Of a stretch of DNA of 64,000 nt, positions 1 to 64,000 are shown in pieces (within the stretch, counting starts at the first letter, position 1; the number at the start of each line of letters is the position of its first letter). Below the pieces are notes generated by a model that worked only from the letters and a program-made list of their open reading frames with translations, was not told where the DNA came from and ran no database searches. Position numbers and translations under genes: made by a program. Source of the DNA: Candidatus Poribacteria bacterium (GTDB taxonomy: Bacteria; Poribacteria; WGA-4E; PCPOR2b); contig OZ242315.1 of the NCBI GenBank assembly GCA_965207975.1, forward strand, positions 5,975,197-6,039,196, in the 5' to 3' direction.

Positions 1-309
1 ATGGTTTTCAGCATCCCATGTTTTGTTATTTCGAGTTTGTTCTTAGAGAGGGGTGCGAACTTTCACTTTTCGATTTCCGGTGTGAGCGCGATTTTCTATC
101 AGGGCATCGTCATTGCTGGGTTCTGCTTTGTCTCTTGGACATCAATCCTTGAGAAGTATAGTCCGAGCAGGTTAGTTGTTCTGTTCTTTTTAACGCCGTT
201 GTTCGGGGTGTTTTTAAGCTATCTGCTCTTGGGCGACGAGATTGGTTTCGGGTTGATTGTAGGTGCCTGCTTGGTCGCTTATGGCATTTATCTTGTCAAC
301 AAAAATTGA
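1..309 (+). CDS. C-terminal fragment of a DMT/EamA-family membrane transporter; the 5' end lies outside the window
   Basis: Hydrophobic TM segments and a C-terminal ...LFFLTPLFGVFLSYLLLGDEIGFGLIVGACLVAYGIYLVNKN, typical of an EamA repeat; the ORF runs off the window start. Confidence 0.5.
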   Translation: MVFSIPCFVISSLFLERGANFHFSISGVSAIFYQGIVIAGFCFVSWTSILEKYSPSRLVVLFFLTPLFGVFLSYLLLGDEIGFGLIVGACLVAYGIYLVNKN

Positions 310-356
310 GTATTAAAAAAATAGCTCATGTAAAAAGAAAGCGCAACGCATGAAGA

Positions 357-388
357 GAAACCGAGTTTTGAAGAAAAAACTTGGTTTC
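357..388. terminator. Palindromic hairpin gaaaccgagtttt-gaagaa-aaaacttggtttc (13-bp stem, 1 mismatch/G-U). It belongs to a repeated terminator/REP-like family with further copies at 13067-13098 and 15199-15229
   Basis: Inverted repeat seen directly, immediately 3' of the EamA-like ORF; a near-identical sequence recurs twice elsewhere at gene 3' ends. Confidence 0.5.
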
Positions 389-458
389 TTTGCATCAAAT
401 CTTAACATGAGCGAAAAAATAAGAGCAGGGGTGTGAAATTCCAAATCGGGAGGGGTGT

Positions 459-1664
459 ATGCAAACGGACAAGGTCAGATTGGCGATCATTGGTTGCGGT
501 GGGATGGCGGGAGCGCATCTGAACGCCTACATTGGTCTAAAGAATCGTGGCATTGATATCTTTGATTTTGTGGCGATGTGTGATATAGATATAGATCGAG
601 CGAAGGGTTTTGCTGCGAGAGCTGCCGAAGTGCAAGAAGGTGCAGCACCCAAGGTCTACGACGACATTGATAAGATGCTAGCACAGGAGACGTTGACCGC
701 TGCTGACATCTGTGGACCTCATTTCCTACATCACACGCTTGCGATTGCTTGCTTTGAGGCGGGGGTTGATGTCATCGTTGAGAAACCGCTTGGGGTGACA
801 GTCCGTGCGGGCTGGAAGATGATAAAGAGCGCGGAAGCCAACAATCGCATTCTTGCCACCGCAGAGCAGGTGCGGCGATGGGTGAGTTCACGCACGGTTG
901 AGTGGCTGATTAACAGAGAGAAGCGGATTGGCGAGTCTCGGATGTTTTTCCGACAGGGTGTTAGCGGGGCTAACACAGATCCCGAAAATCTCTTGCGCGA
1001 TGAGATGACGACATGGCGGCGGGACAAACTCACGAGTGGTGGCAACGGGATTATTGATGGTGGAGTGCACTACATAGATCTCCTCATCTATTTCTACGGT
1101 GAACCCGATGAAATCTACGCCAGATCGGAGAATTTGAGTCAATACCAATTCAAGAATTCCGAGGGCAACCATGTGCCGCAAACCGTTGAGGACACGGCAC
1201 TTGCAACGATAACATTTAAGAACGGTGTGATCGGTCAGTGGGTCAACACCGGTGCCGCTCCGGGACGCGGTATCGGCTATAACAGCTACCACGGAAGCAT
1301 CGGTTCCATCTACAGTACTGGTGGATACCCACAATCGCCTGAGTTGCAGCTATGGGATGGAAGCACTCAAGATCCAGACACCTTGCAAAGTACTTACATG
1401 GCGAATCTCAGCCCAGAGGAGAAGGAATGGTTGTTCCCGCACGGCATCACGGAGGGGGTAATGCTTGAGGTCTACGATTTTCTAGACGCAGTTCGCACGC
1501 GGCGGAGTCCAGAGCTCGATGGGGTTGATGGCTTGAAGGCGCAGGCGGTTTGCAACGCGATTTATGAATCGGGATGGATCGGTCAGGCGGTGAAATTCGA
1601 TGATGTTTATAATGACAGGGTGACAGGCTATCAGGATGAGATCAATGACCGATGGGGGATCTGA
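459..1664 (+). CDS. Gfo/Idh/MocA-family NAD(P)-dependent oxidoreductase
   Basis: N-terminal Rossmann motif VRLAIIGCGGMAGAHL and the overall 401-aa Gfo/Idh/MocA architecture; RBS-like GGGAGGGG upstream of the ATG. Confidence 0.85.
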   Translation: MQTDKVRLAIIGCGGMAGAHLNAYIGLKNRGIDIFDFVAMCDIDIDRAKGFAARAAEVQEGAAPKVYDDIDKMLAQETLTAADICGPHFLHHTLAIACFEAGVDVIVEKPLGVTVRAGWKMIKSAEANNRILATAEQVRRWVSSRTVEWLINREKRIGESRMFFRQGVSGANTDPENLLRDEMTTWRRDKLTSGGNGIIDGGVHYIDLLIYFYGEPDEIYARSENLSQYQFKNSEGNHVPQTVEDTALATITFKNGVIGQWVNTGAAPGRGIGYNSYHGSIGSIYSTGGYPQSPELQLWDGSTQDPDTLQSTYMANLSPEEKEWLFPHGITEGVMLEVYDFLDAVRTRRSPELDGVDGLKAQAVCNAIYESGWIGQAVKFDDVYNDRVTGYQDEINDRWGI

Positions 1665-1696
1665 GCATCTATTTGAAAGCCTGAGCTCAGCCTGAA

Positions 1697-2191
1697 ATGA
1701 CGAGAAAAGAGCAGTATATGGAGTGGAAGTTTACGCTCGGTGTTGGTGGGGCGGTTGTGCGTGATGGGCAGCTTCTCTTGGTTCATCATGCCTACGGTGC
1801 CAAGATGTGGCAGATTCCGGGGGGATATGTCAAACCGGAGGAATGCGCCCATGATGGGGTGGTGCGGGAGATCTACGAAGAGACCGGCATCCGTGCAGCG
1901 GTTGAGGGTTTGCTTGGGGTACGCCACCGTGTGAAGGAAGGCGATAATTCGACCTATCTTATTTTTAGACTGACCCCGGTTGAATCGCACGATCCCATTC
2001 CCGATGGGCGTGAGGTTGATGCCGCTGGATACTTTAGCCTTGCCGAGATCGAAGCGTTTTCATCAGACGAAATTCCTGCGCTCAATAAGTGGGTGGCTCG
2101 GTGTGTTTTGGGCAAAACGCCAAATATGCTGTTGGATCAGGGCGACCCCGATGGGCTCAATCGACCGTATAACCTTTACATTTGCTCTTGA
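1697..2191 (+). CDS. NUDIX hydrolase
   Basis: Nudix box GGYVKPEECAHDGVVREIYEETGI (GX5EX7REUXEEXGU pattern). Confidence 0.8.
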   Translation: MTRKEQYMEWKFTLGVGGAVVRDGQLLLVHHAYGAKMWQIPGGYVKPEECAHDGVVREIYEETGIRAAVEGLLGVRHRVKEGDNSTYLIFRLTPVESHDPIPDGREVDAAGYFSLAEIEAFSSDEIPALNKWVARCVLGKTPNMLLDQGDPDGLNRPYNLYICS

Positions 2192-2250
2192 ACGTTTTAC
2201 GTTTCACGCATGTTGCTTTGAATCCCGATCTTATCGGGGAGGAGACTGAC

Positions 2251-3318
2251 ATGAATCAACGCGAACAGGAAACAATTGTCAATGCAGACCAGCTCCAACA
2301 GGTCTGTAGTCAACTGTACCAGAAGGCGGGTGTCGCACCGGAATACGCCGATACCATCGCCCAGATGCAGGTTTTAATGGACTTGCGAGGCGTTCCTTCA
2401 CACGCAACACGCGGCGTGCCGGGCTATGTACGTGGCATGATAAGCGGTGGCACCAACCCGAATCCTGACATTAAAACGCTTGAAGATAATCCTGCGTCTG
2501 CCCTACTCGATGGGGATCGAGGTTTCGGGCACCTTGTCGCGATCCACGGAATGAATCTTGCTATTGAAAAAGCGAAGGCAACTTCGATCGGGGTTGTGGT
2601 TGTTCGGAACAGCAATCACTTCGGTGCTGCTTCTAGTCATGCGATACGCGCCCTTGAACACGACATGATTGGTTTTGCGACCACCAATGGTGGCGGCGTG
2701 AATGTGGCGGTCTTTGGCGCGAGGACGAACTCAATTGGCAACAACGCGCTCGCTTTTGCCATTCCCGCCAGCGAAGAACCACCGATTGTGTTGGATATGG
2801 CGTGTGGTGCTGCAGCTGCTGGCAGAATTGGGACCGCCCGGATGTATAATCAGAAGATTCCCTTGGGCTGGGGACTGGACGAGAATGGGGAGGAGACTGA
2901 TGATCCGTCAAAGGTGGCAGCGATCCTGCCCGCTGCGGGTCCGAAAGGCTCTGCGCTCGCCATGATTATGGATGTGTTGTGTGGGCCGTTGGGTGGCGGA
3001 CTGATGGGAATCAATAAGGCGTACAATCCACGGAACGCGCCGCCGGAGAAAATGGGGACGGCTCACTTTTTCTTTGCTATTAATATTGGAAGTTTGACCT
3101 CAATAGATCAATTTAAGGAGGAGATGGATGAACAGATTCGCACGACTCGCAAGGCGAAACCGCGGGCGGGATTTGATCGGGTTACGCTGCCCGGTGAAAT
3201 TGAATGGGAACTCACCCAAGAACGCCGCGCAAACGGCATTCCGCTCCACAAGTCTCAAGTAGTAACCCTTGAAGAGTTGGCGGATGAGCTTGGGGTGCCT
3301 GTGCCGTGGAGAATGTGA
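2251..3318 (+). CDS. Ldh_2-family oxidoreductase (malate/L-lactate/L-sulfolactate dehydrogenase family 2)
   Basis: The ...VVVVRNSNHFGAASSHA... block and overall similarity to the Ldh_2/AllD/ComC family. Start placed at ATG 2251 (MNQREQ), preceded by GGGGAGGAG; the ORF-track start at 2182 is an upstream extension. Confidence 0.7.
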   Translation: MNQREQETIVNADQLQQVCSQLYQKAGVAPEYADTIAQMQVLMDLRGVPSHATRGVPGYVRGMISGGTNPNPDIKTLEDNPASALLDGDRGFGHLVAIHGMNLAIEKAKATSIGVVVVRNSNHFGAASSHAIRALEHDMIGFATTNGGGVNVAVFGARTNSIGNNALAFAIPASEEPPIVLDMACGAAAAGRIGTARMYNQKIPLGWGLDENGEETDDPSKVAAILPAAGPKGSALAMIMDVLCGPLGGGLMGINKAYNPRNAPPEKMGTAHFFFAINIGSLTSIDQFKEEMDEQIRTTRKAKPRAGFDRVTLPGEIEWELTQERRANGIPLHKSQVVTLEELADELGVPVPWRM

Positions 3319-3321
3319 AAC

Positions 3322-3339
3322 GTGATGCCCCGATAAATC
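3322..3339. repeat. 18-mer tgccccgataaatcggga (palindromic core cccgat-aa-atcggg), identical copy at 42996-43013
   Basis: Exact repeat seen at two gene 3' ends, after the Ldh_2 stop and after the TonB-dependent receptor stop on the opposite strand; here it is flanked by gtgaaacgtga motifs. Confidence 0.45.
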
Positions 3340-3460
3340 GGGACAGGCTGTGAAACGTGAAGACGGTTTGTTCATGGGTTCATTGGTGTGGTTGAGCTAG
3401 GGAGAGCCGTCTAGATGGGTCAAAAAAGACAGTGCAAAACGCAAAGAGAAACCGACATCA

Positions 3461-5116
3461 CTAATTTTCCTCGGTGACGATGAGCAGCTGATTCGCTTCA
3501 ACATTTGTGAGTGTTTGTTCTCCGCCGCGGGACCAGATAATTTTCACTGTTTCTGCTTTCGTTTCTGTCCCTAGCCCAAAGAGGAGTCGCAGGTCGTGTC
3601 CTGAAAGATAGCTTGATCCGGCTTGGACCTCTTTGATCTGGGAATGGGAGCGGGTCACAACTTCGACACGCGCCCCTATGCCATCACGGTTACTTTTGGT
3701 CCCAACGGTTTTTATCATCAGCCAGTTGTGTTTGTTTCCGCTTTCGTTGCGAAGCAGCACCCCTTCCTGATTCAGGTTCACGACAAAAATGTCGGTGTCG
3801 CCGTCATTATCGTAATCGCCAAAGGCGGCACCGCGTCCCACCCTTTTGGTCGAGAAATACTCGCTGGACTGCTCGGAGACATCCCCAAAAGTTTCCTCCC
3901 CTGTGTTGATGAACAGCTGGTCGGTTTGTGCGTATTCGAGCGCGTCGGATTCTGTTGGATAGAGGTGGCCGTTGGCGACAAAGAGATCTAATGCGCCGTC
4001 GTTGTTTGCATCGAAAAACTTTGTTCCGAAAGCTAATTTCAGGAAACTGACCTCTCCCAAACCTGCAATGTTTGTGAAGTCGATTAGAGCACCGTCTGCG
4101 GTGTTATGATACAGTGTATTTGTTTCGTTAGAGAAATTAGTGACAAAAATGTCCAAAGTACCATCGTTATTGTAGTCCCCGAAATCGACTCCCATCCCGC
4201 CTTCCGCAACGCCGTGCTCGTTATACGCTGCGCCTGCAAAGGGACCGATGTCCACAAAACGACCATCGCCAACATTGCGGTAGAGAAAATTGGAGGTTGT
4301 GTCGTTGGCGACATAGATATCGATACGTCCATCGTTGTCGTAATCCCCACAGGTGACACCGAGGCCTTTGCCGTCGTTGTTATAAACGCCTGCCTGTCTC
4401 GTTACATCGGTAAATGTCCCGTCGCCATTGTTTCTGTAAAGGGTATCTGATACACCTTCGTAGACCTGTGGATTGGAATAGATCCGCCGCCCACGGGGAT
4501 CATACCAATCCTGATCTTTCGTTATGTCATAATCGAGGTAGTTGACGACGTAGAGGTCTAGGTTGCCATCATGATCGTAGTCCACGAAGGCGCAGCTGGA
4601 ACTCCATTTTTCTCCATTTCCCACACCCGCATGAGCGGTCGCATCGGTGAATGTGCCATCCCCGTTGTTCCGATACAGAAGATTTTCGCCGAAATTGGTC
4701 ACGTACAGGTCTGCGTCGCCGTCGTTGTCGTAATCTGCGGCAACGCAGCCCATACCGTAGCCGGTGTCTCCCACGCCTGCTGTGGCAGTGACATCGGTGA
4801 ACGTGCCATCTCCTGTATTTTGATAGAGGTGGTTCGTGGGTGGCGCAGCTGTTTCAAAGCCGGGCAGCGGTGCACCGTTGACGATGTAAAGGTCTAAATC
4901 CCCGTCGTTGTTATAGTCCAAGAAAGCTGCACCGGACCCCATAGTTTCCAGATAGAACTTGCGATCGCTAGCACCATTGATATGCTTGAAGGTGATTCCT
5001 GCCTGTTTGGTGGCATCAACGAATTGGACCGCCATTTGTGCGTGACAAGGGACAATCAGAAGGTGAAGTATCAGGAAAAACCAGTTTCTTAGCTTTCGTT
5101 CCATTCGTCTATCCAT
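3461..5116 (-). CDS. Secreted FG-GAP (VCBS) repeat protein with a C-terminal ASPIC/UnbV domain
   Basis: Signal peptide; at least 7 repeats of YRNNGDGTFTDVT / DYDNDGDLDLYV (FG-GAP calcium-binding motifs); C-terminal ...NRDGIGARVEVV...GSSYLSGHDLRLLFGLG (UnbV_ASPIC). Confidence 0.8.
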   Translation of the reverse strand: MDRRMERKLRNWFFLILHLLIVPCHAQMAVQFVDATKQAGITFKHINGASDRKFYLETMGSGAAFLDYNNDGDLDLYIVNGAPLPGFETAAPPTNHLYQNTGDGTFTDVTATAGVGDTGYGMGCVAADYDNDGDADLYVTNFGENLLYRNNGDGTFTDATAHAGVGNGEKWSSSCAFVDYDHDGNLDLYVVNYLDYDITKDQDWYDPRGRRIYSNPQVYEGVSDTLYRNNGDGTFTDVTRQAGVYNNDGKGLGVTCGDYDNDGRIDIYVANDTTSNFLYRNVGDGRFVDIGPFAGAAYNEHGVAEGGMGVDFGDYNNDGTLDIFVTNFSNETNTLYHNTADGALIDFTNIAGLGEVSFLKLAFGTKFFDANNDGALDLFVANGHLYPTESDALEYAQTDQLFINTGEETFGDVSEQSSEYFSTKRVGRGAAFGDYDNDGDTDIFVVNLNQEGVLLRNESGNKHNWLMIKTVGTKSNRDGIGARVEVVTRSHSQIKEVQAGSSYLSGHDLRLLFGLGTETKAETVKIIWSRGGEQTLTNVEANQLLIVTEEN

Positions 5117-5120
5117 TATT

Positions 5121-8100
5121 TTATTTCGCTCGAAGTTGCCGGGCGATTCTGAATTCTTGGGCGGCTTTTTTGGGTTCGCCTAGCCGTTTATACGTTTCGC
5201 CAAGATTTTCGTGGAACTCTGGGTTGCGTGGATCGAGCCGAATAGCAGTGGTAAATGACTCTGTCGCGTCGGAATACCTTCTCTGTAGAAAGTAGCTCAT
5301 CCCAAGACTATTATGTACCTGTGGTTCATCGGGGGCGAGGCGGACGGCGGTTTCGCAAACACGCTGCATTTTATCTAGCTGGTTGAGTCTCATATAGCAA
5401 ACCGCGAGTATATTGTAGGCTTCCCAGTTGCTGGGACTAAGTTTGATGGATTGCTCTAAGGGTGTAATGGCTTTCTCAAATCTACCGTATTGTGCATGAA
5501 GGTGTCCAAGCTGATACCACCGTTCGGGGTTGTCTGGATTCTGTTGAAGGGCAATTTCAAGTTGTGAAACAAGATTCATATAAGGCTTGAGACTTTGGTA
5601 CTTTCTAATCAGTTCGGCACCTTTCTGGACGTTCCCTTGTCGGATATATGTGTTCCCTAGACTGTAGTACGCTCGAATCTGATCTGGATCCAGTTCGATT
5701 GCTCGTTCAAAACAGCTAATCGCATAATCAAAATTGCCCTGTTTCAGATAGACCATGCCGAGGTCATAGTAGGGGTGGTAGGGATAATCTGGGGCGACTT
5801 TAGGATTCAGTTCGATAGCTTGGCGCAAGGCTTGAATCGCCTCTGGATACCGGTTTCGTCTGAAGTAAGCGACACCAAGCATCTGGTATGCGGTGGGATT
5901 GGCGGGGGCTAACTTGATTGTGGTTTGAAGAGATTCGATTGCCTCTGCAGTTTTGGCGAGATAAAACAGGTAGATGCGTCCGAGAAGACGGTGCGCTTGC
6001 TCGCGGTTGGGGTCGATTTGAATGGCTTTTTTGAGCGATTCCACAGCGATTAGATAATTCTCATTTTTACTTAGATCTAACCCACGATTGTAATGTTCCA
6101 CAAAGGCAGAGGGCTCGCTGTCTTCCGAAGTACGCTGCACTGTTTGGGTCGAATGCACCTCGTGATGCGTCTGAGACACTTCAGATCCCTTGTCCTTTAT
6201 CTGAGTATCTGACCCCAATTTCAGTTTTTCGAGTTCGATGGTTGTGTATTGTGTTTCACCTTCGGTGATCTGAATGAAGTGATCGAGGGGCACGTCATGG
6301 AACTTTTGTGTGAGTCCGGTGGTGTGCCAGAAAATCTCAAGCGTCTTGACTTTTTCCGCCTGACCTAAGCCGATTGTTTGTCGGAGGGGGTTGGCACCGA
6401 AGCTGCCCCCACTGTTGACATACTTATAAATCGAACGTCGCTCCCCGTTTTCGAGGATCTCGGCGTGGATGCGGGCCCCGATTGCCGACCGGTTGGAATC
6501 CACACCGACAAGTTTGATCGTGAGAAAATGGTTTCCAAAGCCGGGGTTTTCATATAGGACGTTGTTGGACCCATCGCCCGGAAAGGCACCGCCCATCTGC
6601 TCGAAAATATCCTGATCTCCATCGTTGTCGAGGTCCCCGAAGACGACGGCGTGTCCTTTCTGCAGATGCCCAAATCCTCCAGCGTAGGTTATGTCCACGA
6701 AATCTATGCCCCGTCGATTGCGATACATGACGCTCGGCATTAGGTTTTTATAGTCCGGGTATCCGGTGCCGAGATAAAAATCGAGGTAACCATCATTGTC
6801 GAGGTCGCCGAAGTTTGAACCCATGGGCGCGTTGGGTCGTACTAGATTGTGTTGGGGTGCGACTTGGTTGAAGCCACCCTGCCCATCCCCGCGATACAGA
6901 TGTGGTAATCCGCCCTCATTGAGATCGGGACGGTTATGATATGTTGTCCTTGATTCTGCCCCTGCTGCAGAAGGTGGGGCACCTATGGAGATGCCGAGGG
7001 CGTTTGCTGCGAGGTGTGAGATGCCAGCGGAATAGGCGGACACATACAGGTCCAATGCCCCATCGTTGTTGAAGTCCCAGAACCAAGCGGGAAAGCTGCG
7101 TATCGGCAGATCAATATTGAGTTGTTTTGCCACATCGGTGAAAGTGCCGTCCCCGTTATTGCGAAAGAGGCGGTTGACACCTTTGAAATTGGACACATAT
7201 AGGTCGAGGAACCGATCCCCATTGTAATCGCCCCAGACCACTGACTTGGTAAAACCGTGGTTTTGCACACCGGCTTCCGCAGCTACATCGGAGAAGGTGC
7301 CATCCCCGTTGTTGCGGAATAGCTGACAAGGAGCGTTGAACGTTTCGGTAGACTCGTTTCCGATGTATAGATCGAGATCGCCGTCGTTATCGTAGTCGCC
7401 CCAAGATGCTGTTTGAGTGGGATAGTGCACCTCACCTAAGCCGGCATCGAAGGTTACATCTGTGAAGGTGCCATCGCCGTTATTACGCAACAGGGAGTTT
7501 GGATGTTGCCCCGCTGCTTCCAACCAGGCACCTCGCAATACAAGGATATCAACATCATCATCGTTGTCGTAGTCCGCTTGGAGCAGGTTCAATCCGCCGT
7601 ACAAACCTAGGAGCCCTGCCTGTTCAGTTCGCTCTGAAAGGGTGCCATCCCGGTTGTTCTGGAAAAGGTGGATTTGTCCGGCGGGATCCCACGTCGAAAC
7701 GACGAGATCTAGGTAGTTATCGTTGTCGAAGTCATCCATGATTGCGCCACCGGATAGATCAAATGTATCAAGCCCCAGATGTGGTGCAATGTTAGTGAAA
7801 CGCGGCATTTCTTCTGTGGATTGGAATGCCTCTGGGGGCAGGAGGTATCGCTTGGGAACCTGTTCTGGATAGCCGCCGATCGTCATGTAAGCGATGTTGA
7901 GTAGCCATCTCGCCTCCAGATGGAGCGGCAATTCAACCGTTGTGTTTCGCAGCACTTCTGTGAGGTAGGTTATTGCCTGTAGTGAACCCTCTTGTTGGGT
8001 GTGAATCCCGCCCTCTCGTAACGGCAGAATGCAGCTGTCAGGGTTGCTCACAATTCCGATTTCGCTGGGGCAGCAATTCTGTGTTTCACCCTTTCGCATA

Positions 8101-8600
8101 TATGCGACACCGAGGCGAAAGAGGGTTTGATTTGCCATCAACGGGGAGAGTTGTCCCCTTAATTGGGGCAGCAGTTTTCCTGCTTGTGTGAGCTGATCGA
8201 TTGCCGCCTCTTCATTGCCGAGCCGAAGTTCTGCTTCACCGAGTTCTGTATGGAGATGCCATCGGTTAAGGTTTGAAGCCTCGACGGGTAAGTTGGCGAG
8301 ATGTCTACGCAGCTGGCGTGCTAGTCTCTCGCCTAGGTAATTGTTTGTTTCGGCGGTTTGATCAGCGATACCCTTGAGAAGGGTGAGCATCTTTTGATGG
8401 CTTGCGGTCGGCGTATCGGTATCGGAGGAAACATTCCCTGTTATGACGATGGTTGTGCCTACAACGATCAAACCAAGCACAACGCAGTGGAAACGCCTGA
8501 AATACCTTTTGATTAATGATTGCTGCACACCCTGATCTTTCAAATCGAAGTCCGCAAGATGGTGTGTTGGGTTGTTAAAATTTCGCTTGATAATTGGCAT
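5121..8600 (-). CDS. Large membrane-anchored TPR / FG-GAP / ASPIC-UnbV / TPR fusion protein (1159 aa)
   Basis: N-terminal TM helix, then TPR-like repeats, a central FG-GAP block (RNNGDGTFTDV, DYDNDGDLDLY), a UnbV_ASPIC segment (NRSAIGARIHAEI...SGGSFGANPLRQTIGLG), then about 9 C-terminal TPR units (AYYSLGNTYIRQGN...). It lies 4 bp from the preceding ASPIC gene, so an operon is likely. Confidence 0.8.
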   Translation of the reverse strand: MPIIKRNFNNPTHHLADFDLKDQGVQQSLIKRYFRRFHCVVLGLIVVGTTIVITGNVSSDTDTPTASHQKMLTLLKGIADQTAETNNYLGERLARQLRRHLANLPVEASNLNRWHLHTELGEAELRLGNEEAAIDQLTQAGKLLPQLRGQLSPLMANQTLFRLGVAYMRKGETQNCCPSEIGIVSNPDSCILPLREGGIHTQQEGSLQAITYLTEVLRNTTVELPLHLEARWLLNIAYMTIGGYPEQVPKRYLLPPEAFQSTEEMPRFTNIAPHLGLDTFDLSGGAIMDDFDNDNYLDLVVSTWDPAGQIHLFQNNRDGTLSERTEQAGLLGLYGGLNLLQADYDNDDDVDILVLRGAWLEAAGQHPNSLLRNNGDGTFTDVTFDAGLGEVHYPTQTASWGDYDNDGDLDLYIGNESTETFNAPCQLFRNNGDGTFSDVAAEAGVQNHGFTKSVVWGDYNGDRFLDLYVSNFKGVNRLFRNNGDGTFTDVAKQLNIDLPIRSFPAWFWDFNNDGALDLYVSAYSAGISHLAANALGISIGAPPSAAGAESRTTYHNRPDLNEGGLPHLYRGDGQGGFNQVAPQHNLVRPNAPMGSNFGDLDNDGYLDFYLGTGYPDYKNLMPSVMYRNRRGIDFVDITYAGGFGHLQKGHAVVFGDLDNDGDQDIFEQMGGAFPGDGSNNVLYENPGFGNHFLTIKLVGVDSNRSAIGARIHAEILENGERRSIYKYVNSGGSFGANPLRQTIGLGQAEKVKTLEIFWHTTGLTQKFHDVPLDHFIQITEGETQYTTIELEKLKLGSDTQIKDKGSEVSQTHHEVHSTQTVQRTSEDSEPSAFVEHYNRGLDLSKNENYLIAVESLKKAIQIDPNREQAHRLLGRIYLFYLAKTAEAIESLQTTIKLAPANPTAYQMLGVAYFRRNRYPEAIQALRQAIELNPKVAPDYPYHPYYDLGMVYLKQGNFDYAISCFERAIELDPDQIRAYYSLGNTYIRQGNVQKGAELIRKYQSLKPYMNLVSQLEIALQQNPDNPERWYQLGHLHAQYGRFEKAITPLEQSIKLSPSNWEAYNILAVCYMRLNQLDKMQRVCETAVRLAPDEPQVHNSLGMSYFLQRRYSDATESFTTAIRLDPRNPEFHENLGETYKRLGEPKKAAQEFRIARQLRAK

Positions 8601-8677
8601 TGGTGGTGCTACCCTAAAAGCGTGGTGAATTGCAACTCTCGGTCTACAATTGAGGTCAGTTTACAAAGGAGTTAATT

Positions 8678-9430
8678 TTGGGAGACATTAAAACGTCCAA
8701 ACATTCGGATGAGGATTGTGATCTGGAGACGCTTGTAGATCAGTTGGATCCCAACGGCGTTCCCCAAATTCGCTGGGTCTATCGGGCTGCTCGACATATC
8801 AACAGGGGTGGTCAGAGGCTCGGTATCTTCTCCGGGTCTTTCAACCCGCTCACCGTTGCTCACATCAAGATGATTGAAGCAGCACAGAAAAAATACGATC
8901 TGGATGAGATTCTGCTAATTTTGGCAAGGGCGAATGTTGATAAGGGTGTGTTCGGCCTCTCTCTTGCCGATCGTTTGTTGATGCTGAAAGAATACGCTGC
9001 GAACCGTGAGGATTTCTCTGTTGCCGCTTGCAGCCACGGCAAATTCATTGAGAAGATTGAAGCGTTAAAATCTGCGTATCCCCCCGGCTCACACTTTTCA
9101 TTCATTGTTGGCTATGATACGTTCATTCGCTTGTTCGACCCGAAATATTATACCGATTTATACAGCGCATTGGAAGCCCTTTTCGATCAATGTCGCTTCA
9201 TCGTTGCAAACCGCCAAGACTATGATGCGGATGCAGTGAGGCAGGTGATGGAATCGCCGGACTATCGTCGTTATTCAGGCGGGATAGATCTGATCGAGTT
9301 GCCAGATTTTTATGCGGAGATTTCTTCGACGGATATCCGAGCGCAGATTCAGGCGGGAAAATCGGTCGATCACCTTGTCCCCCGTGAAATACAGGGATTC
9401 CTCAAAGCGGTGCAGGCTTATCAGGTTTGA
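8678..9430 (+). CDS. nadD: Nicotinate-nucleotide adenylyltransferase-like nucleotidyltransferase (NadD family) with a roughly 45-aa N-terminal extension; TTG start
   Basis: (H/T)xGH-type motif FSGSFNPLTVAHIKM and NadD-like C-terminus ISSTDIRAQIQAGKSVDHLVPREIQGFL. The TTG start is preceded by AAGGAG with a 6-nt spacer. Confidence 0.6.
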   Translation: MGDIKTSKHSDEDCDLETLVDQLDPNGVPQIRWVYRAARHINRGGQRLGIFSGSFNPLTVAHIKMIEAAQKKYDLDEILLILARANVDKGVFGLSLADRLLMLKEYAANREDFSVAACSHGKFIEKIEALKSAYPPGSHFSFIVGYDTFIRLFDPKYYTDLYSALEALFDQCRFIVANRQDYDADAVRQVMESPDYRRYSGGIDLIELPDFYAEISSTDIRAQIQAGKSVDHLVPREIQGFLKAVQAYQV

Positions 9431-10017
9431 ATGCTGATCGGGACGGGGGTTGTCCACTCGTAATGAATGACGACTCGGTTGGTCCTTGGACACATGTAAA
9501 CCTGTTGATCTAGATGGGCACAGCGTTGACATGTGCGGGACCGACCCGCTAGCGGGTTTGGTGAAAAAAACTCGCATTTCGTGGCAATCTGTCGCATCTG
9601 CTTCTGATTTGCCGGTGTCAGGTAGAACACCTCAGCTGACTCTCCTACGAGGTTTATGACGCGATCTGTCCGTCCTTCTCCCTGCCATATCTCGTTAATC
9701 AGTTCTTCCAAAATAGCGCGATAGGTCTGTTCTTCACTTGGCTCTGGTGAATGGAGGGTGATGTCGGTTGCTAGGCTATATTGCATCAGGTATTTTAATC
9801 GGCTTTCCTCCTTACGATATTCTGCTCTCATTTCAGTCATAAAGTTTTTACGAAATTCTTCCCAACCAATTTCTCTGGATCCCCACTGTGCAAACAACTT
9901 CTTTGAGGGTGCCAATTCTGTGATATTCTGCATGGCGGGAATTTTTTCGTAACAGATTGCGTATTTTTTAACCGTTTTGGTGGCTGCGGCATTTTCAACT
10001 GAGTTCAGATATAGCAT
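9421..10017 (-). CDS. Hypothetical protein, possibly DUF488-like, with a Cys-rich C-terminus
   Basis: The segment LAPSKKLFAQWGSREIGWEEFRKNFMTEMRAEY resembles the DUF488 conserved core; C-terminal CQRC...C cluster. The family call is weak. Confidence 0.3.
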   Translation of the reverse strand: MLYLNSVENAAATKTVKKYAICYEKIPAMQNITELAPSKKLFAQWGSREIGWEEFRKNFMTEMRAEYRKEESRLKYLMQYSLATDITLHSPEPSEEQTYRAILEELINEIWQGEGRTDRVINLVGESAEVFYLTPANQKQMRQIATKCEFFSPNPLAGRSRTCQRCAHLDQQVYMCPRTNRVVIHYEWTTPVPISIQT

Positions 10018-10389
10018 GATGTTACCTCTTTTCTGTTAGAAATTATCGTGTCTTATTAAAAAAAAACGTGTTCTTCACCGTGGGGGCGGCGAAGGATTAT
10101 TTTAACCCTCTTTAAGAACGGCAAGATTGCGAATCTTGATACAAAAACTGTGAAGGTTGCCCATTGTTACTATGAGAAGGATTCGGTTGCGGGGTGATGG
10201 ACATCTCACTTTCGATATTGACAATTTGGTTCATTGGTTCATTAGTTCACTAGTTGATTGAACTAATAAGTTCTATACATTACGGGCGGCAATACCGCCC
10301 CTACAGGAAAAGCGTTGGATTTTCTTGGTAGCGTGGTAACTTGAGCCGTTTTGGGCGTAATTGGCATTACATTTGCATGGAGGAATACA

Positions 10390-11373
10390 ATGGCACAAAC
10401 AGGTACACAGGTTGTTGTTAGACCGGACAATAGCGTAGGAACGAAAGCGACTGAGATTCGATCGCCAGGAAGAGGTGAGGTACTTGTCGAGACAGTGTGT
10501 ACGCTGATTAGCGCGGGCACTGAACTCGGTACGCAAGAGCAGGGACGGACAGACGATTTTACCCCCGGTTACTCAAACACCGGGCAAATTGCCGAGATCG
10601 GTGAGGGAGTGGAGGGCTACGAGATCGGGGAGCGTGTGTTGTCGCTGGGATGCCACGCCAGTCATGTAACTGTGTCGGCTGCACCACAATCGTTGGCGAA
10701 ACTGCCGGATAGCGTGTCCTTCGCTGAGGGCACTTTCGGTGTGCTTGGAAGTGTTGCGATGCACGGTGTCCGAAAAGCGCGGATTGAGCTGGGTGAGTTC
10801 GCCTGCATTACGGGGATGGGGCTTGTCGGTCAGTTGGCGTTGCAGCTTGCAGCGCAAACGGGTGCGGAGTTACTCTTTGCTATTGATTTGAGTGAGCCGC
10901 GATTAGAGGTGGCAAGGGGTTCGGGGGCGACGCATACCCTGAATCCGAAGCGGTGTGATCTTCGCTCCGAGGTGGATAGCATCACCGAGGGACGTGGATT
11001 GGACGTGACCATTGAAGCGTCCGGTTATCCGGAGCTGCTGCCGATTGCGTTTGATATGGCGCGGATTGGTGGGCGGATTATGGCGTTGGGATCAATCTGG
11101 CACCGAAAGGTCGAGGTGGATTTTATGGATTTTCACCTGAAGGAACTGACCTTAGTTGGGTGTCATCAGCCGAAATGTCCGACGGTTGCGACGCCTGCGT
11201 TTCCTTGGACACAGCAATATAACCGACGGCAGATTTTGAAGATGATTGAGCGCGGTGAAATCAATGTGGATCGTTTAATCACGCACCGACTGCCGTATAC
11301 AGAAGCGGGTGAAGCTTACCGGCTGCTGCGTGATGAGCGGGATAAATCGTTGGGGGTCGTGTTGACTTGGTAG
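10390..11373 (+). CDS. MDR-superfamily (GroES-like plus Rossmann) dehydrogenase
   Basis: GRGEVLVETVCTLISAGTE N-domain and ITGMGLVGQLALQLAAQTGA NAD-binding fold. Start moved to ATG 10390 (GGAGGA 6 nt upstream) rather than TTG 10351. No canonical GHE zinc motif was seen, so it may be a non-zinc MDR. Confidence 0.75.
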   Translation: MAQTGTQVVVRPDNSVGTKATEIRSPGRGEVLVETVCTLISAGTELGTQEQGRTDDFTPGYSNTGQIAEIGEGVEGYEIGERVLSLGCHASHVTVSAAPQSLAKLPDSVSFAEGTFGVLGSVAMHGVRKARIELGEFACITGMGLVGQLALQLAAQTGAELLFAIDLSEPRLEVARGSGATHTLNPKRCDLRSEVDSITEGRGLDVTIEASGYPELLPIAFDMARIGGRIMALGSIWHRKVEVDFMDFHLKELTLVGCHQPKCPTVATPAFPWTQQYNRRQILKMIERGEINVDRLITHRLPYTEAGEAYRLLRDERDKSLGVVLTW

Positions 11374-11380
11374 TGAAACG

Positions 11381-11460
11381 AAAAGAATAATTACGTAATG
11401 CGTAATGCGTAAAATGGTTTCTTACATATTATGTATTACGTATTACATAGCTTTTGTGCT
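11381..11460. repeat. Interspersed intergenic element carrying aatgcgtaa / ttacgtaat motifs and ending ...tattacgtattacatag; related copies at 37041-37118 and 47826-47856
   Basis: The 17-mer tattacgtattacatag is shared exactly with 37099-37115, and aatgcgtaa units are shared with all three sites. Confidence 0.5.
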
Positions 11461-11493
11461 TGATTTAAGCCTAACCATTCGGAGGATCGCAGT

Positions 11494-12978
11494 ATGGAAC
11501 ACACAAATATCACGGCGCGAGAAATTCGATTATTTGCGATACTCGCGCTCGTAGCAGGGATCATTTTTGACTACCTGTTTTTTGGAAAGGCAATCGGGAT
11601 TTCGTATCCGTTGTTTGTGGCTGTTTTCTACTGCGTATTCTGGGTTGTATCACACAAACGGGTTTCGTTCCAAATTGACTTTGGTTGGTTTCTGTTTATC
11701 CCTATTTTATTGCTCTCGGCTGCGTTTGCCCTCCATTCAAACCCGGTGTTGCTTGCTCGCAATTTTGTCCTGATTCCACTGCTCCTGTTTGTTCAGACGA
11801 CGCTGCTTGTCTATGGATATGAGTGGTCTAGCGTGCGATGCGTCGGCCGTTTTATAGGAAGATTGCTCAGTCGATTTTTTGACAATGCGCCAAAGGTATT
11901 CTTGGAGGTAATCTCGCTAGCAAAAGTCGCGTACAGAATGGCACCTGAAAAGCGTAAGACTCTCAAAAATATCCTCATTGGCTTGATAATTTCTGCGCCT
12001 CTCTTACTTATTGTAATTGCATTGCTCGCGGAGGCGGATACGGTTTTTCAAAATGTTATCGCTGATATTTTCAAGTCTTTGGAATTTATTGATTCTATTC
12101 CTTTCGCCGAGCATGTGGGAGTTATTGGGATTATTACAGTGTTGCTGTTTGGTTATTTAGCGGTTGTACTAAGGGCAGAGGTGGAGGGGGTGCCCGCACC
12201 GGTGGAGAGAGGTACAGGGGGCTGGGACACTACGATCGTTGTTACAGTTTTGGTGATGGTGAACGCTGTTTACATTCTCTTCTGTGGAATTCAGTTTACA
12301 TACCTTTTTGGGGGTGAGGAAGTGATTCGCTCTATCCCTGATTACACTTACGCAGAATACGCGAGACGGGGTTTTTCCGAACTAATTGTTGTTACCGTTA
12401 TTAACCTAAGCATTTTACTGATAGGTTTGCGCGTCACCAAAAATGATGGCAAGTTGGATCGCTTAGTTCTTATGCTGCGCTGTCTGCTTGTACTTTGCAC
12501 CGTGATTATGCTCTATTCCGCACACTTGCGATTGAAGTTGTATGAGGAGGCGTACGGCTACACCTACGCACGGATTTTTGCCCACACATTTATCGGCTTG
12601 CTTTTTGTGCTGTTTATGCTTACCTTTTACAAGTTCTGGCGGAGGGAATTCCCTTTGCTCAAAGCGTTTGCTATCGCGGCGTTGCTCGCCTATACCACCC
12701 TGAACTACCTCAACGTTGACGCAGTTATTGCACGGAAAAACGTCGATAGGTACTTTACGACCGGTAAGATAGATCTTGACTATTTGCAGGAGCTGTCCTA
12801 CGATGCGATACCGGAATTAACACGTTTGGGTGCTGCGGACAGTGGAGATGTGGATAGAAAGAAGGTGGGAGCATTTCTTCGTGAGAAACAGGCGGAGCTG
12901 CGTTCAGAAAACTCTTGGCGATCCTACAATCTCTCGAAAGCGAAGGCAAAACGGATTCTGTCTGAAATTCAGCAGTGA
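11494..12978 (+). CDS. Polytopic integral membrane protein of unknown function
   Basis: About 10 predicted hydrophobic helices across 494 aa; no catalytic motif recognised. Confidence 0.5.
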   Translation: MEHTNITAREIRLFAILALVAGIIFDYLFFGKAIGISYPLFVAVFYCVFWVVSHKRVSFQIDFGWFLFIPILLLSAAFALHSNPVLLARNFVLIPLLLFVQTTLLVYGYEWSSVRCVGRFIGRLLSRFFDNAPKVFLEVISLAKVAYRMAPEKRKTLKNILIGLIISAPLLLIVIALLAEADTVFQNVIADIFKSLEFIDSIPFAEHVGVIGIITVLLFGYLAVVLRAEVEGVPAPVERGTGGWDTTIVVTVLVMVNAVYILFCGIQFTYLFGGEEVIRSIPDYTYAEYARRGFSELIVVTVINLSILLIGLRVTKNDGKLDRLVLMLRCLLVLCTVIMLYSAHLRLKLYEEAYGYTYARIFAHTFIGLLFVLFMLTFYKFWRREFPLLKAFAIAALLAYTTLNYLNVDAVIARKNVDRYFTTGKIDLDYLQELSYDAIPELTRLGAADSGDVDRKKVGAFLREKQAELRSENSWRSYNLSKAKAKRILSEIQQ

Positions 12979-13066
12979 TCTTTATAGGCAAGTTGCTACC
13001 TAGCAACCGCAGAGACACAGAGAACGCAGGGAATAAGAAAATGGGTAAAACATCTTGGCTCATGCA

Positions 13067-13098
13067 GAAACCGAGTTTTCAAGAAAAAACTCGGTTTC
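13067..13098. terminator. Bidirectional hairpin gaaaccgagtttt-caagaa-aaaactcggtttc (perfect 13-bp stem) between convergent genes
   Basis: Perfect inverted repeat; same family as 357-388 and 15199-15229. Confidence 0.55.
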
Positions 13099-13129
13099 TC
13101 TTAGTGGGTTACACTTTTTTACATGAACC

Positions 13130-13342
13130 TCAACCTTCGTCGCTGGTGAAGCCGTGTGTCTTGCCGTAGCGAGGCAGCCAGTAGTCTAACCATGTCTGTT
13201 CGCATCGCTCATCGCAAAACTTTAGGGATTTGTCGTTGTATTCTACGCGCCATAGTCGTCTAACCAACATCTTTCCACAGAGATCGCAATGATGGATTTG
13301 TGTGGCGTATAGTGCATCAGAAATTGGTTCCCACTGAGCCAT
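13130..13342 (-). CDS. Small zinc-ribbon protein (C-x2-C ... C-x3-C), translationally coupled to the upstream hydantoinase-B gene
   Basis: HHCDLCGK...KFCDERCEQ four-Cys pattern; its start overlaps the stop of the HyuB gene by 1 nt. Confidence 0.45.
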   Translation of the reverse strand: MAQWEPISDALYATQIHHCDLCGKMLVRRLWRVEYNDKSLKFCDERCEQTWLDYWLPRYGKTHGFTSDEG

Positions 13343-15165
13343 TAGGATACCTCCTCTGTTCCGGAAGAATTCGACCTTTCGCGACGAAGGTTGATTGTCC
13401 TATTTTCATCAATATGCCATTCCCCCGCTTCCTGAACAAGTGCCACGGCATATATATCATGTGCTTCTTCGGGGGATACCAAGCCCTCATGGATATCAGT
13501 CAGCACCTCGTTGGGCTCCCGATGTTCAGGGGGTCCATACCCACCGCCCCCCGGGCTGACAATCCTAATTTCATCTCCGGCTTGGATTTGAATGTCGGCG
13601 AATTTGTTGGGGGAGGGAGTTCCATAGACTTCGGAGAAGGTTCGCCAACGGTCATCTCCACTTTTCCGGATCCGCACCGCGCCGCTCGATCCTTCTTGTC
13701 CTCCGAACAACCCCCACGCCCCTGTCTCATGCCTGTCCATAAAACTGGAAACCGTGATTTCCGGTGTGAGTGCTTCGATAACCCTTTCACTGCCGCATCC
13801 GCCGCGATGCTGACCGTGCCCACCCGAATCCTCGACGATACGATATGTTTTCGTCAACCAAGGATAGCGTGTTTCAAAGACTTCGACTGGCGTATTTCGG
13901 CAATTTCCATTAATTGGACATTGTGTGTGATTGCCGTCGCCGGTCGCCTTGCCGCCCCAGCCGCAGCCATCGATGTGGTAGTTTGCGTAATACTGTCCTG
14001 TGCTTGGGTGTATTCCTCCGAAAAGGAAGTTGCACGAACTGGCACCGGTCGCTGCGGCGACACGCTCCGGTACAGCACCTGATAGACATCCGAACAGGAC
14101 ATCGACGATCCGCTCGTGGATCTCGGAGTTGCCGCCGACACTGGGACCTGGGTGTTTCACGTTCACGACGGTGCCCGGCGGGACGATCAGTTGAATTGGT
14201 CGATAACATCCTGAGTTGCGGGGGATAGTCTGGTCGGTGATATTGAGCATTGCGTTGAACGTGGCAGATGCCGTCACACCGTAGGTGCAGTTGCAGGGAC
14301 CGCGCGCTTGGGGACTTGAACCGGTGTAATCAAAGAGGATGTTTTCGTCGTCCACGATGGCTGTGCAGTTGATCCGATACCGTTTGTCTGGAACGACACC
14401 GTCATTTTCGATCCAGTCGTCGAATTGGTATTCGCCGTTGGGGAGGTCTCGGATTTCTGCCCGCATTCGTGCCTCTGAATAGTCCATGAGCTGCTTCCCG
14501 GCGGTGAGGATTTCATCAAATCCGTAACGGTCAAGCAGTTCGTGGAGGCGCCGTTCCGCTACGTTGAGGGATCCAAGCATTGCGTGGAAATCGCCCCAAG
14601 AGGTGCGTGGTGTCCGGTGGTTTTCGAGGATAATTTTCCAGATGTCCTCAACGGGTTCCCCTTCTCGGATGATCTTGACCGGCGGCAATCGGAGGCCTTC
14701 TTGGTACACCTCCTTGGCATCGGCTGCAAAGCCGCCGACTGCTTTCCCACCGATCTCTGTAACGTGGGCGATGTTGCCGATAAACCCGTATAACTCGCCG
14801 TTGTGGTAGACTGCTTGGATCACTGTATGCTCCGGCATGTGACATCCGCCGCGATACGGGTCGTTGTGCATCACCACATCGCCGGGTTTGAAGTTCTCCA
14901 GACCGATTTCGGCGATTGTCCACTGCATGGTATAGAGAATTGCGCCGATCTGGGCGGGACAAAACTCCGCATAAGCGACCATCTCGCCATCACGGTCGAA
15001 GATGACGCAGGAGAAATCTAGTCCTTCGTTAAAGATGGAGGAGTATGAGGTCTTCATCATCGCCAATCCCATCTCACGACAGGTGTTGACGAGGTAGTTG
15101 TTGATGATAGTGAGTGTAACGCTGTCGATCGGTTTTTCTGTTTTCATTTTTTCTTTAATCAGCAA
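13342..15165 (-). CDS. Hydantoinase B / 5-oxoprolinase / acetone-carboxylase-alpha family protein (HyuB domain)
   Basis: N-terminal LTIINNYLVNTCREMGLAMMKTSYSSIFNEGLDFSCVIFDRDGEMVA matches the Hydantoinase_B signature region; 607 aa. Confidence 0.85.
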   Translation of the reverse strand: MLIKEKMKTEKPIDSVTLTIINNYLVNTCREMGLAMMKTSYSSIFNEGLDFSCVIFDRDGEMVAYAEFCPAQIGAILYTMQWTIAEIGLENFKPGDVVMHNDPYRGGCHMPEHTVIQAVYHNGELYGFIGNIAHVTEIGGKAVGGFAADAKEVYQEGLRLPPVKIIREGEPVEDIWKIILENHRTPRTSWGDFHAMLGSLNVAERRLHELLDRYGFDEILTAGKQLMDYSEARMRAEIRDLPNGEYQFDDWIENDGVVPDKRYRINCTAIVDDENILFDYTGSSPQARGPCNCTYGVTASATFNAMLNITDQTIPRNSGCYRPIQLIVPPGTVVNVKHPGPSVGGNSEIHERIVDVLFGCLSGAVPERVAAATGASSCNFLFGGIHPSTGQYYANYHIDGCGWGGKATGDGNHTQCPINGNCRNTPVEVFETRYPWLTKTYRIVEDSGGHGQHRGGCGSERVIEALTPEITVSSFMDRHETGAWGLFGGQEGSSGAVRIRKSGDDRWRTFSEVYGTPSPNKFADIQIQAGDEIRIVSPGGGGYGPPEHREPNEVLTDIHEGLVSPEEAHDIYAVALVQEAGEWHIDENRTINLRRERSNSSGTEEVS

Positions 15166-15198
15166 TTCGCAGTAGCGTGGTTGATTGAGTGTCCATCA

Positions 15199-15229
15199 GA
15201 AACCGAAGCTTTCCAAGAAACTCGATTTC
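15199..15229. terminator. Degenerate copy of the gaaaccga...tcggtttc hairpin family
   Basis: agaaaccgaagctttccaagaaactcgatttct, 3' of the lipoprotein gene. Confidence 0.35.
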
Positions 15230-15298
15230 TCGAATTAGAGCCTGTTTGGGAGGGTAGACAGCGAATCTACCTATTACAGGTGTCAACTCGATTAGGCT

Positions 15299-15781
15299 TT
15301 ATTTCTGTTTGAAGCTGATACTACGGCCATTATCACCGATGAGTGTAAGAATATTCCCTGCTCTAGACCATGTACCGGTGCTTTCTTTGAGAGAAGCGAT
15401 AGGAATCTCTTGTAGTGTGAGAGTATAGTTGGAACCAGAGAGGGAGTAAGTGCCCGTTGTTTTAGTTGAACTCGTTATTGCAATTGCGGAGTCTCCGCCT
15501 TGATTTCCAAGTTTAAAACTGATCTCCGCTTCCAACGTTCCATCGTCATTAAATGTCCAGTTGTTGGCAACAATGGAAACAGTTACTTCCTCTGTTCCCA
15601 ATTCTTGTTCCAAAACTTGTTCCAGAGTCTGACCATCAAAGGTTTCGAGACTCCATGTCCCGCCCCAGTTGTTATCATCAGCCCCATTATCATCACCGCC
15701 GCAACCGATAATTCCGACAATAAAAACTGTACAAAGGCTAGCTAACCGCAAAAACGGACAAGGAATTACTAGTTGAAACAT
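15299..15781 (-). CDS. Lipoprotein of unknown function (signal peptide plus lipobox IIGC)
   Basis: MFQLVIPCPFLRLASLCTVFIVGIIGCGGDDN...; start placed at the ATG with AGGAGA RBS (15779-15781) rather than the track start. Confidence 0.5.
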   Translation of the reverse strand: MFQLVIPCPFLRLASLCTVFIVGIIGCGGDDNGADDNNWGGTWSLETFDGQTLEQVLEQELGTEEVTVSIVANNWTFNDDGTLEAEISFKLGNQGGDSAIAITSSTKTTGTYSLSGSNYTLTLQEIPIASLKESTGTWSRAGNILTLIGDNGRSISFKQK

Positions 15782-15896
15782 TTTTTCTCCTGTTAAGTTA
15801 GAATAAACTTTACGTTTTAACCTTGAAGGGTCTCGCGTTGGACAGCTACTGCTGAATGGCTGCTGTTGTGAGCATCTCAAGGACTTGTGGGTGCGC

Positions 15897-17531
15897 TCAA
15901 GGTACTGTTGCTACAGCCCCAAACGCATCTGCAACCCACACCAGATCCAACATATTAACTACCCCATCTCCATTAATATCTGTTGCCAAATCCGGGCCTT
16001 CACTACCAAAAGCGGACGCAACCAAAACCAAATCTAGGAGATTCACGATGCCGTCGTCGTTGACATCCGTTGCAATCGGTGGTGGTTCTGTATCGGAGAT
16101 AACGTTAAAGATTACCGGATCATCTATAACCAATCCCGCAGCGGTTGCGGAAACGGTGTGTATTCCCAAATTCTCTCCTAGCGTGAGTGTGCTCTGCGCC
16201 CTGCCGTTTTGATGGGTGGTTGTGTGTGTGACACTGAGCGTTCCATCGCCGGCAGTTACGGCAAATGTCACCGGAACCCCCTCAAACGCGGAACCGTACT
16301 CATCTCGGATTTCAACGACAAATGGGTTCAGCATTACAGAGGGGGAACCGCGCTGATAACCTGATATTCCCAAGATTGTTGTTGGGGTACGGTGGCGAAA
16401 GCGGACGCTAACGCCTCTCGTTCTTAGGACCGGGATGTGTGTGTTAATCGATAGATAGCTCAGGGGATTTCCTCGCAGCGCAACCACGTCTTCAGCTCCC
16501 AATCCTGTATTTGCGACTAGGGTTGAGATATCCGATATGAAGTTATTATCAATCCACAGCCATTTAAGATTAGTCAATCTTGATAGAGGTGAAATGTCCG
16601 ATATGGAATTGTGCACGAGATCTAACTCCATCAGATTGATTAATCCTGCCACCGGCGAAATATCAGATATTAGGTTGCCTCCAAGATCTAGATCTATCAA
16701 GTTGGTCAAGTCTGATACCACTGAAATATCGGATATTGCGTTGCCTCCTAGGCGCAGTGTTGTCAGATTGGTCGAGCCTAACAACACTGAAATGTCGGAT
16801 ATTGCGTTGTCTCCAAGATTCAGTATCCTCAAGTTGGTCAAGCCTGATATTATCGAAATGTCGGATATTGTGTTGCCTCTTAGACGCAGTGTTGTCAGGT
16901 TGGTCAAGCCTGATACTATCGAAATGTCGGATATTGCGTTGTCTCCAAGATCTAACCGTCTCAGATTACTTAATTCTGCTATGGGTGAAATGTCTGATAT
17001 CATGTTGTATCCAAGATTCAGTTTTATCAGGTTAGTTAATCCCACTAAAGGTGACATATCGGATATAGAATTTTCCCAGAGATCCAGTTCTGTCAGGTCA
17101 GTCAATTTTGCTATAGGTGACATATCGGATATAGAGTTTTCTGAGAGAGATAGTCGTTTCAGATGAGTTAATTCCACTATAGGTGAAATGTCGGATATTG
17201 CGTTGCTTCCAAGTCCCAGTTGTGTAAGGTTAGTTAATCCCGCTAGAGGCGAAATATCGGATATAGAGTTGTTCCAGAGATCCAGTTCTGTCAGGTTGGT
17301 TGCAAACTCGAGCCCGGCCAAATCGCTTATGCTAGCTTCATCTGCTTCAAGGTAAGTCAAAGTTTCCATCTCTGCCACGGTGATTGTGGCACCTGATGTC
17401 TTACCGAAGGCGGCTTCGACGACAGCGCGGAGGTTGGGGTCGGGGATGTTCACTGTTTGTGCCGTTGTCGTCAACGGAATTGAGATGCAGATTAACAGGA
17501 AAAAAGTGAGACGAAACATTTGTGTTCTCAT
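15897..17531 (-). CDS. Secreted internalin-like leucine-rich-repeat protein with tandem dockerin-type Ca-binding repeats; a paralogue of 18982-21177 that lacks the T9SS C-terminal domain
   Basis: Signal peptide MRTQMFRLTFFLLICISIPLTTTAQ; about 15 22-residue LRR units (LTNLTxLxLxxNxISDISPLAGL); C-terminal VNDDGIVNLLDLVLVASAFG...DINGDGVVNMLDLVWVADAFG (dockerin type I pattern). Confidence 0.75.
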   Translation of the reverse strand: MRTQMFRLTFFLLICISIPLTTTAQTVNIPDPNLRAVVEAAFGKTSGATITVAEMETLTYLEADEASISDLAGLEFATNLTELDLWNNSISDISPLAGLTNLTQLGLGSNAISDISPIVELTHLKRLSLSENSISDMSPIAKLTDLTELDLWENSISDMSPLVGLTNLIKLNLGYNMISDISPIAELSNLRRLDLGDNAISDISIVSGLTNLTTLRLRGNTISDISIISGLTNLRILNLGDNAISDISVLLGSTNLTTLRLGGNAISDISVVSDLTNLIDLDLGGNLISDISPVAGLINLMELDLVHNSISDISPLSRLTNLKWLWIDNNFISDISTLVANTGLGAEDVVALRGNPLSYLSINTHIPVLRTRGVSVRFRHRTPTTILGISGYQRGSPSVMLNPFVVEIRDEYGSAFEGVPVTFAVTAGDGTLSVTHTTTHQNGRAQSTLTLGENLGIHTVSATAAGLVIDDPVIFNVISDTEPPPIATDVNDDGIVNLLDLVLVASAFGSEGPDLATDINGDGVVNMLDLVWVADAFGAVATVP

Positions 17532-17610
17532 GGGTTTATCTCCTGTGCGATTAGGAATGCGTGTGAGGTTTCTGTGGATTGATTGCTTGGTACTCTTATC
17601 CAGACGAAGA
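15915..17610. repeat. Copy 1 of a roughly 1.7-1.8 kb direct repeat (LRR gene body plus its upstream region); copy 2 is at about 19425-21257
   Basis: Near-identical blocks, e.g. 16021-16110 against 19531-19620, and the 5' ends/upstream regions 17520-17610 against 21160-21250; both are in the same orientation. Confidence 0.7.
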
Positions 17611-17747
17611 TCTCGGTTTCACTCGAGAGAGAATTTTATGCCGATCAGCATACTACAAAATCAGCATACTACAAAATAAGGGGGTAAGTCAACGTTTTTT
17701 TGGGATTCGATGTTCTTGGAGAGGTAATTTCCGCTCAGGTTTTTTGG

Positions 17748-17776
17748 TTTACAGCGACCTTCTGTCATGCTATAAT
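17748..17776 (+). promoter_or_regulatory. Strong sigma-70-type promoter TTTACA-N17-TATAAT with extended -10 (TGcTATAAT), upstream of ribE; a duplicated copy lies at 22388-22416
   Basis: Hexamers and 17-bp spacing read directly; about a 50-bp block including this promoter is repeated at 22372-22425. Confidence 0.6.
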
Positions 17777-17861
17777 AACTCACCTAACCCACGGTCAACA
17801 TCCCTGATAAAAATCGGGGGAACAAACCTTAATGGGGAGATTGAAACTAAAACAGATAGCC

Positions 17862-18506
17862 ATGTTCACAGGAATTGTTGCGGAGTTGGGAAACGTGAGG
17901 GCCGTTCAGCGCGGTTCACAAGCGGGAGTGCTGACTATTGCAGCCGCAGAGGTGTTATCGGATGGGGTTGTCGGGGATAGCATTGCGATAGATGGGGTCT
18001 GTCTGACAATCACCAATCTGGGGCACGACAGTTTCACAGCAGATGTTTCTGCCGAGACGTTGCGGCGCACAACTTTAGGCTACCTCAAACCGGGCGATCC
18101 GGTCAATCTTGAGAACCCATTGCGCTTGGTAGATCGGTTGGGCGGGCATCTCGTTTTAGGGCATGTTGACGAGGTGGGGACCATCAGCGGTTGGCAGGAT
18201 GAAGGTACATCATCTTTAATGCGCGTCTCGATTTCTGAGGAGACAATGCGGTATGTGGTGTATAAGGGATCGATCTGTGTTGACGGTGTCAGTCTGACAA
18301 TCTCAAACCTGTTTGACGACGGTTTTGAGGTCGCACTTATTCCCCACACCAAAGAGGTCACGACGTTAGGGCATAAACGGGTCGGCGCGCATGTGAATAT
18401 TGAGGTGGATATATTAGGGCGTTATATTGAACGGTTGTTGACCTATCCGTCTAGCGAAGGATCATCAATTGATATGGACTTCTTAGCAAAGCACGGATAT
18501 ATTTGA
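17862..18506 (+). CDS. ribE: Riboflavin synthase alpha subunit
   Basis: MFTGIV... start; two lumazine-binding repeats (DSIAIDGVCLTI / GSICVDGVSLTI). The ORF-track start at 17832 is an upstream extension. Confidence 0.9.
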   Translation: MFTGIVAELGNVRAVQRGSQAGVLTIAAAEVLSDGVVGDSIAIDGVCLTITNLGHDSFTADVSAETLRRTTLGYLKPGDPVNLENPLRLVDRLGGHLVLGHVDEVGTISGWQDEGTSSLMRVSISEETMRYVVYKGSICVDGVSLTISNLFDDGFEVALIPHTKEVTTLGHKRVGAHVNIEVDILGRYIERLLTYPSSEGSSIDMDFLAKHGYI

Positions 18507-18521
18507 AATCAAAATTTCGAC

Positions 18522-18690
18522 TATGATGAATTCTAAAAATAAATAGACACTTTCGCCCCTCGGTTTCGATCCCGATTCTCGGGATTCCGATGTATCGGAA
18601 CAGGAATACGGGAGGAAGAGAACGGTAGGTGCGGTTAGGAAACCGCACCGGCTTGGAGTGTCCCATTAATTCTAAGATTCACTATAATTG
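18522..18690. repeat. Intergenic repeat element, copy A (tatgRtgaattctaaaaataaatagac...ggtaggtgcggtt-loop-aaccgcacc...gagtgtcccattaattctaagatNNactataaNtg); copies B at 22213-22374 and C at 23014-23119
   Basis: Three copies share about 30-bp 5' and 3' ends and an internal 9-13 bp perfect hairpin (ggtaggtgcggtt/aaccgcacc); internal length varies (169, 162 and 106 bp). Confidence 0.65.
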
Positions 18691-18981
18691 CGAAAATTAT
18701 ATCTTATTTTATACACCGTATGCCTCTGTCTTTGACATACGCTCATGCAAATCCTCTTGTAGCTATCCTGATACATCGGGCTGATCTTCCACAGATTAGC
18801 CAACTTGTGCCTCGGCGGAATTTACCCCTTGGTTCTGACTGTTCAACTGCGTAAACCCTTTAATAACGCAAGTTGCTAGATTCTGTTGACCACCTGTTCA
18901 ACTTGCCCCGCCCGTTCGTGCCAAAAACTTAGTTTCTGTTGCACGATTTCTTTACATGAGCCTACTTTTTAACCCACTTTC

Positions 18982-21177
18982 CTACTTGAGAATCGTCATC
19001 TTCCGTGTGGCAGAATAATCGCCCGCTGTAAGGGTGTAAAAGTAAGTGCCACTTGCCACAGGTTCGCCGAATTCATTTTTGCCATCCCAATAGGCGGCAC
19101 GGCTACGGGTCTGATATATACCTGCGGGCTGATGTCCGAAGGCTAACTGCCGAACTGCTTGTCCGCTTGTGTCGTAAATAGTCAAGGTGACATCTGCATC
19201 CTTTGCGAGATTATACGGTATCCACGTCTCTGGATTGAACGGATTCGGATAGTTGAGCAACAAAACAGTTTCTTTCGGTATCAGTGTTGCAAGAAGTTGC
19301 TCTAGAAACAAAATGCCTCTTAGAGACGTTGCATCTGTGAGGTCTAGTTGTTGTGCTTGGAAAAGCCACCACTTTACATCTGCTGCGATCAACATTTCAA
19401 GTGCTTGTGCCGACGGTGCGGCCTCCGCAGCTCCAAACGCATCCGCAACCCATACCAAATCCGAAATATTAACTACCCCATCTCCATTAACATCCGTTGC
19501 TATATCCGGGACCTTGCTCCCGAATGTGGACGCAACCAAAACCAAATCTAGAAGATTCACGACACCGTCGTCGTTGACATCCGTTGCAATCGGTGGTGGT
19601 TCTGTATCGGAGATAACGTTAAAGATTACTGGATCATCTATAACCCATCCCGCAGCGGTTGCAGAAACGGTGTGTATTCCCAAATTCTCTCCTAGTGTGA
19701 GCGTGCTCTGCGCCCTGCCGTTTTCGTCAGTAGTTGTGTGTGTGGCACTGAGTCTGCCGTCACCGGCAGTCACGGCAAACGTGACCGGAACCCCCCCAAA
19801 CGCAGAACCGTACTCATCTCGCACTTCAACGACAAATGGTTTCAGCGTTACAGAGGGGGAGCCGCGCTGGTAGCCTGAGATTTTCAAGATTGCCGAAGGG
19901 GTACGGTGGCGAAAAATTACCTTAACTCGTCTTTCTTTTAAAATTGGGATGTGTGTGTTAATCGATGGGTAGCTCAAGGGATTGCCTCGCAGCTCAACTT
20001 CATCTGCATACCCCAACCCTGTATTTGCTACCAACGCTGAGACATCCAATATAGAGTTATTCGCAAGGTATAACCATGTCAGATGAGTCAATCCTGTCAC
20101 AGCCGAAATATCAGATATGGAGTTATTCGCAAGGTATAACCATGTCAGATGAGTCAATCCCGCCACTGGTGAAATATCGGATATAGAGTTGCCTTCAAGA
20201 TCGAGATCTGTCAGATGAATCAATCCCACCACAGGCGAAATATCAGATATAGAATTGCCTCCCAGATATAGCAATGTCAGCTTGGTTAATCCGGCTGTCG
20301 CCGATATATCGGATACCGAGTTCTCCCCAAGATCTAGCTCTTTGAGGTCGGCTAATCCCATCACTGCTGATATATCCAACACTGCGTTGTCCCGAAGAGA
20401 CAACATGGTCAGGTTAGTCAATCCTGCTAGGGGCGAAATATCGGATATAGAGTTACCATCCAAATACAGCTGTGTCAAGCTGGTTAACTCTGCCGCAGCC
20501 GAAATATCTGCTATCAAGTTACTCCCCAAAAACAGCGATGTCAGATTAGTTAATCCCGCTAGGGGCGAAATATCGGATACCGAGTTCTTTGAAAGACGTA
20601 GTGCTATCAGGTTAGTCAACCCTGCTATGGGTAAAATATCGGGTATAGAGTTGTATCTTAAATCCAACTCTATCAGTTTGGTTAATCCCGCCACGGGCGA
20701 AATATCAGATATAGAGTTGCCTCCGAAGAATAACTTAGTCAGATTAGTTAATCCCACCACGGGCGAAATATCGGATATAGAGTTATCCCAAAGGTCTAGC
20801 CGTGTTAGATTAATCAACCCTGCTACAGGCGAAATATCGGATATAGCATTGCGTCCAAGAGATAGCTTTGTCAGGTTAGTTAATCCCGCCACGGGCGAAA
20901 TATCGGATATAGAGTTATCCCAAAGATACAGTCGTGTCAAATTAGTCGCGAACTCGAGTCCGGTCAAATCGCTTATGCTAGCGTCCTGTCCTTCAAGGCG
21001 GGTCAAAGTCCCCATCTCTGCTACAGTGATTGGGTCCCCCGATGCTTTACGGAGAGCGGATTCGATAACAGCGCGGAGGTTCGGGTCGGGAAGGTTTACC
21101 GTTTGCGCCCTTGTCGGCAACGGAATCGAGACGCAAATTAGCAGGAAAAAAGTGAGACGAAAAAATTGTGTTTTCAT
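18982..21177 (-). CDS. Secreted internalin-like LRR protein with dockerin-type repeats and a T9SS-type C-terminal sorting domain (Por_Secre_tail)
   Basis: Signal peptide MKTQFFRLTFFLLICVSIPLPTRAQ; about 17 LRR units; VNDDGVVNLLDLVLVASTFG...DVNGDGVVNISDLVWVADAFG; C-terminal LLLNYPNPFNPETWIPYNL...GTYFYTLTAGDYSATRKMTILK. Confidence 0.8.
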   Translation of the reverse strand: MKTQFFRLTFFLLICVSIPLPTRAQTVNLPDPNLRAVIESALRKASGDPITVAEMGTLTRLEGQDASISDLTGLEFATNLTRLYLWDNSISDISPVAGLTNLTKLSLGRNAISDISPVAGLINLTRLDLWDNSISDISPVVGLTNLTKLFFGGNSISDISPVAGLTKLIELDLRYNSIPDILPIAGLTNLIALRLSKNSVSDISPLAGLTNLTSLFLGSNLIADISAAAELTSLTQLYLDGNSISDISPLAGLTNLTMLSLRDNAVLDISAVMGLADLKELDLGENSVSDISATAGLTKLTLLYLGGNSISDISPVVGLIHLTDLDLEGNSISDISPVAGLTHLTWLYLANNSISDISAVTGLTHLTWLYLANNSILDVSALVANTGLGYADEVELRGNPLSYPSINTHIPILKERRVKVIFRHRTPSAILKISGYQRGSPSVTLKPFVVEVRDEYGSAFGGVPVTFAVTAGDGRLSATHTTTDENGRAQSTLTLGENLGIHTVSATAAGWVIDDPVIFNVISDTEPPPIATDVNDDGVVNLLDLVLVASTFGSKVPDIATDVNGDGVVNISDLVWVADAFGAAEAAPSAQALEMLIAADVKWWLFQAQQLDLTDATSLRGILFLEQLLATLIPKETVLLLNYPNPFNPETWIPYNLAKDADVTLTIYDTSGQAVRQLAFGHQPAGIYQTRSRAAYWDGKNEFGEPVASGTYFYTLTAGDYSATRKMTILK

Positions 21178-21257
21178 GGATTTATCCCCTAGCAGTTGGA
21201 AATGTGGGTAGGTATCTGTGCCTTGGTGGTTTGTTACCCTTATCCGAACGGGGCATC

Positions 21258-22167
21258 TATAGTAGACGCAAGAAATAACGGGACAATAGTTTAGAAGTAT
21301 GTTATCCTGTTTGCATTATGGCACATTCATCAGATTTACGCACACGCGTCCTTCAATTCATAGAAAATGGTGGCAGTAAAACAGAAGCGGCAAAACGGTT
21401 CAAAGTCGGTCGAACTGCGATTTACCGATGGCTCAATGACCCAGACCCACTCACACCGGGCAAACCGGGTCCCCGAAAACCGAGACTACTTGACCCAACG
21501 GCACTGGCTGAACATGTCAAGGCACACCCTGACCAAACCCTTAAAGAACGCGCCACACACTTTGGGGTTTCACCCGCCTGTGTCGGCTATGGACTCAAAA
21601 GACTCGGCTACACGCGTAAAAAAAAACGGTTGGATATAAGGAGCAATGTCCAGAAAAACGACAAGCCTATCAGGAGCAACTCGCAACGGCGAAAGCATCA
21701 GGCAAAACGCTGATTTACCTCGACGAGACCGGTTTTACAGATGAAACGTTTAGAAGTCATGGCTATGCCCCCCGGGGACAATGTGTCCAGGGGTTGATAC
21801 CCAGCCAAAAGACCCGCACCACCACTTTGATAGTGGCACAACTGAATAATAAGTTGATTGCCCCAAAGTTAATATCGGGCAGTTGTAATGCACAACGGTT
21901 TAATACATGGCTTGATGAAGCGTTATCGCCACATTTAGATGCCAACAGTCTCGTGATAATGGATAATGCACGCATTCACAAGACCACCGAGACCCAAGCA
22001 TTGATACAAGCCTGTGGTGCTAAGGTGTTATACTTGCCCCCGTATTCGCCGGATTATAATCCCGTTGAACAAAAGTTTGCCAATATAAAGAGAGTCCGGT
22101 CATACAATGCGGATAAGCCCATTGAGGAGATTATCAATATGTATCGTTAATTGTTAAATCTACTATA
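21258..22167 (+). mobile_element. IS630-family insertion sequence (about 910 bp) with imperfect terminal inverted repeats tatagtaga... / ...tctactata and flanking TA
   Basis: Left end ctaTAGTAGACGCAAGAAATAACG (21257-21280) against the reverse complement of the right end (22153-22177), about 18/25 matches; it interrupts the otherwise duplicated LRR upstream region. Confidence 0.55.
21318..22150 (+). CDS. IS630/Tc1-mariner-family DDE transposase, two frames joined by a -1 shift within the A9 run at 21618-21626 (programmed frameshift or pseudogene)
   Basis: N-terminal HTH part (frame 0, to 21713) plus C-terminal catalytic part in the -1 frame (open from 21620): YLDETGF ... IMDNARIHK ... LPPYSPDYNPVEQ (DDE triad context). 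Confidence 0.75.
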
Positions 22168-22212
22168 ATTTCCCCGCCATAGCCTCGCGTCCGGTCAAAG
22201 CTACGGGAGAAT

Positions 22213-22374
22213 TATGGTGAATTCTAAAAAATAAATAGACGCTTTCGCCCCTCGGTTTCGGTCTCCCCGATAAATCAGGGTAAACTAATTATCGGGGCCG
22301 GTAGGTGCGGTTTCCCACCGCACCGATTTGGAGTGTTTTATTCATTCTAAGATCCACTATAAATGACTCTAACG
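22213..22374. repeat. Intergenic repeat element, copy B
   Basis: See copy A; it sits immediately right of the IS630 end. Confidence 0.6.
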
Positions 22375-22387
22375 CTCAGGTTTTTGG

Positions 22388-22416
22388 TTTACAGAGACCT
22401 TGAGTCATGCTATAAT
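22388..22416 (+). promoter_or_regulatory. Duplicate of the ribE promoter (TTTACA-N17-TATAAT); no ORF follows for about 700 bp
   Basis: cgctcaggtttttggtttacagAgaccttGAGtcatgctataataac against 17733-17779. Confidence 0.5.
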
Positions 22417-23013
22417 AACCACAGTTGCTGCTTCCGATACTGGAGGCTGAACCGGGGCTTATTTGCCTAGCAAACCCTCGTTATTTTTTCTATGGGAACG
22501 TGACTGAAAAGCTCGGTTTCTCTTGTGAATACGCAACTTAGGTTGTTATCATCGCAGACAAATGCAGTACTTTAACCCTCTGCGATTGTTAGCAACTTGT
22601 GTGCCATGCCTTTGTTAACAATGAGGAACGCAGTCAGAATGATCGGGAGATCCCTCGAACCGTCGAATTTCATCGTCAGATCCGAATAGGTATCGTTACA
22701 CACAACATACCCGTGAAGTTAAGGGTCTTGTTGTGGATTGGCACCCCATCCGGCTCATTGACACCTCTGGAACAATCTAGCCGTGACTACCCAGAAATCG
22801 GGCGCATCTCACTTGTACATGATTTGAAAATTGCCCGATACCGTGCGAACCAGTTGGTGCTTTTAACCTTAAGTGTGCGAAGTACAGATTAGATGACTGG
22901 TAGAGAGGTATGACTCGCGCCCGATGTCTGATTAGGGTCTATCAGTCTATATTCCCCAAGATCTGTAAATCCCATAGTGAATGAGTCGATTTGCTATCTT
23001 AATCGAAAAGATT

Positions 23014-23119
23014 TATGGTGAACGCTAAAAATAAATAGACACTTTCACCCTCCGGTAGGTGCGGTTTCCTAACCGCACCTACCGGAGCGTCCCATTAATT
23101 CTAAGATCTACTATAAATG
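23014..23119. repeat. Intergenic repeat element, copy C (short form), abutting the ribBA start
   Basis: See copy A; it contains the full 13-bp hairpin ggtaggtgcggtttcctaaccgcacctacc. Confidence 0.6.
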
Positions 23120-23131
23120 AAGGCCTCACCT

Positions 23132-24391
23132 ATGAAGTTTAACACAATCCCAGAAGCCATTGAAGCGATACGAAATGGAGAGATGATTATCGTCTCCGAT
23201 GATCCGGATCGGGAGAATGAAGGCGATTTAATCATGGCAGCGGAGAAAGCCACGCCGGAGGCGATTAATTTTATGGCAAAGTATGGGCGTGGTATGATTT
23301 GTCTTCCTGCAACCTCGGAACGTCTTTCAGAGTTGAATCTCCCGTTGATGGTCTCGGAAAACACGGCCCAACTGCATACGGCGTTTACAGTAACAATTGA
23401 TGCCAGCGATGTGACCACCGGGATTTCCGCCTACGAGCGGGCGCATACGATTCAGAAGTTTGTCCAGCCAGAGACGAAAGCGGAGGATTTCGTTCGTCCG
23501 GGACATATCTTTCCGTTACAGGCTGAGGAGGGTGGCGTATTGCGGCGTGCCGGTCATACGGAGGCGACAGTTGATTTGGCGCGTTTGGCGGGACTGTATC
23601 CGGCGGGGGTTCTCTGCGAAATCTTGAACGAAGATGGCACTATGGCACGCTTGCCGCAGCTTCTCGAATTTGCTGAAAAATATGAGCTAAAGTTCATTAC
23701 CATTGCGGACCTGATCGCTTACCGACGGCAGACAGAGACGCTTATCAAGCGGGTCGCCGAGGCGGATCTTCAAACGAGGCATGGATACTTCAGACTGCAC
23801 TCCTATCAGAGTGCGGACGATGAGAAAACTCACATTGCACTGATTAAAGGAGATATTTCGGATGGTGGGCCGGTACTGGTACGGATGCACTCACAATGCT
23901 TTACTGGAGATGTGTTCGGTTCGCTGCGCTGCGACTGTGGCGAACAGTTGGAGAAAGCGATGCAACTCATCCAGAAAGAGGGGCGGGGTGTCTTAGTCTA
24001 TATGCGTCAGGAGGGGCGCGGTATGGGGCTTGGAAACAAGATTCGTGCCTACCGATTGCAGGATAGCGAGGGGCTTGATACCGTTGAGGCGAATGAGCGG
24101 CTCGGTTTTCCTCCAGATTTGCGGGATTACGGCGTGGGTGCCCAGATTTTGACAGATCTCGGTGTGCAGAAGATGCGTCTGTTGACTAACAACCCTCGCA
24201 AGGTGAGCGGTTTGGAGGGACATAACTTGGAGATTGTCGAGCGGATTCCGCTGCAAACTAGACCCCACGAATTTAACCGGCACTATTTGGAAACGAAGAA
24301 AACGAAACTTGGGCATTTGTTGTTAGATACTATCAACGAGGAGAAGGAGGAGACGGTGCACGGCTACGATGGGCTGATGGTTCAAGGCTAA
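23132..24391 (+). CDS. ribBA: Bifunctional 3,4-dihydroxy-2-butanone-4-phosphate synthase / GTP cyclohydrolase II
   Basis: RibB part [25 protein letters not shown]...; RibA part [24 protein letters not shown] (zinc Cys triad). An alternative in-frame start exists at 23117. Confidence 0.9.
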
Positions 24392-24410
24392 ACAGCGTGC
24401 ACTGGGTACA

Positions 24411-24881
24411 ATGCCAAATATCTACGAAGGCAATCTTATCGGTACTGACCTGAAAATTGGAATCGTGGTCAGTCGGTTTAATAGCTTTATCACCACCAAA
24501 TTGTTGGACGGGGCAATTGACGCGCTGAAACGTCACGGCGTGGACGAGGATGATGTGGACATCTGCTGGACGCCCGGTTCGTTTGAAATCCCCACTACGG
24601 CAAAACGGCTTGCTGAAAAGGAACGATATGATGCGGTCATCTGTATCGGTGCGGTCATTCGTGGTGCAACCCCCCACTTCGACTTTGTTGCCAACGAAAG
24701 CGCGAAAGGGATCGCACAGGTTTCTCTCAATACCGGGATCCCGGTGATTTATGGTGTTATCACGACCGATACGATTGAGCAGGCGATTGAACGTGCTGGC
24801 ACGAAGGCGGGGAATAAAGGGGCAGAGGCGGCGGTCACGGCGATTGAGATGGCGAACCTGTATCGGCAAATTGATGGATAG
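24411..24881 (+). CDS. ribH: 6,7-dimethyl-8-ribityllumazine synthase
   Basis: [44 protein letters not shown]..., canonical RibH. Confidence 0.9.
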
Positions 24882-24902
24882 ACGAATTGATAGGCACTAT
24901 AT

Positions 24903-25760
24903 ATGGCAGCCTTAGAAGAAATCAAAATTGGTAATGGGCGGATTATCAAAGGGGACTGTCTCTCAGTTATGGATAATTTTCCCGACAACCATTTTATGCT
25001 TGGGTTCACCTCGCCTCCCTACCTGAACGCGATCAATTACGAGGAGCATATTGAAAAACTGCACGGGGCCAAAGCACGATGGGAGCGGGAAGATATATCC
25101 TACGAGGAATATCGGCGTTTTCTGGAGAATCGGTTCAAGGCGTTGCTGCGAATTACAAAGCCGGGGGGACATAATGTCGTAAATATTGCACCGGTCCTAT
25201 GGAACGGTACGCGCACTGCCCTCCCTTTTCATTTTGTCAGCTGGCTTGAACAAATTGGGTGGCAATTCAAGGAGGATATTATCTGGGAAAAGCCGGTTGC
25301 GAGGGATAGGCGATCAGGGGTTTTGTTACAGCATCCCTATCCCGGATATTACTACCCTAGCTTGGTTGCCGAATATATTTTTGTCTTTCAGAAACCTGCC
25401 GATAAGAAAAGTCAGAACAACATTTACTGGAATAGAAGTGAGGAAGAGAAAACAAGGAATGCAATTGACCTCAAGGACTATCAAGGCGAGAAGAGCAAAA
25501 ACGTTTGGAAAATCCGTCCATTAGCCCCCCAAGAAAATTTGCATCCCTGTCCATTTCCGTTGGAACTCGCGGAACGGGTCGTCCAGTTTTACTCTTATAA
25601 GGGAGATTCGGTGATTGACATCTTTGCCGGAAGTGGACAGACAAATTGTGCCGCGGAGAAACTAGGTAGAGCGCATGTCGGCATTGAAACGCAACAGAAA
25701 TACATAGATTATGCGGTTGAACAGCTTCGTCCAATTGTTGATCAAGGACAGTTGTTTTAA
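24903..25760 (+). CDS. Beta-class DNA amino-methyltransferase (N6-adenine or N4-cytosine; N6_N4_Mtase fold), M1 of an M-R-M triplet
   Basis: Motif IV SPPY (FTSPPYLNAINYE) precedes motif I FxGxG (IDIFAGSGQT), the beta-class order; 22 bp after ribH. Confidence 0.85.
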   Translation: MAALEEIKIGNGRIIKGDCLSVMDNFPDNHFMLGFTSPPYLNAINYEEHIEKLHGAKARWEREDISYEEYRRFLENRFKALLRITKPGGHNVVNIAPVLWNGTRTALPFHFVSWLEQIGWQFKEDIIWEKPVARDRRSGVLLQHPYPGYYYPSLVAEYIFVFQKPADKKSQNNIYWNRSEEEKTRNAIDLKDYQGEKSKNVWKIRPLAPQENLHPCPFPLELAERVVQFYSYKGDSVIDIFAGSGQTNCAAEKLGRAHVGIETQQKYIDYAVEQLRPIVDQGQLF

Positions 25761-25787
25761 CCTTATTAGAGGTGTAACGAGAACCTG

Positions 25788-26849
25788 ATGGATATTTTCG
25801 CTAGGATCACTGGAGTAAAATATACCCCACTTCTGTGCAGCAAACTTAAATCTTTCAGCTATAAGGATTTTGACGCAACACTTTCAGACAAAGCAACTTT
25901 CATTCTACAGATTGATCCAACCAAGCAGATTGCTTTAAGCTGCTGGGTTTCACCAAAAAGGACACGGTCTTACCCGTATTCAAGGGTCTATGATACATTG
26001 GGCTTTTCTGGCAAGAAAGCAACAATAATTCCAATTTTGAAGGATGAGGGTAAACAGGGCGATCGAGACTTTCTCCAATGGGATACAATCTCTTTAATGA
26101 GTTTGTTGGGCGTTTACGTGATAATTGGCTACTATGCTGATGCTTCAAAAAGCACAAGATACACGCATAAAATCACGGGACAAAAGTTTAATTCAGAGCA
26201 CATCATGAGCGAAATTGATCGGTTGATGTCTTATCAATCCGATGCTCTGCATTGGAACATAACGCAAGTCGAAGGTATCGGCGAAATTGGTTCGCAAGCG
26301 TTGAACGCCTATTCGGTTATCTCTGAAAAACTAGACGTGGAAATGCACTCTTGGGAGTCTGCGGAACGTCGAATCAATATACTTCGTGAAGGTCAGGCAG
26401 AGTTTAAAACACTATCAAGGAACTTGGCAAGGCAGGCACAGGCAAGAGAGAGTATCACGACACAGCCCAAAGAGCACATAGAGGGAATCAAAGGGAAGCT
26501 AACCATCAAAAATTATCTTGGTGGCAATTATTATTTGACCTGTGATGAGGTTGAAATCCATGGGGAGGAAATCTATCTCGTTGAAGCGAAGCATACGAAC
26601 AAAGATGAGCTGCCTTCCCTCGGTGATATAAAAGATGGTTTGGTGAAAATGATACTATTTACAAACTTGGAAAACCTAAAAGTTGATGAGAGAGATTACA
26701 ATCCTGTGCCAGTTTTGAAGTTGACGACGGGTGAGGGATTCAGTCTTAACTCGCTTAACCGCCCGCAGCAAAACCGTCTTACGAATCTAAAGCAGGAAGC
26801 CGAAACCAATGGATTTCGGATTATGATCAATGATGGATTTTTCACGTAA
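25788..26849 (+). CDS. Candidate restriction endonuclease (putative PD-(D/E)xK) sandwiched between the two methyltransferases
   Basis: Position between M1 and M2 with 28-bp and 12-bp gaps; a possible D...ExK in ...TCDEVEIHGEEIYLVEAKH...; no family was recognised. Confidence 0.4.
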   Translation: MDIFARITGVKYTPLLCSKLKSFSYKDFDATLSDKATFILQIDPTKQIALSCWVSPKRTRSYPYSRVYDTLGFSGKKATIIPILKDEGKQGDRDFLQWDTISLMSLLGVYVIIGYYADASKSTRYTHKITGQKFNSEHIMSEIDRLMSYQSDALHWNITQVEGIGEIGSQALNAYSVISEKLDVEMHSWESAERRINILREGQAEFKTLSRNLARQAQARESITTQPKEHIEGIKGKLTIKNYLGGNYYLTCDEVEIHGEEIYLVEAKHTNKDELPSLGDIKDGLVKMILFTNLENLKVDERDYNPVPVLKLTTGEGFSLNSLNRPQQNRLTNLKQEAETNGFRIMINDGFFT

Positions 26850-26860
26850 TGGGATAGAGT

Positions 26861-27754
26861 ATGAAAGCAACTGTGCTGCGTGGAGATTGTGCGTCGCTAT
26901 TAGACCGACAGAACGCCACTTTTGAAGATGTTGATCTCACCTTTCTCGATCCGCCTTTTAATCAAGATAAAGGCTACAACGAGTGGGATGATAACTTGCC
27001 TGAAGCACAGTATTGGAAGTGGATGGACGACGTGTGCACAAAGATTTACGACCGAACTGCTTCGGGTGGTGCAATCTATTTCATGCAGCGCGAGAAGAAA
27101 ACCGAGGCTGTGCTACGGTGTTTACGCGAGTCTGGATGGACGTTTCAAAACCTGATTATTTGGAAAAAGAAAACGTCCGCTGTCCCCGGGATGAATCGTT
27201 TTGGCAAACATTACCAGATCATTGCGTTTGCAACGAAAGGGGAGCGTCCACGGATATTTCATCGCTTGCGGATCAATCCACCACTCCCTGCGGGCTACAA
27301 ATATGAACGGGAAAATGGCATGTTTGTCACCGACGTGTGGGACGACATTCGTGAGTTGACATCGGGCTATTTTGCTGGAGATGAGGCACTGCGGGATGCA
27401 GAGGGAAATCGCTTGCACAAGCAACAGGCACCGATTCAACTTCTCCTTCGGATAATCCTCTCTTCGACAAATCCCGGCGATGTTGTATTAGATCCATTTG
27501 CGGGATCGGGGACAACGTTGGTCGTTGCAGAACAGTTAAGGCGAAAATCAATTGGTATTGAACTCGATAAGGTCAACATCGAAATTATTCGGAAAAGACT
27601 TGCTGAAAAAAGAGAAGCCGATGATATTTCAGGTTCATTCAACGATTATGAATGCACACCGGACTTAGAAGCCATTTGGGGCCGGGCTAAATCGAGAGCC
27701 GCGGCGACTCTCAAACAGGGAAAACTTTTTGAGTCAAATCAAAATCGTGTTTGA
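26861..27754 (+). CDS. Beta-class DNA amino-methyltransferase, M2
   Basis: Motif IV DPPF (LTFLDPPFNQD) then motif I (VLDPFAGSGTTLVVAEQL). Confidence 0.85.
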   Translation: MKATVLRGDCASLLDRQNATFEDVDLTFLDPPFNQDKGYNEWDDNLPEAQYWKWMDDVCTKIYDRTASGGAIYFMQREKKTEAVLRCLRESGWTFQNLIIWKKKTSAVPGMNRFGKHYQIIAFATKGERPRIFHRLRINPPLPAGYKYERENGMFVTDVWDDIRELTSGYFAGDEALRDAEGNRLHKQQAPIQLLLRIILSSTNPGDVVLDPFAGSGTTLVVAEQLRRKSIGIELDKVNIEIIRKRLAEKREADDISGSFNDYECTPDLEAIWGRAKSRAAATLKQGKLFESNQNRV

Positions 27755-28299
27755 GTAGATGAACATCTCGAATCTATTTCCACAAATTAAAACTTTCACC
27801 CTACAACATCATTTCAACGGTCCCTTTTTAATTTTTCAAACAAATCTTTTGTAGAACTTACGCACATGGTCAGAAAATAGGGTATAATAGGGACGATGAA
27901 CCCACTCCAATGCGCCAAACATGACTATCAAGACTTACGCATTTCAAAGTTTTGACCTGTCAGGGACCTGCCAAATCCCTGACATTTGGCGGGGTTATGG
28001 TGTCATTTCAGTGAAGAACGGTTCATAAACAGTGCGTATTTGGCAGGTCAAAAAGCCGTTTACACGCCCCTTCTCTTACGTGGTAAAAATCTACAAACGC
28101 TCTGAAGCTAGGCCCCATCGGGGTTCAGAGGAGCATCCACCAATGATGAACCCCCGATGCTTGGTTGAAATTTTTTTTGGACCTGCCAGGGCCCTGCCAA
28201 ATTGCCGAATCGTGTCGGTGGGGCATTGAAGCGGAGGTGTAGGTTCCGCGTAGCGGAAGGGGTTGGATTTTACCGTTCAACTGCGTAAATCCTACTTTT

Positions 28300-29705
28300 A
28301 TCAAAAATTCCTTTAGGGGTAAAACCCAAAGGTTTACCTTTGGGATACCCCCCTGCTTTAGCATTTTTTAATTTTGCAGTTAAAATATGATATGTTTGTC
28401 TTGGGTCTGGTGGGAGCGTTTGCCCCCTATCGCCCGATAGGATCTCTCGCGTGCTTGTGAAACAGGATATAAAGGACAAAGCCGACTCCGATGAAAACCT
28501 ACAAGTTCAAGATGTATAGCAATCACGGGAATCGTGAGTTGCACAGGACGATAGAGGGTCATGCTGATGTGTGGAATCACTGTGTCGCGCTTCAGCGTCG
28601 GTACTATTGCCTCTATGGCAAGTATATCAGCAAGTTTCGTTTGATAAATCATATATCGAAGCTGAAACGACTTGCTAAGTTTGCTCATTGGAATCAGCTA
28701 CCCAGCCAATCCATTCAAGACGTGGCAGCACGGATTGACAAAGGGTATAAGGCGATGTTTGAAGCGCGTGCGAAAGGCAAGGCGTGGGGGAGCCCTCGTT
28801 TTAAGCCACGCGGCAAATACAAGTCATTCACGCTGCTTCAAGCGGGTTGGCAATTGCTTACCAGTAACAAGATTCGTATTGGCAAGAGTGTCTACCAATA
28901 CTTTAAGTCTCGTGATATTCGTGGCACTCCGAAACGTTGCACAATCAAACGGGACGCTATCGGCGATGTCTATATCTGCATTCTCACCGACTATGTAGAA
29001 CCTGACCTGAATCGAGTCATGACGGGTAAAATCGCGGGGTTTGATTTCGGTCTGAAAAGGTATCTCACGGGTCACAATGGACACGACATAGAATCACCTC
29101 AGTTTTTCAAACGCAGCCTCAACGCTATCAAACGTGCAAACCGCGCGCATTCACGAACCAAGAAAAAGTCAAATAATCGGGAAAGAACAAGGCTCGATTT
29201 AGCACGGAAGCACCGTAAGATTGAACGACAACGAGAGGACTTCCACTGGAAGTTGGCACACCAACTGACCGATGAATACGACGAGATACGGCTCGAAGAT
29301 TTGAACCTGCAAGGTATGAAGTCGCTATGGGGACGCAAAGTCAGTGACTTAGGGTTTGCCGATTTTGTCAAAAAGTTGGTGTATATCGCTAAGAAAAAAG
29401 GTGTCAAACTCACCTTCATTGATAAGTGGCATCCAACGAGTAAAACTTGTTCGGTCTGCGGTGTGGTCAATGAAGCGTTGAATCTGCGTGATAGAACTTG
29501 GCAGTGTAACGATTGTGGCACGGTGCATGACCGGGACCGCAACGCTGCGATTAACATTTTTCGGGTTGGGGCGTCAACCCATGAAGGAGAGGACGTAAGT
29601 CCCGATTCGTCGGGCAATCCTTGTTGATAGCACAATTCGACTCCTATTAGCAACGGAATCGTAAGAATCCCAAGCCTTTAGGTTTGGGAGTACGTCAATA
29701 ACGTG
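28300..29705 (+). mobile_element. IS200/IS605-family element carrying only tnpB (IS1341-like), with subterminal LE/RE-like hairpins; the boundaries are approximate
   Basis: Hairpin cccaaaggtttacctttggg (28325-28344) upstream and the similar cccaagcctttaggtttggg (29669-29688) downstream of tnpB; no tnpA was found. Confidence 0.5.
28491..29627 (+). CDS. tnpB: TnpB (OrfB_IS605) RuvC-like RNA-guided endonuclease family protein
   Basis: RuvC-I IAGFDFGLK, RuvC-II region ...EIRLEDLNLQGMK, zinc finger CSVCG...CNDCG, RuvC-III HDRDRNAAINI. Confidence 0.85.
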   Translation: MKTYKFKMYSNHGNRELHRTIEGHADVWNHCVALQRRYYCLYGKYISKFRLINHISKLKRLAKFAHWNQLPSQSIQDVAARIDKGYKAMFEARAKGKAWGSPRFKPRGKYKSFTLLQAGWQLLTSNKIRIGKSVYQYFKSRDIRGTPKRCTIKRDAIGDVYICILTDYVEPDLNRVMTGKIAGFDFGLKRYLTGHNGHDIESPQFFKRSLNAIKRANRAHSRTKKKSNNRERTRLDLARKHRKIERQREDFHWKLAHQLTDEYDEIRLEDLNLQGMKSLWGRKVSDLGFADFVKKLVYIAKKKGVKLTFIDKWHPTSKTCSVCGVVNEALNLRDRTWQCNDCGTVHDRDRNAAINIFRVGASTHEGEDVSPDSSGNPC

Positions 29706-29713
29706 AGTTTTCA

Positions 29714-30322
29714 ATGATTGCAATTATCGACTACGGTGCGGGCAACCTGACGAGCGTTGAACGCGCTGTCAAATATTTAGGCTACGACGGAAGAATCACC
29801 GCCGACCCCCAGATCATTTTAGGTGCGGAGAAAGTTATCTTTCCCGGCGTGGGTGCGGCGCGGGCAACGATGGATAACCTCAACACGGCTGGGCTTGCGG
29901 CGGTTTTATGGGAGGTCTACAAATCGGGTAAGCCGATGTTGGGAATCTGTATCGGTATACAGATCCTGTTTGAGCATAGCGAGGAGGAGGATACTAACTG
30001 TCTCGGCATCCTGCCCGGGATTGTCAAAAAGTATGACGCCTCTCCGATCCAAAAAGTGCCGCAGATCGGTTGGAATGAGGTGTATCAGACGCAGGTGCAC
30101 CCAATTTTTCAAGATGTTCCGAATCCCGCTCATTTCTATTTTGTGAACTCGTACTACCCAATCCCGCAAGACGATTCATACATCGTCGGCAAGACCACTT
30201 ATGGCGTTGAATTTTCGAGTGTCGTCGCCCATCAGAACCTGATTGCGACGCAGTTCCATCTGGAGAAGAGTGGTCGGATCGGACTGAAGATGCTTGATAA
30301 TTTCTTGCGGAATGGACAGTAA
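29714..30322 (+). CDS. hisH: Imidazole glycerol phosphate synthase glutamine amidotransferase subunit
   Basis: MIAIIDYGAGNLTSVERAV..., catalytic GICIGIQIL and QFHLEKSG; there is no adjacent hisF or hisA. Confidence 0.85.
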   Translation: MIAIIDYGAGNLTSVERAVKYLGYDGRITADPQIILGAEKVIFPGVGAARATMDNLNTAGLAAVLWEVYKSGKPMLGICIGIQILFEHSEEEDTNCLGILPGIVKKYDASPIQKVPQIGWNEVYQTQVHPIFQDVPNPAHFYFVNSYYPIPQDDSYIVGKTTYGVEFSSVVAHQNLIATQFHLEKSGRIGLKMLDNFLRNGQ

Positions 30323-30354
30323 AATTCTTTGCGAGTAATCTTTGAAACTGTGAA

Positions 30355-31887
30355 TTGCTCATGCTAACTTTCTTCCTGATATTCGTTGTTCTACTGATTA
30401 ACCTGTTCGTTTACGGCTTGGATAGCCCACAGAACTACGGTGTTGTCTCGCATCTGTACTATGGGGTCATCATCCTCGCGGGGATATACGACAATCGTCG
30501 TGGGCAGTATCTACTGCTTGCGTGCACGACGCTAGCCAATTGGATACATGCTGGGATTTATTATGAGCAGATCCATTTGGGCGTGGTTGCAATTTTATAT
30601 CCTATCATCGCGTATTTCATTGTTCGCACCATCCAGTTATTCAAGGCACAACGCGCCACTACGGAAGCGCAGCTTCAGCAGATAGATCAAGCCAACACGG
30701 ATTTGGAAAAACGGGTGCGAGATCTATCTACCCTTTTTGAAGTTGGTGATACAGCAAACACCGCTCTGGAATTAGATGAACTGTTCCAAAAGATTATCAA
30801 GACGCTTGCCAACCGGATGGGAGTATACCGGGGTGCCCTGAGAATTTGGAAGGGTGGCGAGCCGGTCAAAGAGGTCGAGGCAGTTTTTGGGTTGACAGAG
30901 GCGGAGCTCCGGCGCGGCACGGACAGTCAAATTGATCTTATCCAACAACAGGTACTCCAATCTGGGCAACCGATTGGTGTGCCGCACAGTCGCACGCCCC
31001 TTCAGCAGATGGAGTTTCCAAATGCGAAATCGGTGCAGTCTAAAGATCCGATAGCTTTCTGGTGTGTCCCGGTGGTGGTGGATGAACAGGTAATTGGTAC
31101 GCTGACAATTGATAAAGCATCGGACGAATTTTCGATTGAGGACGATATTCGTATTTTGACGATTATCGCTGCCATTGTGGCACAGCGCGTTAAGATTCAG
31201 CAGATGATCGACTCGCTGGTGCAATCCGAACGACTCGCAACGCTTGGCAAACTTGCGACGACGGTTGCCCACGAGGTGAGAAATCCACTGGGCGGGATCC
31301 GCGGTGCAGCGCAGCTGCTCCAATTTGAAGGCGAATCGAATTCAGAGATTCAAGAGTATATTCAGGTCATTATCAGAGAGGTGGATCGGTTGAATCGTGT
31401 GGTTGAGCAGCTACTTGTGTCCGGCAACCCACGGACCGCTGGTGTCAAGTTAGGTAGTATTAGCGACTTAATCGACAATAGCCTCTCAATCTGTCAGCCG
31501 GAGTTAGATCGGGACAATATCCGTGTTGAAAAGTGTTTTGCTGACGATTGTCCGTTGATTTCCGTGAATGACGACGGGATAACGCAGGTATTGCTGAACC
31601 TATTTCGTAACGCAATTGAATCGATGGAAGATGGGGGTATCTTGACGATTCAAACCACCTATAATTCCGCGATTCAGATTGTTCAAATTTATATCACGGA
31701 TACCGGGCGGGGTATACCGCCGGATGTTGCCTCACGTTTGTTCGATCCGTTTTACACAACGAAACAGAAAGGGACGGGGCTTGGGCTTGCGATTAGCCAG
31801 CAAATCGTTGAGGAGCACGGTGGCACTATTGAAGTTGATATAACAGAAACTCCAGGGGCAACGTTTGTTGTTACATTGCTGGTTTGA
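30355..31887 (+). CDS. Sensor histidine kinase (N-terminal TM segments, GAF-like domain, HisKA, HATPase_c)
   Basis: H-box ATTVAHEVRNPLGGI; N/G boxes ...LLNLFRNAIES..., DTGRGIP, GTGLGLAISQQIVEEHGG. Confidence 0.8.
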   Translation: MLMLTFFLIFVVLLINLFVYGLDSPQNYGVVSHLYYGVIILAGIYDNRRGQYLLLACTTLANWIHAGIYYEQIHLGVVAILYPIIAYFIVRTIQLFKAQRATTEAQLQQIDQANTDLEKRVRDLSTLFEVGDTANTALELDELFQKIIKTLANRMGVYRGALRIWKGGEPVKEVEAVFGLTEAELRRGTDSQIDLIQQQVLQSGQPIGVPHSRTPLQQMEFPNAKSVQSKDPIAFWCVPVVVDEQVIGTLTIDKASDEFSIEDDIRILTIIAAIVAQRVKIQQMIDSLVQSERLATLGKLATTVAHEVRNPLGGIRGAAQLLQFEGESNSEIQEYIQVIIREVDRLNRVVEQLLVSGNPRTAGVKLGSISDLIDNSLSICQPELDRDNIRVEKCFADDCPLISVNDDGITQVLLNLFRNAIESMEDGGILTIQTTYNSAIQIVQIYITDTGRGIPPDVASRLFDPFYTTKQKGTGLGLAISQQIVEEHGGTIEVDITETPGATFVVTLLV

Positions 31888-31896
31888 GCAAAGTCA

Positions 31897-32786
31897 GTGA
31901 ATACAGATATGGCGAATGAAAGAAACCTCTCATTAACTGAAGAAGAAATTCGCGAGTTAATCGCTAATGAATTTCCGCGCCTAATAACCCAAAATCCCGA
32001 GATTCGTTATGAGCTGATCGGTGTTATGTCGGAGACTTTTGCCAAAAAAGAGGATATAACAGCGATTTTGAACGAGCTCAGGCAGATGCGTGAGGAATCT
32101 GAACGCCAGCGGGTTGAATTCCGGCAGGAGATGCAAGTTCTACGCGAGGAGTCCGAGCAGCGATGGGCTGAATTCCGGCAGGAGATGGAATCCCTACGTG
32201 CAGAATCCAATCGGTTGCGCGAGGAGTCCGAGCAGCGATGGGTTGAATTCCGGGAACAGATGGAAGCCTTACGCGAGGAGTCTAATCGGTTGCGTGAGGA
32301 GTCCGAGCAGCGTTCCGGCAGGAGATAAAGGACCTACGCGAAGAGTCCAGCGCGTCACGTGCATATCTAGATGATGAATTAAGGCGATTTCACCATACCG
32401 TTCAAGGCTTGGGCGCACGATGGGGATTGCAGTCTGAAGAAGCATTCCGCAGTGGGCTCGCTGCAATTTTGACGGATGAACTCGGTTTCCAGGTGGAACG
32501 GTACGAAGGTTATGACGATTCTGGATCGGTTTTCGGACAGCCGGAACAGGTGGAGATGGATGTAATCATCCGGAACAGTTTAGTTATTGCAATTGAAATT
32601 AAATCATCGGTCAGCCGCAGTGACCTTGCCCTTTTTCAAAGGAAAGTGGCATTCTTTGAGCAGACGGAAAGTGTAACGGTAAATCGAAAATTCTTCATAT
32701 CTCCATTTGTTGATCCCAACGCTGTTGGATTGGCGGCACGGATGGGTATCGAACTCTACACCCACAGCTTAGATATTATAATTTAG
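31897..32786 (+). CDS. Coiled-coil repeat protein with a C-terminal DUF3782-like PD-(D/E)xK domain, interrupted by a frameshift (two ORFs: 31897-32328 and 32298/32409-32786)
   Basis: 75-bp (25-aa) tandem repeats LREESEQRWxEFRxQMExLRxESNR; the third copy lacks 10 nt (atgggctgaa) at 32312/32313, which shifts the frame. The downstream frame is open from 32298 and encodes ...EMDVIIRNSLVIAIEIKSS... (an E/D...ExK-like motif). Confidence 0.5.
32146..32324 (+). repeat. 75-bp tandem repeat x2.4 inside the coiled-coil gene; the third unit carries a 10-nt deletion
   Basis: 32146-32220 and 32221-32295 are about 90% identical; 32296-32324 is a truncated third copy. Confidence 0.8.
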
Positions 32787-32857
32787 ACACCGTGATTGGT
32801 ATTGGTGCTGCTTTTGTATCCGCCAGTTTTGGTGAGGACAACTATCATTAGATCTCT

Positions 32858-34312
32858 ATGACACACACAATTCTTATTGCTGACGACGACGATAGCATCC
32901 GCTTTGTTTTGGAGAAGGCTCTTCAGAAGGAAGGGTATCACACATTTTCCGCGCGAAACGGGAAAGAAACGGTTGATCTTCTCCGCTCAGAAGCGATTGA
33001 CACGATTTTCCTCGATATTTTTATGCCTGATGTCAACGGGTTAGATCTGATTGAAGAGCTTCAGGAGATCAATAAAGCTGCATCAATTATTATTATCACC
33101 GCTCACGGGACAACGCAAACGGCGATTGAAGCTGCAAAGCGACACGCTTATGACTACGTGACCAAGCCTTTTGATCTCCAAGAGATTATACCTTTGGTGT
33201 CCCGTGCGGTATATGCTGCGGATCAAACAAAGGCGGCACTGGCGGAAGATTCGCGACCAGAAGATAGTGTTGTGCCCCAAAACGGGGAGGAGGTGGGCAC
33301 TCAGATTGTAGGTGAGAGCGATGCGATGCACACAATCTACTTGACCATCGGACGGGCGGCGATCAGCGACGAAACGGTTCTCATTATGGGAGAGAGTGGC
33401 ACAGGTAAGGAATCAATCGCCAAAGCGATTCACCAGAATAGCAAGAGAGCGGAAGAGGAGTTTGTGGTGGTGGATTGTAGCGCGATTCCCTCGGACTTGA
33501 TTGAAAGTGCACTCTTTGGGCATGTTAAAGGGGCGTATACGGGTGCCGATACGGCACGCCAGGGGAAATTTGAGCAGGCGGACCGGGGAACGATTTTTCT
33601 GGACGAGGTTGGTGAATTGCCGATAGAGGTGCAGATGAAACTGCTGCGTGTTCTGCAAGAGCGGGAGGTCGAGCCGATTGGGTCAAATGAGATTCGCAAG
33701 GTTGATGTGCGGGTGGTTGCTGCGACAAATCGACGGCTTGATTTGGCAATTCAGGACGGATCGTTTCGGGAAGATCTGTTTTATCGGCTCAATGTGGTGC
33801 CAATCTTTTTGCCTCCGTTGCGTGAGCGGAAAGAGGATATCCCTGATCTCGTGGATTTTTTTATGTCCCGTTATGCTCAGGACTACGGTCAGCCTAAAGG
33901 GACAATTTCGCCGGAGGCGTTCAAGCTGCTGATGGTTTATGATTGGCCCGGAAACGTCCGCGAACTTGAAAACAGCTTGAAGCGTGCGCTCGTTATGTGT
34001 GCTGGCCAGGTCCTCCTCCTGGAACACTTCCCGGAGCTTTCTGGCAGCGCAGTTCCCTCTGTTACGAAGGCACCGACAGGGTTCGAGAGTCGCCTTGCTT
34101 CGCTTATGTCAGAGCGTGTGGATGAACTTATCGAATCTGGCACCTCCTCGGGATCACTTCATGCAGAGATTCGTGTTGCTGTTGAGAAGCCGCTTTTTGA
34201 GTCTATTCTCCAGCGGACCAGCTGGAATCGTAGGAAGGCGGCTGAGATTCTTGGAATTAATCGGAATACACTCCATTCTAAGATGGAGGAGTATGGGATT
34301 CAAAGGCGTTAG
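32858..34312 (+). CDS. Sigma-54-dependent response regulator (NtrC/Fis family: REC, AAA+ sigma-54 activator, HTH)
   Basis: REC domain ILIADDDDSIRFVL...DIFMPDVNGLDL; Walker A GESGTGKE; GAFTGA-like GAYTGA; C-terminal HTH AAEILGINRNTLHSKMEEYGI. Confidence 0.85.
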   Translation: MTHTILIADDDDSIRFVLEKALQKEGYHTFSARNGKETVDLLRSEAIDTIFLDIFMPDVNGLDLIEELQEINKAASIIIITAHGTTQTAIEAAKRHAYDYVTKPFDLQEIIPLVSRAVYAADQTKAALAEDSRPEDSVVPQNGEEVGTQIVGESDAMHTIYLTIGRAAISDETVLIMGESGTGKESIAKAIHQNSKRAEEEFVVVDCSAIPSDLIESALFGHVKGAYTGADTARQGKFEQADRGTIFLDEVGELPIEVQMKLLRVLQEREVEPIGSNEIRKVDVRVVAATNRRLDLAIQDGSFREDLFYRLNVVPIFLPPLRERKEDIPDLVDFFMSRYAQDYGQPKGTISPEAFKLLMVYDWPGNVRELENSLKRALVMCAGQVLLLEHFPELSGSAVPSVTKAPTGFESRLASLMSERVDELIESGTSSGSLHAEIRVAVEKPLFESILQRTSWNRRKAAEILGINRNTLHSKMEEYGIQRR

Positions 34313-34326
34313 GTGAGCGTGCGTCT

Positions 34327-34611
34327 ATGGATATTGGAAAGGTCATCGGGACCATCGTCGCAACTCGAAAAGATCCGAGTTTGGTCGGTTATCGTCTGCT
34401 GGTCGTACAACCCCTTGATGCGGAGGGCGAGTCGGTCGGCGATCCGGTCACAGCTGTTGATATACAGGGTGCAGCCGGGTATGGTGAATTGGTCTATTTC
34501 GTTACCGGTGGAGATGCCGCATTTGTGTCAGCGGAACGCGCAATGCCTGTTGATGTCGCTGTAGTAGGCATTGTTGATTCAATCACCGTAACTGAAGAAG
34601 CGGAGGAATGA
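34327..34611 (+). CDS. Bacterial microcompartment vertex (pentamer) protein, EutN/CcmL/PduN family
   Basis: MDIGKVIGTIVATRKDPSLVGYRLLVVQPLDAEGESVGDPVTAVDIQGAAGYGELVYFVTGG...PVDVAVVGIVDSI matches the PduN/EutN consensus (M.IA.VIG.VV.T.K...L.G.KLLLV...VA.D.VGAG..E.V...G...P.D..IVGIVD); 14 bp after the regulator gene. Confidence 0.8.
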   Translation: MDIGKVIGTIVATRKDPSLVGYRLLVVQPLDAEGESVGDPVTAVDIQGAAGYGELVYFVTGGDAAFVSAERAMPVDVAVVGIVDSITVTEEAEE

Positions 34612-34889
34612 TGTACATCGCAAAGGTCATTGGCAAAGTGGTTTCGGTCATTAAGCATCCTGCCTATGACAATCGAACCCTTCTGCTTGTTCAACCGTTG
34701 AACCTGAAATCGCAGTTGGTGCGAACACCAACAATTGCTGTTGACTATGTTGGGGCAGGAGAGAACGATATAGTACTTGTTGGAGCGGGACCGGGCGTTG
34801 CGCAGGAGGTTTTTGAACTTGAAACGGCTCCTATAAGGGAACTAGTTATGGGAATTATCGATCGGTTTGATGTGTCGAATGAAGCGTGA
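34608..34889 (+). CDS. Second BMC vertex protein, EutN/CcmL/PduN family (a paralogue of the preceding gene)
   Basis: MMYIAKVIGKVVSVIKHPAYDNRTLLLVQPL...IAVDYVGAGENDIVLVGAGPG...IRELVMGIIDRF; ATGA overlap with the upstream gene. Confidence 0.8.
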   Translation: MMYIAKVIGKVVSVIKHPAYDNRTLLLVQPLNLKSQLVRTPTIAVDYVGAGENDIVLVGAGPGVAQEVFELETAPIRELVMGIIDRFDVSNEA

Positions 34890-34927
34890 AACGTGAAACG
34901 TAAAGCGTCATGTGTCGTAGTTAAAGT

Positions 34928-35704
34928 GTGACATTATCGCAGGTTTGCCTATCTGCTCATTTGTCGAAAGGACACGACACTTTGTTTATTCCATTGCCGA
35001 GTACACCATCGACGCAGCAATCCTTTAAGCCGCGCGCGGTCCAATTTTTAATTGTTACAAATTTATTGGTTTTTGTATACCAGCTTTATGCGCTCTATCA
35101 AGGGGTGTCGTTGGCAGATGTATCTGGCGCGATTCCCAACCAGATTATGCACCGCCATTCGTTCCTACCACCGCTTCCAAACCTTTCGGATAAGACACTC
35201 CTCACCTCCCTGTTTTTACACGATGTCCACATTTTACAGGGAGGATTTATCCACATTATTGGTAACATGCTGTATCTCTCGGCTTTTGGTCCAACCCTTG
35301 AAAGTATGATTGGGAGTCTGAAATTCCTACTGTTCTACCTATTGTGCGGCGTATTGGCAACGCTCTGCTACGTATTGACTTACTACGATTCTGGCTTGCC
35401 TCTTATTGGCGCGAGCGGTGCAATCGCCGGCGTAATGGGAGCACACTTTATCGCCTGTCCCAAGGCGCGCATTCGATGCCTTCTCTTTATCTATATCATT
35501 TCTGTGCCCGCGATTGTGTTGCTGTTACCTTGGATCGCCATCCAGCTAGTCAATGTCTATTTTTCGTTCCAAAGTGCCTCTATTGCTTGGGTAGCGCATG
35601 TCGGTGGGTTTGGGGTGGGGATGTTTCTTATCGGAAAATTCCAACAAACTTGGTTTCGTCCTAAACAAGAAGTGTCCAGAATTCGTCCTTATGTTCGATA
35701 CTAA
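34928..35704 (+). CDS. Rhomboid-family intramembrane serine protease
   Basis: GxSG motif GASGAIAGVMGAHF and the downstream His in AHVGGFGVG; multiple TM helices. GTG start, so the exact start is uncertain. Confidence 0.7.
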   Translation: MTLSQVCLSAHLSKGHDTLFIPLPSTPSTQQSFKPRAVQFLIVTNLLVFVYQLYALYQGVSLADVSGAIPNQIMHRHSFLPPLPNLSDKTLLTSLFLHDVHILQGGFIHIIGNMLYLSAFGPTLESMIGSLKFLLFYLLCGVLATLCYVLTYYDSGLPLIGASGAIAGVMGAHFIACPKARIRCLLFIYIISVPAIVLLLPWIAIQLVNVYFSFQSASIAWVAHVGGFGVGMFLIGKFQQTWFRPKQEVSRIRPYVRY

Positions 35705-35743
35705 TGGAAGTCATTCTGTTAAAAAGGATTGCGAGGTAGACAG

Positions 35744-36337
35744 ATGAACGCGATAAAACAGTTGGGATTTTCTCTCTTGTTATTTGCTTGTATCAGCTTA
35801 TCCGGTTGCGTTTGGTCCTCTTTATTGGCGAACTCATGGAGTGAAAACTTCGCGCTGGCAAGCTACGGGTCAAAGGCGAACCATCCAGCACTCAACGATG
35901 GGAGGCTAGATACCGTTGCAGCGGTAGCAGCGAAAAATGAGCGAATCTTTACGTTGCGGTTCCCAGAGGTCAAACCTGTTCGGAAGATTATCATTCATAA
36001 CGGCAATCTCTTTTGGTTTCATGTGGACTATTGGGATCTTGATCAATTTGAGTGGAAAACAGTCCACTCTGTCCGTCAGCTGCGGGATATTGGCGATAGT
36101 CGGGCACCGTCAGAAATTGTCATTGATCGATTAAATTGCCGAACAAATACTATCCGAATCAACGTGTCTCGTACGGTCGATGATAACGTTGTAACAAAGG
36201 TTATGTTATCGCCTGGGGACAAGGTTGTCGATCGAAGAACCACAATGGCGGGAGCGTATTATCCACATTTCCGTGTTATCCAGCCAGCATGGGCACAGGT
36301 CCGCGAGATCGAGGTGTATCATCTGGCATCGAAGTAG
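35744..36337 (+). CDS. Lipoprotein of unknown function
   Basis: MNAIKQLGFSLLLFACISLSGC (lipobox); GAGGT RBS 6 nt before ATG 35744. Confidence 0.45.
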   Translation: MNAIKQLGFSLLLFACISLSGCVWSSLLANSWSENFALASYGSKANHPALNDGRLDTVAAVAAKNERIFTLRFPEVKPVRKIIIHNGNLFWFHVDYWDLDQFEWKTVHSVRQLRDIGDSRAPSEIVIDRLNCRTNTIRINVSRTVDDNVVTKVMLSPGDKVVDRRTTMAGAYYPHFRVIQPAWAQVREIEVYHLASK

Positions 36338-36343
36338 GTTCGA

Positions 36344-37024
36344 TTAGCGTTTGATTGCAACTGATACCCCATCGCGGAGCGGAATGATTGTCGTGAACAC
36401 ATCGGGGGAACTGTAGAGCAGCCGTGTCAACTCTTTGACCCCGACTGTCGTATTGTGCACCCACTGTTCTTCTTCATCAAGTCCTTGTGTATCTCTTTCG
36501 GTATCGTATGTGACGACACGTCCCAGCCATAGCATATTGTCTGTGATAAATAGCCCACCACTTCTGAGCCGTGGAATCGCCTTACGAAACGCTTCGGGAT
36601 ATCCGTCCTTATCGATATCGTTGTAGATGATGTCAAATTCCCCTTCAGTTTCATCGATAATCTCGAGTGCGTTCCCAACGCGATAATCGATGCGATCGGC
36701 GATCCCTCCACGCGTCAGATAACCCGCCGCACAATCTGCGTTTTCCTGCGAGCCGTCGGTGCAGATGATGCCCGCTTCCGGCTGTCGCAGCGCCTTTGCC
36801 ATCCAATACGCCGAATAGCCGAAACCGGATCCCATCTCGAAAATCCGGGTCGGATTTGTCAGCAGTACCAATTGGTGTAACACACGCCCAACGAGCGGTC
36901 CCACAATCGGGAAACGGTTTTGCCGTGCGTATGCCTCCATCTCCGTTAGCACCTCGTCGCGTTCGGGGATGATATCGAGTAGGTAATCGTCAATTGACGG
37001 ATGAAGCACATCCAAACGTTCCAT
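36344..37024 (-). CDS. Class I SAM-dependent O-methyltransferase (family 3, caffeoyl-CoA-OMT-like)
   Basis: ...LLDIIPERDEVLTEMEAYARQNRFPIVGPLVGRVLHQLV...IFEMGSGFGYSAYWMA...; start placed at the ATG (MERL) with GGAGGG RBS; the track ORF extends to 37099. Confidence 0.8.
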   Translation of the reverse strand: MERLDVLHPSIDDYLLDIIPERDEVLTEMEAYARQNRFPIVGPLVGRVLHQLVLLTNPTRIFEMGSGFGYSAYWMAKALRQPEAGIICTDGSQENADCAAGYLTRGGIADRIDYRVGNALEIIDETEGEFDIIYNDIDKDGYPEAFRKAIPRLRSGGLFITDNMLWLGRVVTYDTERDTQGLDEEEQWVHNTTVGVKELTRLLYSSPDVFTTIIPLRDGVSVAIKR

Positions 37025-37040
37025 AAGTCCCTCCATTCTG

Positions 37041-37118
37041 CCTAAAAAAATAATGCGTAACAAGTGATACGTAAGGGCTTTTCTTTGAGTATGGTGCATT
37101 ACGTATTACATAGTCAGT
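37041..37118. repeat. Copy of the aatgcgtaa...cattacgtattacatag intergenic element
   Basis: Shares a 17-mer with 11441-11457. Confidence 0.5.
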
Positions 37119-37772
37119 AATGGGCATATCCTGTAGGATTGTATTCAGTATGCCATAAAATCATGTCCAAGTCTATATTTTCTTGTGAACCAAAGTCTTT
37201 AGATTACACCGTTAGCTTACCCATTTTTGACAAAGTAGGGATAGTAGAGACTGCAACTAGCGCACCATATCGCTCCAGTCGGCAGAGTTATTTTTTTGGA
37301 CGGAGGCTTTTTTCGTTGCATCATACCAGAAAACGTCAGCTTTTTGATTTTTCTGGCAAAATAACGCAAGTTGTTAGCCTCTGTTGACATTTATGTGAGG
37401 TGTGTCCTTAATTCGCCGAAAAACACCTAATAGTAGGGGCGAGGTTTCCTCGCCCAACGGGTTGGTGTTCAACCTATAAGTGGGTATTGAGTTACACACA
37501 TGTCGCCCCGCTGGGGCTTGGGCGTTGGTCAATTTGTTGTGCTTCTATACACATATCGCCTCTCTGGAGCTTTGAGGGTCAAACCATGAGCCCACCACTA
37601 CCAACTATCAGCGTGAAATAAGCAGTTTGACTAACTGGCATACGAAGGTTATACTACTGAGACGTGCTGTCAAATGTCAACACGCCCAGCAACGTGTGCT
37701 AAATTTAATGTAAAACAGATTGGAGAATGTCAAAAGTGTTACGGTGTATCTGCACAGCCCAGAGGAGGAGTT

Positions 37773-40700
37773 ATGATGAACTACAAGCAGAAATTAGGCT
37801 ACATTCGACAAAACGGAGGGCTTATGAAACAGCAATCTTTCTTATTTCAGATCAAAAAGTCGATTCAGGCTTTACCGATAGTGCTGGCACTTATTGCAGT
37901 GTTGGTATCTATTCCATCAGGGGTGTATGCAAAAATGGGCGCAAGACAAGAGCTTCAACGGAAAGCAGCCGCGACACTGCAGCGTATTAAGTCCGCTTCA
38001 GCCACCGGAGTTCGTGTTCGCTGGCATCGGGACAGAGGGACGGTACGGAGCCTCTACAATCTAACCTTACCTGCACCAGTGGGGACGCCTGAAACATCAG
38101 CGCGTCAATGCCTTAGCGATTACTGCGACTTGTTTGCGATGACCGATCCGACGGTCGAGTTACGGTTAAAAGTTGTCCAAAACAGTTTAACGGGCAGGCA
38201 TATCCGATTCCACCAATACCATAGAGGCATTGAAGTGTATGGCGCATCAATCTCGGTCCATATCAATCACAGTGGTCAGATACGGGTTATCCACAACAAC
38301 TACTTCCCCCAAATCGACATCAGCACATCGGCATCGCTTTCAGCGGAACAGGCGATAAGCGTCGCTCTCCCCGAGTCGGGTGCGATTGATTTACGGAAGC
38401 CGTCGCAGGCGGGGTTGGCCATTTTCCCTGTTCGCAATGGTGCGTACCACCTCGCTTACCGTGTGATAGTGCACCTCCGTCGCCCGTTAGCGGGTTGGGA
38501 GTATATCATAGATGCCCACACCGGTGCGCCGTTACATCGACGAAGTGTGCTGAGGTCTGTGGACGGGCAGGGTCGTGTATTTAACCCGAACCCTGTTGTC
38601 GCACTTAAAGATGTGACACTGATGGATCAGGACGATTCAGCGGAGGCGATCCCCGATGAAGCCTACACCGACGTGATACTCCCCGAACTGGACGGGACCG
38701 GTTTTCTGGATGGGCGATACGTGAGCACTATATTGACCCCCGATCGTGCGAACGAACCGACATTGGAATACAACTACCTGCGCGACGATCCCCGATTCGA
38801 GGAGGTAATGGTGTACTATCACGTCGATGCGGTGGGCCGTTATCTGAAAGGGCTCGGCTTCGATTTCGTGGACGATTGGCAGATCCCCACCAATGTCCAC
38901 GTTGATGACTCAAACAATGCGTTCTACGACGACAGCGACGGCTCAATCAACTTCGGGGATGGCGGAGTCGATACCGCCGAAGACGCCGAAGTGATTATCC
39001 ACGAATACGGTCATGCGATTCTGGATCGACAGGTGCCCGGCATCTACATCGGTGAAGGGGGTGCGATACACGAAGGGTTTAGCGATTTTCTGGCAGCCAG
39101 TTTTTACAGTGCTGTCAGCGATGGCTTCGGTGATACGATTGTTTTTGACTGGGCAGGTTTAGAAGCTGCTGAGTATTTAACCCGTCCCGTAGATGGTCAC
39201 AAGCACTACCCCGAAGATCTGGTAGGCGCGCCACACGACGATGGCGAGATGTGGTCCGCATCATTATGGGAGCTTTTCCAAGCACTCGGACGCGACGGGT
39301 CGATACGGTTGGTTATTGAGAGCCATTTCTATCTATCGTCCGACGCAGAATTTGTCGATGGTGCATCCGCGCTCTTTATGGCGGATCAGGAACTAAACGG
39401 CGGTGTGAATGGCGACCTGATTTTGTCGGTCATGGAGAACCGTGGCCTCTTGACACCGCCAAAATTGGCATCCGATACCTTTGAGCCTAACGACACAGCG
39501 GACACCGCTTCCGTGGTGGAACTTCCGTTTATCAACGGAGAGGTGTCTGTCCATACAGGTGACGATGCGGATCACTATCAGTTCCAGTTAATCGAGCCGA
39601 TGCAGGTTGGGGTGGGCATAGATTTCCAACCGATCTACGGAGAGTTGATGCTCACCTTGACCGGACCCACGGGTGTAGCACTGGTTAACTTTGAGACGAA
39701 AGCGATCACATCGCTCGAACTGGAGCCGGGCGATTATCTAATTGCTGTTTCAGGTGTCAACGGTGCGACCAACGATTATCAGCTCGCGCTCATCATCGAC
39801 AACCACGGCGATACCCCGGAATCAGCAACCGCTGTAGCGATTGGTGATACGGTAGAGAGCTTCATCGAGTTCAGCGGTGATACTGATTTCTTTGCATTTG
39901 AAGGTGAACAAGGAACGCTGATTGACATCACTATTGAGACGGACGACTCCGATCTCGATTCGCTCCTTGTCGTTTATGGACCCGACGGTGTGCTATTTGC
40001 CAAAAACGATGATGTTGTCTCCCTGTTTGACCCGTTTGCCGAACTCAATCCGAGTGGGATAGATTCCCGTGTGAATGAAGAACTGCCCGCCAATGGGACG
40101 TATCTGCTCGCAGTGAGTAACATCGCCCCGCCCAAACTGAACGCCCCCTTTGGTGGGGTCAACTATTCTTATACGCTGTCGATAACAGAAAATGTTGACG
40201 ACCATGCGCCGTGCGGTAGCGGCGAGGAGACGCCGTTGGTTTGGGGCGAACCAATAACGGGAGTGATCAATCTATTTACCGATCCAGAGAATCCCTTTGG
40301 CGAAGATGCCGACGGGTTTCGGTTCGATGCCGCTGCGGACGATGTCATCAGCTTGCACCTTGCCGTCGAAAGCAGCAACGAGTTTGCATTTACAACCCTC
40401 CGCCTGTTAGATGAATTGGGTAATGAGTTACTCTCTACCCAGCCCCCTTTCGATGGCTCAGACGTGCGGATTGAGGGCTTTGAAATTGGTGTTGATGGTG
40501 TCTATTGTGTCGAAGTCAGCGGTAGGATTTCCTTGACAGACGAGGATTACACCTATACGCTCACACTCTCTGAAGGCGAACTCCAGGACGATGATCACGA
40601 TGCTCGGTGGGGAGATCCGATGCCTATCACATCGGGTGTGCCGATTGAGGGGGTCATCAGTTTTGACGGGGATGCCGATGCGTTCCAGTTTACCGCTACA

Positions 40701-41837
40701 GCGGGTGCGGTCATTACGTTAAATGTGGAGCTCAACTCCCCAGCCCCGTTCTTCGGTGTGATGGCGACCTTGTATGACTCCGATTTAGAGCGGTTGACGG
40801 AGTCTCTCTGGAGCGGGTTTGATGAACCGGAGGGTGATATTTTCGATTTTGATGAGCTACGAAACGGATTTACGATCCCTGAGACCGGCACTTACTATGT
40901 CGAGGTCGCCTCTTTTTTCGGAGAGAGTGACGAGAATTCTAGCTACACGCTCACCTTAACGATCGAAGGCGGAACGGAACTCGGGCTGTTTCCGCCCTAT
41001 GATGTGAACCAAGATGGCAAGGTGAACATCTTTGATCTGGTGCTTGTTGGTCAACATTTCGGCGAGCAATTCATTAACGCCACGCCCACCGCTGATTTTG
41101 GACAGCTCCGCTCGGTCTCGGCCGAAGGGGAGTTGCGGCTTTTGATGATGCCGAGTGCAACCGATAGACGACAATTGACGGTCTCAATTGACACCACAGC
41201 GATTGCTGATCTTTACGGCTACCATTTCTCAATCCAGTATGATTCGACGGTGTTGGAACTCCTGACCGCCTCACCGAGCCTGCAGCTGGCAGATGCGCTG
41301 CAACAGAGTTATTGGAATGTCGCTCAACATGGGACACAACTGGAACTGATACAGACGCGCCAGGGCGCAACCGAAGGTGTCGCGGCTGAAGGGGCACTGG
41401 CGACACTGGTTTTTGAGGTCAAAGAGACCCAAGTGCCGACCCCGCCTGTCCAGTTGGTTTCGGTGCAACTGGCGGATTCGCTGACACGCGCGATTCTTGT
41501 CGATCTGGTTACGGAACGGGTCTTGATGACGGAGCTGTTCCCTGATAAGCCGATGTTAATGCAAAACTACCCTAACCCGTTTAACCCCGAAACATGGATC
41601 CCATATCAACTCTCTACCGATTCGGAGGTAGTTCTGTCAATTTACGATTCAAACGGTGAGCCTGTCCGTCGATTCGATGTGGGGTATCAGCACGTCGGGA
41701 CATACGCCACTCGTGGTCGGGCGGTCTACTGGAATGGCAGAAATGAGTTTGGTGAGCCTGTGGTAAGTGGTATATATTTCTATCACCTCTCTGCTGGCGA
41801 TTATTCCGCCACACGGAAAATGGCTATCGTCAAATAG
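37773..41837 (+). CDS. Large secreted thermolysin/fungalysin-like (M4/M36-type) zinc metalloprotease with FTP/PepSY propeptide, multiple PPC-like domains, dockerin-type repeat and a T9SS C-terminal sorting domain
   Basis: HEYGHAILD (HExxH) followed by GAIHEGFSDF (E-x-x-S-D third ligand). N-terminal signal peptide after MMNYKQK... Repeated xPNDTADTA...GDDADHYQF modules; YDVNQDGKVNIFDLVLVGQHFG; C-terminal LMQNYPNPFNPETWIPYQL...GIYFYHLSAGDYSATRKMAIVK. The start is uncertain (37773 or 37824). Confidence 0.7.
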   Translation: MMNYKQKLGYIRQNGGLMKQQSFLFQIKKSIQALPIVLALIAVLVSIPSGVYAKMGARQELQRKAAATLQRIKSASATGVRVRWHRDRGTVRSLYNLTLPAPVGTPETSARQCLSDYCDLFAMTDPTVELRLKVVQNSLTGRHIRFHQYHRGIEVYGASISVHINHSGQIRVIHNNYFPQIDISTSASLSAEQAISVALPESGAIDLRKPSQAGLAIFPVRNGAYHLAYRVIVHLRRPLAGWEYIIDAHTGAPLHRRSVLRSVDGQGRVFNPNPVVALKDVTLMDQDDSAEAIPDEAYTDVILPELDGTGFLDGRYVSTILTPDRANEPTLEYNYLRDDPRFEEVMVYYHVDAVGRYLKGLGFDFVDDWQIPTNVHVDDSNNAFYDDSDGSINFGDGGVDTAEDAEVIIHEYGHAILDRQVPGIYIGEGGAIHEGFSDFLAASFYSAVSDGFGDTIVFDWAGLEAAEYLTRPVDGHKHYPEDLVGAPHDDGEMWSASLWELFQALGRDGSIRLVIESHFYLSSDAEFVDGASALFMADQELNGGVNGDLILSVMENRGLLTPPKLASDTFEPNDTADTASVVELPFINGEVSVHTGDDADHYQFQLIEPMQVGVGIDFQPIYGELMLTLTGPTGVALVNFETKAITSLELEPGDYLIAVSGVNGATNDYQLALIIDNHGDTPESATAVAIGDTVESFIEFSGDTDFFAFEGEQGTLIDITIETDDSDLDSLLVVYGPDGVLFAKNDDVVSLFDPFAELNPSGIDSRVNEELPANGTYLLAVSNIAPPKLNAPFGGVNYSYTLSITENVDDHAPCGSGEETPLVWGEPITGVINLFTDPENPFGEDADGFRFDAAADDVISLHLAVESSNEFAFTTLRLLDELGNELLSTQPPFDGSDVRIEGFEIGVDGVYCVEVSGRISLTDEDYTYTLTLSEGELQDDDHDARWGDPMPITSGVPIEGVISFDGDADAFQFTATAGAVITLNVELNSPAPFFGVMATLYDSDLERLTESLWSGFDEPEGDIFDFDELRNGFTIPETGTYYVEVASFFGESDENSSYTLTLTIEGGTELGLFPPYDVNQDGKVNIFDLVLVGQHFGEQFINATPTADFGQLRSVSAEGELRLLMMPSATDRRQLTVSIDTTAIADLYGYHFSIQYDSTVLELLTASPSLQLADALQQSYWNVAQHGTQLELIQTRQGATEGVAAEGALATLVFEVKETQVPTPPVQLVSVQLADSLTRAILVDLVTERVLMTELFPDKPMLMQNYPNPFNPETWIPYQLSTDSEVVLSIYDSNGEPVRRFDVGYQHVGTYATRGRAVYWNGRNEFGEPVVSGIYFYHLSAGDYSATRKMAIVK

Positions 41838-41936
41838 TATCAAATGACCCTATGATGGTTGGAATGCCGATGAATCCCCGGTCACGGGACAGGCAAGACA
41901 GTCCGTCCCGTGACCGGGGATATACCGTCTACAACT

Positions 41937-42911
41937 TTAATGGCGGGTGGACTGTAAACGCGCCTTTACAGTCCCTTGCTTCAAGGTTCCCCAGAGTGTT
42001 GCCTGCGTGTGTGTGTTTGGCGAAACGGATAACCCCGATGGTGCCCATGCAGGAGAAAATTCCACGCCTGGATCTTGTGTCAATTGTTGGATCTTCCCGT
42101 CCGCTACACGGATGAGATGGATGTCTTTGTTACCGCCTTGAGTTGACACATAGGCGATCCATTGTCCGTCGGGCGACTCGGCAGGTTCTTCGCAGGCTTG
42201 CGGGGCGTTTACCAACTTCCGGACATTTCTTCCGTTGACATCTATAGCAAACAGGGTGGGTATCTCTACATTGTCGAGCATATCGCTAGAGAAGTAAATT
42301 TCTTTGCCGTTAGCTGCCCAAGTGGGGTTTGCCGCAGATACCTGCGTGAGGGCACGCTGTTTTTTGCCATTTGCATTCATCAGATGGATGGCACCGAAAC
42401 CGTCCAGTGTGGTACGGAACGCGATCCACTGCCCGTCCGGCGACCACGCCGGTGTTGAATTGTGTCCACCCTTGTTTGTGAGTTGTTGTGCCTTCTTGCC
42501 GCTTGGGTTCATTATGTAGATGTCGGTATCTGCTGCATGTTCTCTATGTTGGTTGGAGGCAAATGCAATCCAGCGTCCATCGGGTGACCAAGCGGGATCT
42601 GCGTCCGTTGCGCGATTGTTTGTTAGCCGTCGAGGCTCCTTGTTTTTCATCTCCATCACGTAAATCTCTGGATTCCCATCCCTGTGTGAAACATAGGCAA
42701 CAGCACTGCCATCAGGTGCCCACGTCGGGGAAGAGTCCTCCGCCGGATGGTTTGTTAAGTTAACGGGATTCTTGCGATTGATATCCATGATGTAGATTTC
42801 GAGATTTCCGGTGAGATCAGCGGTGAAGGAAATCGTCTTATTGCCCCAAGAGTTTATAGTCAACAGACTGCTCGCTATCAGCAACATTTTCCAAACTAAT
42901 TTTTGTTTCAT
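41937..42911 (-). CDS. Secreted PD40 (TolB-like) beta-propeller repeat protein
   Basis: Signal peptide MKQKLVWKMLLIASSLLTINS; repeated ...SPxWSPDGxxIAFxS...IYxM units. Confidence 0.75.
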   Translation of the reverse strand: MKQKLVWKMLLIASSLLTINSWGNKTISFTADLTGNLEIYIMDINRKNPVNLTNHPAEDSSPTWAPDGSAVAYVSHRDGNPEIYVMEMKNKEPRRLTNNRATDADPAWSPDGRWIAFASNQHREHAADTDIYIMNPSGKKAQQLTNKGGHNSTPAWSPDGQWIAFRTTLDGFGAIHLMNANGKKQRALTQVSAANPTWAANGKEIYFSSDMLDNVEIPTLFAIDVNGRNVRKLVNAPQACEEPAESPDGQWIAYVSTQGGNKDIHLIRVADGKIQQLTQDPGVEFSPAWAPSGLSVSPNTHTQATLWGTLKQGTVKARLQSTRH

Positions 42912-43055
42912 GGATAAGTCTTCCCTGTTTTCTTGCACTTTTCGGTCAGTTGAGAGGTACTGCTATACGCATGTCAGCGCGGGGAAACCAGATGCCCTGC
43001 CCCGATAAATCGGGATGCAAACACCTACAATTAGCTGCGTAAGTCCTATGCTATG

Positions 43056-45074
43056 TTAAAACGTGACCGAAATACCCAATGTTGGCAGAATCGGCAGCAT
43101 CGGCTCTTCATCAATCTCACATCCGAGCAGTGCCCCTGTTTCCTCGTCTCGCCTCTCACTGAACGCATATTGGTCAACGTTAGAGCGATTGTATAAATTT
43201 AAGATTTGGAAATACCAGGTGAGCTCCCACCGGCTGTATGGATTCCGTTTCGTAAACCGAAAATCGAGACTGTGATAGGGTGGTAGCCGCTCTGAATGCG
43301 TCTCCCCAAACTGGCGGTCACACGCGCTGCTACCTCCCGGCTGCGAAACCAGCACATGCGTCAACGGTGTTCTTGGTTCGCCGGTATGGAAACGCCAGGT
43401 AAGGTAGAGATGCCATCCGCGTGAAAGTTGGTGACTGCTGTTGAGCGCGATAGAATGCCGTCGGTCGGACTGCCGAAAAAATGTCTCACCGCCTGCACTT
43501 TCTTTTGCATCGGCGTACGCATAGCCGAATCCCCACGTGAGCCGATTTGAAACTGTATGTGTTACGAAAACATCCACCCCTTTTGCGTTGCCGGATTCTG
43601 GGGGAACGAAAATCTGAGTCTGTCGTCCGAACTCCCGGAGCCGCCCTGAGAGATTGTCCAATGTTTTGTAATACGCCTCCAAACGGAGCAAGAAATTAGC
43701 GTTTGGATGGTATTCACCGCCGAGAATGTAATGAATCGCTTGTTCAGCACGTCCGACGGTTTGAACGTTATCCTCCACAGGAATATTCATCATGGGAATG
43801 GGTTGGTGATAGATCCCCCACGCACCACGCAGCACCAGTTTCTCTGTTGGGCGTACTGCAAGTGCAACCCGAGGTCCGATCTCATAGCGCTGGATACCGG
43901 TCGCGCGATAGTCCTGAAACCCGTACCGTCCTCCCACATTGAGTGCGAGTTTTGGATGTAACTGCCACTCGTCTTGAAGAAACGCCTTGATTTCACTGCC
44001 GCTGTCTTCAAAATCTGCGAGGATTCGTGTGTACTGATCTATTCCGGGCTGTCGTTCTCGGACATCGTAATCGTATTGTGCTGTTGTCAAACGCCATTCT
44101 ATTCCGCTGCGAAACAGATGTTTATCTAGGAAACCGGCTGTGACTTCCGTTTTGGTGCCGAAGAAACGGAACGAGCGGACATCAGAATTTGCCACTCCGG
44201 TCCGACGATCGTGCGCTGCGGTTCCCCCAAAAACGAACACATCGGACCAGTTCGCCGTACCGAAGTGATGCCGCCACCGCGTCCAAACGGTTAAATTATC
44301 GTAGCGCGAATCTAAGTTGTTGTCGGGATCTCCTTGCCGAATCCGATTCTTATCCCATCCATAAAGTCCGTTAAGCGTGAGTGTATCTTTCTGTGTTGGT
44401 GCGTAGGTCAGTTTGCCATAGAGATCCGCGTATTGTGGTTTGTAGTCCTCGTCGAAATCAATCATTGCAAGGATCAGATCAACGTAACCCCGGCGTGCTG
44501 ACAGTCGCCATGACCCTTTTTCTGATAAGGGTCCCTCTACCATCGTGGTTGTATTGATAAGGTCAAGTCCGAAATTAGCAGAAACTTTTTCAATGTCTCC
44601 TTCTTTTGTTGTGATGTCAAACACACCGGACATTTTATCCCCGTACTCCGCTGGGAAACCACCCATCAACAATTCGACGCGCTGGATTAAATCGAGCCCG
44701 ACGAGCGAAACCGCGCCGCCAAAGTCTTGTAAATGGTATGGATTGAAGAGTTCCATCCCGTCTAATCTCACCAAAATGTCGTCCTTTTCGCCGCCGCGTA
44801 CGCTGAATCGTGCGCTGTAATCGCTTGCAACGATCCCCGGAAAAATATGTGCAGCCCGCATCGCATCGTTGCCAATCAGCGGAAACCGCTCAATTCGTTG
44901 CTTTGAGAGGGATAGCTTTGAAGGTGTCTCATCGTCAATTGCGAACCGGCCGGGTGTCACCACAATTTCGTCGAGTTGAACAGGTTCTGTGTCATCCTGT
45001 GCTGAAACGCTGAGGCAGCTTGCAATCCCAAAGAGTAGAAGAGGTAGACAGATTGAGTGGATGGATTTGACCAT
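43056..45074 (-). CDS. TonB-dependent outer-membrane receptor
   Basis: Signal peptide; plug-domain motifs (DEIVVTPGRF, RFSVRGG); 22-strand-sized beta-rich body; C-terminal aromatic residue (...GISVTF). Start placed at ATG 45074 (GAGGAT RBS) rather than GTG 45089. Confidence 0.75.
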   Translation of the reverse strand: MVKSIHSICLPLLLFGIASCLSVSAQDDTEPVQLDEIVVTPGRFAIDDETPSKLSLSKQRIERFPLIGNDAMRAAHIFPGIVASDYSARFSVRGGEKDDILVRLDGMELFNPYHLQDFGGAVSLVGLDLIQRVELLMGGFPAEYGDKMSGVFDITTKEGDIEKVSANFGLDLINTTTMVEGPLSEKGSWRLSARRGYVDLILAMIDFDEDYKPQYADLYGKLTYAPTQKDTLTLNGLYGWDKNRIRQGDPDNNLDSRYDNLTVWTRWRHHFGTANWSDVFVFGGTAAHDRRTGVANSDVRSFRFFGTKTEVTAGFLDKHLFRSGIEWRLTTAQYDYDVRERQPGIDQYTRILADFEDSGSEIKAFLQDEWQLHPKLALNVGGRYGFQDYRATGIQRYEIGPRVALAVRPTEKLVLRGAWGIYHQPIPMMNIPVEDNVQTVGRAEQAIHYILGGEYHPNANFLLRLEAYYKTLDNLSGRLREFGRQTQIFVPPESGNAKGVDVFVTHTVSNRLTWGFGYAYADAKESAGGETFFRQSDRRHSIALNSSHQLSRGWHLYLTWRFHTGEPRTPLTHVLVSQPGGSSACDRQFGETHSERLPPYHSLDFRFTKRNPYSRWELTWYFQILNLYNRSNVDQYAFSERRDEETGALLGCEIDEEPMLPILPTLGISVTF

Positions 45075-45234
45075 GAATTTGATCCTCACAATGTTTAAGT
45101 GTTTCTTCGATTATAGCACATTGTAGGCAAACAGCTAATGACCTGAATATATAGTAATCCTTGACCGGAGCGTAATTGAGGGGGAGATGGGTGTGTGCGA
45201 GATTCATCGCAGCGGTTTTCTCAATGCCTGACAA

Positions 45235-47553
45235 TTAAAATCGGTTATCAAGACTGACAATCACGTTGAACCCGGGCGCGTTGATACCGGAGCCGTGCTC
45301 GCGATACCGCTTATCGAGCAGGTTCTCAAGGGCGAGGGTGAGTCGATTGTATTGGGTCACCTGAACGCCGCCGCGCAAGTTAAGCGTTACCCAACCAGGT
45401 GAACCTTGTCCAATCGCTGCGCCATTGGCATCAAACTGGACCTCACTTGTGTCGCGGGTGGTTCCCGGAATCCGTGGGTCTCGAATATCGCTCCGATTTA
45501 ACCGTCTCTGCTCGGTTGCACCACGGACAAAGAATTCTGCCCAAAATCGTTGGGCAGGGGGCTCCCAGCGTATGCCAACCATACCGTTGAGAGGTGGTTC
45601 TCGACGGATCCGTTCTTCCCACGGCTGGTCCGGATCGGGTGCTGCGCCGTTGATGGTCAGCACCTTTCCACGGGTGAACATCGCATTACCGTAAAGGGAT
45701 AAACCGTTTTGAATCGGAATTGGAACCATTCCAGCAAACTCAATGCCTTGGATTTGCACTTCATCCACGTTGTCAAATACATAGACATCAACGCCCGGAT
45801 TGTTTTTCTGGATTTCCTGAATCAGGCTTGGAAGCGATTCTCCAGCGTAGGCATCTTCGACCGGGACACGGGTGACCAGATCGCTGACGCGACCATGGAA
45901 AAGGGTCAATGAACCGATGACCCACGGATAACGCGCCTTAAAGCCCCCTTCCGCTGTCCATCCTCTCTCCGATTTGAGGTCGGGCGATGGGGAGTCGATA
46001 CCTTCATTGGTGACCTCGACAGCGGTGGTATCGTTCAAAGAAGGCGCGCGGAATGATGTGGCAAAATTGGCGACAGCGTTCAACCCGTCAGTGACACTTA
46101 TGACCGCACCTGCGCTGCCGGTCCATGCGTTCCCGGCTTGGTTAAAATCCTTAAACTGCGGATCACGTATTGATAGGTCTGCGTGCGTGTTGTAAAGTGT
46201 ATATCGTCCACCGAGCGTCAGTTCGAGGCGTTCGTGCAGTTCGATTTCATCCTGAACGTAGAGATTTGCATCCCAGAATTGCGAACCGTTGATAAACCTA
46301 CCTTTGGTGTCGTCCACCTTTTCAGCACCGGTATTGATGTCGGTTTTGATTGTTTGGCTGGCAAGGGTATCAAGATAGAATTCACCACCTGCAACGACGC
46401 GTTGATTCGGCAGCGACGAACTGGTTGCCTGTGCGCTAAACCCCACTGTGTTGACGGTATCGAACCGCTCGCGACGTTCGGTTGCATCGCGTTTGAGTTC
46501 ATTTCGTCCTTCTTTCTGACGATGGAATGAGGTGGTGAATCGAATCCGGTCGATCGCCGTGGTTAGAGGTTTGGAGAGGTAGGTGGCGTAGAATAGATCT
46601 CGATCTTGGGGTTGAAAGAAAAACTCGTCAAACTCGCGCGGTGCAATCTTATCGTAGCGAGGGGTTTGCGGTTGTCGCCAGAGTTGGTAGGCAAGGTTGA
46701 CTGTGCTGGTGTCATTGAGTTTGTAAGTGAGTTTAGCGTTGCCGTCGTAGGCGTTCCACCCAAGTGGTCCTTCAGAATCAATCAGCCATTGGTCGGGGAC
46801 ATCTTTGGGAGGCCCATCGGAGACTTGCACATCCTTCGGTTTGTCGGTGACAATCTCAAATTTACGGTTCTTGTAGTGAAGGTCATAGCCGCTGCCCGGA
46901 TTAATATTGCCGAACCATCGCGCAGAGGCACCGACCGAAAATCCGAGTTGCTTTTGGCTGCCGACTATCTCAAGCCGTCCGAGCCGCTCGGCACTTCCCG
47001 AAGCGAATCGGGTGAAAGCACGGGGTTGGATGTTCCAATTATCTGTCGCGTTATCGCTAATGGTGGCTTTGGTGAACATACTGATGACCCCACCCATCGC
47101 ACCGCTGCCGTATAACATTGAACCGGCACCGCGCAGCACTTCAACCCGGTCGAGGTTGTCCGGGCTGGTCGTTGCCAAATACTGATTGGGACCGGAGCGG
47201 AAAGTGGAATTGTTGAGTCGAACACCATCAATCGCAAGGAAGGCTTGATAACCGGTAAGCCCACGCAGCAAGGGTGAACCTTGACCGACCGTTGTTTGCT
47301 GTGCCCAGACTCCCACTGTTTCACGCAGGATTCGGGGTGTCGTTGGAGCATTCATGCGCTCAATCTGCTCACGGTCGATGACGGAGACCGCGTTCGGTGT
47401 TCGGAAGGTATCTTTTTCGACGCGGGTTATGACAGTGACTTCCTCAAGCTCAACAGGAGGCGATTCTGCTTGGTTTCCTTGCGAGTACGTGAGATTAATG
47501 CTCCCTAGAAAAAGACTTAAACATAGCCATAGCTGTTTCAGTTTGACTTTCAT
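45235..47553 (-). CDS. TonB-dependent outer-membrane receptor
   Basis: Signal peptide MKVKLKQLWLCLSLFLGSINLTYSQG; LEEVTVITRVEK..., GSPLLRGLTG plug motifs; C-terminal ...SLDNRF. Start at ATG 47553 with AAGGAGA RBS. Confidence 0.75.
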   Translation of the reverse strand: MKVKLKQLWLCLSLFLGSINLTYSQGNQAESPPVELEEVTVITRVEKDTFRTPNAVSVIDREQIERMNAPTTPRILRETVGVWAQQTTVGQGSPLLRGLTGYQAFLAIDGVRLNNSTFRSGPNQYLATTSPDNLDRVEVLRGAGSMLYGSGAMGGVISMFTKATISDNATDNWNIQPRAFTRFASGSAERLGRLEIVGSQKQLGFSVGASARWFGNINPGSGYDLHYKNRKFEIVTDKPKDVQVSDGPPKDVPDQWLIDSEGPLGWNAYDGNAKLTYKLNDTSTVNLAYQLWRQPQTPRYDKIAPREFDEFFFQPQDRDLFYATYLSKPLTTAIDRIRFTTSFHRQKEGRNELKRDATERRERFDTVNTVGFSAQATSSSLPNQRVVAGGEFYLDTLASQTIKTDINTGAEKVDDTKGRFINGSQFWDANLYVQDEIELHERLELTLGGRYTLYNTHADLSIRDPQFKDFNQAGNAWTGSAGAVISVTDGLNAVANFATSFRAPSLNDTTAVEVTNEGIDSPSPDLKSERGWTAEGGFKARYPWVIGSLTLFHGRVSDLVTRVPVEDAYAGESLPSLIQEIQKNNPGVDVYVFDNVDEVQIQGIEFAGMVPIPIQNGLSLYGNAMFTRGKVLTINGAAPDPDQPWEERIRREPPLNGMVGIRWEPPAQRFWAEFFVRGATEQRRLNRSDIRDPRIPGTTRDTSEVQFDANGAAIGQGSPGWVTLNLRGGVQVTQYNRLTLALENLLDKRYREHGSGINAPGFNVIVSLDNRF

Positions 47554-47617
47554 CGTTTCTCCTTTCTCGGTATGATTTTTAGAAGATTGAATTTTTGAGA
47601 CCGTGTATTGACTTAAA

Positions 47618-47634
47618 GGCAATTTTTGTGCCAA
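47618..47634 (-). promoter_or_regulatory. Sigma-54 (RpoN) -24/-12 promoter TTGGCAC-N5-TTGCC, reading into the TonB-dependent receptor / PD40 gene string
   Basis: On the minus strand, TTGGCACAAAAATTGCC exactly fits the TGGCAC-N5-TTGCW consensus, about 65 nt upstream of the receptor ATG. Confidence 0.65.
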
Positions 47635-47825
47635 AGAGGCTTAAGGTCAAGATTGCGTCTGTAGGCGGATTCCTGACTAGTTTTATCCGACGAGACGCTG
47701 CTTATTGTTCAATTTCTGAACAGTTGTGTTTGTCTTTTGGACAGTTGTGTTTATTATAGAAGCACAGTTCGATCTGGGGTATAATAACAGGAATGATAGG
47801 TGGCTTCTGAGTGCCCCGTGTTTTT

Positions 47826-47856
47826 GAGGAAATAATGCGTAATATGCAATGCGTAA
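47826..47856. repeat. Partial copy of the aatgcgtaa element (aataatgcgtaatatgcaatgcgtaaaaaacg)
   Basis: Two aatgcgtaa units, as in 11395-11420. Confidence 0.4.
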
Positions 47857-47965
47857 AAAACGTGTCTCCAACTGATTGCAATGCCAAATTAGGTTGACAT
47901 ATTCCCAACCTAGTGGCACAATAATTACCAAGACTTTTTTGGATGAAAGGAAAGTAATTGAAATA

Positions 47966-50900
47966 ATGAAGCGAGTAGGTCTATGCAGGGTACAAGCCGT
48001 TGTATTTAACCTATTACTGCTGCCATTTTTTATGATGGTAGGGTGCACAACAATGGTCCCTGATAATCCCAATATGCCGTTGGAGGACTTCGATTCAGGG
48101 TCTCGCGTTGAAAAGACATTACGGGTGGAACGGAAGCTCGTTAGTAACGAGGTCAACTGTATTGCTGCTGACTTGCACAATGTATGGTTTGCAACGCAAG
48201 CCGGTGTTTCACATTGGGAGCGTGACCAAGACGAATGGTTCCACTACACAATGGAAGATGGGCTGTCTAACGATGTCGTAAACGCCGTCGCAATTGATGG
48301 ACAATGGGTCTGGTTCGCCACCGAGGAGGGGGTGAGTCGCTACGACACGCAGACGAACACCTTTTCGACCTACCGAACCATTGATGGGTTGGCGAGTGAT
48401 CAGGTGTCGTCGATTGCGGTGGATGGGAACTATGTTTGGTTTGGAACATCTAACGGGCTAAATCGTTATGACAAAACCATTGACAGTTGGGCGGTGCGTA
48501 CCCGTAAGGATGGTCTGGTCAGCAAGGTGATTACAACGATTGCGGTTGAACCCGAGTATGTGTGGGTTGGTACGGATAGGGAGATAAATCCGGATCCCCA
48601 TGGCTGGGAGGATGACCCTCGGTTCAGCAAAGGTGGGGTGAGCCGATACCATCGAGACACCGATTCTTGGAATAATTATAAAAAATCAGATGGCTTGATA
48701 GACAATGAGATTGCTACCATCGCGGTGGATGAGAATAGTGTTTGGTTTGGAACGCAAGACGAAGGCGTGAGTCAGTACAATCAGGTTGATCAGGCTTTCA
48801 TCAAAACATTTACGAAGACTGATCTGCTCAAGAGCAATATGATTTCCTGTATCCGGGCGGATGGGTTTCAGGTATGGTTTGGTACTGCGAATGCCGGTGT
48901 GCATCGTTTCATCAAGCCGGTCAACACTTGGGTGCATTACACCAAAGCAGATGGATTGGCAAGCAATCATGTGAGTTGGATCGAGACACAAGGAAATGAT
49001 GTTTGGTTTGCGAGCAAAGAGGATGGGGTGAGTCGTTTTGATAAGGTAACCGGTGAGTGGACGCTCTACAAGCAGGCAGATTTTCTGGCGGCTAACGATG
49101 TTCGGGATATAACCCGCGATGCGGCTGGCAATCTTTGGCTGGCGACGGTATCGGGAATTTCGATTTACGAACCCCAAACGCGCAGTTGGGAAATTATCTC
49201 TAAAGAGGATGGACTTCCGAGCCCGTATATTACGAGGATAGATATTGCGTCTCAATTGCGTGAATCGGGACAAAGCGACGTGATTGAAATATCGAGCGGT
49301 GGGCTGACTGGTGCACAGGTTTGGATCGGTACAGATAGAGGACTAGGCGCCCGACCGTACTCCGGTGGGGAATGGGCGTTCTATTCTCCTCCGAAATCCA
49401 CGACGGCTGGAGAGGCTTTTGTGACGGCGGTTAAGGCCAATGGAGATATACTCTGGCTCGGTACAAGTTTGGGCCCCGCGATGTATGACACAACTTCTGA
49501 GCAGTGGAGGCAGCTTGAGACACCGGGAGATCACTCAAATGCGGTTGTGTTATCTGTACTCGTCCACGATGAGATGGTCTGGTTTGGTGGAGCGGCGGGT
49601 GTTTGGCGATATTCTATTGTGGATCAGAAGGTACATCGTGTTGCCAAAGGACTGCCTGACACCTATGTTAATGTGCTATTTTCCACAGAGGATAGCCTTT
49701 GGGCGGGGACACGGCAAGGACTTGCTCGCTATGATGTTGGCAAGGAACGTTGGGTGCCGATGTCGTTCAACGCACAATTGCCTGTTTCTAATGTTACTGC
49801 ACTCGATTTCCGAGATGGGATTCTTTGGATCGGCACACCACAAGGTTTGGGAAGTTATACGACTGCTTCAAAGGCTTGGAGTCCTATTAAGAATGTGCCG
49901 TATAACATCCGGGACATCCTGTGTGATGCGGATGAAACACTTTGGTTGGCGACAGCGGTCGGTCTTGTTGAATATCGCCTATCAGATGGCGGCAAGGTGC
50001 TGCATCAATCACGCCCGGTACGTGAGCCGTTTCTTGAAACGAAGGTTTCAAATATCAAATTTGATGGGGATTACATCTGGTTCAACAACTGGGCTTCTTC
50101 ACCGAACGGTGGGCTTGTACGGTTTCATCGCCCTACGGGAGCCTGGCAGCGTTTTACGCGCTTAGATATTCTCCGGTCAACTCAGAAAAGGTCTATGACC
50201 ACAGTGCGTTGGAGCTATGTGGATACGGATGCGGTCTGGTTCACCACGGACTACGGGGTCCTGCGGTACGATAAAATGGCGGATACGTGGCAACATTTTA
50301 CGATAAAGGATGGTCTTCCTACTAACGATTTAGACAGAATTGCCGTGAGCGAACACAGCGTCTGGGTGAGTCCAATGATTGGTGTCGAATTGAGCCATTA
50401 TAGTAAAAAGACTGGAAAATGGACTGCAATTTCGCCTAGTAAAGAGATGCAAATTGAGCGGTTGAAATCACTGGCGGTTGATGGGCCGGAGGTCTGGTTT
50501 GGGTCGGGACGTGGACTTCACCGTTATAATGAATTTACCGGTAAATGGCGTGATTTCACGCCGAGGGACGGACTCGCCGGCAGAGGTGCTGAGTGGATTA
50601 CCGCGGACGAGGATTTCATTTGGGTTGCACGCTCGGAGTGGGACAGAGACAGTAACCGTCCGCTGTCACGATACAATAAAAAAACGGAGAGGTGGGACAC
50701 GTTTTCAACGAGTGACGTGCTGGCGTCGGACACCATTAGGCGAATTATTGCCACAAAGGACGATGTTTGGATACTCTACAGGCCTTGGACGAAGAAGGGG
50801 GTTACCCGATACGATAGACGCACCGGGGAGTGGACGACAATCAAGTCTGGGCGTGGAACGCTTGAGTTAGCTACCGACGACGACTACCTCTGGTTAGCTG

Positions 50901-52114
50901 TACCCAATAATGGGCTCAGACGGTTCCATTTCGCATCTGGGACTTGGACGGTGTTCAGAGATCTCAAAGGGTTGCTACATAACCATGTGGATGAGTATGG
51001 GCTTGCCGTTGATGATAGGTATGTATGGGTGGGCACGTTGCGGGGACTTTCTCGCTATGACAAACAGAAGGAATCTTGGACCTCCTTCACAGCGATGCCA
51101 ACCCTTTCGGGACGCACCATCCGGACGGTGGACACGGATGAGCGTTTTGTCTGGGTCGGTACTGACAACGGTTTGTCGCGTTATGATAAAGAATTGGGCA
51201 CTTGGAGGCAGTATCAGCAAGAGGGTGGTTCTGAGGAGATAGCGACCCACGGTGGCCATTGGCATCGATGGCGTCCCAAGAGGAAAGATACACTGTCCGA
51301 TAATTCGGTGAGTTCAATTGTGGTTGATGACCAGTACGTCTGGGTCGGAACTCGAGATGGCGCGAACCGTTTTGATAAACTCGCCCTACGCTGGGATCAG
51401 TATAAAACCGGGCATGGCTTGCCTGCTAATAATGTGACTTCTGTCAGTAACGATGGCAATAATATTTGGGTGGGCACCAACTCCGGGATTGGCAAGTATC
51501 CTCGAACCGCAGATGACCTCAACGCTTGGATCGCTTATACCTCCGGCACGGAGATTCAACCCGCCTCTGTCTCAAAAGAGTTTGCGGAGTCGTTGGTTAC
51601 AGATGAGATCTGGTGTATCGCTAGCAGCAAGAAGAATGTTTGGGTCGGTACACGACGTGGTGTGAGCAAATATGATATCGGCAAGGACACGTGGAAAACT
51701 ATCACAACAGAAGATGGCTTGGCGAGTGATGAAATCAGTTGTATTGCTATTGATGGGGAGCGTGTTTGGTTCGGTACGGATCGGGGTGCGACTGTCTACA
51801 ATGAGGAGACAGAGGCTTGGACTTCCTATACAACGGAAGATGGACTGGCTAGCAACAAGGTGACTTCGATTGATGTTGATGGCACAGAGGTGTGGATCGG
51901 GACGTATAATGCAGGGGTAAGCCGATTCGATCCGTCAGTAAATAGCTGGATAACTTATACGCGAGCAGAGGGCTTGGCTCATAATGGGATTCTGTCTATC
52001 TCAGTAGGAGATACTTATGTGTGGTTCGGGACCTATCGTGGCTTGAGCCGTTTTGACAAACATACGGGCATCTGGACAACCTTCACAGAATCCTACGGAC
52101 CTGAGGATCTGTGA
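47966..52114 (+). CDS. Very large (1383 aa) lipoprotein built entirely of two-component-regulator-propeller (Reg_prop / Y_Y_Y-type) repeats, with no kinase or receiver domain
   Basis: N-terminal MKRVGLCRVQAVVFNLLLLPFFMMVGC; more than 20 repeats of VWFGTxxGxSRYDxxTxxWTxYTxxDGLxSNxV. The track ORF starts at 47876; ATG 47966 is preferred. Confidence 0.7.
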   Translation: MKRVGLCRVQAVVFNLLLLPFFMMVGCTTMVPDNPNMPLEDFDSGSRVEKTLRVERKLVSNEVNCIAADLHNVWFATQAGVSHWERDQDEWFHYTMEDGLSNDVVNAVAIDGQWVWFATEEGVSRYDTQTNTFSTYRTIDGLASDQVSSIAVDGNYVWFGTSNGLNRYDKTIDSWAVRTRKDGLVSKVITTIAVEPEYVWVGTDREINPDPHGWEDDPRFSKGGVSRYHRDTDSWNNYKKSDGLIDNEIATIAVDENSVWFGTQDEGVSQYNQVDQAFIKTFTKTDLLKSNMISCIRADGFQVWFGTANAGVHRFIKPVNTWVHYTKADGLASNHVSWIETQGNDVWFASKEDGVSRFDKVTGEWTLYKQADFLAANDVRDITRDAAGNLWLATVSGISIYEPQTRSWEIISKEDGLPSPYITRIDIASQLRESGQSDVIEISSGGLTGAQVWIGTDRGLGARPYSGGEWAFYSPPKSTTAGEAFVTAVKANGDILWLGTSLGPAMYDTTSEQWRQLETPGDHSNAVVLSVLVHDEMVWFGGAAGVWRYSIVDQKVHRVAKGLPDTYVNVLFSTEDSLWAGTRQGLARYDVGKERWVPMSFNAQLPVSNVTALDFRDGILWIGTPQGLGSYTTASKAWSPIKNVPYNIRDILCDADETLWLATAVGLVEYRLSDGGKVLHQSRPVREPFLETKVSNIKFDGDYIWFNNWASSPNGGLVRFHRPTGAWQRFTRLDILRSTQKRSMTTVRWSYVDTDAVWFTTDYGVLRYDKMADTWQHFTIKDGLPTNDLDRIAVSEHSVWVSPMIGVELSHYSKKTGKWTAISPSKEMQIERLKSLAVDGPEVWFGSGRGLHRYNEFTGKWRDFTPRDGLAGRGAEWITADEDFIWVARSEWDRDSNRPLSRYNKKTERWDTFSTSDVLASDTIRRIIATKDDVWILYRPWTKKGVTRYDRRTGEWTTIKSGRGTLELATDDDYLWLAVPNNGLRRFHFASGTWTVFRDLKGLLHNHVDEYGLAVDDRYVWVGTLRGLSRYDKQKESWTSFTAMPTLSGRTIRTVDTDERFVWVGTDNGLSRYDKELGTWRQYQQEGGSEEIATHGGHWHRWRPKRKDTLSDNSVSSIVVDDQYVWVGTRDGANRFDKLALRWDQYKTGHGLPANNVTSVSNDGNNIWVGTNSGIGKYPRTADDLNAWIAYTSGTEIQPASVSKEFAESLVTDEIWCIASSKKNVWVGTRRGVSKYDIGKDTWKTITTEDGLASDEISCIAIDGERVWFGTDRGATVYNEETEAWTSYTTEDGLASNKVTSIDVDGTEVWIGTYNAGVSRFDPSVNSWITYTRAEGLAHNGILSISVGDTYVWFGTYRGLSRFDKHTGIWTTFTESYGPEDL

Positions 52115-52242
52115 TGCGTAGGGGTTGGAAGTTTTTCTGATGGCTGTTTGGTTTATTCTCGACGATTTTACAGGTGTACTTTACTTTTTTTAACCCATTC
52201 ACTTTATGCAAACTTTCTTAGGCTAAAGGAGAATTCATTTTA

Positions 52243-54516
52243 ATGTTTTCAAATGTGGCGCAACAGTCTGGGTTGGCCTCCAGCGGCGGTGCCTTGTATT
52301 CCCAAGATGGGCACGGGTTCGGTACCGCACCAGTATTCCTTACATCGATCTGTACGATTCTAGGTGCAATTCTTTTCTTGCGATTTGGTTACGCTGTCGG
52401 TCATGTAGGGCTTTGGGGCAGCTTGGCGATTATCGCGCTTGGACATTTAGTAACCATTCCCACAGTTCTAGCGGTTTCTGAGATAGCAACGAACCGCCGC
52501 GTAGCAGGTGGCGGTGCATACTACATAGTTAGTCGTTCCTTTGGTCCGACTATCGGCGGTACAATCGGAATCACTCTATATCTTGCCCAAGCGATCTCGA
52601 TTGCCTTCTATATGGTTGCGTTTGCAGAAGCTTTGGTACCCCTCTATAAATGGGTAGCTGTTACATACGAATTAAAACTTGATCCCCGCTGGGTGAGTCT
52701 CACCTGCACGCTCCTCCTTATCGCCCTCATGCTGACTAAAGGTGCGGATATAGGAGTGTGGGGTTTATGGGCTGTCAGCGCAATCCTAGTGGGGTCAATC
52801 GGTGCGTTCCTTTTGGGGACGGGACCCGAGGATATACGACCAGAAGGACTAAACATCACGGCACGAATCGAAGGCGGGGATAGCTTCGGCACGGTTTTCG
52901 CCATCTGCTTTCCTGCCTTCACAGGTATGATCGCAGGGCTTGGGCTATCCGGCGACCTGAAGAATCCCCAGAGGAGTATACCGCTCGGCACAATTGGCGC
53001 GACGATTGTGGGCATGGTCATATACGCGGTCGTCGCTGTCAAGCTTGCCCAGAGTGCCACGCCTGAGGAACTTGCCGCTAATCAGTTTGTTATGGTGAAG
53101 ATTGCCCTGTGGGGTCCTGTAATCTATGTTGGATTGGGCGCAGCCGCCTTCTCCTCCGCTCTTGGCTCCGTTTTGGTTGCCCCCAGAACGCTCCAGATGC
53201 TTGGTCGTGACAATGTTCTACCGTTTTCTCAACTGAACCGTCTCATGGGGCAAGGGGTGGGACAGACGCAAGAACCGGTATATGCAACTTGCGTATCAGG
53301 CGCGATAGCAATTGTGTTCGTAGCGATTGGCGGCGTGGACTTTATCGCTCGAATCCTCACCATGTTCTTCATTGTTACATACGGTGTCCTCTGTGCGGTA
53401 TCGTTCCTTGAGCACTTTGCAGGTAACCCGTCCTATCGTCCCACGTTTCATTCCCGTTGGTACTTGTCGCTAGTTGGCACTGTGATGTGCGGCTTGATGA
53501 TGATTCAGATAAACGTGCTGTACGCGCTTATCTCAATCTTTCTGATGGTGGTAATCTACCTTGGACTCCGCCATAGCCACCGGGGACAGCGCGACTTGAC
53601 GGCGATTTTCCAAGGGACGATGTTCCAGCTAACCCGGTGGTTGCAGATTACCCTACAGAAGAACCGGGTGATTTCATCTGAAGGAGGCTGGCGTCCATCG
53701 ATTATTGCGGTAACGCAATTTGGTGAACGTCGACTTGGGCATTTCGATCTGCTCCGTTGGATTTGCCATCGGCACGGATTTGGTCACTTCATCCAGTTCT
53801 TCCACGGTGATTATTCGTTCCTTGATGAAATTGATGCGCGGGTTCATGTTGACGAATTAATCCAACGGACAGAGGTCAGCAGAGCCGGCATCTTTGTTGA
53901 TACTTTGATTTGCCCGACGTTCCAACTTGCTATTGCACAGACGCTGCAGATGCCGGGGATTTCCGGCTTACCGAACAACTCCATCCTTCTTGAGTTCGAT
54001 CGAGAAAATCCTGATGAAATCAACGCGGTTGGGCAAGGAGCGCGTCTCGCTGCCAATTCGATGTTCAATGTGCTCATCCTGCGATCAACAAAGTACCGAT
54101 TCGGCTACCGGTCTTCGATCCATGTATGGGTTACCGAGGAGAACTTGATGAACGCTCCAATGATGTTGTTGCTCGCGTATATCATTGTAGGCCACCCGGA
54201 ATGGAGACGTGCTGAGATTCAGCTCTTTGCGTGCTTCGATTCTGTGGATGCTGAACGTGAGGCGGACAGGTTCTCAGCGTGGATGAGGGAAGGACGGCTG
54301 CCGATTTCAGCGCAGAACGTAACTTCTGTTTCGTGCAGCAACGGAGAAGCCTTGGAGGAAGAGGTTACCCATTACTCTTCTCAAGCTGACTTGGTTATTG
54401 CGGGTTTAGTAGCGGAGGATCTCGAACCGGAGGCAGTGACCCAAGCTCTGGGGCGTTACGCGAGTGCGAACGATGTGCTCTTCGTCCACTCAATTGAGCG
54501 AGTTGCAATTGATTAG
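52243..54516 (+). CDS. SLC12/cation-chloride-cotransporter-like transporter (APC superfamily permease plus C-terminal cytoplasmic domain)
   Basis: N-terminal GTAPVFLTSICTILGAILFLRFGYAVGHVG resembles the CCC signature (GVF.P...NI.GVILFLR); 12 TM helices followed by a roughly 300-aa soluble C-terminus. Confidence 0.7.
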   Translation: MFSNVAQQSGLASSGGALYSQDGHGFGTAPVFLTSICTILGAILFLRFGYAVGHVGLWGSLAIIALGHLVTIPTVLAVSEIATNRRVAGGGAYYIVSRSFGPTIGGTIGITLYLAQAISIAFYMVAFAEALVPLYKWVAVTYELKLDPRWVSLTCTLLLIALMLTKGADIGVWGLWAVSAILVGSIGAFLLGTGPEDIRPEGLNITARIEGGDSFGTVFAICFPAFTGMIAGLGLSGDLKNPQRSIPLGTIGATIVGMVIYAVVAVKLAQSATPEELAANQFVMVKIALWGPVIYVGLGAAAFSSALGSVLVAPRTLQMLGRDNVLPFSQLNRLMGQGVGQTQEPVYATCVSGAIAIVFVAIGGVDFIARILTMFFIVTYGVLCAVSFLEHFAGNPSYRPTFHSRWYLSLVGTVMCGLMMIQINVLYALISIFLMVVIYLGLRHSHRGQRDLTAIFQGTMFQLTRWLQITLQKNRVISSEGGWRPSIIAVTQFGERRLGHFDLLRWICHRHGFGHFIQFFHGDYSFLDEIDARVHVDELIQRTEVSRAGIFVDTLICPTFQLAIAQTLQMPGISGLPNNSILLEFDRENPDEINAVGQGARLAANSMFNVLILRSTKYRFGYRSSIHVWVTEENLMNAPMMLLLAYIIVGHPEWRRAEIQLFACFDSVDAEREADRFSAWMREGRLPISAQNVTSVSCSNGEALEEEVTHYSSQADLVIAGLVAEDLEPEAVTQALGRYASANDVLFVHSIERVAID

Positions 54517-54555
54517 GTGGAAGCGTAACACGTAATGTGCGAAAGGATATAAATC

Positions 54556-55092
54556 GTGGAAGAGCATGTGATACTGGTTGACCCTATGGACAGAGAAATC
54601 GGTACTGAAGAAAAGCTAAAGGCACATCGTGAGGGGAAGCTGCATCGTGCATTTTCGGTTTTTGTTTTCAACACTTCAGGGGAATTGTTGCTTCAGAAAC
54701 GTTCAGAGACAAAGTATCACTCCGGTGGGTTGTGGACGAATACTTGCTGCAGTCATCCACATCCTGGTGAAAGTTATTATTGTGCAGCGAGGCGGCGACT
54801 CAATGAGGAAATGGGTTTCGATTGTGAATTGACCGGGCTTTTTAGTTTTATCTATCATGCCAAACTGGAGAACAACCTATTTGAGCACGAACTGGACCAC
54901 GTCTTTGTTGGACATTATGACGGTCAACCTGTTCCCAATCCTGATGAGGTTGATGATTGGAAATGGCTGGACGTTGAAAAACTGAAGCGGGATGTTGGGA
55001 AAAACCCTGAGCATTATACGTACTGGTTCAAATTAATACTTAATCGCGTCCTTAAACAGGCCGTGAAGGTCGGCTGTCGGAATGAAAACTAA
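54556..55092 (+). CDS. idi: Isopentenyl-diphosphate delta-isomerase, type 1 (NUDIX fold)
   Basis: HRAFSVFVFNTSGELLLQKRSETKYHSGGLWTNTCCSHPHPGESY... (TNTCCSHP active-site block). Confidence 0.85.
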   Translation: MEEHVILVDPMDREIGTEEKLKAHREGKLHRAFSVFVFNTSGELLLQKRSETKYHSGGLWTNTCCSHPHPGESYYCAARRRLNEEMGFDCELTGLFSFIYHAKLENNLFEHELDHVFVGHYDGQPVPNPDEVDDWKWLDVEKLKRDVGKNPEHYTYWFKLILNRVLKQAVKVGCRNEN

Positions 55093-55156
55093 GCTACACG
55101 ATTTTTTTATCAAGGACTTCCTTAAAATCTAAATTATTTCAAAGGGACAAGGAGCA

Positions 55157-56239
55157 ATGAGCTGGCGTATTGTAGAGCATATTACGATTTACCGTGAAGA
55201 GGGTTGGTACGGTGCCCACCCCAACCTAGTGCGTACCCCCGGTGGGGACCTGTTGGTTCTGTTTCATCGTTCACCATTTGTGGGTTATTCTCACCACAGC
55301 CACCCGTTATTTGATGTCCGTGCCTGTCGCTCGGAGGATGAAGGGCAAACTTGGAGTGGGCAGTGCTTGGTTACCGTCGATCCGTTGGGCGGTGTGCTTG
55401 ACTTCGGCACGCATACCCTCACTGATGGGAGCATATTCCTTCACGCTTCCAATGTTGCGCTCGTTCCTGAAGATGCAGCGCGCGAAGGTGTTGAGTGGGC
55501 TGCTCGCGCTGGTATTCCCTTCTGGGTGCGCTCCCATGATGATGGGCGTACTTGGACGGAACCTGTGCGTTTCCCGCCATTGCCTGATGCCGTGTGGGGA
55601 CATCCTGCGTCTCATTCGGGGATCGCCCGAAGTGGATTGATACAGATGCCCGACGGACGTTTACTTTTACCGAGCAAGGCGACCGATCACCCTGACGGCT
55701 CAATGCCTTTCTTTGGTATGTTGCGGGTGTCAACGGATATGGGGAAAACGTGGGAGTACGCCGGACGGATTGCGGAAGATCCCGTTACCCACTTTAGTGA
55801 GCCTGCCATCCATCTCACCCCTAGTGGAAAGATTATCGTTCTCTTTCGATGCCACCCTGGGCCCGGTACAGCTAGCCGCGAGGTTTGCCTTGCGCTAGTG
55901 GAATCGACCGACGGTGGGGAAACATGGTCTCCGTGGCGACAGACGACGATCCGTGGCTGCCCCGGTCACATGCTTGGACTGCGGGATGGACGTATTTTCA
56001 CGACTGTCGGCACACGATGGCCCGGGCAGCGGGGATGCCTAGCGCGTATCCTCGAACCGGAGGGAAGTGACTTGGATACCGCCCCGGTGCTGGTCATCCG
56101 AAGCGATTCACACGATTCCGATTGTGGTTATCCTTGGTCGGTTGAGCTTGAAGATGGTCGTGTACTAGTGGTGTATTATTATGTGTATTCAGATGGTCAT
56201 CGAGGCATTGAAGGAACGATTGTCGAAGAGGTGTCGTGA
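55157..56239 (+). CDS. BNR-repeat (sialidase-like beta-propeller) glycoside-hydrolase-family protein with no signal peptide
   Basis: Four S-x-D-x-G-x-T-W motifs (SEDEGQTW, SHDDGRTW, STDMGKTW, STDGGETW). Confidence 0.7.
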   Translation: MSWRIVEHITIYREEGWYGAHPNLVRTPGGDLLVLFHRSPFVGYSHHSHPLFDVRACRSEDEGQTWSGQCLVTVDPLGGVLDFGTHTLTDGSIFLHASNVALVPEDAAREGVEWAARAGIPFWVRSHDDGRTWTEPVRFPPLPDAVWGHPASHSGIARSGLIQMPDGRLLLPSKATDHPDGSMPFFGMLRVSTDMGKTWEYAGRIAEDPVTHFSEPAIHLTPSGKIIVLFRCHPGPGTASREVCLALVESTDGGETWSPWRQTTIRGCPGHMLGLRDGRIFTTVGTRWPGQRGCLARILEPEGSDLDTAPVLVIRSDSHDSDCGYPWSVELEDGRVLVVYYYVYSDGHRGIEGTIVEEVS

Positions 56240-56304
56240 TAAAGGGTTGTGGTCGGACGATTTATTTTTATCTAATCCGAACAACCGTGCCGATAGGAGC
56301 AGAT

Positions 56305-57093
56305 ATGAGCGAAACAGTTGAAATTAAACTCGCATGTATGAGTCTGATGTGGGGTGGAGATCTACCCAACGAAGAGATGCCCGCTTGGATTGACGATGTG
56401 TCGGCGGCGGGCTATGCGGGTGTTGCTACATTTGAAAGGGTGCTGCTTCGGTTTATTGAGGAGACGGATTTTGTCGAGCGGATAACAGACTGTGGACTCC
56501 CTTTGGTAAGCGTTGATCTGGTCATAGACCGTGACTTCGATAGGATTAACCGTGTTTGTGAGGTTATGCAGCAGCTGGGTGCGAAGCATCTGGTGACGAT
56601 AGGCGGCTTGGCACAGAAGGGTGCGGACATGAACGAAATCGGTGATTTGCTGAACCAGATTGGCGAGATTGCACTGACCTACGATGTCCGTGCTTGCTTC
56701 CACAACCACACCCATCACACCGGCGAGACGTTGGAGGAGACTGAGGAGTTGCTACACAAAACAGATCCCACCAAGTTCTTCGGTTTCTTGGATGTCGGTC
56801 ATGCGACAAAGGATTTCGTAGGTCATCCGGTGGAGCAGCGTGCGTCAATCTTCCTTGAGCGCAACTGGGATCGCATTGATTTTTTGGAGTTTAAGGACTG
56901 GCATGAGGATTTCGACTTGAGGACGGAGGTTGGTGCCGGGCGTTGTGACTATGAAAGCGTGTTTCGGATTCTAAGGGAGAAACGTTATTCGGGTTGGATT
57001 ACGGTAGAGCAGAATGGTCCGACTGGAGACAAAACGCCATTGGAATGCGCTAGAGCGAGTCGGGATTTTATTCGGCAAGGTTTAGGAGTCTGA
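56305..57093 (+). CDS. Sugar phosphate isomerase/epimerase (xylose-isomerase-like TIM barrel)
   Basis: ...ACFHNHTHHTGETLEE...FLDVGHATKDF...; ATG 56305 with GGAG RBS is preferred over GTG 56236 (which would overlap the BNR stop). Confidence 0.7.
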   Translation: MSETVEIKLACMSLMWGGDLPNEEMPAWIDDVSAAGYAGVATFERVLLRFIEETDFVERITDCGLPLVSVDLVIDRDFDRINRVCEVMQQLGAKHLVTIGGLAQKGADMNEIGDLLNQIGEIALTYDVRACFHNHTHHTGETLEETEELLHKTDPTKFFGFLDVGHATKDFVGHPVEQRASIFLERNWDRIDFLEFKDWHEDFDLRTEVGAGRCDYESVFRILREKRYSGWITVEQNGPTGDKTPLECARASRDFIRQGLGV

Positions 57094-58299
57094 TTTTTCG
57101 TTGACTAGTTCATAAACCGTGATGTTTTCCCATTTCCGCTTTGTTCGATGGGTTGCCACGCGTTCCTTGAATCGGTTCAAGATGGTTAAGCCTGCAGCGT
57201 CGATCATCTCCTCTAGGCGAACCACCGCTTTTTCGCCGGAAGCATCCGCATACCCAATGAGCAGGCGACCTCTTGGATTGAGATAAGCCGGGAGGTCGTC
57301 GAAAAAACGTCGAAGGGTCTGTTGTTTTTCGTCATGGATGGCGATTTCTGCGCGGTTCCGTGCTCGTGAAACCACCCACGGTGCATTGAAAATTATCAGA
57401 TCAAAACGGTGCCCCGATACCGGCTGGAAGAGATCGCCCGCCGGCATGAGGTGGATTTGCGGCGGATTGCTGTGCACATCGGCAGAGCGTAGGAGGTTAA
57501 GCCGGGTTGTGGCAACTGCTTCGGGCAGTAGATCCGATGCGTAGATTTTCACCCCCAAATTTCCCACTTCCTGCGCGGCGAGCAGTGTAAGACACCCGCA
57601 CCCACATCCCATATCGAGCACGGTTGCGCTGCTCGGTAGATGCGGTTTGACGCTTTGCAAGCCCCGTTGGAATAGTTCGATCGTCTCCTGAGAATGGGGT
57701 GGCAGCACGTTGTCGGAGGCAGCCAGTGACATACCGAGTGCACGAATCGGATAAGTCGCTGCAAGTGCCCGTTGAATCCTCTGAATTTTAACAACGGGAA
57801 CTAAAAACGGGCCTCCTGCATTTGCCTCTTGGTTTTCGCCAACCCACTCAAGAAGGTAAGGTAGATCTGGCGGCGAGGTTACTTGTAAGGTGCCAGTTGA
57901 ATCTGCCCAACACATTAAGCGTGACAGTGTGCTTTCCCTTTCTTGTGTGGGACTCACATCCGCCAATCCTGAATCGGATTCCCGTCTGTTGATTCCCTTT
58001 TGGCGTTGCCATTTGTCTTTGTCCCGACCAGACCTTTTTCTCTCCCGTCTACCCTCGTGGGTTGGACGAATCAACTCATCTTTTTTTCGTTCGATGTACT
58101 CCATTACTGCCGTTACTTGCTTCCAGTCGCCGGACAGGATTGCCACACTACCGCGACGTAGGTGGGTAAAAATTCGATTGAACTGTCTCAACTCGCTACC
58201 TATAAATAACTTCCATGAAGCGTTGTCTGCGGCAATTCCTCGGTATTGGTGTGGGACGTAAACATCACCGATATCCGCTATCCGGCGAAATGGGGGCAT
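57082..58299 (-). CDS. Class I SAM-dependent methyltransferase (HemK/RsmC-like amino-MTase type) with a basic N-terminal extension
   Basis: Motif I VLDMGCGCGCLTLLAA; motif IV-like IIFNAPWVV (NPPY-type). Confidence 0.55.
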   Translation of the reverse strand: MPPFRRIADIGDVYVPHQYRGIAADNASWKLFIGSELRQFNRIFTHLRRGSVAILSGDWKQVTAVMEYIERKKDELIRPTHEGRRERKRSGRDKDKWQRQKGINRRESDSGLADVSPTQERESTLSRLMCWADSTGTLQVTSPPDLPYLLEWVGENQEANAGGPFLVPVVKIQRIQRALAATYPIRALGMSLAASDNVLPPHSQETIELFQRGLQSVKPHLPSSATVLDMGCGCGCLTLLAAQEVGNLGVKIYASDLLPEAVATTRLNLLRSADVHSNPPQIHLMPAGDLFQPVSGHRFDLIIFNAPWVVSRARNRAEIAIHDEKQQTLRRFFDDLPAYLNPRGRLLIGYADASGEKAVVRLEEMIDAAGLTILNRFKERVATHRTKRKWENITVYELVNEKSDS

Positions 58300-58339
58300 A
58301 GTGGTTAAAAGTGGTTGAGTTGTGTCTTTTTTCTAGGAG

Positions 58340-59665
58340 TTAAATAAGCCAAATATACCGAGCCACGAAAAGCACTGCGAATAGGTAAATCAGCCAGTGC
58401 ACCTGTTTTCCTTGACGGGTGACCAGTTTTAGTAGGGCGTAGGAGATGAAGCCAAACGCGATCCCTTCCGTGATACTGATCGTGAGGGGCATCAGCAGCA
58501 GGGTCAGAAATGCTGGGATGGACTCTGTCACGTCGTCCCAATTGATGGAGATGACGTTTTTAAGCATGAGGCTTCCGATGATAATCAGTGCCGGGGCAAC
58601 TATGGGATATAGGAACGTATTTTCACTGATCGGGTATCCGGCACCTACCATCTTGATTAGTGGATTGAAGAATAAAGCGAGTAGCATCAGAACTGCTGTC
58701 ACGATGCTGGTTAAGCCGGTGCGTCCTCCTGCGGAGATTCCGGACGCGCTCTCAATGTAGCTGGTAACTGTTGATGTGCCGAGCAGTGCACCTGCACTTG
58801 TAGCGACCGCATCGGACAGCAGTGCCTGTCTTGCTTTCGGCAGTTTTCCATCGACCATAAAGCCACCTTGTTCGCCGACACCGACCAACGTTCCAACGGT
58901 ATCGAACAGATCGAGGAAGATGAAGATAAAAATTACCGAAATCATCTTCGGGTCTACGAGAATGTTTGGTATTTGGAGTTGGAGAAAAGTTGGAGCAATA
59001 GACGGCGGGGCGGAAACAACCCCTTGAAATTTGACCATGCCGGTGATGAGCCCAACAATGGTAGAAGCAAGAATGCCGATTAGGATTGCGCCGCGTACTT
59101 TTAGGGCGAACAGGACAGCAATCACGATCACGCCGAACAGCGAGAGGAGTGCCGGGGGTGATTTTAGATCGCCGAGGGTGACGTAGGTCGCCGGGTGGTC
59201 AACGATAAGTCCTGCCCATTCCAAGCCTACTAGTGCGATGAGCAACCCAATTCCGGCAGGGATGGCGTTCCTCAATGAAACGGGCAGAATGGTCATCACC
59301 TTTTCGCGCAGCCCTACAAAGAAGAGTAGGACAAACAGTACCCCTGCAATGAAGACAGCACCGAGCGCGTTTTGCCACGATACACCGAGGGTGAGACAGA
59401 CTGTGAAGGTGAAGTAGAAGTTATGTCCCATTCCCGGCGCAAGGGCGATTGGATAGTTGGCGAGCAGTGCCATCAGCACCATTGCCAATGCACTTGTGAT
59501 GCAGGTTGCTGCCATCACTGCACCGGAATCCATCCCCGCCGCCGATAGCACCGCCGGTTGGACGAAGATAATATACGAAAGCGTCATGAACGTTGTGCAG
59601 CCTGCAACAATTTCACGTTTAACAGTTGTCCCTGATTCTTGTAAATGGAACAATTTTTCGAGCAT
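58340..59665 (-). CDS. NCS2-family purine permease (AzgA/PbuG-like adenine/guanine/hypoxanthine transporter)
   Basis: MLEKLFHLQESGTTVKREIVAGCTTFMTLSYIIFVQPAVLS is the characteristic AzgA N-terminus; about 12 TM helices. Confidence 0.8.
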   Translation of the reverse strand: MLEKLFHLQESGTTVKREIVAGCTTFMTLSYIIFVQPAVLSAAGMDSGAVMAATCITSALAMVLMALLANYPIALAPGMGHNFYFTFTVCLTLGVSWQNALGAVFIAGVLFVLLFFVGLREKVMTILPVSLRNAIPAGIGLLIALVGLEWAGLIVDHPATYVTLGDLKSPPALLSLFGVIVIAVLFALKVRGAILIGILASTIVGLITGMVKFQGVVSAPPSIAPTFLQLQIPNILVDPKMISVIFIFIFLDLFDTVGTLVGVGEQGGFMVDGKLPKARQALLSDAVATSAGALLGTSTVTSYIESASGISAGGRTGLTSIVTAVLMLLALFFNPLIKMVGAGYPISENTFLYPIVAPALIIIGSLMLKNVISINWDDVTESIPAFLTLLLMPLTISITEGIAFGFISYALLKLVTRQGKQVHWLIYLFAVLFVARYIWLI

Positions 59666-59910
59666 TGATTACCTCCTTGACGATTATTCGAGAATCACTT
59701 TTCTAAATGTTAGCGATACCCTACGCTGCCTCTCATAGGTTTGACCCGCCCACGTATCGGATTTTCTGGGGGCGATACCGTGTAACCACTCATATCGAGC
59801 TTCATCTCTCAATACAATAATACTTCTTGGTGCAAGCCAGACAGGAATCTTTTTTGCTTTGTCAAATTTGTTTATGAAATCGATAACATAACCCAAACTC
59901 AAAGAAACAA

Positions 59911-60528
59911 TCATATTTGCAAAACAAGGTTCACAATCTCATCTATACTGGGTGAGTATTGCCCTTCTGTTGAGACATGAATTGTGGGCACGTTGAAATC
60001 CGGTGCCATATAGTTGCCAGGAGGCGACATTACACCCGTTTTCTTGTAGATGCTAACGCGCCTATCGCCGTGGAAAAACTCCCGGCTTGGATCATCCAGG
60101 CCTCGCTGGAGATGGCGTTTTGCCGCCACCGTTCCGTCAACGGAGCATACAACAATGAAAGGAACACCCAATTCAAGGATTTTGGGCATCCTTGGTTCCC
60201 AGACCTTGTGTTGAAAGGCCGCCTCTATGACGACAGAGATCTTACCGGCGAGGTACTGATTCACTATCTCGAAGAAGAAATTGGTGACCACACCATTGGT
60301 GTCCGGTGGAAGCTGATCGTGCTTGACACCATGGGTGTTGACATAGCCCTCCTTAATCTCGTCGCGACTGATGACCGGCATCCACAGTCGTTCAGCGAGT
60401 TTCTTGGATAGACTTGTCTTTCCTGACCCCGGACGGCCTGTGACGATAATACATTTGGGTTTACGGTTCATGTTTCTGGATACCCTTCTGAATCCCCTCC
60501 CAAGCTTGCCTATTAAAAAGTATATCAA
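59911..60528 (-). CDS. P-loop NTPase / small-molecule kinase-like protein (AAA_33 / zeta-toxin-like fold), 4-nt overlap with pncB
   Basis: Walker A IIVTGRPGSGKTSL; ATGA overlap with the upstream NAPRTase gene. Confidence 0.55.
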   Translation of the reverse strand: MIYFLIGKLGRGFRRVSRNMNRKPKCIIVTGRPGSGKTSLSKKLAERLWMPVISRDEIKEGYVNTHGVKHDQLPPDTNGVVTNFFFEIVNQYLAGKISVVIEAAFQHKVWEPRMPKILELGVPFIVVCSVDGTVAAKRHLQRGLDDPSREFFHGDRRVSIYKKTGVMSPPGNYMAPDFNVPTIHVSTEGQYSPSIDEIVNLVLQI

Positions 60529-61946
60529 TGTTGCCTATTTTGTGTCAATTGTTCCAATAAAGCCTCCAATCCCGGACTCAAAACAACAGGATATTCTTCG
60601 GCATCCGTCAGCCTTTTATGAGATTCGGGCAACCGTGTTAATTCAGCCTTTGCTTTCACCTGCATCCTAGCCAAGTCAGGGAACGAGTAGACTAGCTCAC
60701 CCTTGTTAATTACCGGCACGAGCAGCGGCTCGCTGTTTTGGAGATCTTCATCCCAGAGACTAATCACATCCTTGACGTAATTTCCATTATCATCGTATAG
60801 GCGATGGAGCTGCTTTCTGCCGGGAAGGGTTGATTTGCCTGTTTCCTCGCTTAACTTCATGGTGACAGTAACCTTCTCGTCCTGGATTCTTTCGACATGC
60901 TTGTAGACACCGGGCAGTGCCGATGGACCGCCTTCGCCCGTCAGCGGGTTGAAATTTGCCCCCGTCGCCAAACGGGTGCCGACGCCAAAGCCGTCAATCG
61001 GTGCACCTGCAGCCAACAGTTTGTCAATCTGAAACTCGTCGAGGTCGTTACTAGCGAAGATTTGTACATCGTACAACCCTGCCTCATCGAAAATTTCTCT
61101 GACGGCTTTGCTCAGTGCTAGAAGATCACCACTATCAAGTCGAACCCCTCTCAGTTGCGCGCCGCTTGCCTGCATCTCTTTTCCAACAATACAGGCGTTT
61201 CTTGCTCCTTGAACCGTGTCGTAGGTGTCGATCAGGAGGAGGGTGTTGTGGGGAAAAGATTTGGCGTAGTCTCGAAACGCCTCGAGTTCGGACGGACGAT
61301 CCATGATGAACTTGTGCGCGGTTGTCCCGACGTAAGGAATGTTGAAGTATTGACCCGCAATGACGAGGGATGTGCCGGCAGCACCACCAATAAATGATGC
61401 TCGTGCAGCCAGAATGCCGGCATCTCGTCCATGTGCCCTACGTGCGCCGAAATCAAAACAGGTGTGCCCGCGTGCGGCATGAATAATCCGCGCGGTTTTC
61501 GTGGCGATTAACGTCTGGAAATTCATCACGTTGAGGAGATAGGTCTCGAAGATCTGGATGTCGATTGATCGACCTGTTACATTAATCAGCGGTTCGTTTG
61601 CGAAGACGGGGGTCCCTTCGGGCACCGCATAGACATCGCCATCGAATTTGAAATGACGCAGGTAATTGAGGAAATCATCGCTCATATCCGGCGTCGCCTT
61701 GCTTTCCTTCAGCCATTTGAGATCTGCATCGGTAAAGCGCAGGTTCAAGATGTAGTGGATAACCTGCTCCAACCCTGCCGCAATCATATACTGTCCCTGT
61801 GGGATGGAGCGGACGAAGTAGTTCTCAGTGCAGATTGCGTTATTCCCACTATCAAAATCCGCCTTGCCCATCGTCAGTTCGTAATAGTCAGCAAACAGTG
61901 CCATATTTGATTCAGTGAGGAGACCGGATTGGGGGGCTTTGGTCAT
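60525..61946 (-). CDS. pncB: Nicotinate phosphoribosyltransferase (long, roughly 470-aa type)
   Basis: N-terminal ...ALFADYYELTMGKADF... (the LxTDxYxLTM-type block) and the overall NAPRTase family layout. Confidence 0.8.
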   Translation of the reverse strand: MTKAPQSGLLTESNMALFADYYELTMGKADFDSGNNAICTENYFVRSIPQGQYMIAAGLEQVIHYILNLRFTDADLKWLKESKATPDMSDDFLNYLRHFKFDGDVYAVPEGTPVFANEPLINVTGRSIDIQIFETYLLNVMNFQTLIATKTARIIHAARGHTCFDFGARRAHGRDAGILAARASFIGGAAGTSLVIAGQYFNIPYVGTTAHKFIMDRPSELEAFRDYAKSFPHNTLLLIDTYDTVQGARNACIVGKEMQASGAQLRGVRLDSGDLLALSKAVREIFDEAGLYDVQIFASNDLDEFQIDKLLAAGAPIDGFGVGTRLATGANFNPLTGEGGPSALPGVYKHVERIQDEKVTVTMKLSEETGKSTLPGRKQLHRLYDDNGNYVKDVISLWDEDLQNSEPLLVPVINKGELVYSFPDLARMQVKAKAELTRLPESHKRLTDAEEYPVVLSPGLEALLEQLTQNRQH

Positions 61947-61966
61947 CGTTCAGTTCCCTTGGCTGT

Positions 61967-63406
61967 TCAATTGAACTGCTGCAGCTTCTGCTGTAGCCAA
62001 TGCGTCATTGGTCCCGGTGCCGGATCGCACACCTCAATCAGCCGTCCGGGTAGAGGTTGTCTCAGTAGCCCTTCCACTTCTGTTCGACATACTTTAACCA
62101 CAGCGGGGTGATTTTCTACCACATTGTGGACTTCTGCGGGATCATCTGCCAAGTCGAATAGTTCATCGCCGTCCGGATCATCATAACCGACAGCGGTGCA
62201 AAAGTTCCAGCGTTCATCTCGGACGCTGACACGAGCGCGTGCGTTGCCTGTTGCGAAATCTGCCCAACCGATAATGATCCGGTCACGAATAGATGATTTT
62301 TCACCGGTTACCAGTTGCCAGAAATTCACCCCATCTGTCCAATCGCATGGGATTCCAAGCTGATGTAGTAAGGTTGGCATCAGGTCGTGGTTTTGAACAA
62401 ACGCATCAACCTCCTGACTCTGCTGTTCCCCCGGATGGCGAATCAACAGGTTCAATTGGGTGTTGAATGGATGTAGTTGGTTGGGACCTTTTCCGAAGCT
62501 CCCTTGGTCACGAAGTTGAGTGCCGTGATCAGAAAGCAATACCACCAGTGTGTCATCGCGTAGTTTTAGGTCCTCTATTTTGGCGAGCAGTTGTCCAATA
62601 CATTTATCAACGAAGGTGACTTCACCGAGATAGAGTGTTTCGATTCGACGGAGTTCATCTTGTGTTGGATCGCCTGTTTCGGACGCTGCGCCCGGTGTAA
62701 TGAAATCTTTGCCCGAATAGTCGGGGAGGTATGCGTCTGCATAACCGGGGGGTGGATCCCACGGCTCATGTGGATCAAAGCTGTCTATCCATAAGAAGAA
62801 CGGACCGACCGTGTGATTGTCGTCGAGCCATTCACAGGCAGATCGGAACACGCGGGCGCAACTGTAATCATCTTCGGAACGGCGATGCCGTTGGTTGAGT
62901 AGGTAGTTGATGAGTCCTGCATGGTGCTGCCAGTTAATCGGTTCCCTGACATGCTGCCTCAGTTGATCTTCAATCAGACGTGGATCACCGCTTCGCCAGT
63001 TGTCCGATTCTTGACCTCTGATAAAATCCAAGTGAGCAAACCCGCGTGAGAAGTTCATTGTGGGTTTGAACATGTGATAGGTATCGGCAATCAGTGCCGT
63101 CAGATAGCCTCTTTCTAGTAGGACTTCGGCGATTGTATCTTGCTCTGGTGGGATTTTATGCCAGCCCGGTGCATGGTGCCAGTGCCCCCGGCGGTCAAAG
63201 TTGAATCGCCACGGAAAACTCCTCATGCCAGTGAATAGTCCACGCCGTATCTGAAGGGTGGGTTGACCTTCGCCAAATGCCCGTGTGAACCGAATACTTT
63301 CGGCTGCAAACGCATCTAGATTGGGCGTTTGTGTGTGGCTGTATTTTTTACCCGGTCCGATAATGTCAGCTCGGAATGTGTCTAAGCAAATGCAGATGAT
63401 GTTCAT
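61967..63406 (-). CDS. Sulfatase-like alkaline-phosphatase-superfamily hydrolase; the canonical C-x-P-x-R formylglycine motif was not recognised
   Basis: MNIICICLDTFRADIIG...TPNLDAFAAESIRFTRAF (sulfatase N-terminal pattern), but the expected CxPxR position reads GEGQPTLQIRRGLFTG. Confidence 0.55.
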   Translation of the reverse strand: MNIICICLDTFRADIIGPGKKYSHTQTPNLDAFAAESIRFTRAFGEGQPTLQIRRGLFTGMRSFPWRFNFDRRGHWHHAPGWHKIPPEQDTIAEVLLERGYLTALIADTYHMFKPTMNFSRGFAHLDFIRGQESDNWRSGDPRLIEDQLRQHVREPINWQHHAGLINYLLNQRHRRSEDDYSCARVFRSACEWLDDNHTVGPFFLWIDSFDPHEPWDPPPGYADAYLPDYSGKDFITPGAASETGDPTQDELRRIETLYLGEVTFVDKCIGQLLAKIEDLKLRDDTLVVLLSDHGTQLRDQGSFGKGPNQLHPFNTQLNLLIRHPGEQQSQEVDAFVQNHDLMPTLLHQLGIPCDWTDGVNFWQLVTGEKSSIRDRIIIGWADFATGNARARVSVRDERWNFCTAVGYDDPDGDELFDLADDPAEVHNVVENHPAVVKVCRTEVEGLLRQPLPGRLIEVCDPAPGPMTHWLQQKLQQFN

Positions 63407-63412
63407 TTTGTA

Positions 63413-64000
63413 CTATGTAGCCTCCTCCCATGCAACACGGACAAAGGGGACAGCTTTTTCAAATCCTGCTTCTCCTGTACGGCTCGCCTCCTCGATGCTC
63501 AACCAGCCATCGTATCCGTTTCGTTTTAAGATGGAGAAAATCTGTTTTATAGGGGATGCGCCTGTGCCAACAAGGACTGTCTCGAATTCACCCGGGGTAC
63601 GGATGTCAAACACATGAACAACCGCTATCCTGTCTATTACGGCTTCTAGCAACGCTATCGGATCTTCTCGGAGTACCAGAGAATTTGCGGTGTCGAAGCA
63701 GACCTTGAGGGAGGTATCCGCAAGACTGTTGAGAATTTCCAAGAAAATCTCGCTCGGTTGTGAGAAGTCCCAGTAGTGCCAAGGTGCGCCTTTGGTGTGG
63801 TTTTCGTAAACTAAGGTTACGCCCAATCTATCGGCTTCATCGACTACTTGGCGGAGTCCTTCAACCGCCCATCGAATACCCTGCGTCCGATCGGTGCCGG
63901 GGTGATTCTGTCCGGCGGTCACGCGGGCATATTTGGCACCGAGTGCTGCTGTCAGTTGCACGTCCGCTTTCATCTGTGCTATCTCTAGCGCACGTTGATC
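63413..64000 (-). CDS. Sugar phosphate isomerase/epimerase (xylose-isomerase-like TIM barrel), C-terminal part; the gene continues beyond the window
   Basis: ...LVYENHTKGAPWHYWDF...CFDTANSLV...; the ORF is open to the window edge. Confidence 0.6.
   Translation of the reverse strand, partial: DQRALEIAQMKADVQLTAALGAKYARVTAGQNHPGTDRTQGIRWAVEGLRQVVDEADRLGVTLVYENHTKGAPWHYWDFSQPSEIFLEILNSLADTSLKVCFDTANSLVLREDPIALLEAVIDRIAVVHVFDIRTPGEFETVLVGTGASPIKQIFSILKRNGYDGWLSIEEASRTGEAGFEKAVPFVRVAWEEAT

Follow-up and report, generated by a model that had tools for sequence, protein, structure and literature searches.

Organization of the locus

The window, i.e., the whole stretch of DNA that was analysed (64 kb), carries on its forward strand two short adjacent genes, referred to below as P1 (34327..34611) and P2 (34611..34889), which encode proteins of 94 and 92 amino acids (93 for P2 if read from 34608), both of the BMC-P (EutN/CcmL-fold) family of microcompartment pentamers. 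They stand at the 3' end of a same-strand block composed of riboflavin (rib) genes, hisH, a sensor kinase gene, a sigma-54 regulator gene, P1, P2, a rhomboid gene that is optional in related genomes, and a lipoprotein gene. The gene directly upstream of P1 (32858..34312, + strand) encodes an NtrC-type sigma-54 enhancer-binding response regulator, in which a receiver, an AAA+ sigma-54 interaction domain and a Fis-type helix-turn-helix are all present (Response_reg, Sigma54_activat, AAA_lid_14 and HTH_8 in Pfam), and whose sigma-54 contact loop reads GAYTGA, the canonical form being GAFTGA (residues about 222–227, window region 33480–33500). Its stop codon lies 14 nt before the P1 ATG, in agreement with a preliminary description of this DNA. 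Its scores were below every NCBIfam equivalog cutoff (486 bits vs. 559 for NtrC; 444 vs. 714 for AtoC), which ruled out its identification as an NtrC or AtoC equivalog.

The partner of this regulator is a membrane sensor histidine kinase (30355..31887, + strand; transmembrane region, GAF, HisKA and HATPase_c). Between the two lies a gene of the DUF3782 and PD-(D/E)XK_10 nuclease families (31897..32786, + strand), which is broken here into two open reading frames, 31897–32328 and 32409–32786. In a 97%-identical relative (L001, 7303–8460) the same gene is intact and encodes 385 amino acids; the split in the window may stem from a sequencing error or a frameshift, or mark a pseudogene. Among the best 80 of 188 relatives (see below), this insertion is restricted to the window's own clade, and it corresponds to the gene for a "hypothetical protein" by which kinase and regulator are separated in the single-cell genome SAG 4E (Kamke et al., 2014, PLoS One, PMC3909097).

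Downstream of P2, the next genes are those that the preliminary description had named, a rhomboid protease and a lipoprotein. The rhomboid intramembrane protease (PF01694, E = 2.3e-27) occupies 34928..35704 on the + strand as the longest open reading frame, while the calls made for its orthologues suggest a start near 34985. The lipoprotein (35729..36337, + strand; 202 amino acids, lipobox LSGC) is of unknown fold, with no Pfam family and no match in a profile search of PDB sequences; as an exported protein, it is unlikely to be part of the shell.

Several mobile or repeat-containing elements were observed elsewhere in the window. At 24903–27754 (+ strand), a 353-codon open reading frame without Pfam match (25788–26849) has an N6/N4 DNA methyltransferase gene on either side. 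This arrangement resembles a restriction-modification island that includes a candidate endonuclease and has entered the region separating hisH from the riboflavin genes; in L001 the two methylase genes are adjacent and the 353-codon frame is missing. Just upstream of hisH lies a TnpB-type gene (28491–29627, + strand; OrfB_IS605 and a Cas12f1-like TNB domain), near which no flanking IS200 TnpA gene was noticed. An IS630-family transposase is split into a helix-turn-helix frame (21318–21713, + strand) and a truncated DDE_3 frame (21794–22150, + strand), and is either degraded or frameshift-dependent. Lastly, the riboflavin synthase gene is flanked by genes for two paralogous secreted proteins (15897–17531 and 18982–21177, both on the - strand) in which leucine-rich repeats are combined with Big_1 and dockerin domains; one of the two also has a FlgD_ig-type C-terminal domain. 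They belong to the class of eukaryote-like repeat proteins that is typical of sponge symbionts.

Identity of the two proteins

Both proteins are full-length matches to the EutN_CcmL family (PF03319, gathering score 25), with 87.8 bits for P1 (E = 7e-25, residues 1–84) and 77.1 bits for P2 (E = 1.5e-21), profile positions 1–83 of 83 being covered. Their assignment to the BMC-P consensus in the preliminary description is thereby confirmed. They are single-domain proteins of the class of about 90–100 amino acids and share 39% identity. On these sequence comparisons, P1 and P2 are members of the family and paralogues of each other. Searches of PDB sequences returned BMC-P chains only, the top match being the shell pentamer of Haliangium ochraceum for P1 (5v74, E = 4.5e-14) and CcmL for P2 (2qw7, E = 3.8e-10). 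An AlphaFold2 model of P1 built from 54 homologues had a mean pLDDT of 69 with a poor C-terminal third, and the structures ranked 1–43 in a comparison with the PDB were BMC-P chains, at TM-scores of about 0.55–0.58; the model of P2, made from a single sequence, was unusable (pLDDT 49).

The two genes overlap, as had been proposed, while the form of the overlap has to be corrected. Orthologues of P2 open with MYIAK, the public gene call is of 92 amino acids, and a GGAGG lies 4 nt upstream of the ATG at 34611; for these reasons we place the start of P2 at this position. The overlap is probably one nucleotide long (TGATG) and not the ATGA given by the preliminary description. Whichever P2 start applies, the two genes are tightly coupled here.

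From a structural point of view, P1 and P2 differ from the proteins that define the primary type of vertex protein. In an alignment with four structurally characterised BMC-P proteins, the canonical G-S-(S/A)-A-R loop was missing from both. P1 keeps GT(I/V)VAT and has GGDA(A/I/V) in place of the loop, while P2 has GKVVSV for GTVV(S/A)T, GPGVAQE for GS(S/A)AR and PIRE for PVD. Neither protein has the combination of a GTVV(S/A)T...K strand and a G-S-(S/A)-A-R loop that is found in CcmL, EutN, GrpN and the H. ochraceum (HO) BMC-P. Within the pair, P2 is the more conserved and the more atypical paralogue. A carboxysome or Eut identity was rejected, since NCBIfam scores for P1 and P2 were far under the cutoffs for CcmL (74.5 and 61.8 vs. 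125), EutN (49 and 35 vs. 118) and CsoS4 (28 and 27 vs. 120). With the canonical loop missing and all equivalog scores under cutoff, P1 and P2 would fit accessory paralogues, of the "gray" and "orange" type, and not a primary vertex protein.

Shell and enzyme genes around the pair

When PduA, EutM and CcmK2 were used as tblastn queries, no hexamer-type shell gene (PF00936) was found in the 64 kb (best E = 0.79). Pfam scans of about 50 open reading frames likewise detected no PF00936, PduL or aldehyde dehydrogenase, and neither a class II aldolase nor any Eut/Pdu enzyme. The statement of the preliminary description that the window contains no BMC-H or BMC-T shell gene and no signature enzyme was borne out. 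The flanks free of shell and core enzyme genes extend over 34 kb upstream and 29 kb downstream of the pair. Canonical BMC loci span about 10–25 kb. The same picture was obtained by tblastn in the best 80 of 188 relatives, where a BMC-H-like gene was found within ±10 kb of the pair in 0 of 80 genomes (1.51 Mb examined).

Conservation of the locus in Poribacteria

The preliminary description had called for a comparison of gene order in related genomes. An alignment of P2 orthologues was scanned against 185,579 species genomes, which yielded 188 relatives, of which the best 80 were kept; window proteins were then compared by tblastn with the loci of these 80, to which all counts in this section refer. 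All of them are metagenome-assembled genomes of Poribacteria, many on closed chromosomes, and the closest homologues of the window proteins are likewise annotated as Candidatus Poribacteria.

The order hisH, kinase, regulator, P1, P2, optional rhomboid and lipoprotein is near-universal in this set. P1 lies directly upstream of P2 in 77 of 78 genomes, and the regulator gene is upstream on the same strand in 71 of 73, the kinase gene in 67 of 69 and hisH in 66 of 69. Downstream of P2, the lipoprotein gene is present in 76 of 78 genomes, with the rhomboid gene intervening in 27 of 78; where the latter is missing, the stop codon of P2 directly adjoins the start of the lipoprotein gene or overlaps with it. 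Orthologues are 56–98% identical for P1 (in 77 of 78 Poribacteria species genomes) and 77–98% identical for P2 across Poribacteria lineages.

Variation was nevertheless observed around this common plan. The gap between regulator and P1 ranges from 6 to 489 nt (median 89), apart from two loci in which insertions have widened it to 1.6 and 2.3 kb. P1 carries C-terminal extensions in several lineages and reaches, for example, 116 amino acids in L007. In L041, L059, L068 and other loci, P1 and P2 do not overlap and are spaced by up to about 400 nt, so translational coupling of the pair is not universal. One genome has P2 and the lipoprotein gene only. In the lineage of L002 and L069, P1, P2 and the rhomboid gene are found without a kinase or regulator gene nearby, divergent from a Ppx/GppA gene.

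Promoters and regulation of the pair

The conserved proximity of a two-component system invites the explanation that vertex supply is regulated, the kinase and the sigma-54 activator sensing a signal and directly switching on P1 and P2, so that shells would be capped or remodelled conditionally. The same-strand adjacency of regulator and P1 in 71 of 73 of the best relatives and the 14-nt gap in the window argue for it, in line with the two-component systems that also stand beside shell genes in the poribacterial BMC groups C and D (Kamke et al., 2014, PMC3909097). This linkage could, however, be mere inherited gene order, since the synteny of the pair with hisH and the rib genes is as strong as that with the regulator.

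Promoter scans did not favor direct activation. Forty regulator–P1 spacers of 60–600 nt from related loci were scored, out of 12, against the sigma-54 consensus TGGCACG-N4-TTGCW, with shuffled sequences as controls: only one spacer reached a score of at least 9, vs. 0.6 expected from the shuffles, and most of the 40 lacked GG-N10-GC altogether. In the window, no -24/-12 element was detected on the + strand upstream of the kinase gene, hisH, the regulator gene or P1. By contrast, sigma-70-like sites with a perfect TTGACA (TTGACA-N17/18-TAnnAT) were present in 9 of the 40 spacers, against an expectation of 1.2, and most of them lie some 60 nt upstream of the ATG. The L002/L069 lineage, which keeps the pair and the rhomboid gene without the two-component system, has TTGACA-N17-TAAAAT upstream of P1.

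One near-consensus match to the sigma-54 element (TGGnAC-N5-nTGCn) does exist inside P1 itself, where a GG-N10-GC is found 20 nt into the gene (34346–34361) and at the same place in 22 related loci. It arises from the codons of I-G-T-V-V-A, as any G-T-x-x-A peptide forces the motif, and it was rejected as a promoter, being a by-product of coding that cannot serve P1. Such G-T-x-x-A coding is a trap for sigma-54 promoter scans in BMC-P genes in general. Apart from this, the best intergenic sigma-54-like element near the regulator is TGGTGCGCTAGTTGCA (10/12), at 37267–37252 on the - strand, upstream of an O-methyltransferase gene (36344–37099, - strand); out of 17 related loci, just two (L016 and L021) have a near-identical copy at the same site, and the significance of the element is doubtful.

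Taken with the lineage that has no regulator, the lack of a -24/-12 promoter means that direct sigma-54 control is not supported, and it was rejected as the leading model, the window and the 40 spacers having offered only coding by-products and chance-level matches. We regard a regulated vertex supply of this kind as unlikely, and the control of the pair by the adjacent sigma-54 regulator, put forward in the preliminary description, could not be upheld. In the window's clade, read-through from the regulator gene is likely instead, given the 14-nt gap and the absence of any terminator-like site within it; transcripts of the pair would there be produced in this way, while for other clades transcription from a sigma-70-like promoter within the regulator–P1 spacer is probable.

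Function of the pair

The locus itself is already known from three studies (Axen et al., 2014; Kamke et al., 2014; Sutter et al., 2021). In single-cell genomes of sponge-symbiont Poribacteria, "BMC group B" was described as tandem pfam03319 genes that directly follow a histidine kinase gene and a sigma-54-specific Fis-family regulator gene; riboflavin genes precede this set, and a rhomboid gene is its neighbor (Kamke et al., 2014, Text S1/Table S3). Group A, a pfam00936 gene next to PduL, and group C, with a third pfam03319 gene, are found at other loci, and the totals were one PF00936 and three PF03319 genes in SAG 3G, and two and three, respectively, in SAG 4E (Kamke et al., 2014). All poribacterial loci were termed "satellite-like" (Axen et al., 2014), and a wider survey defined FRAG types, in which shell genes occur at up to six places (Sutter et al., 2021, Nat Commun, PMC8217296). 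Among these, FRAG2 comprises a triplet of BMC-P genes together with two BMC-H genes, with mostly poribacterial members (Supplementary Data 2 of that study), and one poribacterial "fadedGreen1" BMC-P, for instance, is entered as a FRAG2 satellite in the BMC-P tree of the survey. The view that a satellite with BMC-P genes only is unusual, expressed in the preliminary description, was overstated, since a description of precisely this locus dates from 2014 and such satellites define catalogued FRAG types. According to Sutter et al. (2021), gray and orange BMC-P are always found together, and it is unknown why three pentamer paralogues are present; a 2024 paper on the SPU compartment repeats the latter point.

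The neighborhood of the pair raises the question of a use other than the capping of an icosahedral shell. Its flanks consist of envelope genes (membrane kinase, rhomboid, lipoprotein) and not of metabolic ones, which goes against a plain role in a distant compartment. A divergent pair of pentamer-fold proteins could instead act with the kinase, rhomboid and lipoprotein in a structure that is associated with the membrane or linked to signalling. The changed loop motifs of both proteins, the conservation of the envelope genes and the overlap of the lipoprotein start with the P2 stop in many genomes are in line with such a structure, as is the localization of BMC-H in Poribacteria, whose signal was seen at the cell periphery, with a ring-shaped immunolabel at the membrane (Jahn, 2016). 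Yet the lipoprotein is exported and the rhomboid optional, which makes both of them less than evident as partners for a cytoplasmic protein. Moreover, the same pattern of a BMC-P triplet is present at loci that code for complete BMCs (HO, SPU and PVM), Poribacteria do have BMC-H and PduL according to the literature, and no positive sign of an alternative activity was found. We consider this non-canonical use improbable. The same low probability is attached to a role beyond shell capping in which P1 and P2 would form heteropentamers or nucleate a membrane-proximal BMC-like assembly, tied to the block of kinase, sigma-54 regulator and lipoprotein; if true, it would explain why, throughout the phylum, pair and hexamer genes have stayed apart. 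To our knowledge, polyhedral bodies have not been reported in Poribacteria.

That the pair is the edge of a canonical locus, with a complete BMC operon just beyond the 64-kb window, is very improbable in view of the 34-kb and 29-kb flanks free of shell and core enzyme genes, of the 0 of 80 best relatives with BMC-H within ±10 kb, and of published analyses that put poribacterial shell genes in separate loci.

We retain as probable a reading in which P1 and P2 supply two of the three BMC-P paralogues of a poribacterial metabolosome of the FRAG2 type, whose genes are dispersed; the pair would lie away from the hexamer/PduL locus and be weakly expressed. The BMC-H gene (beside PduL), the third BMC-P gene and an aldehyde dehydrogenase gene would lie at other sites of the chromosome, the co-occurrence of BMC-H being taken from the literature on related genomes. 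P1 and P2 would assemble as pentamers that close or modify the vertices of this distant shell, and they may correspond to the gray and orange accessory paralogues of BMC-P triplets. Twelve pentamers suffice per BMC shell. The output of the pair, whose two genes are presumably co-expressed, is probably low, which would suit a need for about 60 copies per shell. Expression data for SAG 3G point in the same direction: in Data S1 of Jahn (2016), values of 1047 FPKM for BMC-H, 324 for PduL and 300 for another PF03319 gene are given, and the group-B genes (2265146668-70) are not among the entries listed, which go down to about 134 FPKM; this sets an upper bound only and suggests low expression of the pair. 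Of the regulated supply of vertices to a distant microcompartment, as initially put forward, the distant supply agrees with earlier work (Kamke et al., 2014; Sutter et al., 2021), while its sigma-54 regulation is not supported, given the lack of such a promoter. The conserved gene order, the distance from hexamer genes and the absence of a sigma-54 promoter together make it more likely that accessory vertex proteins are supplied constitutively and at a low level than that a sigma-54 switch operates.

The finding of the pair as such adds little, the locus having been drawn and tabulated in 2014 and the FRAG2 class catalogued in 2021. What is new is, on the one hand, that the pair is fixed beside the kinase, the sigma-54 regulator and the lipoprotein in almost all Poribacteria species genomes among the best 80 of 188 relatives and, on the other hand, that within this set it is never found within 10 kb of a hexamer gene and has no sigma-54 promoter. 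These results touch on the open question of why many BMCs carry three BMC-P paralogues and of what FRAG compartments do. Closed chromosomes have now been identified in which the whole dispersed system can be mapped.

Comparison with known systems

The closest known system is poribacterial group B (Kamke et al., 2014, PMC3909097), whose architecture and organism group are those of the window and from which nothing substantive differs; the window represents another genome of the same clade, with the inserted DUF3782/PD-(D/E)XK gene split. FRAG2 (Sutter et al., 2021, PMC8217296) likewise shows dispersed shell genes and satellites of shell proteins only, with no recognisable enzymes, and the window locus, with its BMC-P genes, no BMC-H and no enzymes, has the composition of a FRAG2 satellite, an assignment that rests on taxonomy and architecture. 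The linkage to a two-component system and a lipoprotein is not discussed in the FRAG2 catalogue.

In the type I HO system of Haliangium ochraceum, which also provides the best solved relative of P1 (5v74), a satellite similarly contains a tandem BMC-P pair apart from the locus of BMC-H, BMC-T and the third BMC-P. There, however, the main locus is compact and the satellite carries an aldolase, whereas the pair of the window has neither a main locus nor an enzyme beside it. CsoS4A and CsoS4B of the alpha-carboxysome, as well as CcmL and EutN, have the fold and size of P1 and P2, and CsoS4A/B are also a pair of co-occurring vertex paralogues; unlike P1 and P2, all of these are encoded within main operons. 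The CcmK3/CcmK4 satellite of beta-carboxysomes, although made of hexamer (PF00936) paralogues without a two-component system where P1 and P2 are of the pentamer family, likewise consists of shell paralogues that are obligately distal, an arrangement thought to permit separate expression and tuning of shell properties.

Follow-up and report, generated by a model that had tools for sequence, protein, structure and literature searches.

In the window analysed here, i.e., a 64,000-nt stretch of a Poribacteria genome, the first of two TonB-dependent receptor genes is probably transcribed from an activator-dependent sigma-54 promoter, and the second receptor gene and a neighboring PD40 gene appear to form a separate unit served by a sigma-70-type promoter. 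In the proposed mechanism, sigma-54 RNA polymerase would rest as a closed complex on the TGGCAC-N5-TTGC element at 47633-47619, and an enhancer-binding protein (EBP) would occupy two 17-bp TGT-N11-ACA dyads located on the same helix face approximately 107 and 128 bp upstream. From the arrangement of these elements, we infer that the bound EBP would assemble into an ATPase ring, reach the polymerase via DNA looping and open the promoter, giving rise to a receptor mRNA with a leader of approximately 54 nt. The second receptor and PD40 genes would be expressed as their own sigma-70-type unit, possibly with some read-through, and the divergent propeller lipoprotein gene would be transcribed from a sigma-70-type promoter of its own.

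A conserved, predicted sigma-54 promoter precedes the first receptor gene

The first TonB-dependent receptor (772 aa; 45235..47553, minus strand) comprises a signal peptide, a plug and a barrel (Pfam Plug, 1.9e-22; TonB_dep_Rec_b-barrel, 1.5e-38), and its gene is the one that the sigma-54 promoter would serve. Although the mechanical open reading frame begins at TTG 47634, the true start is ATG 47553, which follows an AGGAG sequence and aligns with the start of all orthologues. Upstream of it, the 17-mer TTGGCACAAAAATTGCC (47618-47634, minus strand) contains an exact match to the promoter core TGGCAC-N5-TTGC (47619..47633, minus strand; TGGCACAAAAATTGC at 47633-47619), with the GG of the -24 element at 47632/47631, the GC of the -12 element at 47620/47619 and a gap of exactly 10 nt between them. 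All 10 core bases match the consensus TGGCAC-N5-TTGCW, and the base 3' of TTGC is C where the consensus has W (A/T). A preliminary description of this DNA had noted a near-perfect -24/-12 element about 65 nt upstream of the first receptor ATG; since the true start is ATG 47553, the motif ends 64 nt before it, in agreement with that observation. Given the spacing that normally separates +1 from the -12 element, transcription would start near 47607.

A sigma-54 element is found upstream of the orthologous receptor gene in 17/17 Poribacteria genomes. Within TTTGGCA and TTGC, 10 of the 11 columns are invariant across these genomes (the exception being one base in one genome), whereas the spacer between the -24 and -12 blocks drifts (AAAAA, AAATT, AGATT, GGAAA, GAAAC, AGAAT). 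In the 256-nt alignment of the 17 genomes, only 21% of the columns are invariant, and the conserved blocks consist of the two dyads (see below), TTTGGCA, TTGC, the Shine-Dalgarno sequence, the ATG, a TATTATA block and a AATTCAAT block, and nothing else. The variable promoter spacer and the variable center of the dyads are as expected for sigma-54 and dyad sites. The TATTATA block (47780..47786; TATAAT on the plus strand) lies approximately 40 nt upstream of the distal dyad, with no convincing -35 partner on reading the sequence, and the AATTCAAT block (47586..47593, minus strand) falls inside the predicted leader. An Rfam search of the window gave no match. The dyad and the promoter are also kept upstream of receptor orthologues with 73% (L062) and 58-61% identity (L092 and L096), whose upstream neighbors differ from those in the window; in L092 and L096 the dyad-promoter spacing is about one helical turn shorter.

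Such conservation bears on whether the element could have arisen by chance, or could bind sigma-54 non-productively, without effect on expression. Many intragenic sigma-54 sites of this kind have been reported in E. coli, and further good matches in the window do not appear to be functional. No gene follows the exact core at 22592-22606, which faces a transposase gene of the IS630 type encoded on the other strand. A perfect match to the consensus at 10362-10377 coincides in part with the ribosome-binding site of a Zn-dehydrogenase gene; one close relative retains this match and another lacks it, and the GTTCA repeats that precede it are not conserved. The receptor site, however, is present in 17/17 genomes as well as in orthologues with protein identities as low as 58%, is correctly positioned upstream of a gene, and is accompanied by an activator site co-conserved at a fixed spacing. 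Additionally, the window contains only two exact core matches, both strands counted together, against 0.14 expected from shuffles. The predicted sigma-54 site is thus far beyond chance, and the probability that it is fortuitous or silent is very small.

An ordinary sigma-70 promoter, TTGACC-17-AAAAAT (47650-47622), in which GGCA..TGCC would be the operator of a dimeric repressor or activator, is a second alternative. This 9/12 sigma-70-like match overlaps the sigma-54 site, GGCAC..TTGCC is weakly palindromic, and both neighboring promoters at the locus are of the sigma-70 type. Nevertheless, the -35 hexamer TTGACC is not conserved in any consistent form, and conservation is asymmetric, the bases that are kept (TTTGGCA and TTGC) being exactly the sigma-54 contacts. 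Moreover, in unrelated contigs the pair of elements, dyad and promoter, recurs in helical phase beside EBP genes (see below). A sigma-70 origin of the transcript is therefore highly improbable, and the assignment of a sigma-54 promoter to the first receptor, already proposed in the preliminary description, is backed by both phylogenetic footprinting and an upstream activator site.

Two dyads form the predicted activator site

Upstream activator sequences for EBPs are typically located 80-150 bp upstream of the promoters they control. Inverted repeats had been described as not obvious by eye in this intergenic region, yet the analysis brought out a perfect dyad, TGTTCA-GAAAT-TGAACA, at 47706..47722 (centered near -107), together with a weaker one, TGTCCA-AAAGA-CAAACA, at 47727..47743 (centered near -128), both of them conserved. 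The distal dyad lies 21 bp upstream of the proximal one and on the same helix face (direct repeat D1, 21-nt spacing). The half-sites of the proximal dyad are kept across relatives while its central 5 nt vary, and the blocks ACTGTCCA and AAACA of the distal site are conserved in the 17-genome alignment. The proximal dyad and the -24 element are 72 nt apart in 15 of the 17 loci, 71 nt in one and 75 nt in another.

TGTTCA-N5-TGAACA has its only exact match in the window at the proximal dyad, and when relaxed promoter and relaxed dyad scans of the window were combined, the receptor promoter alone carried both elements. The sole near match to the dyad (34688-34704, one mismatch) lies inside an EutN coding sequence and is not followed by a promoter. 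Each 14-kb orthologous locus contains one such sigma-54 site. No IHF-like site was found between the dyads and the promoter.

The combination of dyad and promoter extends beyond this locus. Sites of the TGT-N11-ACA type have been described as a class of EBP targets (PMC4641369). A metagenome scan for the dyad followed by 60-85 nt and the promoter returned at least 120 contigs. Once near-duplicates had been removed from the matches listed, 90 loci were left, among which the spacings cluster at 61-63, 71-77 and 81-85 nt, i.e., with a period of approximately 10.5-11.5 bp (Rayleigh p<1e-5) matching the helical repeat of DNA. In at least 28 of these loci, an EBP gene is found no more than 1 kb from the module, and in at least 26 of the 28 the two are within about 330 nt of each other. 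Among the matches listed, the EBPs encoded directly beside the dyad have a recognition helix of the form SR(T/G)(T/A)(L/I)Y in 6 of 7 lineages and SRNTLRE in the remaining one. In Poribacteria-like contigs, the module precedes genes for secreted beta-propeller proteins, and the receptor would therefore be one member of a small regulon.

The second receptor and PD40 genes have a predicted promoter of their own

The preliminary description had a single promoter driving both receptors and the PD40 gene. The corresponding alternative to the separate units favored here is one sigma-54 operon comprising the three genes, switched on by an NtrC-like regulator and its kinase encoded 13 kb away, which we consider unlikely. 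Consistent with such an operon, the window contains no terminator between the two receptor genes, so that a longer sigma-54 transcript could form; read-through from the first receptor into the second is possible in the window, without being needed. However, the second, divergent TonB-dependent receptor (672 aa; 43056..45074, minus strand), whose true start is ATG 45074 after GAGG and not GTG 45089, is preceded by a predicted sigma-70-type promoter (45110..45138, minus strand) with the -35 hexamer TTAGCT at 45138-45133, a 17-nt spacer and the extended -10 element TGcTATAAT at 45118-45110. The arrangement TT(A/G)GCT-17-TGcTATAAT, 29 nt upstream of ATG 45074, is present in the window and in 12 of 13 relatives, and is kept even in genomes in which it is preceded by other genes spanning up to 5.8 kb. 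Furthermore, the two receptors are separated by 0.7-5.8 kb of other DNA in 8 of the 13 relatives, six of which have a gap of 2.4-5.8 kb with co-directional genes. The claim of a common promoter is thus not upheld, and the sigma-54 promoter probably drives the first receptor only.

The NtrC-like regulator as candidate activator

Poribacteria presumably possess rpoN, as suggested by the deep conservation of an EBP whose GAFTGA/GAYTGA loop is intact; the rpoN gene itself is not encoded within the 64,000-nt window. The regulator implicated in the single-operon alternative (32858..34312, plus strand) contains a receiver (REC) domain, an AAA+ domain with GAYTGA and a Fis-type HTH with the sequence LGINRNTLHSK. 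It has all the parts of a REC-AAA+-HTH activator, and the window encodes no other protein of this kind. Its partner is a GAF-HisKA-HATPase kinase (Pfam; 30355..31887, plus strand), as the preliminary description had recognized in reporting a sigma-54 regulator with its own kinase. The kinase and regulator genes are directly adjacent in L142, L144, L145, L147 and L148, and in the window they are separated by a disrupted DUF3782/PDDEXK gene. Assignment of the regulator to the NtrC (NR-I) equivalog was rejected: it scores 486.1 bits against TIGR01818, whose cut-off is 558.6, and the AtoC, ZraR and NtrX models score it nearly as well as NtrC.

The proposal that this regulator activates the receptor promoter fared less well, proximity being the sole argument advanced for it. 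The regulator lies 4-7 kb from the PD40 gene in three close relatives. Additionally, the dyad shares the 6-N5-6 geometry of classical NtrC sites, and an EBP from metagenome locus L102 (42% identical), with a similar SRNTL helix, directly adjoins the same dyad. On the other hand, the regulator belongs to a Poribacteria block that is conserved by itself (riboflavin genes, GATase, GAF kinase, EBP, two EutN genes and rhomboid); the receptor cluster is near this block in close relatives only, and is absent within 8-10 kb of it in four more distant Poribacteria. Of 120 regulator orthologues, 118 have an unchanged recognition helix, LGINRNTLH, and INRNTLH is unlike the SR(T/G)(T/A)(L/I)Y helix of 6 of the 7 dyad-adjacent EBP lineages among the matches listed, even if similar EBP sites need not mean similar DNA-binding domains, i.e., site and domain similarity can disagree (PMC4641369). 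Neither a copy of the dyad nor a conserved sigma-54 site lies near the regulator gene, a sigma-54-like site at 32797, just upstream of it, having no conserved counterpart in six orthologous loci. The NtrC-like regulator is thus a weak candidate for the activator of the first receptor promoter.

In a broader reading, the dyad and the sigma-54 promoter would define a Poribacteria-wide regulon of surface uptake and secreted beta-propeller proteins responding to a host or nutrient signal, possibly with the conserved NtrC-like regulator as its activator. We regard this reading as doubtful. If the NtrC-like regulator were indeed the activator, nitrogen or glutamine status would be tied to the uptake of host material. 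Under the same reading, the co-occurrence of the dyad and SRTTLY-type helices in EBP lineages that are not related to one another could provide a recognition rule with which to predict EBP targets in uncultured bacteria.

Relation to known systems

The predicted arrangement resembles the glnAp2-type promoters of enteric bacteria controlled by NtrC, with which it shares the -24/-12 core, tandem 17-bp dyads (6-N5-6) approximately 100-140 bp upstream, the phase-dependent position of the sites and the expectation of an activator of the response regulator type. It differs in the half-site (TGTTCA here, TGCACC there) and in the target, which is an outer-membrane receptor gene instead of a nitrogen-assimilation gene. 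Moreover, unlike NtrC of the glnAp2 system, the NtrC-like protein in the window falls below the NCBIfam NtrC cut-off, and, unlike NtrB, its kinase has a GAF sensor. The TGT-N11-ACA class of Desulfovibrio vulgaris shares the TGT/ACA outer half-sites, their 11-bp separation and the location upstream of sigma-54 promoters (Kazakov et al., 2015; PMC4641369), but belongs to another phylum, and the extended half-site TGTTCA predicted here derives from Poribacteria and metagenome loci. TonB-dependent receptors are usually controlled by Fur repression, by ECF sigma/anti-sigma cell-surface signalling or by SusR or hybrid two-component systems. These systems have in common with the present locus an inducible outer-membrane uptake gene and an adjoining surface lipoprotein, whereas the control predicted here involves sigma-54 and an EBP; a Pfam scan found no N-terminal signalling extension in the first receptor, and no ECF sigma gene lies near it.

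In the literature searched, sigma-54 was tied to TonB-related genes by prediction or regulon surveys only, none of them for Poribacteria, and no direct precedent was found for the TGTTCA half-site, for sigma-54 in Poribacteria or for sigma-54-controlled TonB-dependent receptors. Likewise, no described promoter or regulon was found for Poribacteria, which are uncultivated sponge symbionts. The combination of a sigma-54 promoter and dyads is an ordinary one, and the host phylum is unstudied. Because the architecture is standard, the value of the locus lies in access to this phylum and not in a new principle: a promoter and two predicted activator sites in a fixed geometry make up a well-defined module, which can be searched for across Poribacteria chromosomes in order to list the regulon.

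Neighboring genes and protein identities

The divergent neighbor of the first receptor is a Reg_prop beta-propeller lipoprotein of 1382 aa (47966..52114, plus strand; Reg_prop repeats by Pfam, lipoprotein signal ..MMVGC), and it holds this position in 17/17 relatives. Reg_prop repeats, a PorZ-like propeller and the lipoprotein signal are all that was detected over its 1382 aa, in line with the earlier view of a divergent, propeller-only lipoprotein. Its description as sensor-like was not supported: the domain scan revealed no kinase, HisKA, HATPase, receiver or DNA-binding domain, which is at odds with a hybrid two-component sensor with Reg_prop propellers, and the gene has a sigma-70-type promoter of its own. 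This predicted promoter (47894..47922, plus strand; TTGACA, 17 nt, TGgCACAAT) is a 10/12 match with TG, and its hexamers are essentially invariant, with one base differing in one genome. A sigma-54-like 15-mer at 47914-47928 (plus strand) is really the extended -10 element of this promoter; its would-be -12 element does not have the GC needed at this position, reading AC in the window and most relatives, and the flanking bases vary. The sigma-70-type labels given to the promoters of the propeller and second receptor genes follow the general bacterial consensus, because no housekeeping promoter consensus has yet been established for Poribacteria.

Both receptors match Plug and TonB_dep_Rec_b-barrel in Pfam, more weakly in the case of the second, and each ends in an aromatic residue. 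All of their NCBIfam matches are below cut-off, the best match of the first receptor being a haem/haemoglobin/transferrin receptor family (192 bits, cut-off 324). PDB matches of the receptor cover the plug domain only, and there is a FRAP box but no NPNL box, the latter being a feature of haem receptors.

The last gene of the minus-strand cluster encodes a secreted PD40 beta-propeller protein of 324 aa (41937..42911, minus strand; PD40, 4.6e-53). The PD40 half of its earlier PD40/TolB-like label is borne out by these repeats. The TolB identity is not, as the protein reaches 207 bits against TIGR02800 (cut-off 343) and matches the propeller half only (model positions 202-385), which leaves PD40 propeller protein as the safe name. 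Beyond it, between the convergent PD40 and M36 peptidase genes, lies a 16-bp GC-rich hairpin (41875..41920) that likely acts as a two-way terminator.

Gene content and the probable sigma-54 promoter of the first receptor

Pfam searches upheld the gene calls of the preliminary description: a first TonB-dependent receptor (47553..45235, minus strand; 772 aa), a second, divergent TonB-dependent receptor (45074..43056) and a PD40 propeller protein (42911..41937), the starts of the latter two corrected by sequence reading to ATG 45074 and ATG 42911, together with a divergent lipoprotein of 1382 aa that carries Reg_prop repeats only, an NtrC-like sigma-54 activator at 32858 and a GAF kinase at 30355. 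A one-genome-per-species scan yielded 17 Candidatus Poribacteria loci, across which the first receptor is 85-90% identical and always divergent from the propeller lipoprotein gene, itself followed by a permease gene. Compared over its full length, this receptor most resembles the haem/haemoglobin/transferrin receptor family, though with a score under the cut-off, and its PDB matches are confined to the plug portion. The permease gene (52243-54516, downstream of the propeller gene) encodes a 757-aa "amino acid permease" whose best-scoring family is TIGR00930, the K-Cl cotransporters (263 bits, short of the cut-off); the C-terminal ~300 aa of the protein, past residue ~445, have no Pfam match.

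The -24/-12 element proposed upstream of the first receptor is confirmed, and the case for it made stronger. The minus strand carries the 17-mer TTGGCACAAAAATTGCC at 47618-47634, separated by 64 nt from the receptor start (ATG 47553, preceded by AGGAG), and the exact TGGCAC-N5-TTGC core occurs twice in the window, this copy included, versus 0.14 matches expected by chance. The 256 nt upstream of the receptor were aligned for the window and 16 of the loci; the remaining one, L003, has an insertion and was checked separately. Just 21% of the columns are invariant, and conservation of at least 88% is found in TATTATA (47786-47780, reading TATAAT on the plus strand), ACTGTCCA, AAACA, CTGT, TTGAACA, TTTGGCA, TTGC, AATTCAAT (47586-47593, within the predicted leader), the Shine-Dalgarno sequence and the ATG. 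The five-base spacer of the element varies between relatives, whereas its -24 and -12 contact bases are constant. An overlapping sigma-70-like sequence in the window, TTGACC-17-AAAAAT, has a -35 that is not conserved among the aligned relatives. Fixed contacts, a drifting spacer and an unconserved -35 fit the predicted sigma-54 promoter rather than the overlapping sigma-70 one.

A predicted activator site

No inverted repeat had been obvious upstream of the promoter at first reading; a perfect dyad, TGTTCA-GAAAT-TGAACA, is nonetheless present at 47706-47722, with a weaker one, TGTCCA-AAAGA-CAAACA, 21 bp further upstream. If transcription starts at ~47607, as predicted, the dyads would be centred at about -107 and -128. 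Their half-sites are conserved while the centre bases drift, and the proximal dyad lies 72 nt from TGGCA in 15 of the 17 loci (71 and 75 nt in the other two), with exactly one dyad-promoter pair per 14-kb locus. A search of the window region between dyads and promoter found no IHF-like site, and the window contains no rpoN gene. Judged from sequence, the receptor promoter is of the standard architecture for sigma-54 and an enhancer-binding protein (EBP), which is new for a phylum without described regulation.

The dyad-promoter module beyond the window

A metagenome collection was scanned for the dyad followed, after 60-85 nt, by TGGCAY-N5-TTGC. At least 120 contigs match, with a chance expectation of roughly ten or fewer, a figure that hinges on the assumed size of the collection. 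Removal of near-duplicates left 90 loci among the matches listed, whose dyad-promoter spacings bunch at 61-63, 71-77 and 81-85 nt and repeat every 10.5-11.5 bp (Rayleigh p<1e-5). Additionally, 28 of the listed loci have an EBP gene within 1 kb of the module, 26 of them within ~330 nt, the usual layout being a co-oriented EBP gene whose end lies 10-330 nt ahead of the dyad. Because the spacings are periodic and EBP genes lie nearby, most of these matches are arguably functional. In Desulfovibrio, EBP sites of the TGT-N11-ACA type have been described as a class (PMC4641369).

Among the matches listed are distant orthologues of the first receptor, in contigs L062 (73% identity), L092 and L096 (58-61%). 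All three retain dyad and promoter, the spacing being shorter by about one helical turn in L092 and L096, despite different upstream neighbours (Band_7, CarboxypepD_reg), which argues that the module travels with the receptor gene. In contigs termed Poribacteria-like because their PD40 protein and methyltransferase share 67% and 86% identity with the window's proteins (L043/L108, L063/L106 and L075), the module, with 71-nt spacing, precedes other genes, whose products are a STAS-domain protein and propeller proteins of WD40 and BNR/sortilin type that carry type-IX-like C-terminal domains. This points to a small regulon to which the first receptor would belong. The WD40, BNR/sortilin propeller and STAS classes, along with small cytochrome-c-domain proteins, are also encoded between the two receptors in 7 of the 17 relatives.

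In the sediment metagenomes (L021-L140), the commonest module target among the matches listed is a family of secreted proteins of ~200-230 aa, whose genes directly follow that of a response-regulator EBP (460 aa, helix ISRTTLY(S/N)KLKKY); further targets are MFS sugar transporters, FtsX-type permeases, Zn-dehydrogenases and TonB-dependent receptors.

Transcription units of the cluster

The two receptors and the PD40 gene had been described as one string under the sigma-54 promoter, an extent that is probably wrong. The second receptor has its own conserved upstream sequence, TT(A/G)GCT-17-TGcTATAAT, found in the window (-10 at 45115-45110, 29 nt ahead of the corrected ATG) and in 12 of 13 relatives, and retained also where the receptors stand as much as 5.8 kb apart, with other genes in between. 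The window has no terminator between the receptors, so read-through is possible; a 16-bp hairpin at 41875-41920 closes the minus-strand cluster. On sequence grounds, two transcription units are favoured over a single operon.

The divergent propeller gene has a promoter, TTGACA-17-TGgCACAAT, with essentially invariant hexamers (one base off in one genome). A sigma-54-like 15-mer on the same strand lacks a conserved GC at -12. The view of this lipoprotein as sensor-like is unsupported, domain searches having detected no signalling domains in it.

The candidate activator

The NtrC-like regulator (32858..34312, plus strand) had been suggested as the activator of the first-receptor promoter. It is indeed a full REC-AAA+(GAYTGA)-HTH protein and the sole EBP in the window, but linkage to the receptors is not conserved in distant relatives. 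The regulator belongs to a block of conserved order in Poribacteria (riboflavin genes, glutamine amidotransferase, GAF kinase, EBP, two EutN, rhomboid), which lies 4-7 kb from the receptor cluster in three close relatives; in four more distant Poribacteria no receptor cluster was found within 8-10 kb of it, which points to local gene order rather than a conserved partnership. Neither dyad nor conserved sigma-54 site was found near the regulator's own gene. Of 120 orthologues of the regulator (99% to 60% identity), 118 share the helix LGINRNTLH. The dyad-adjacent metagenome EBPs among the matches listed have an SR(T/G)(T/A)(L/I)Y helix in six of seven lineages, one such EBP (L057) being divergent from a TonB-dependent receptor gene; the seventh lineage (L102), at 42% identity the closest listed to the window's EBP, has SRNTLRE. 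Similarity of EBP sites need not track domain similarity (PMC4641369). The suggested role of this regulator is unproven, and we consider it unlikely.

Several features of the regulator block differ between genomes. A DUF3782 + PDDEXK_10 gene between kinase and regulator (31897-32786), a single ORF of 309-321 aa in regulator-block loci L141 and L143, is split in the window into ORFs of 143 and 125 aa and thus probably disrupted; it is missing in L142, L144, L145, L147 and L148, where nothing separates kinase from regulator. Two EutN/CcmL microcompartment vertex genes directly follow the regulator (34327-34889) in the window and in six of seven orthologous loci extending past it, the exception being L145 (L147, ending at the regulator, is left out of the count); no shell-protein genes were seen among window ORFs or regulator-orthologue loci. 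Unlike in close relatives, a TnpB/IS605 OrfB gene (28491-29627) is inserted before the amidotransferase gene, and, where L141-L143 have a 274-aa PhyH gene, the window encodes an M36 metallopeptidase of 1387 aa (37674-41837) that ends in a type-IX-like tail.

Other sigma-54-like sites and repeats

The second exact TGGCAC-N5-TTGC of the window (22592-22606, minus strand) is surrounded by few genes, has no ORF downstream and faces an IS630-type transposase gene on the opposite strand (~21322-22150), in which an A9 run suggests a programmed frameshift. Nearby, a ~100-nt repeat occurs in two copies (~22210-22370 and 23010-23130), each with a hairpin GGTGCGGT..ACCGCACC and a common tail GTCTATTTATTTTTAG..TCACCATAA; it is a candidate for a small mobile or REP-like element. 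A perfect TGGCAT-N5-TTGCA (10362-10377, plus strand) precedes by 13 nt the start codon (ATG 10390) of a gene for a Zn-dependent dehydrogenase, whose GGAGGA ribosome-binding site follows the match after 2 nt; the match is retained in the close relative L149 and missing in the homologue L150, and GTTCA repeats ~100 nt upstream are not conserved. Finally, intergenic regions of this genome (42995-43015, 22270-22300) and of relatives such as L008 contain recurrent short CCCGAT-N-ATCGGG hairpins, which look like a genome-wide repeated palindrome.
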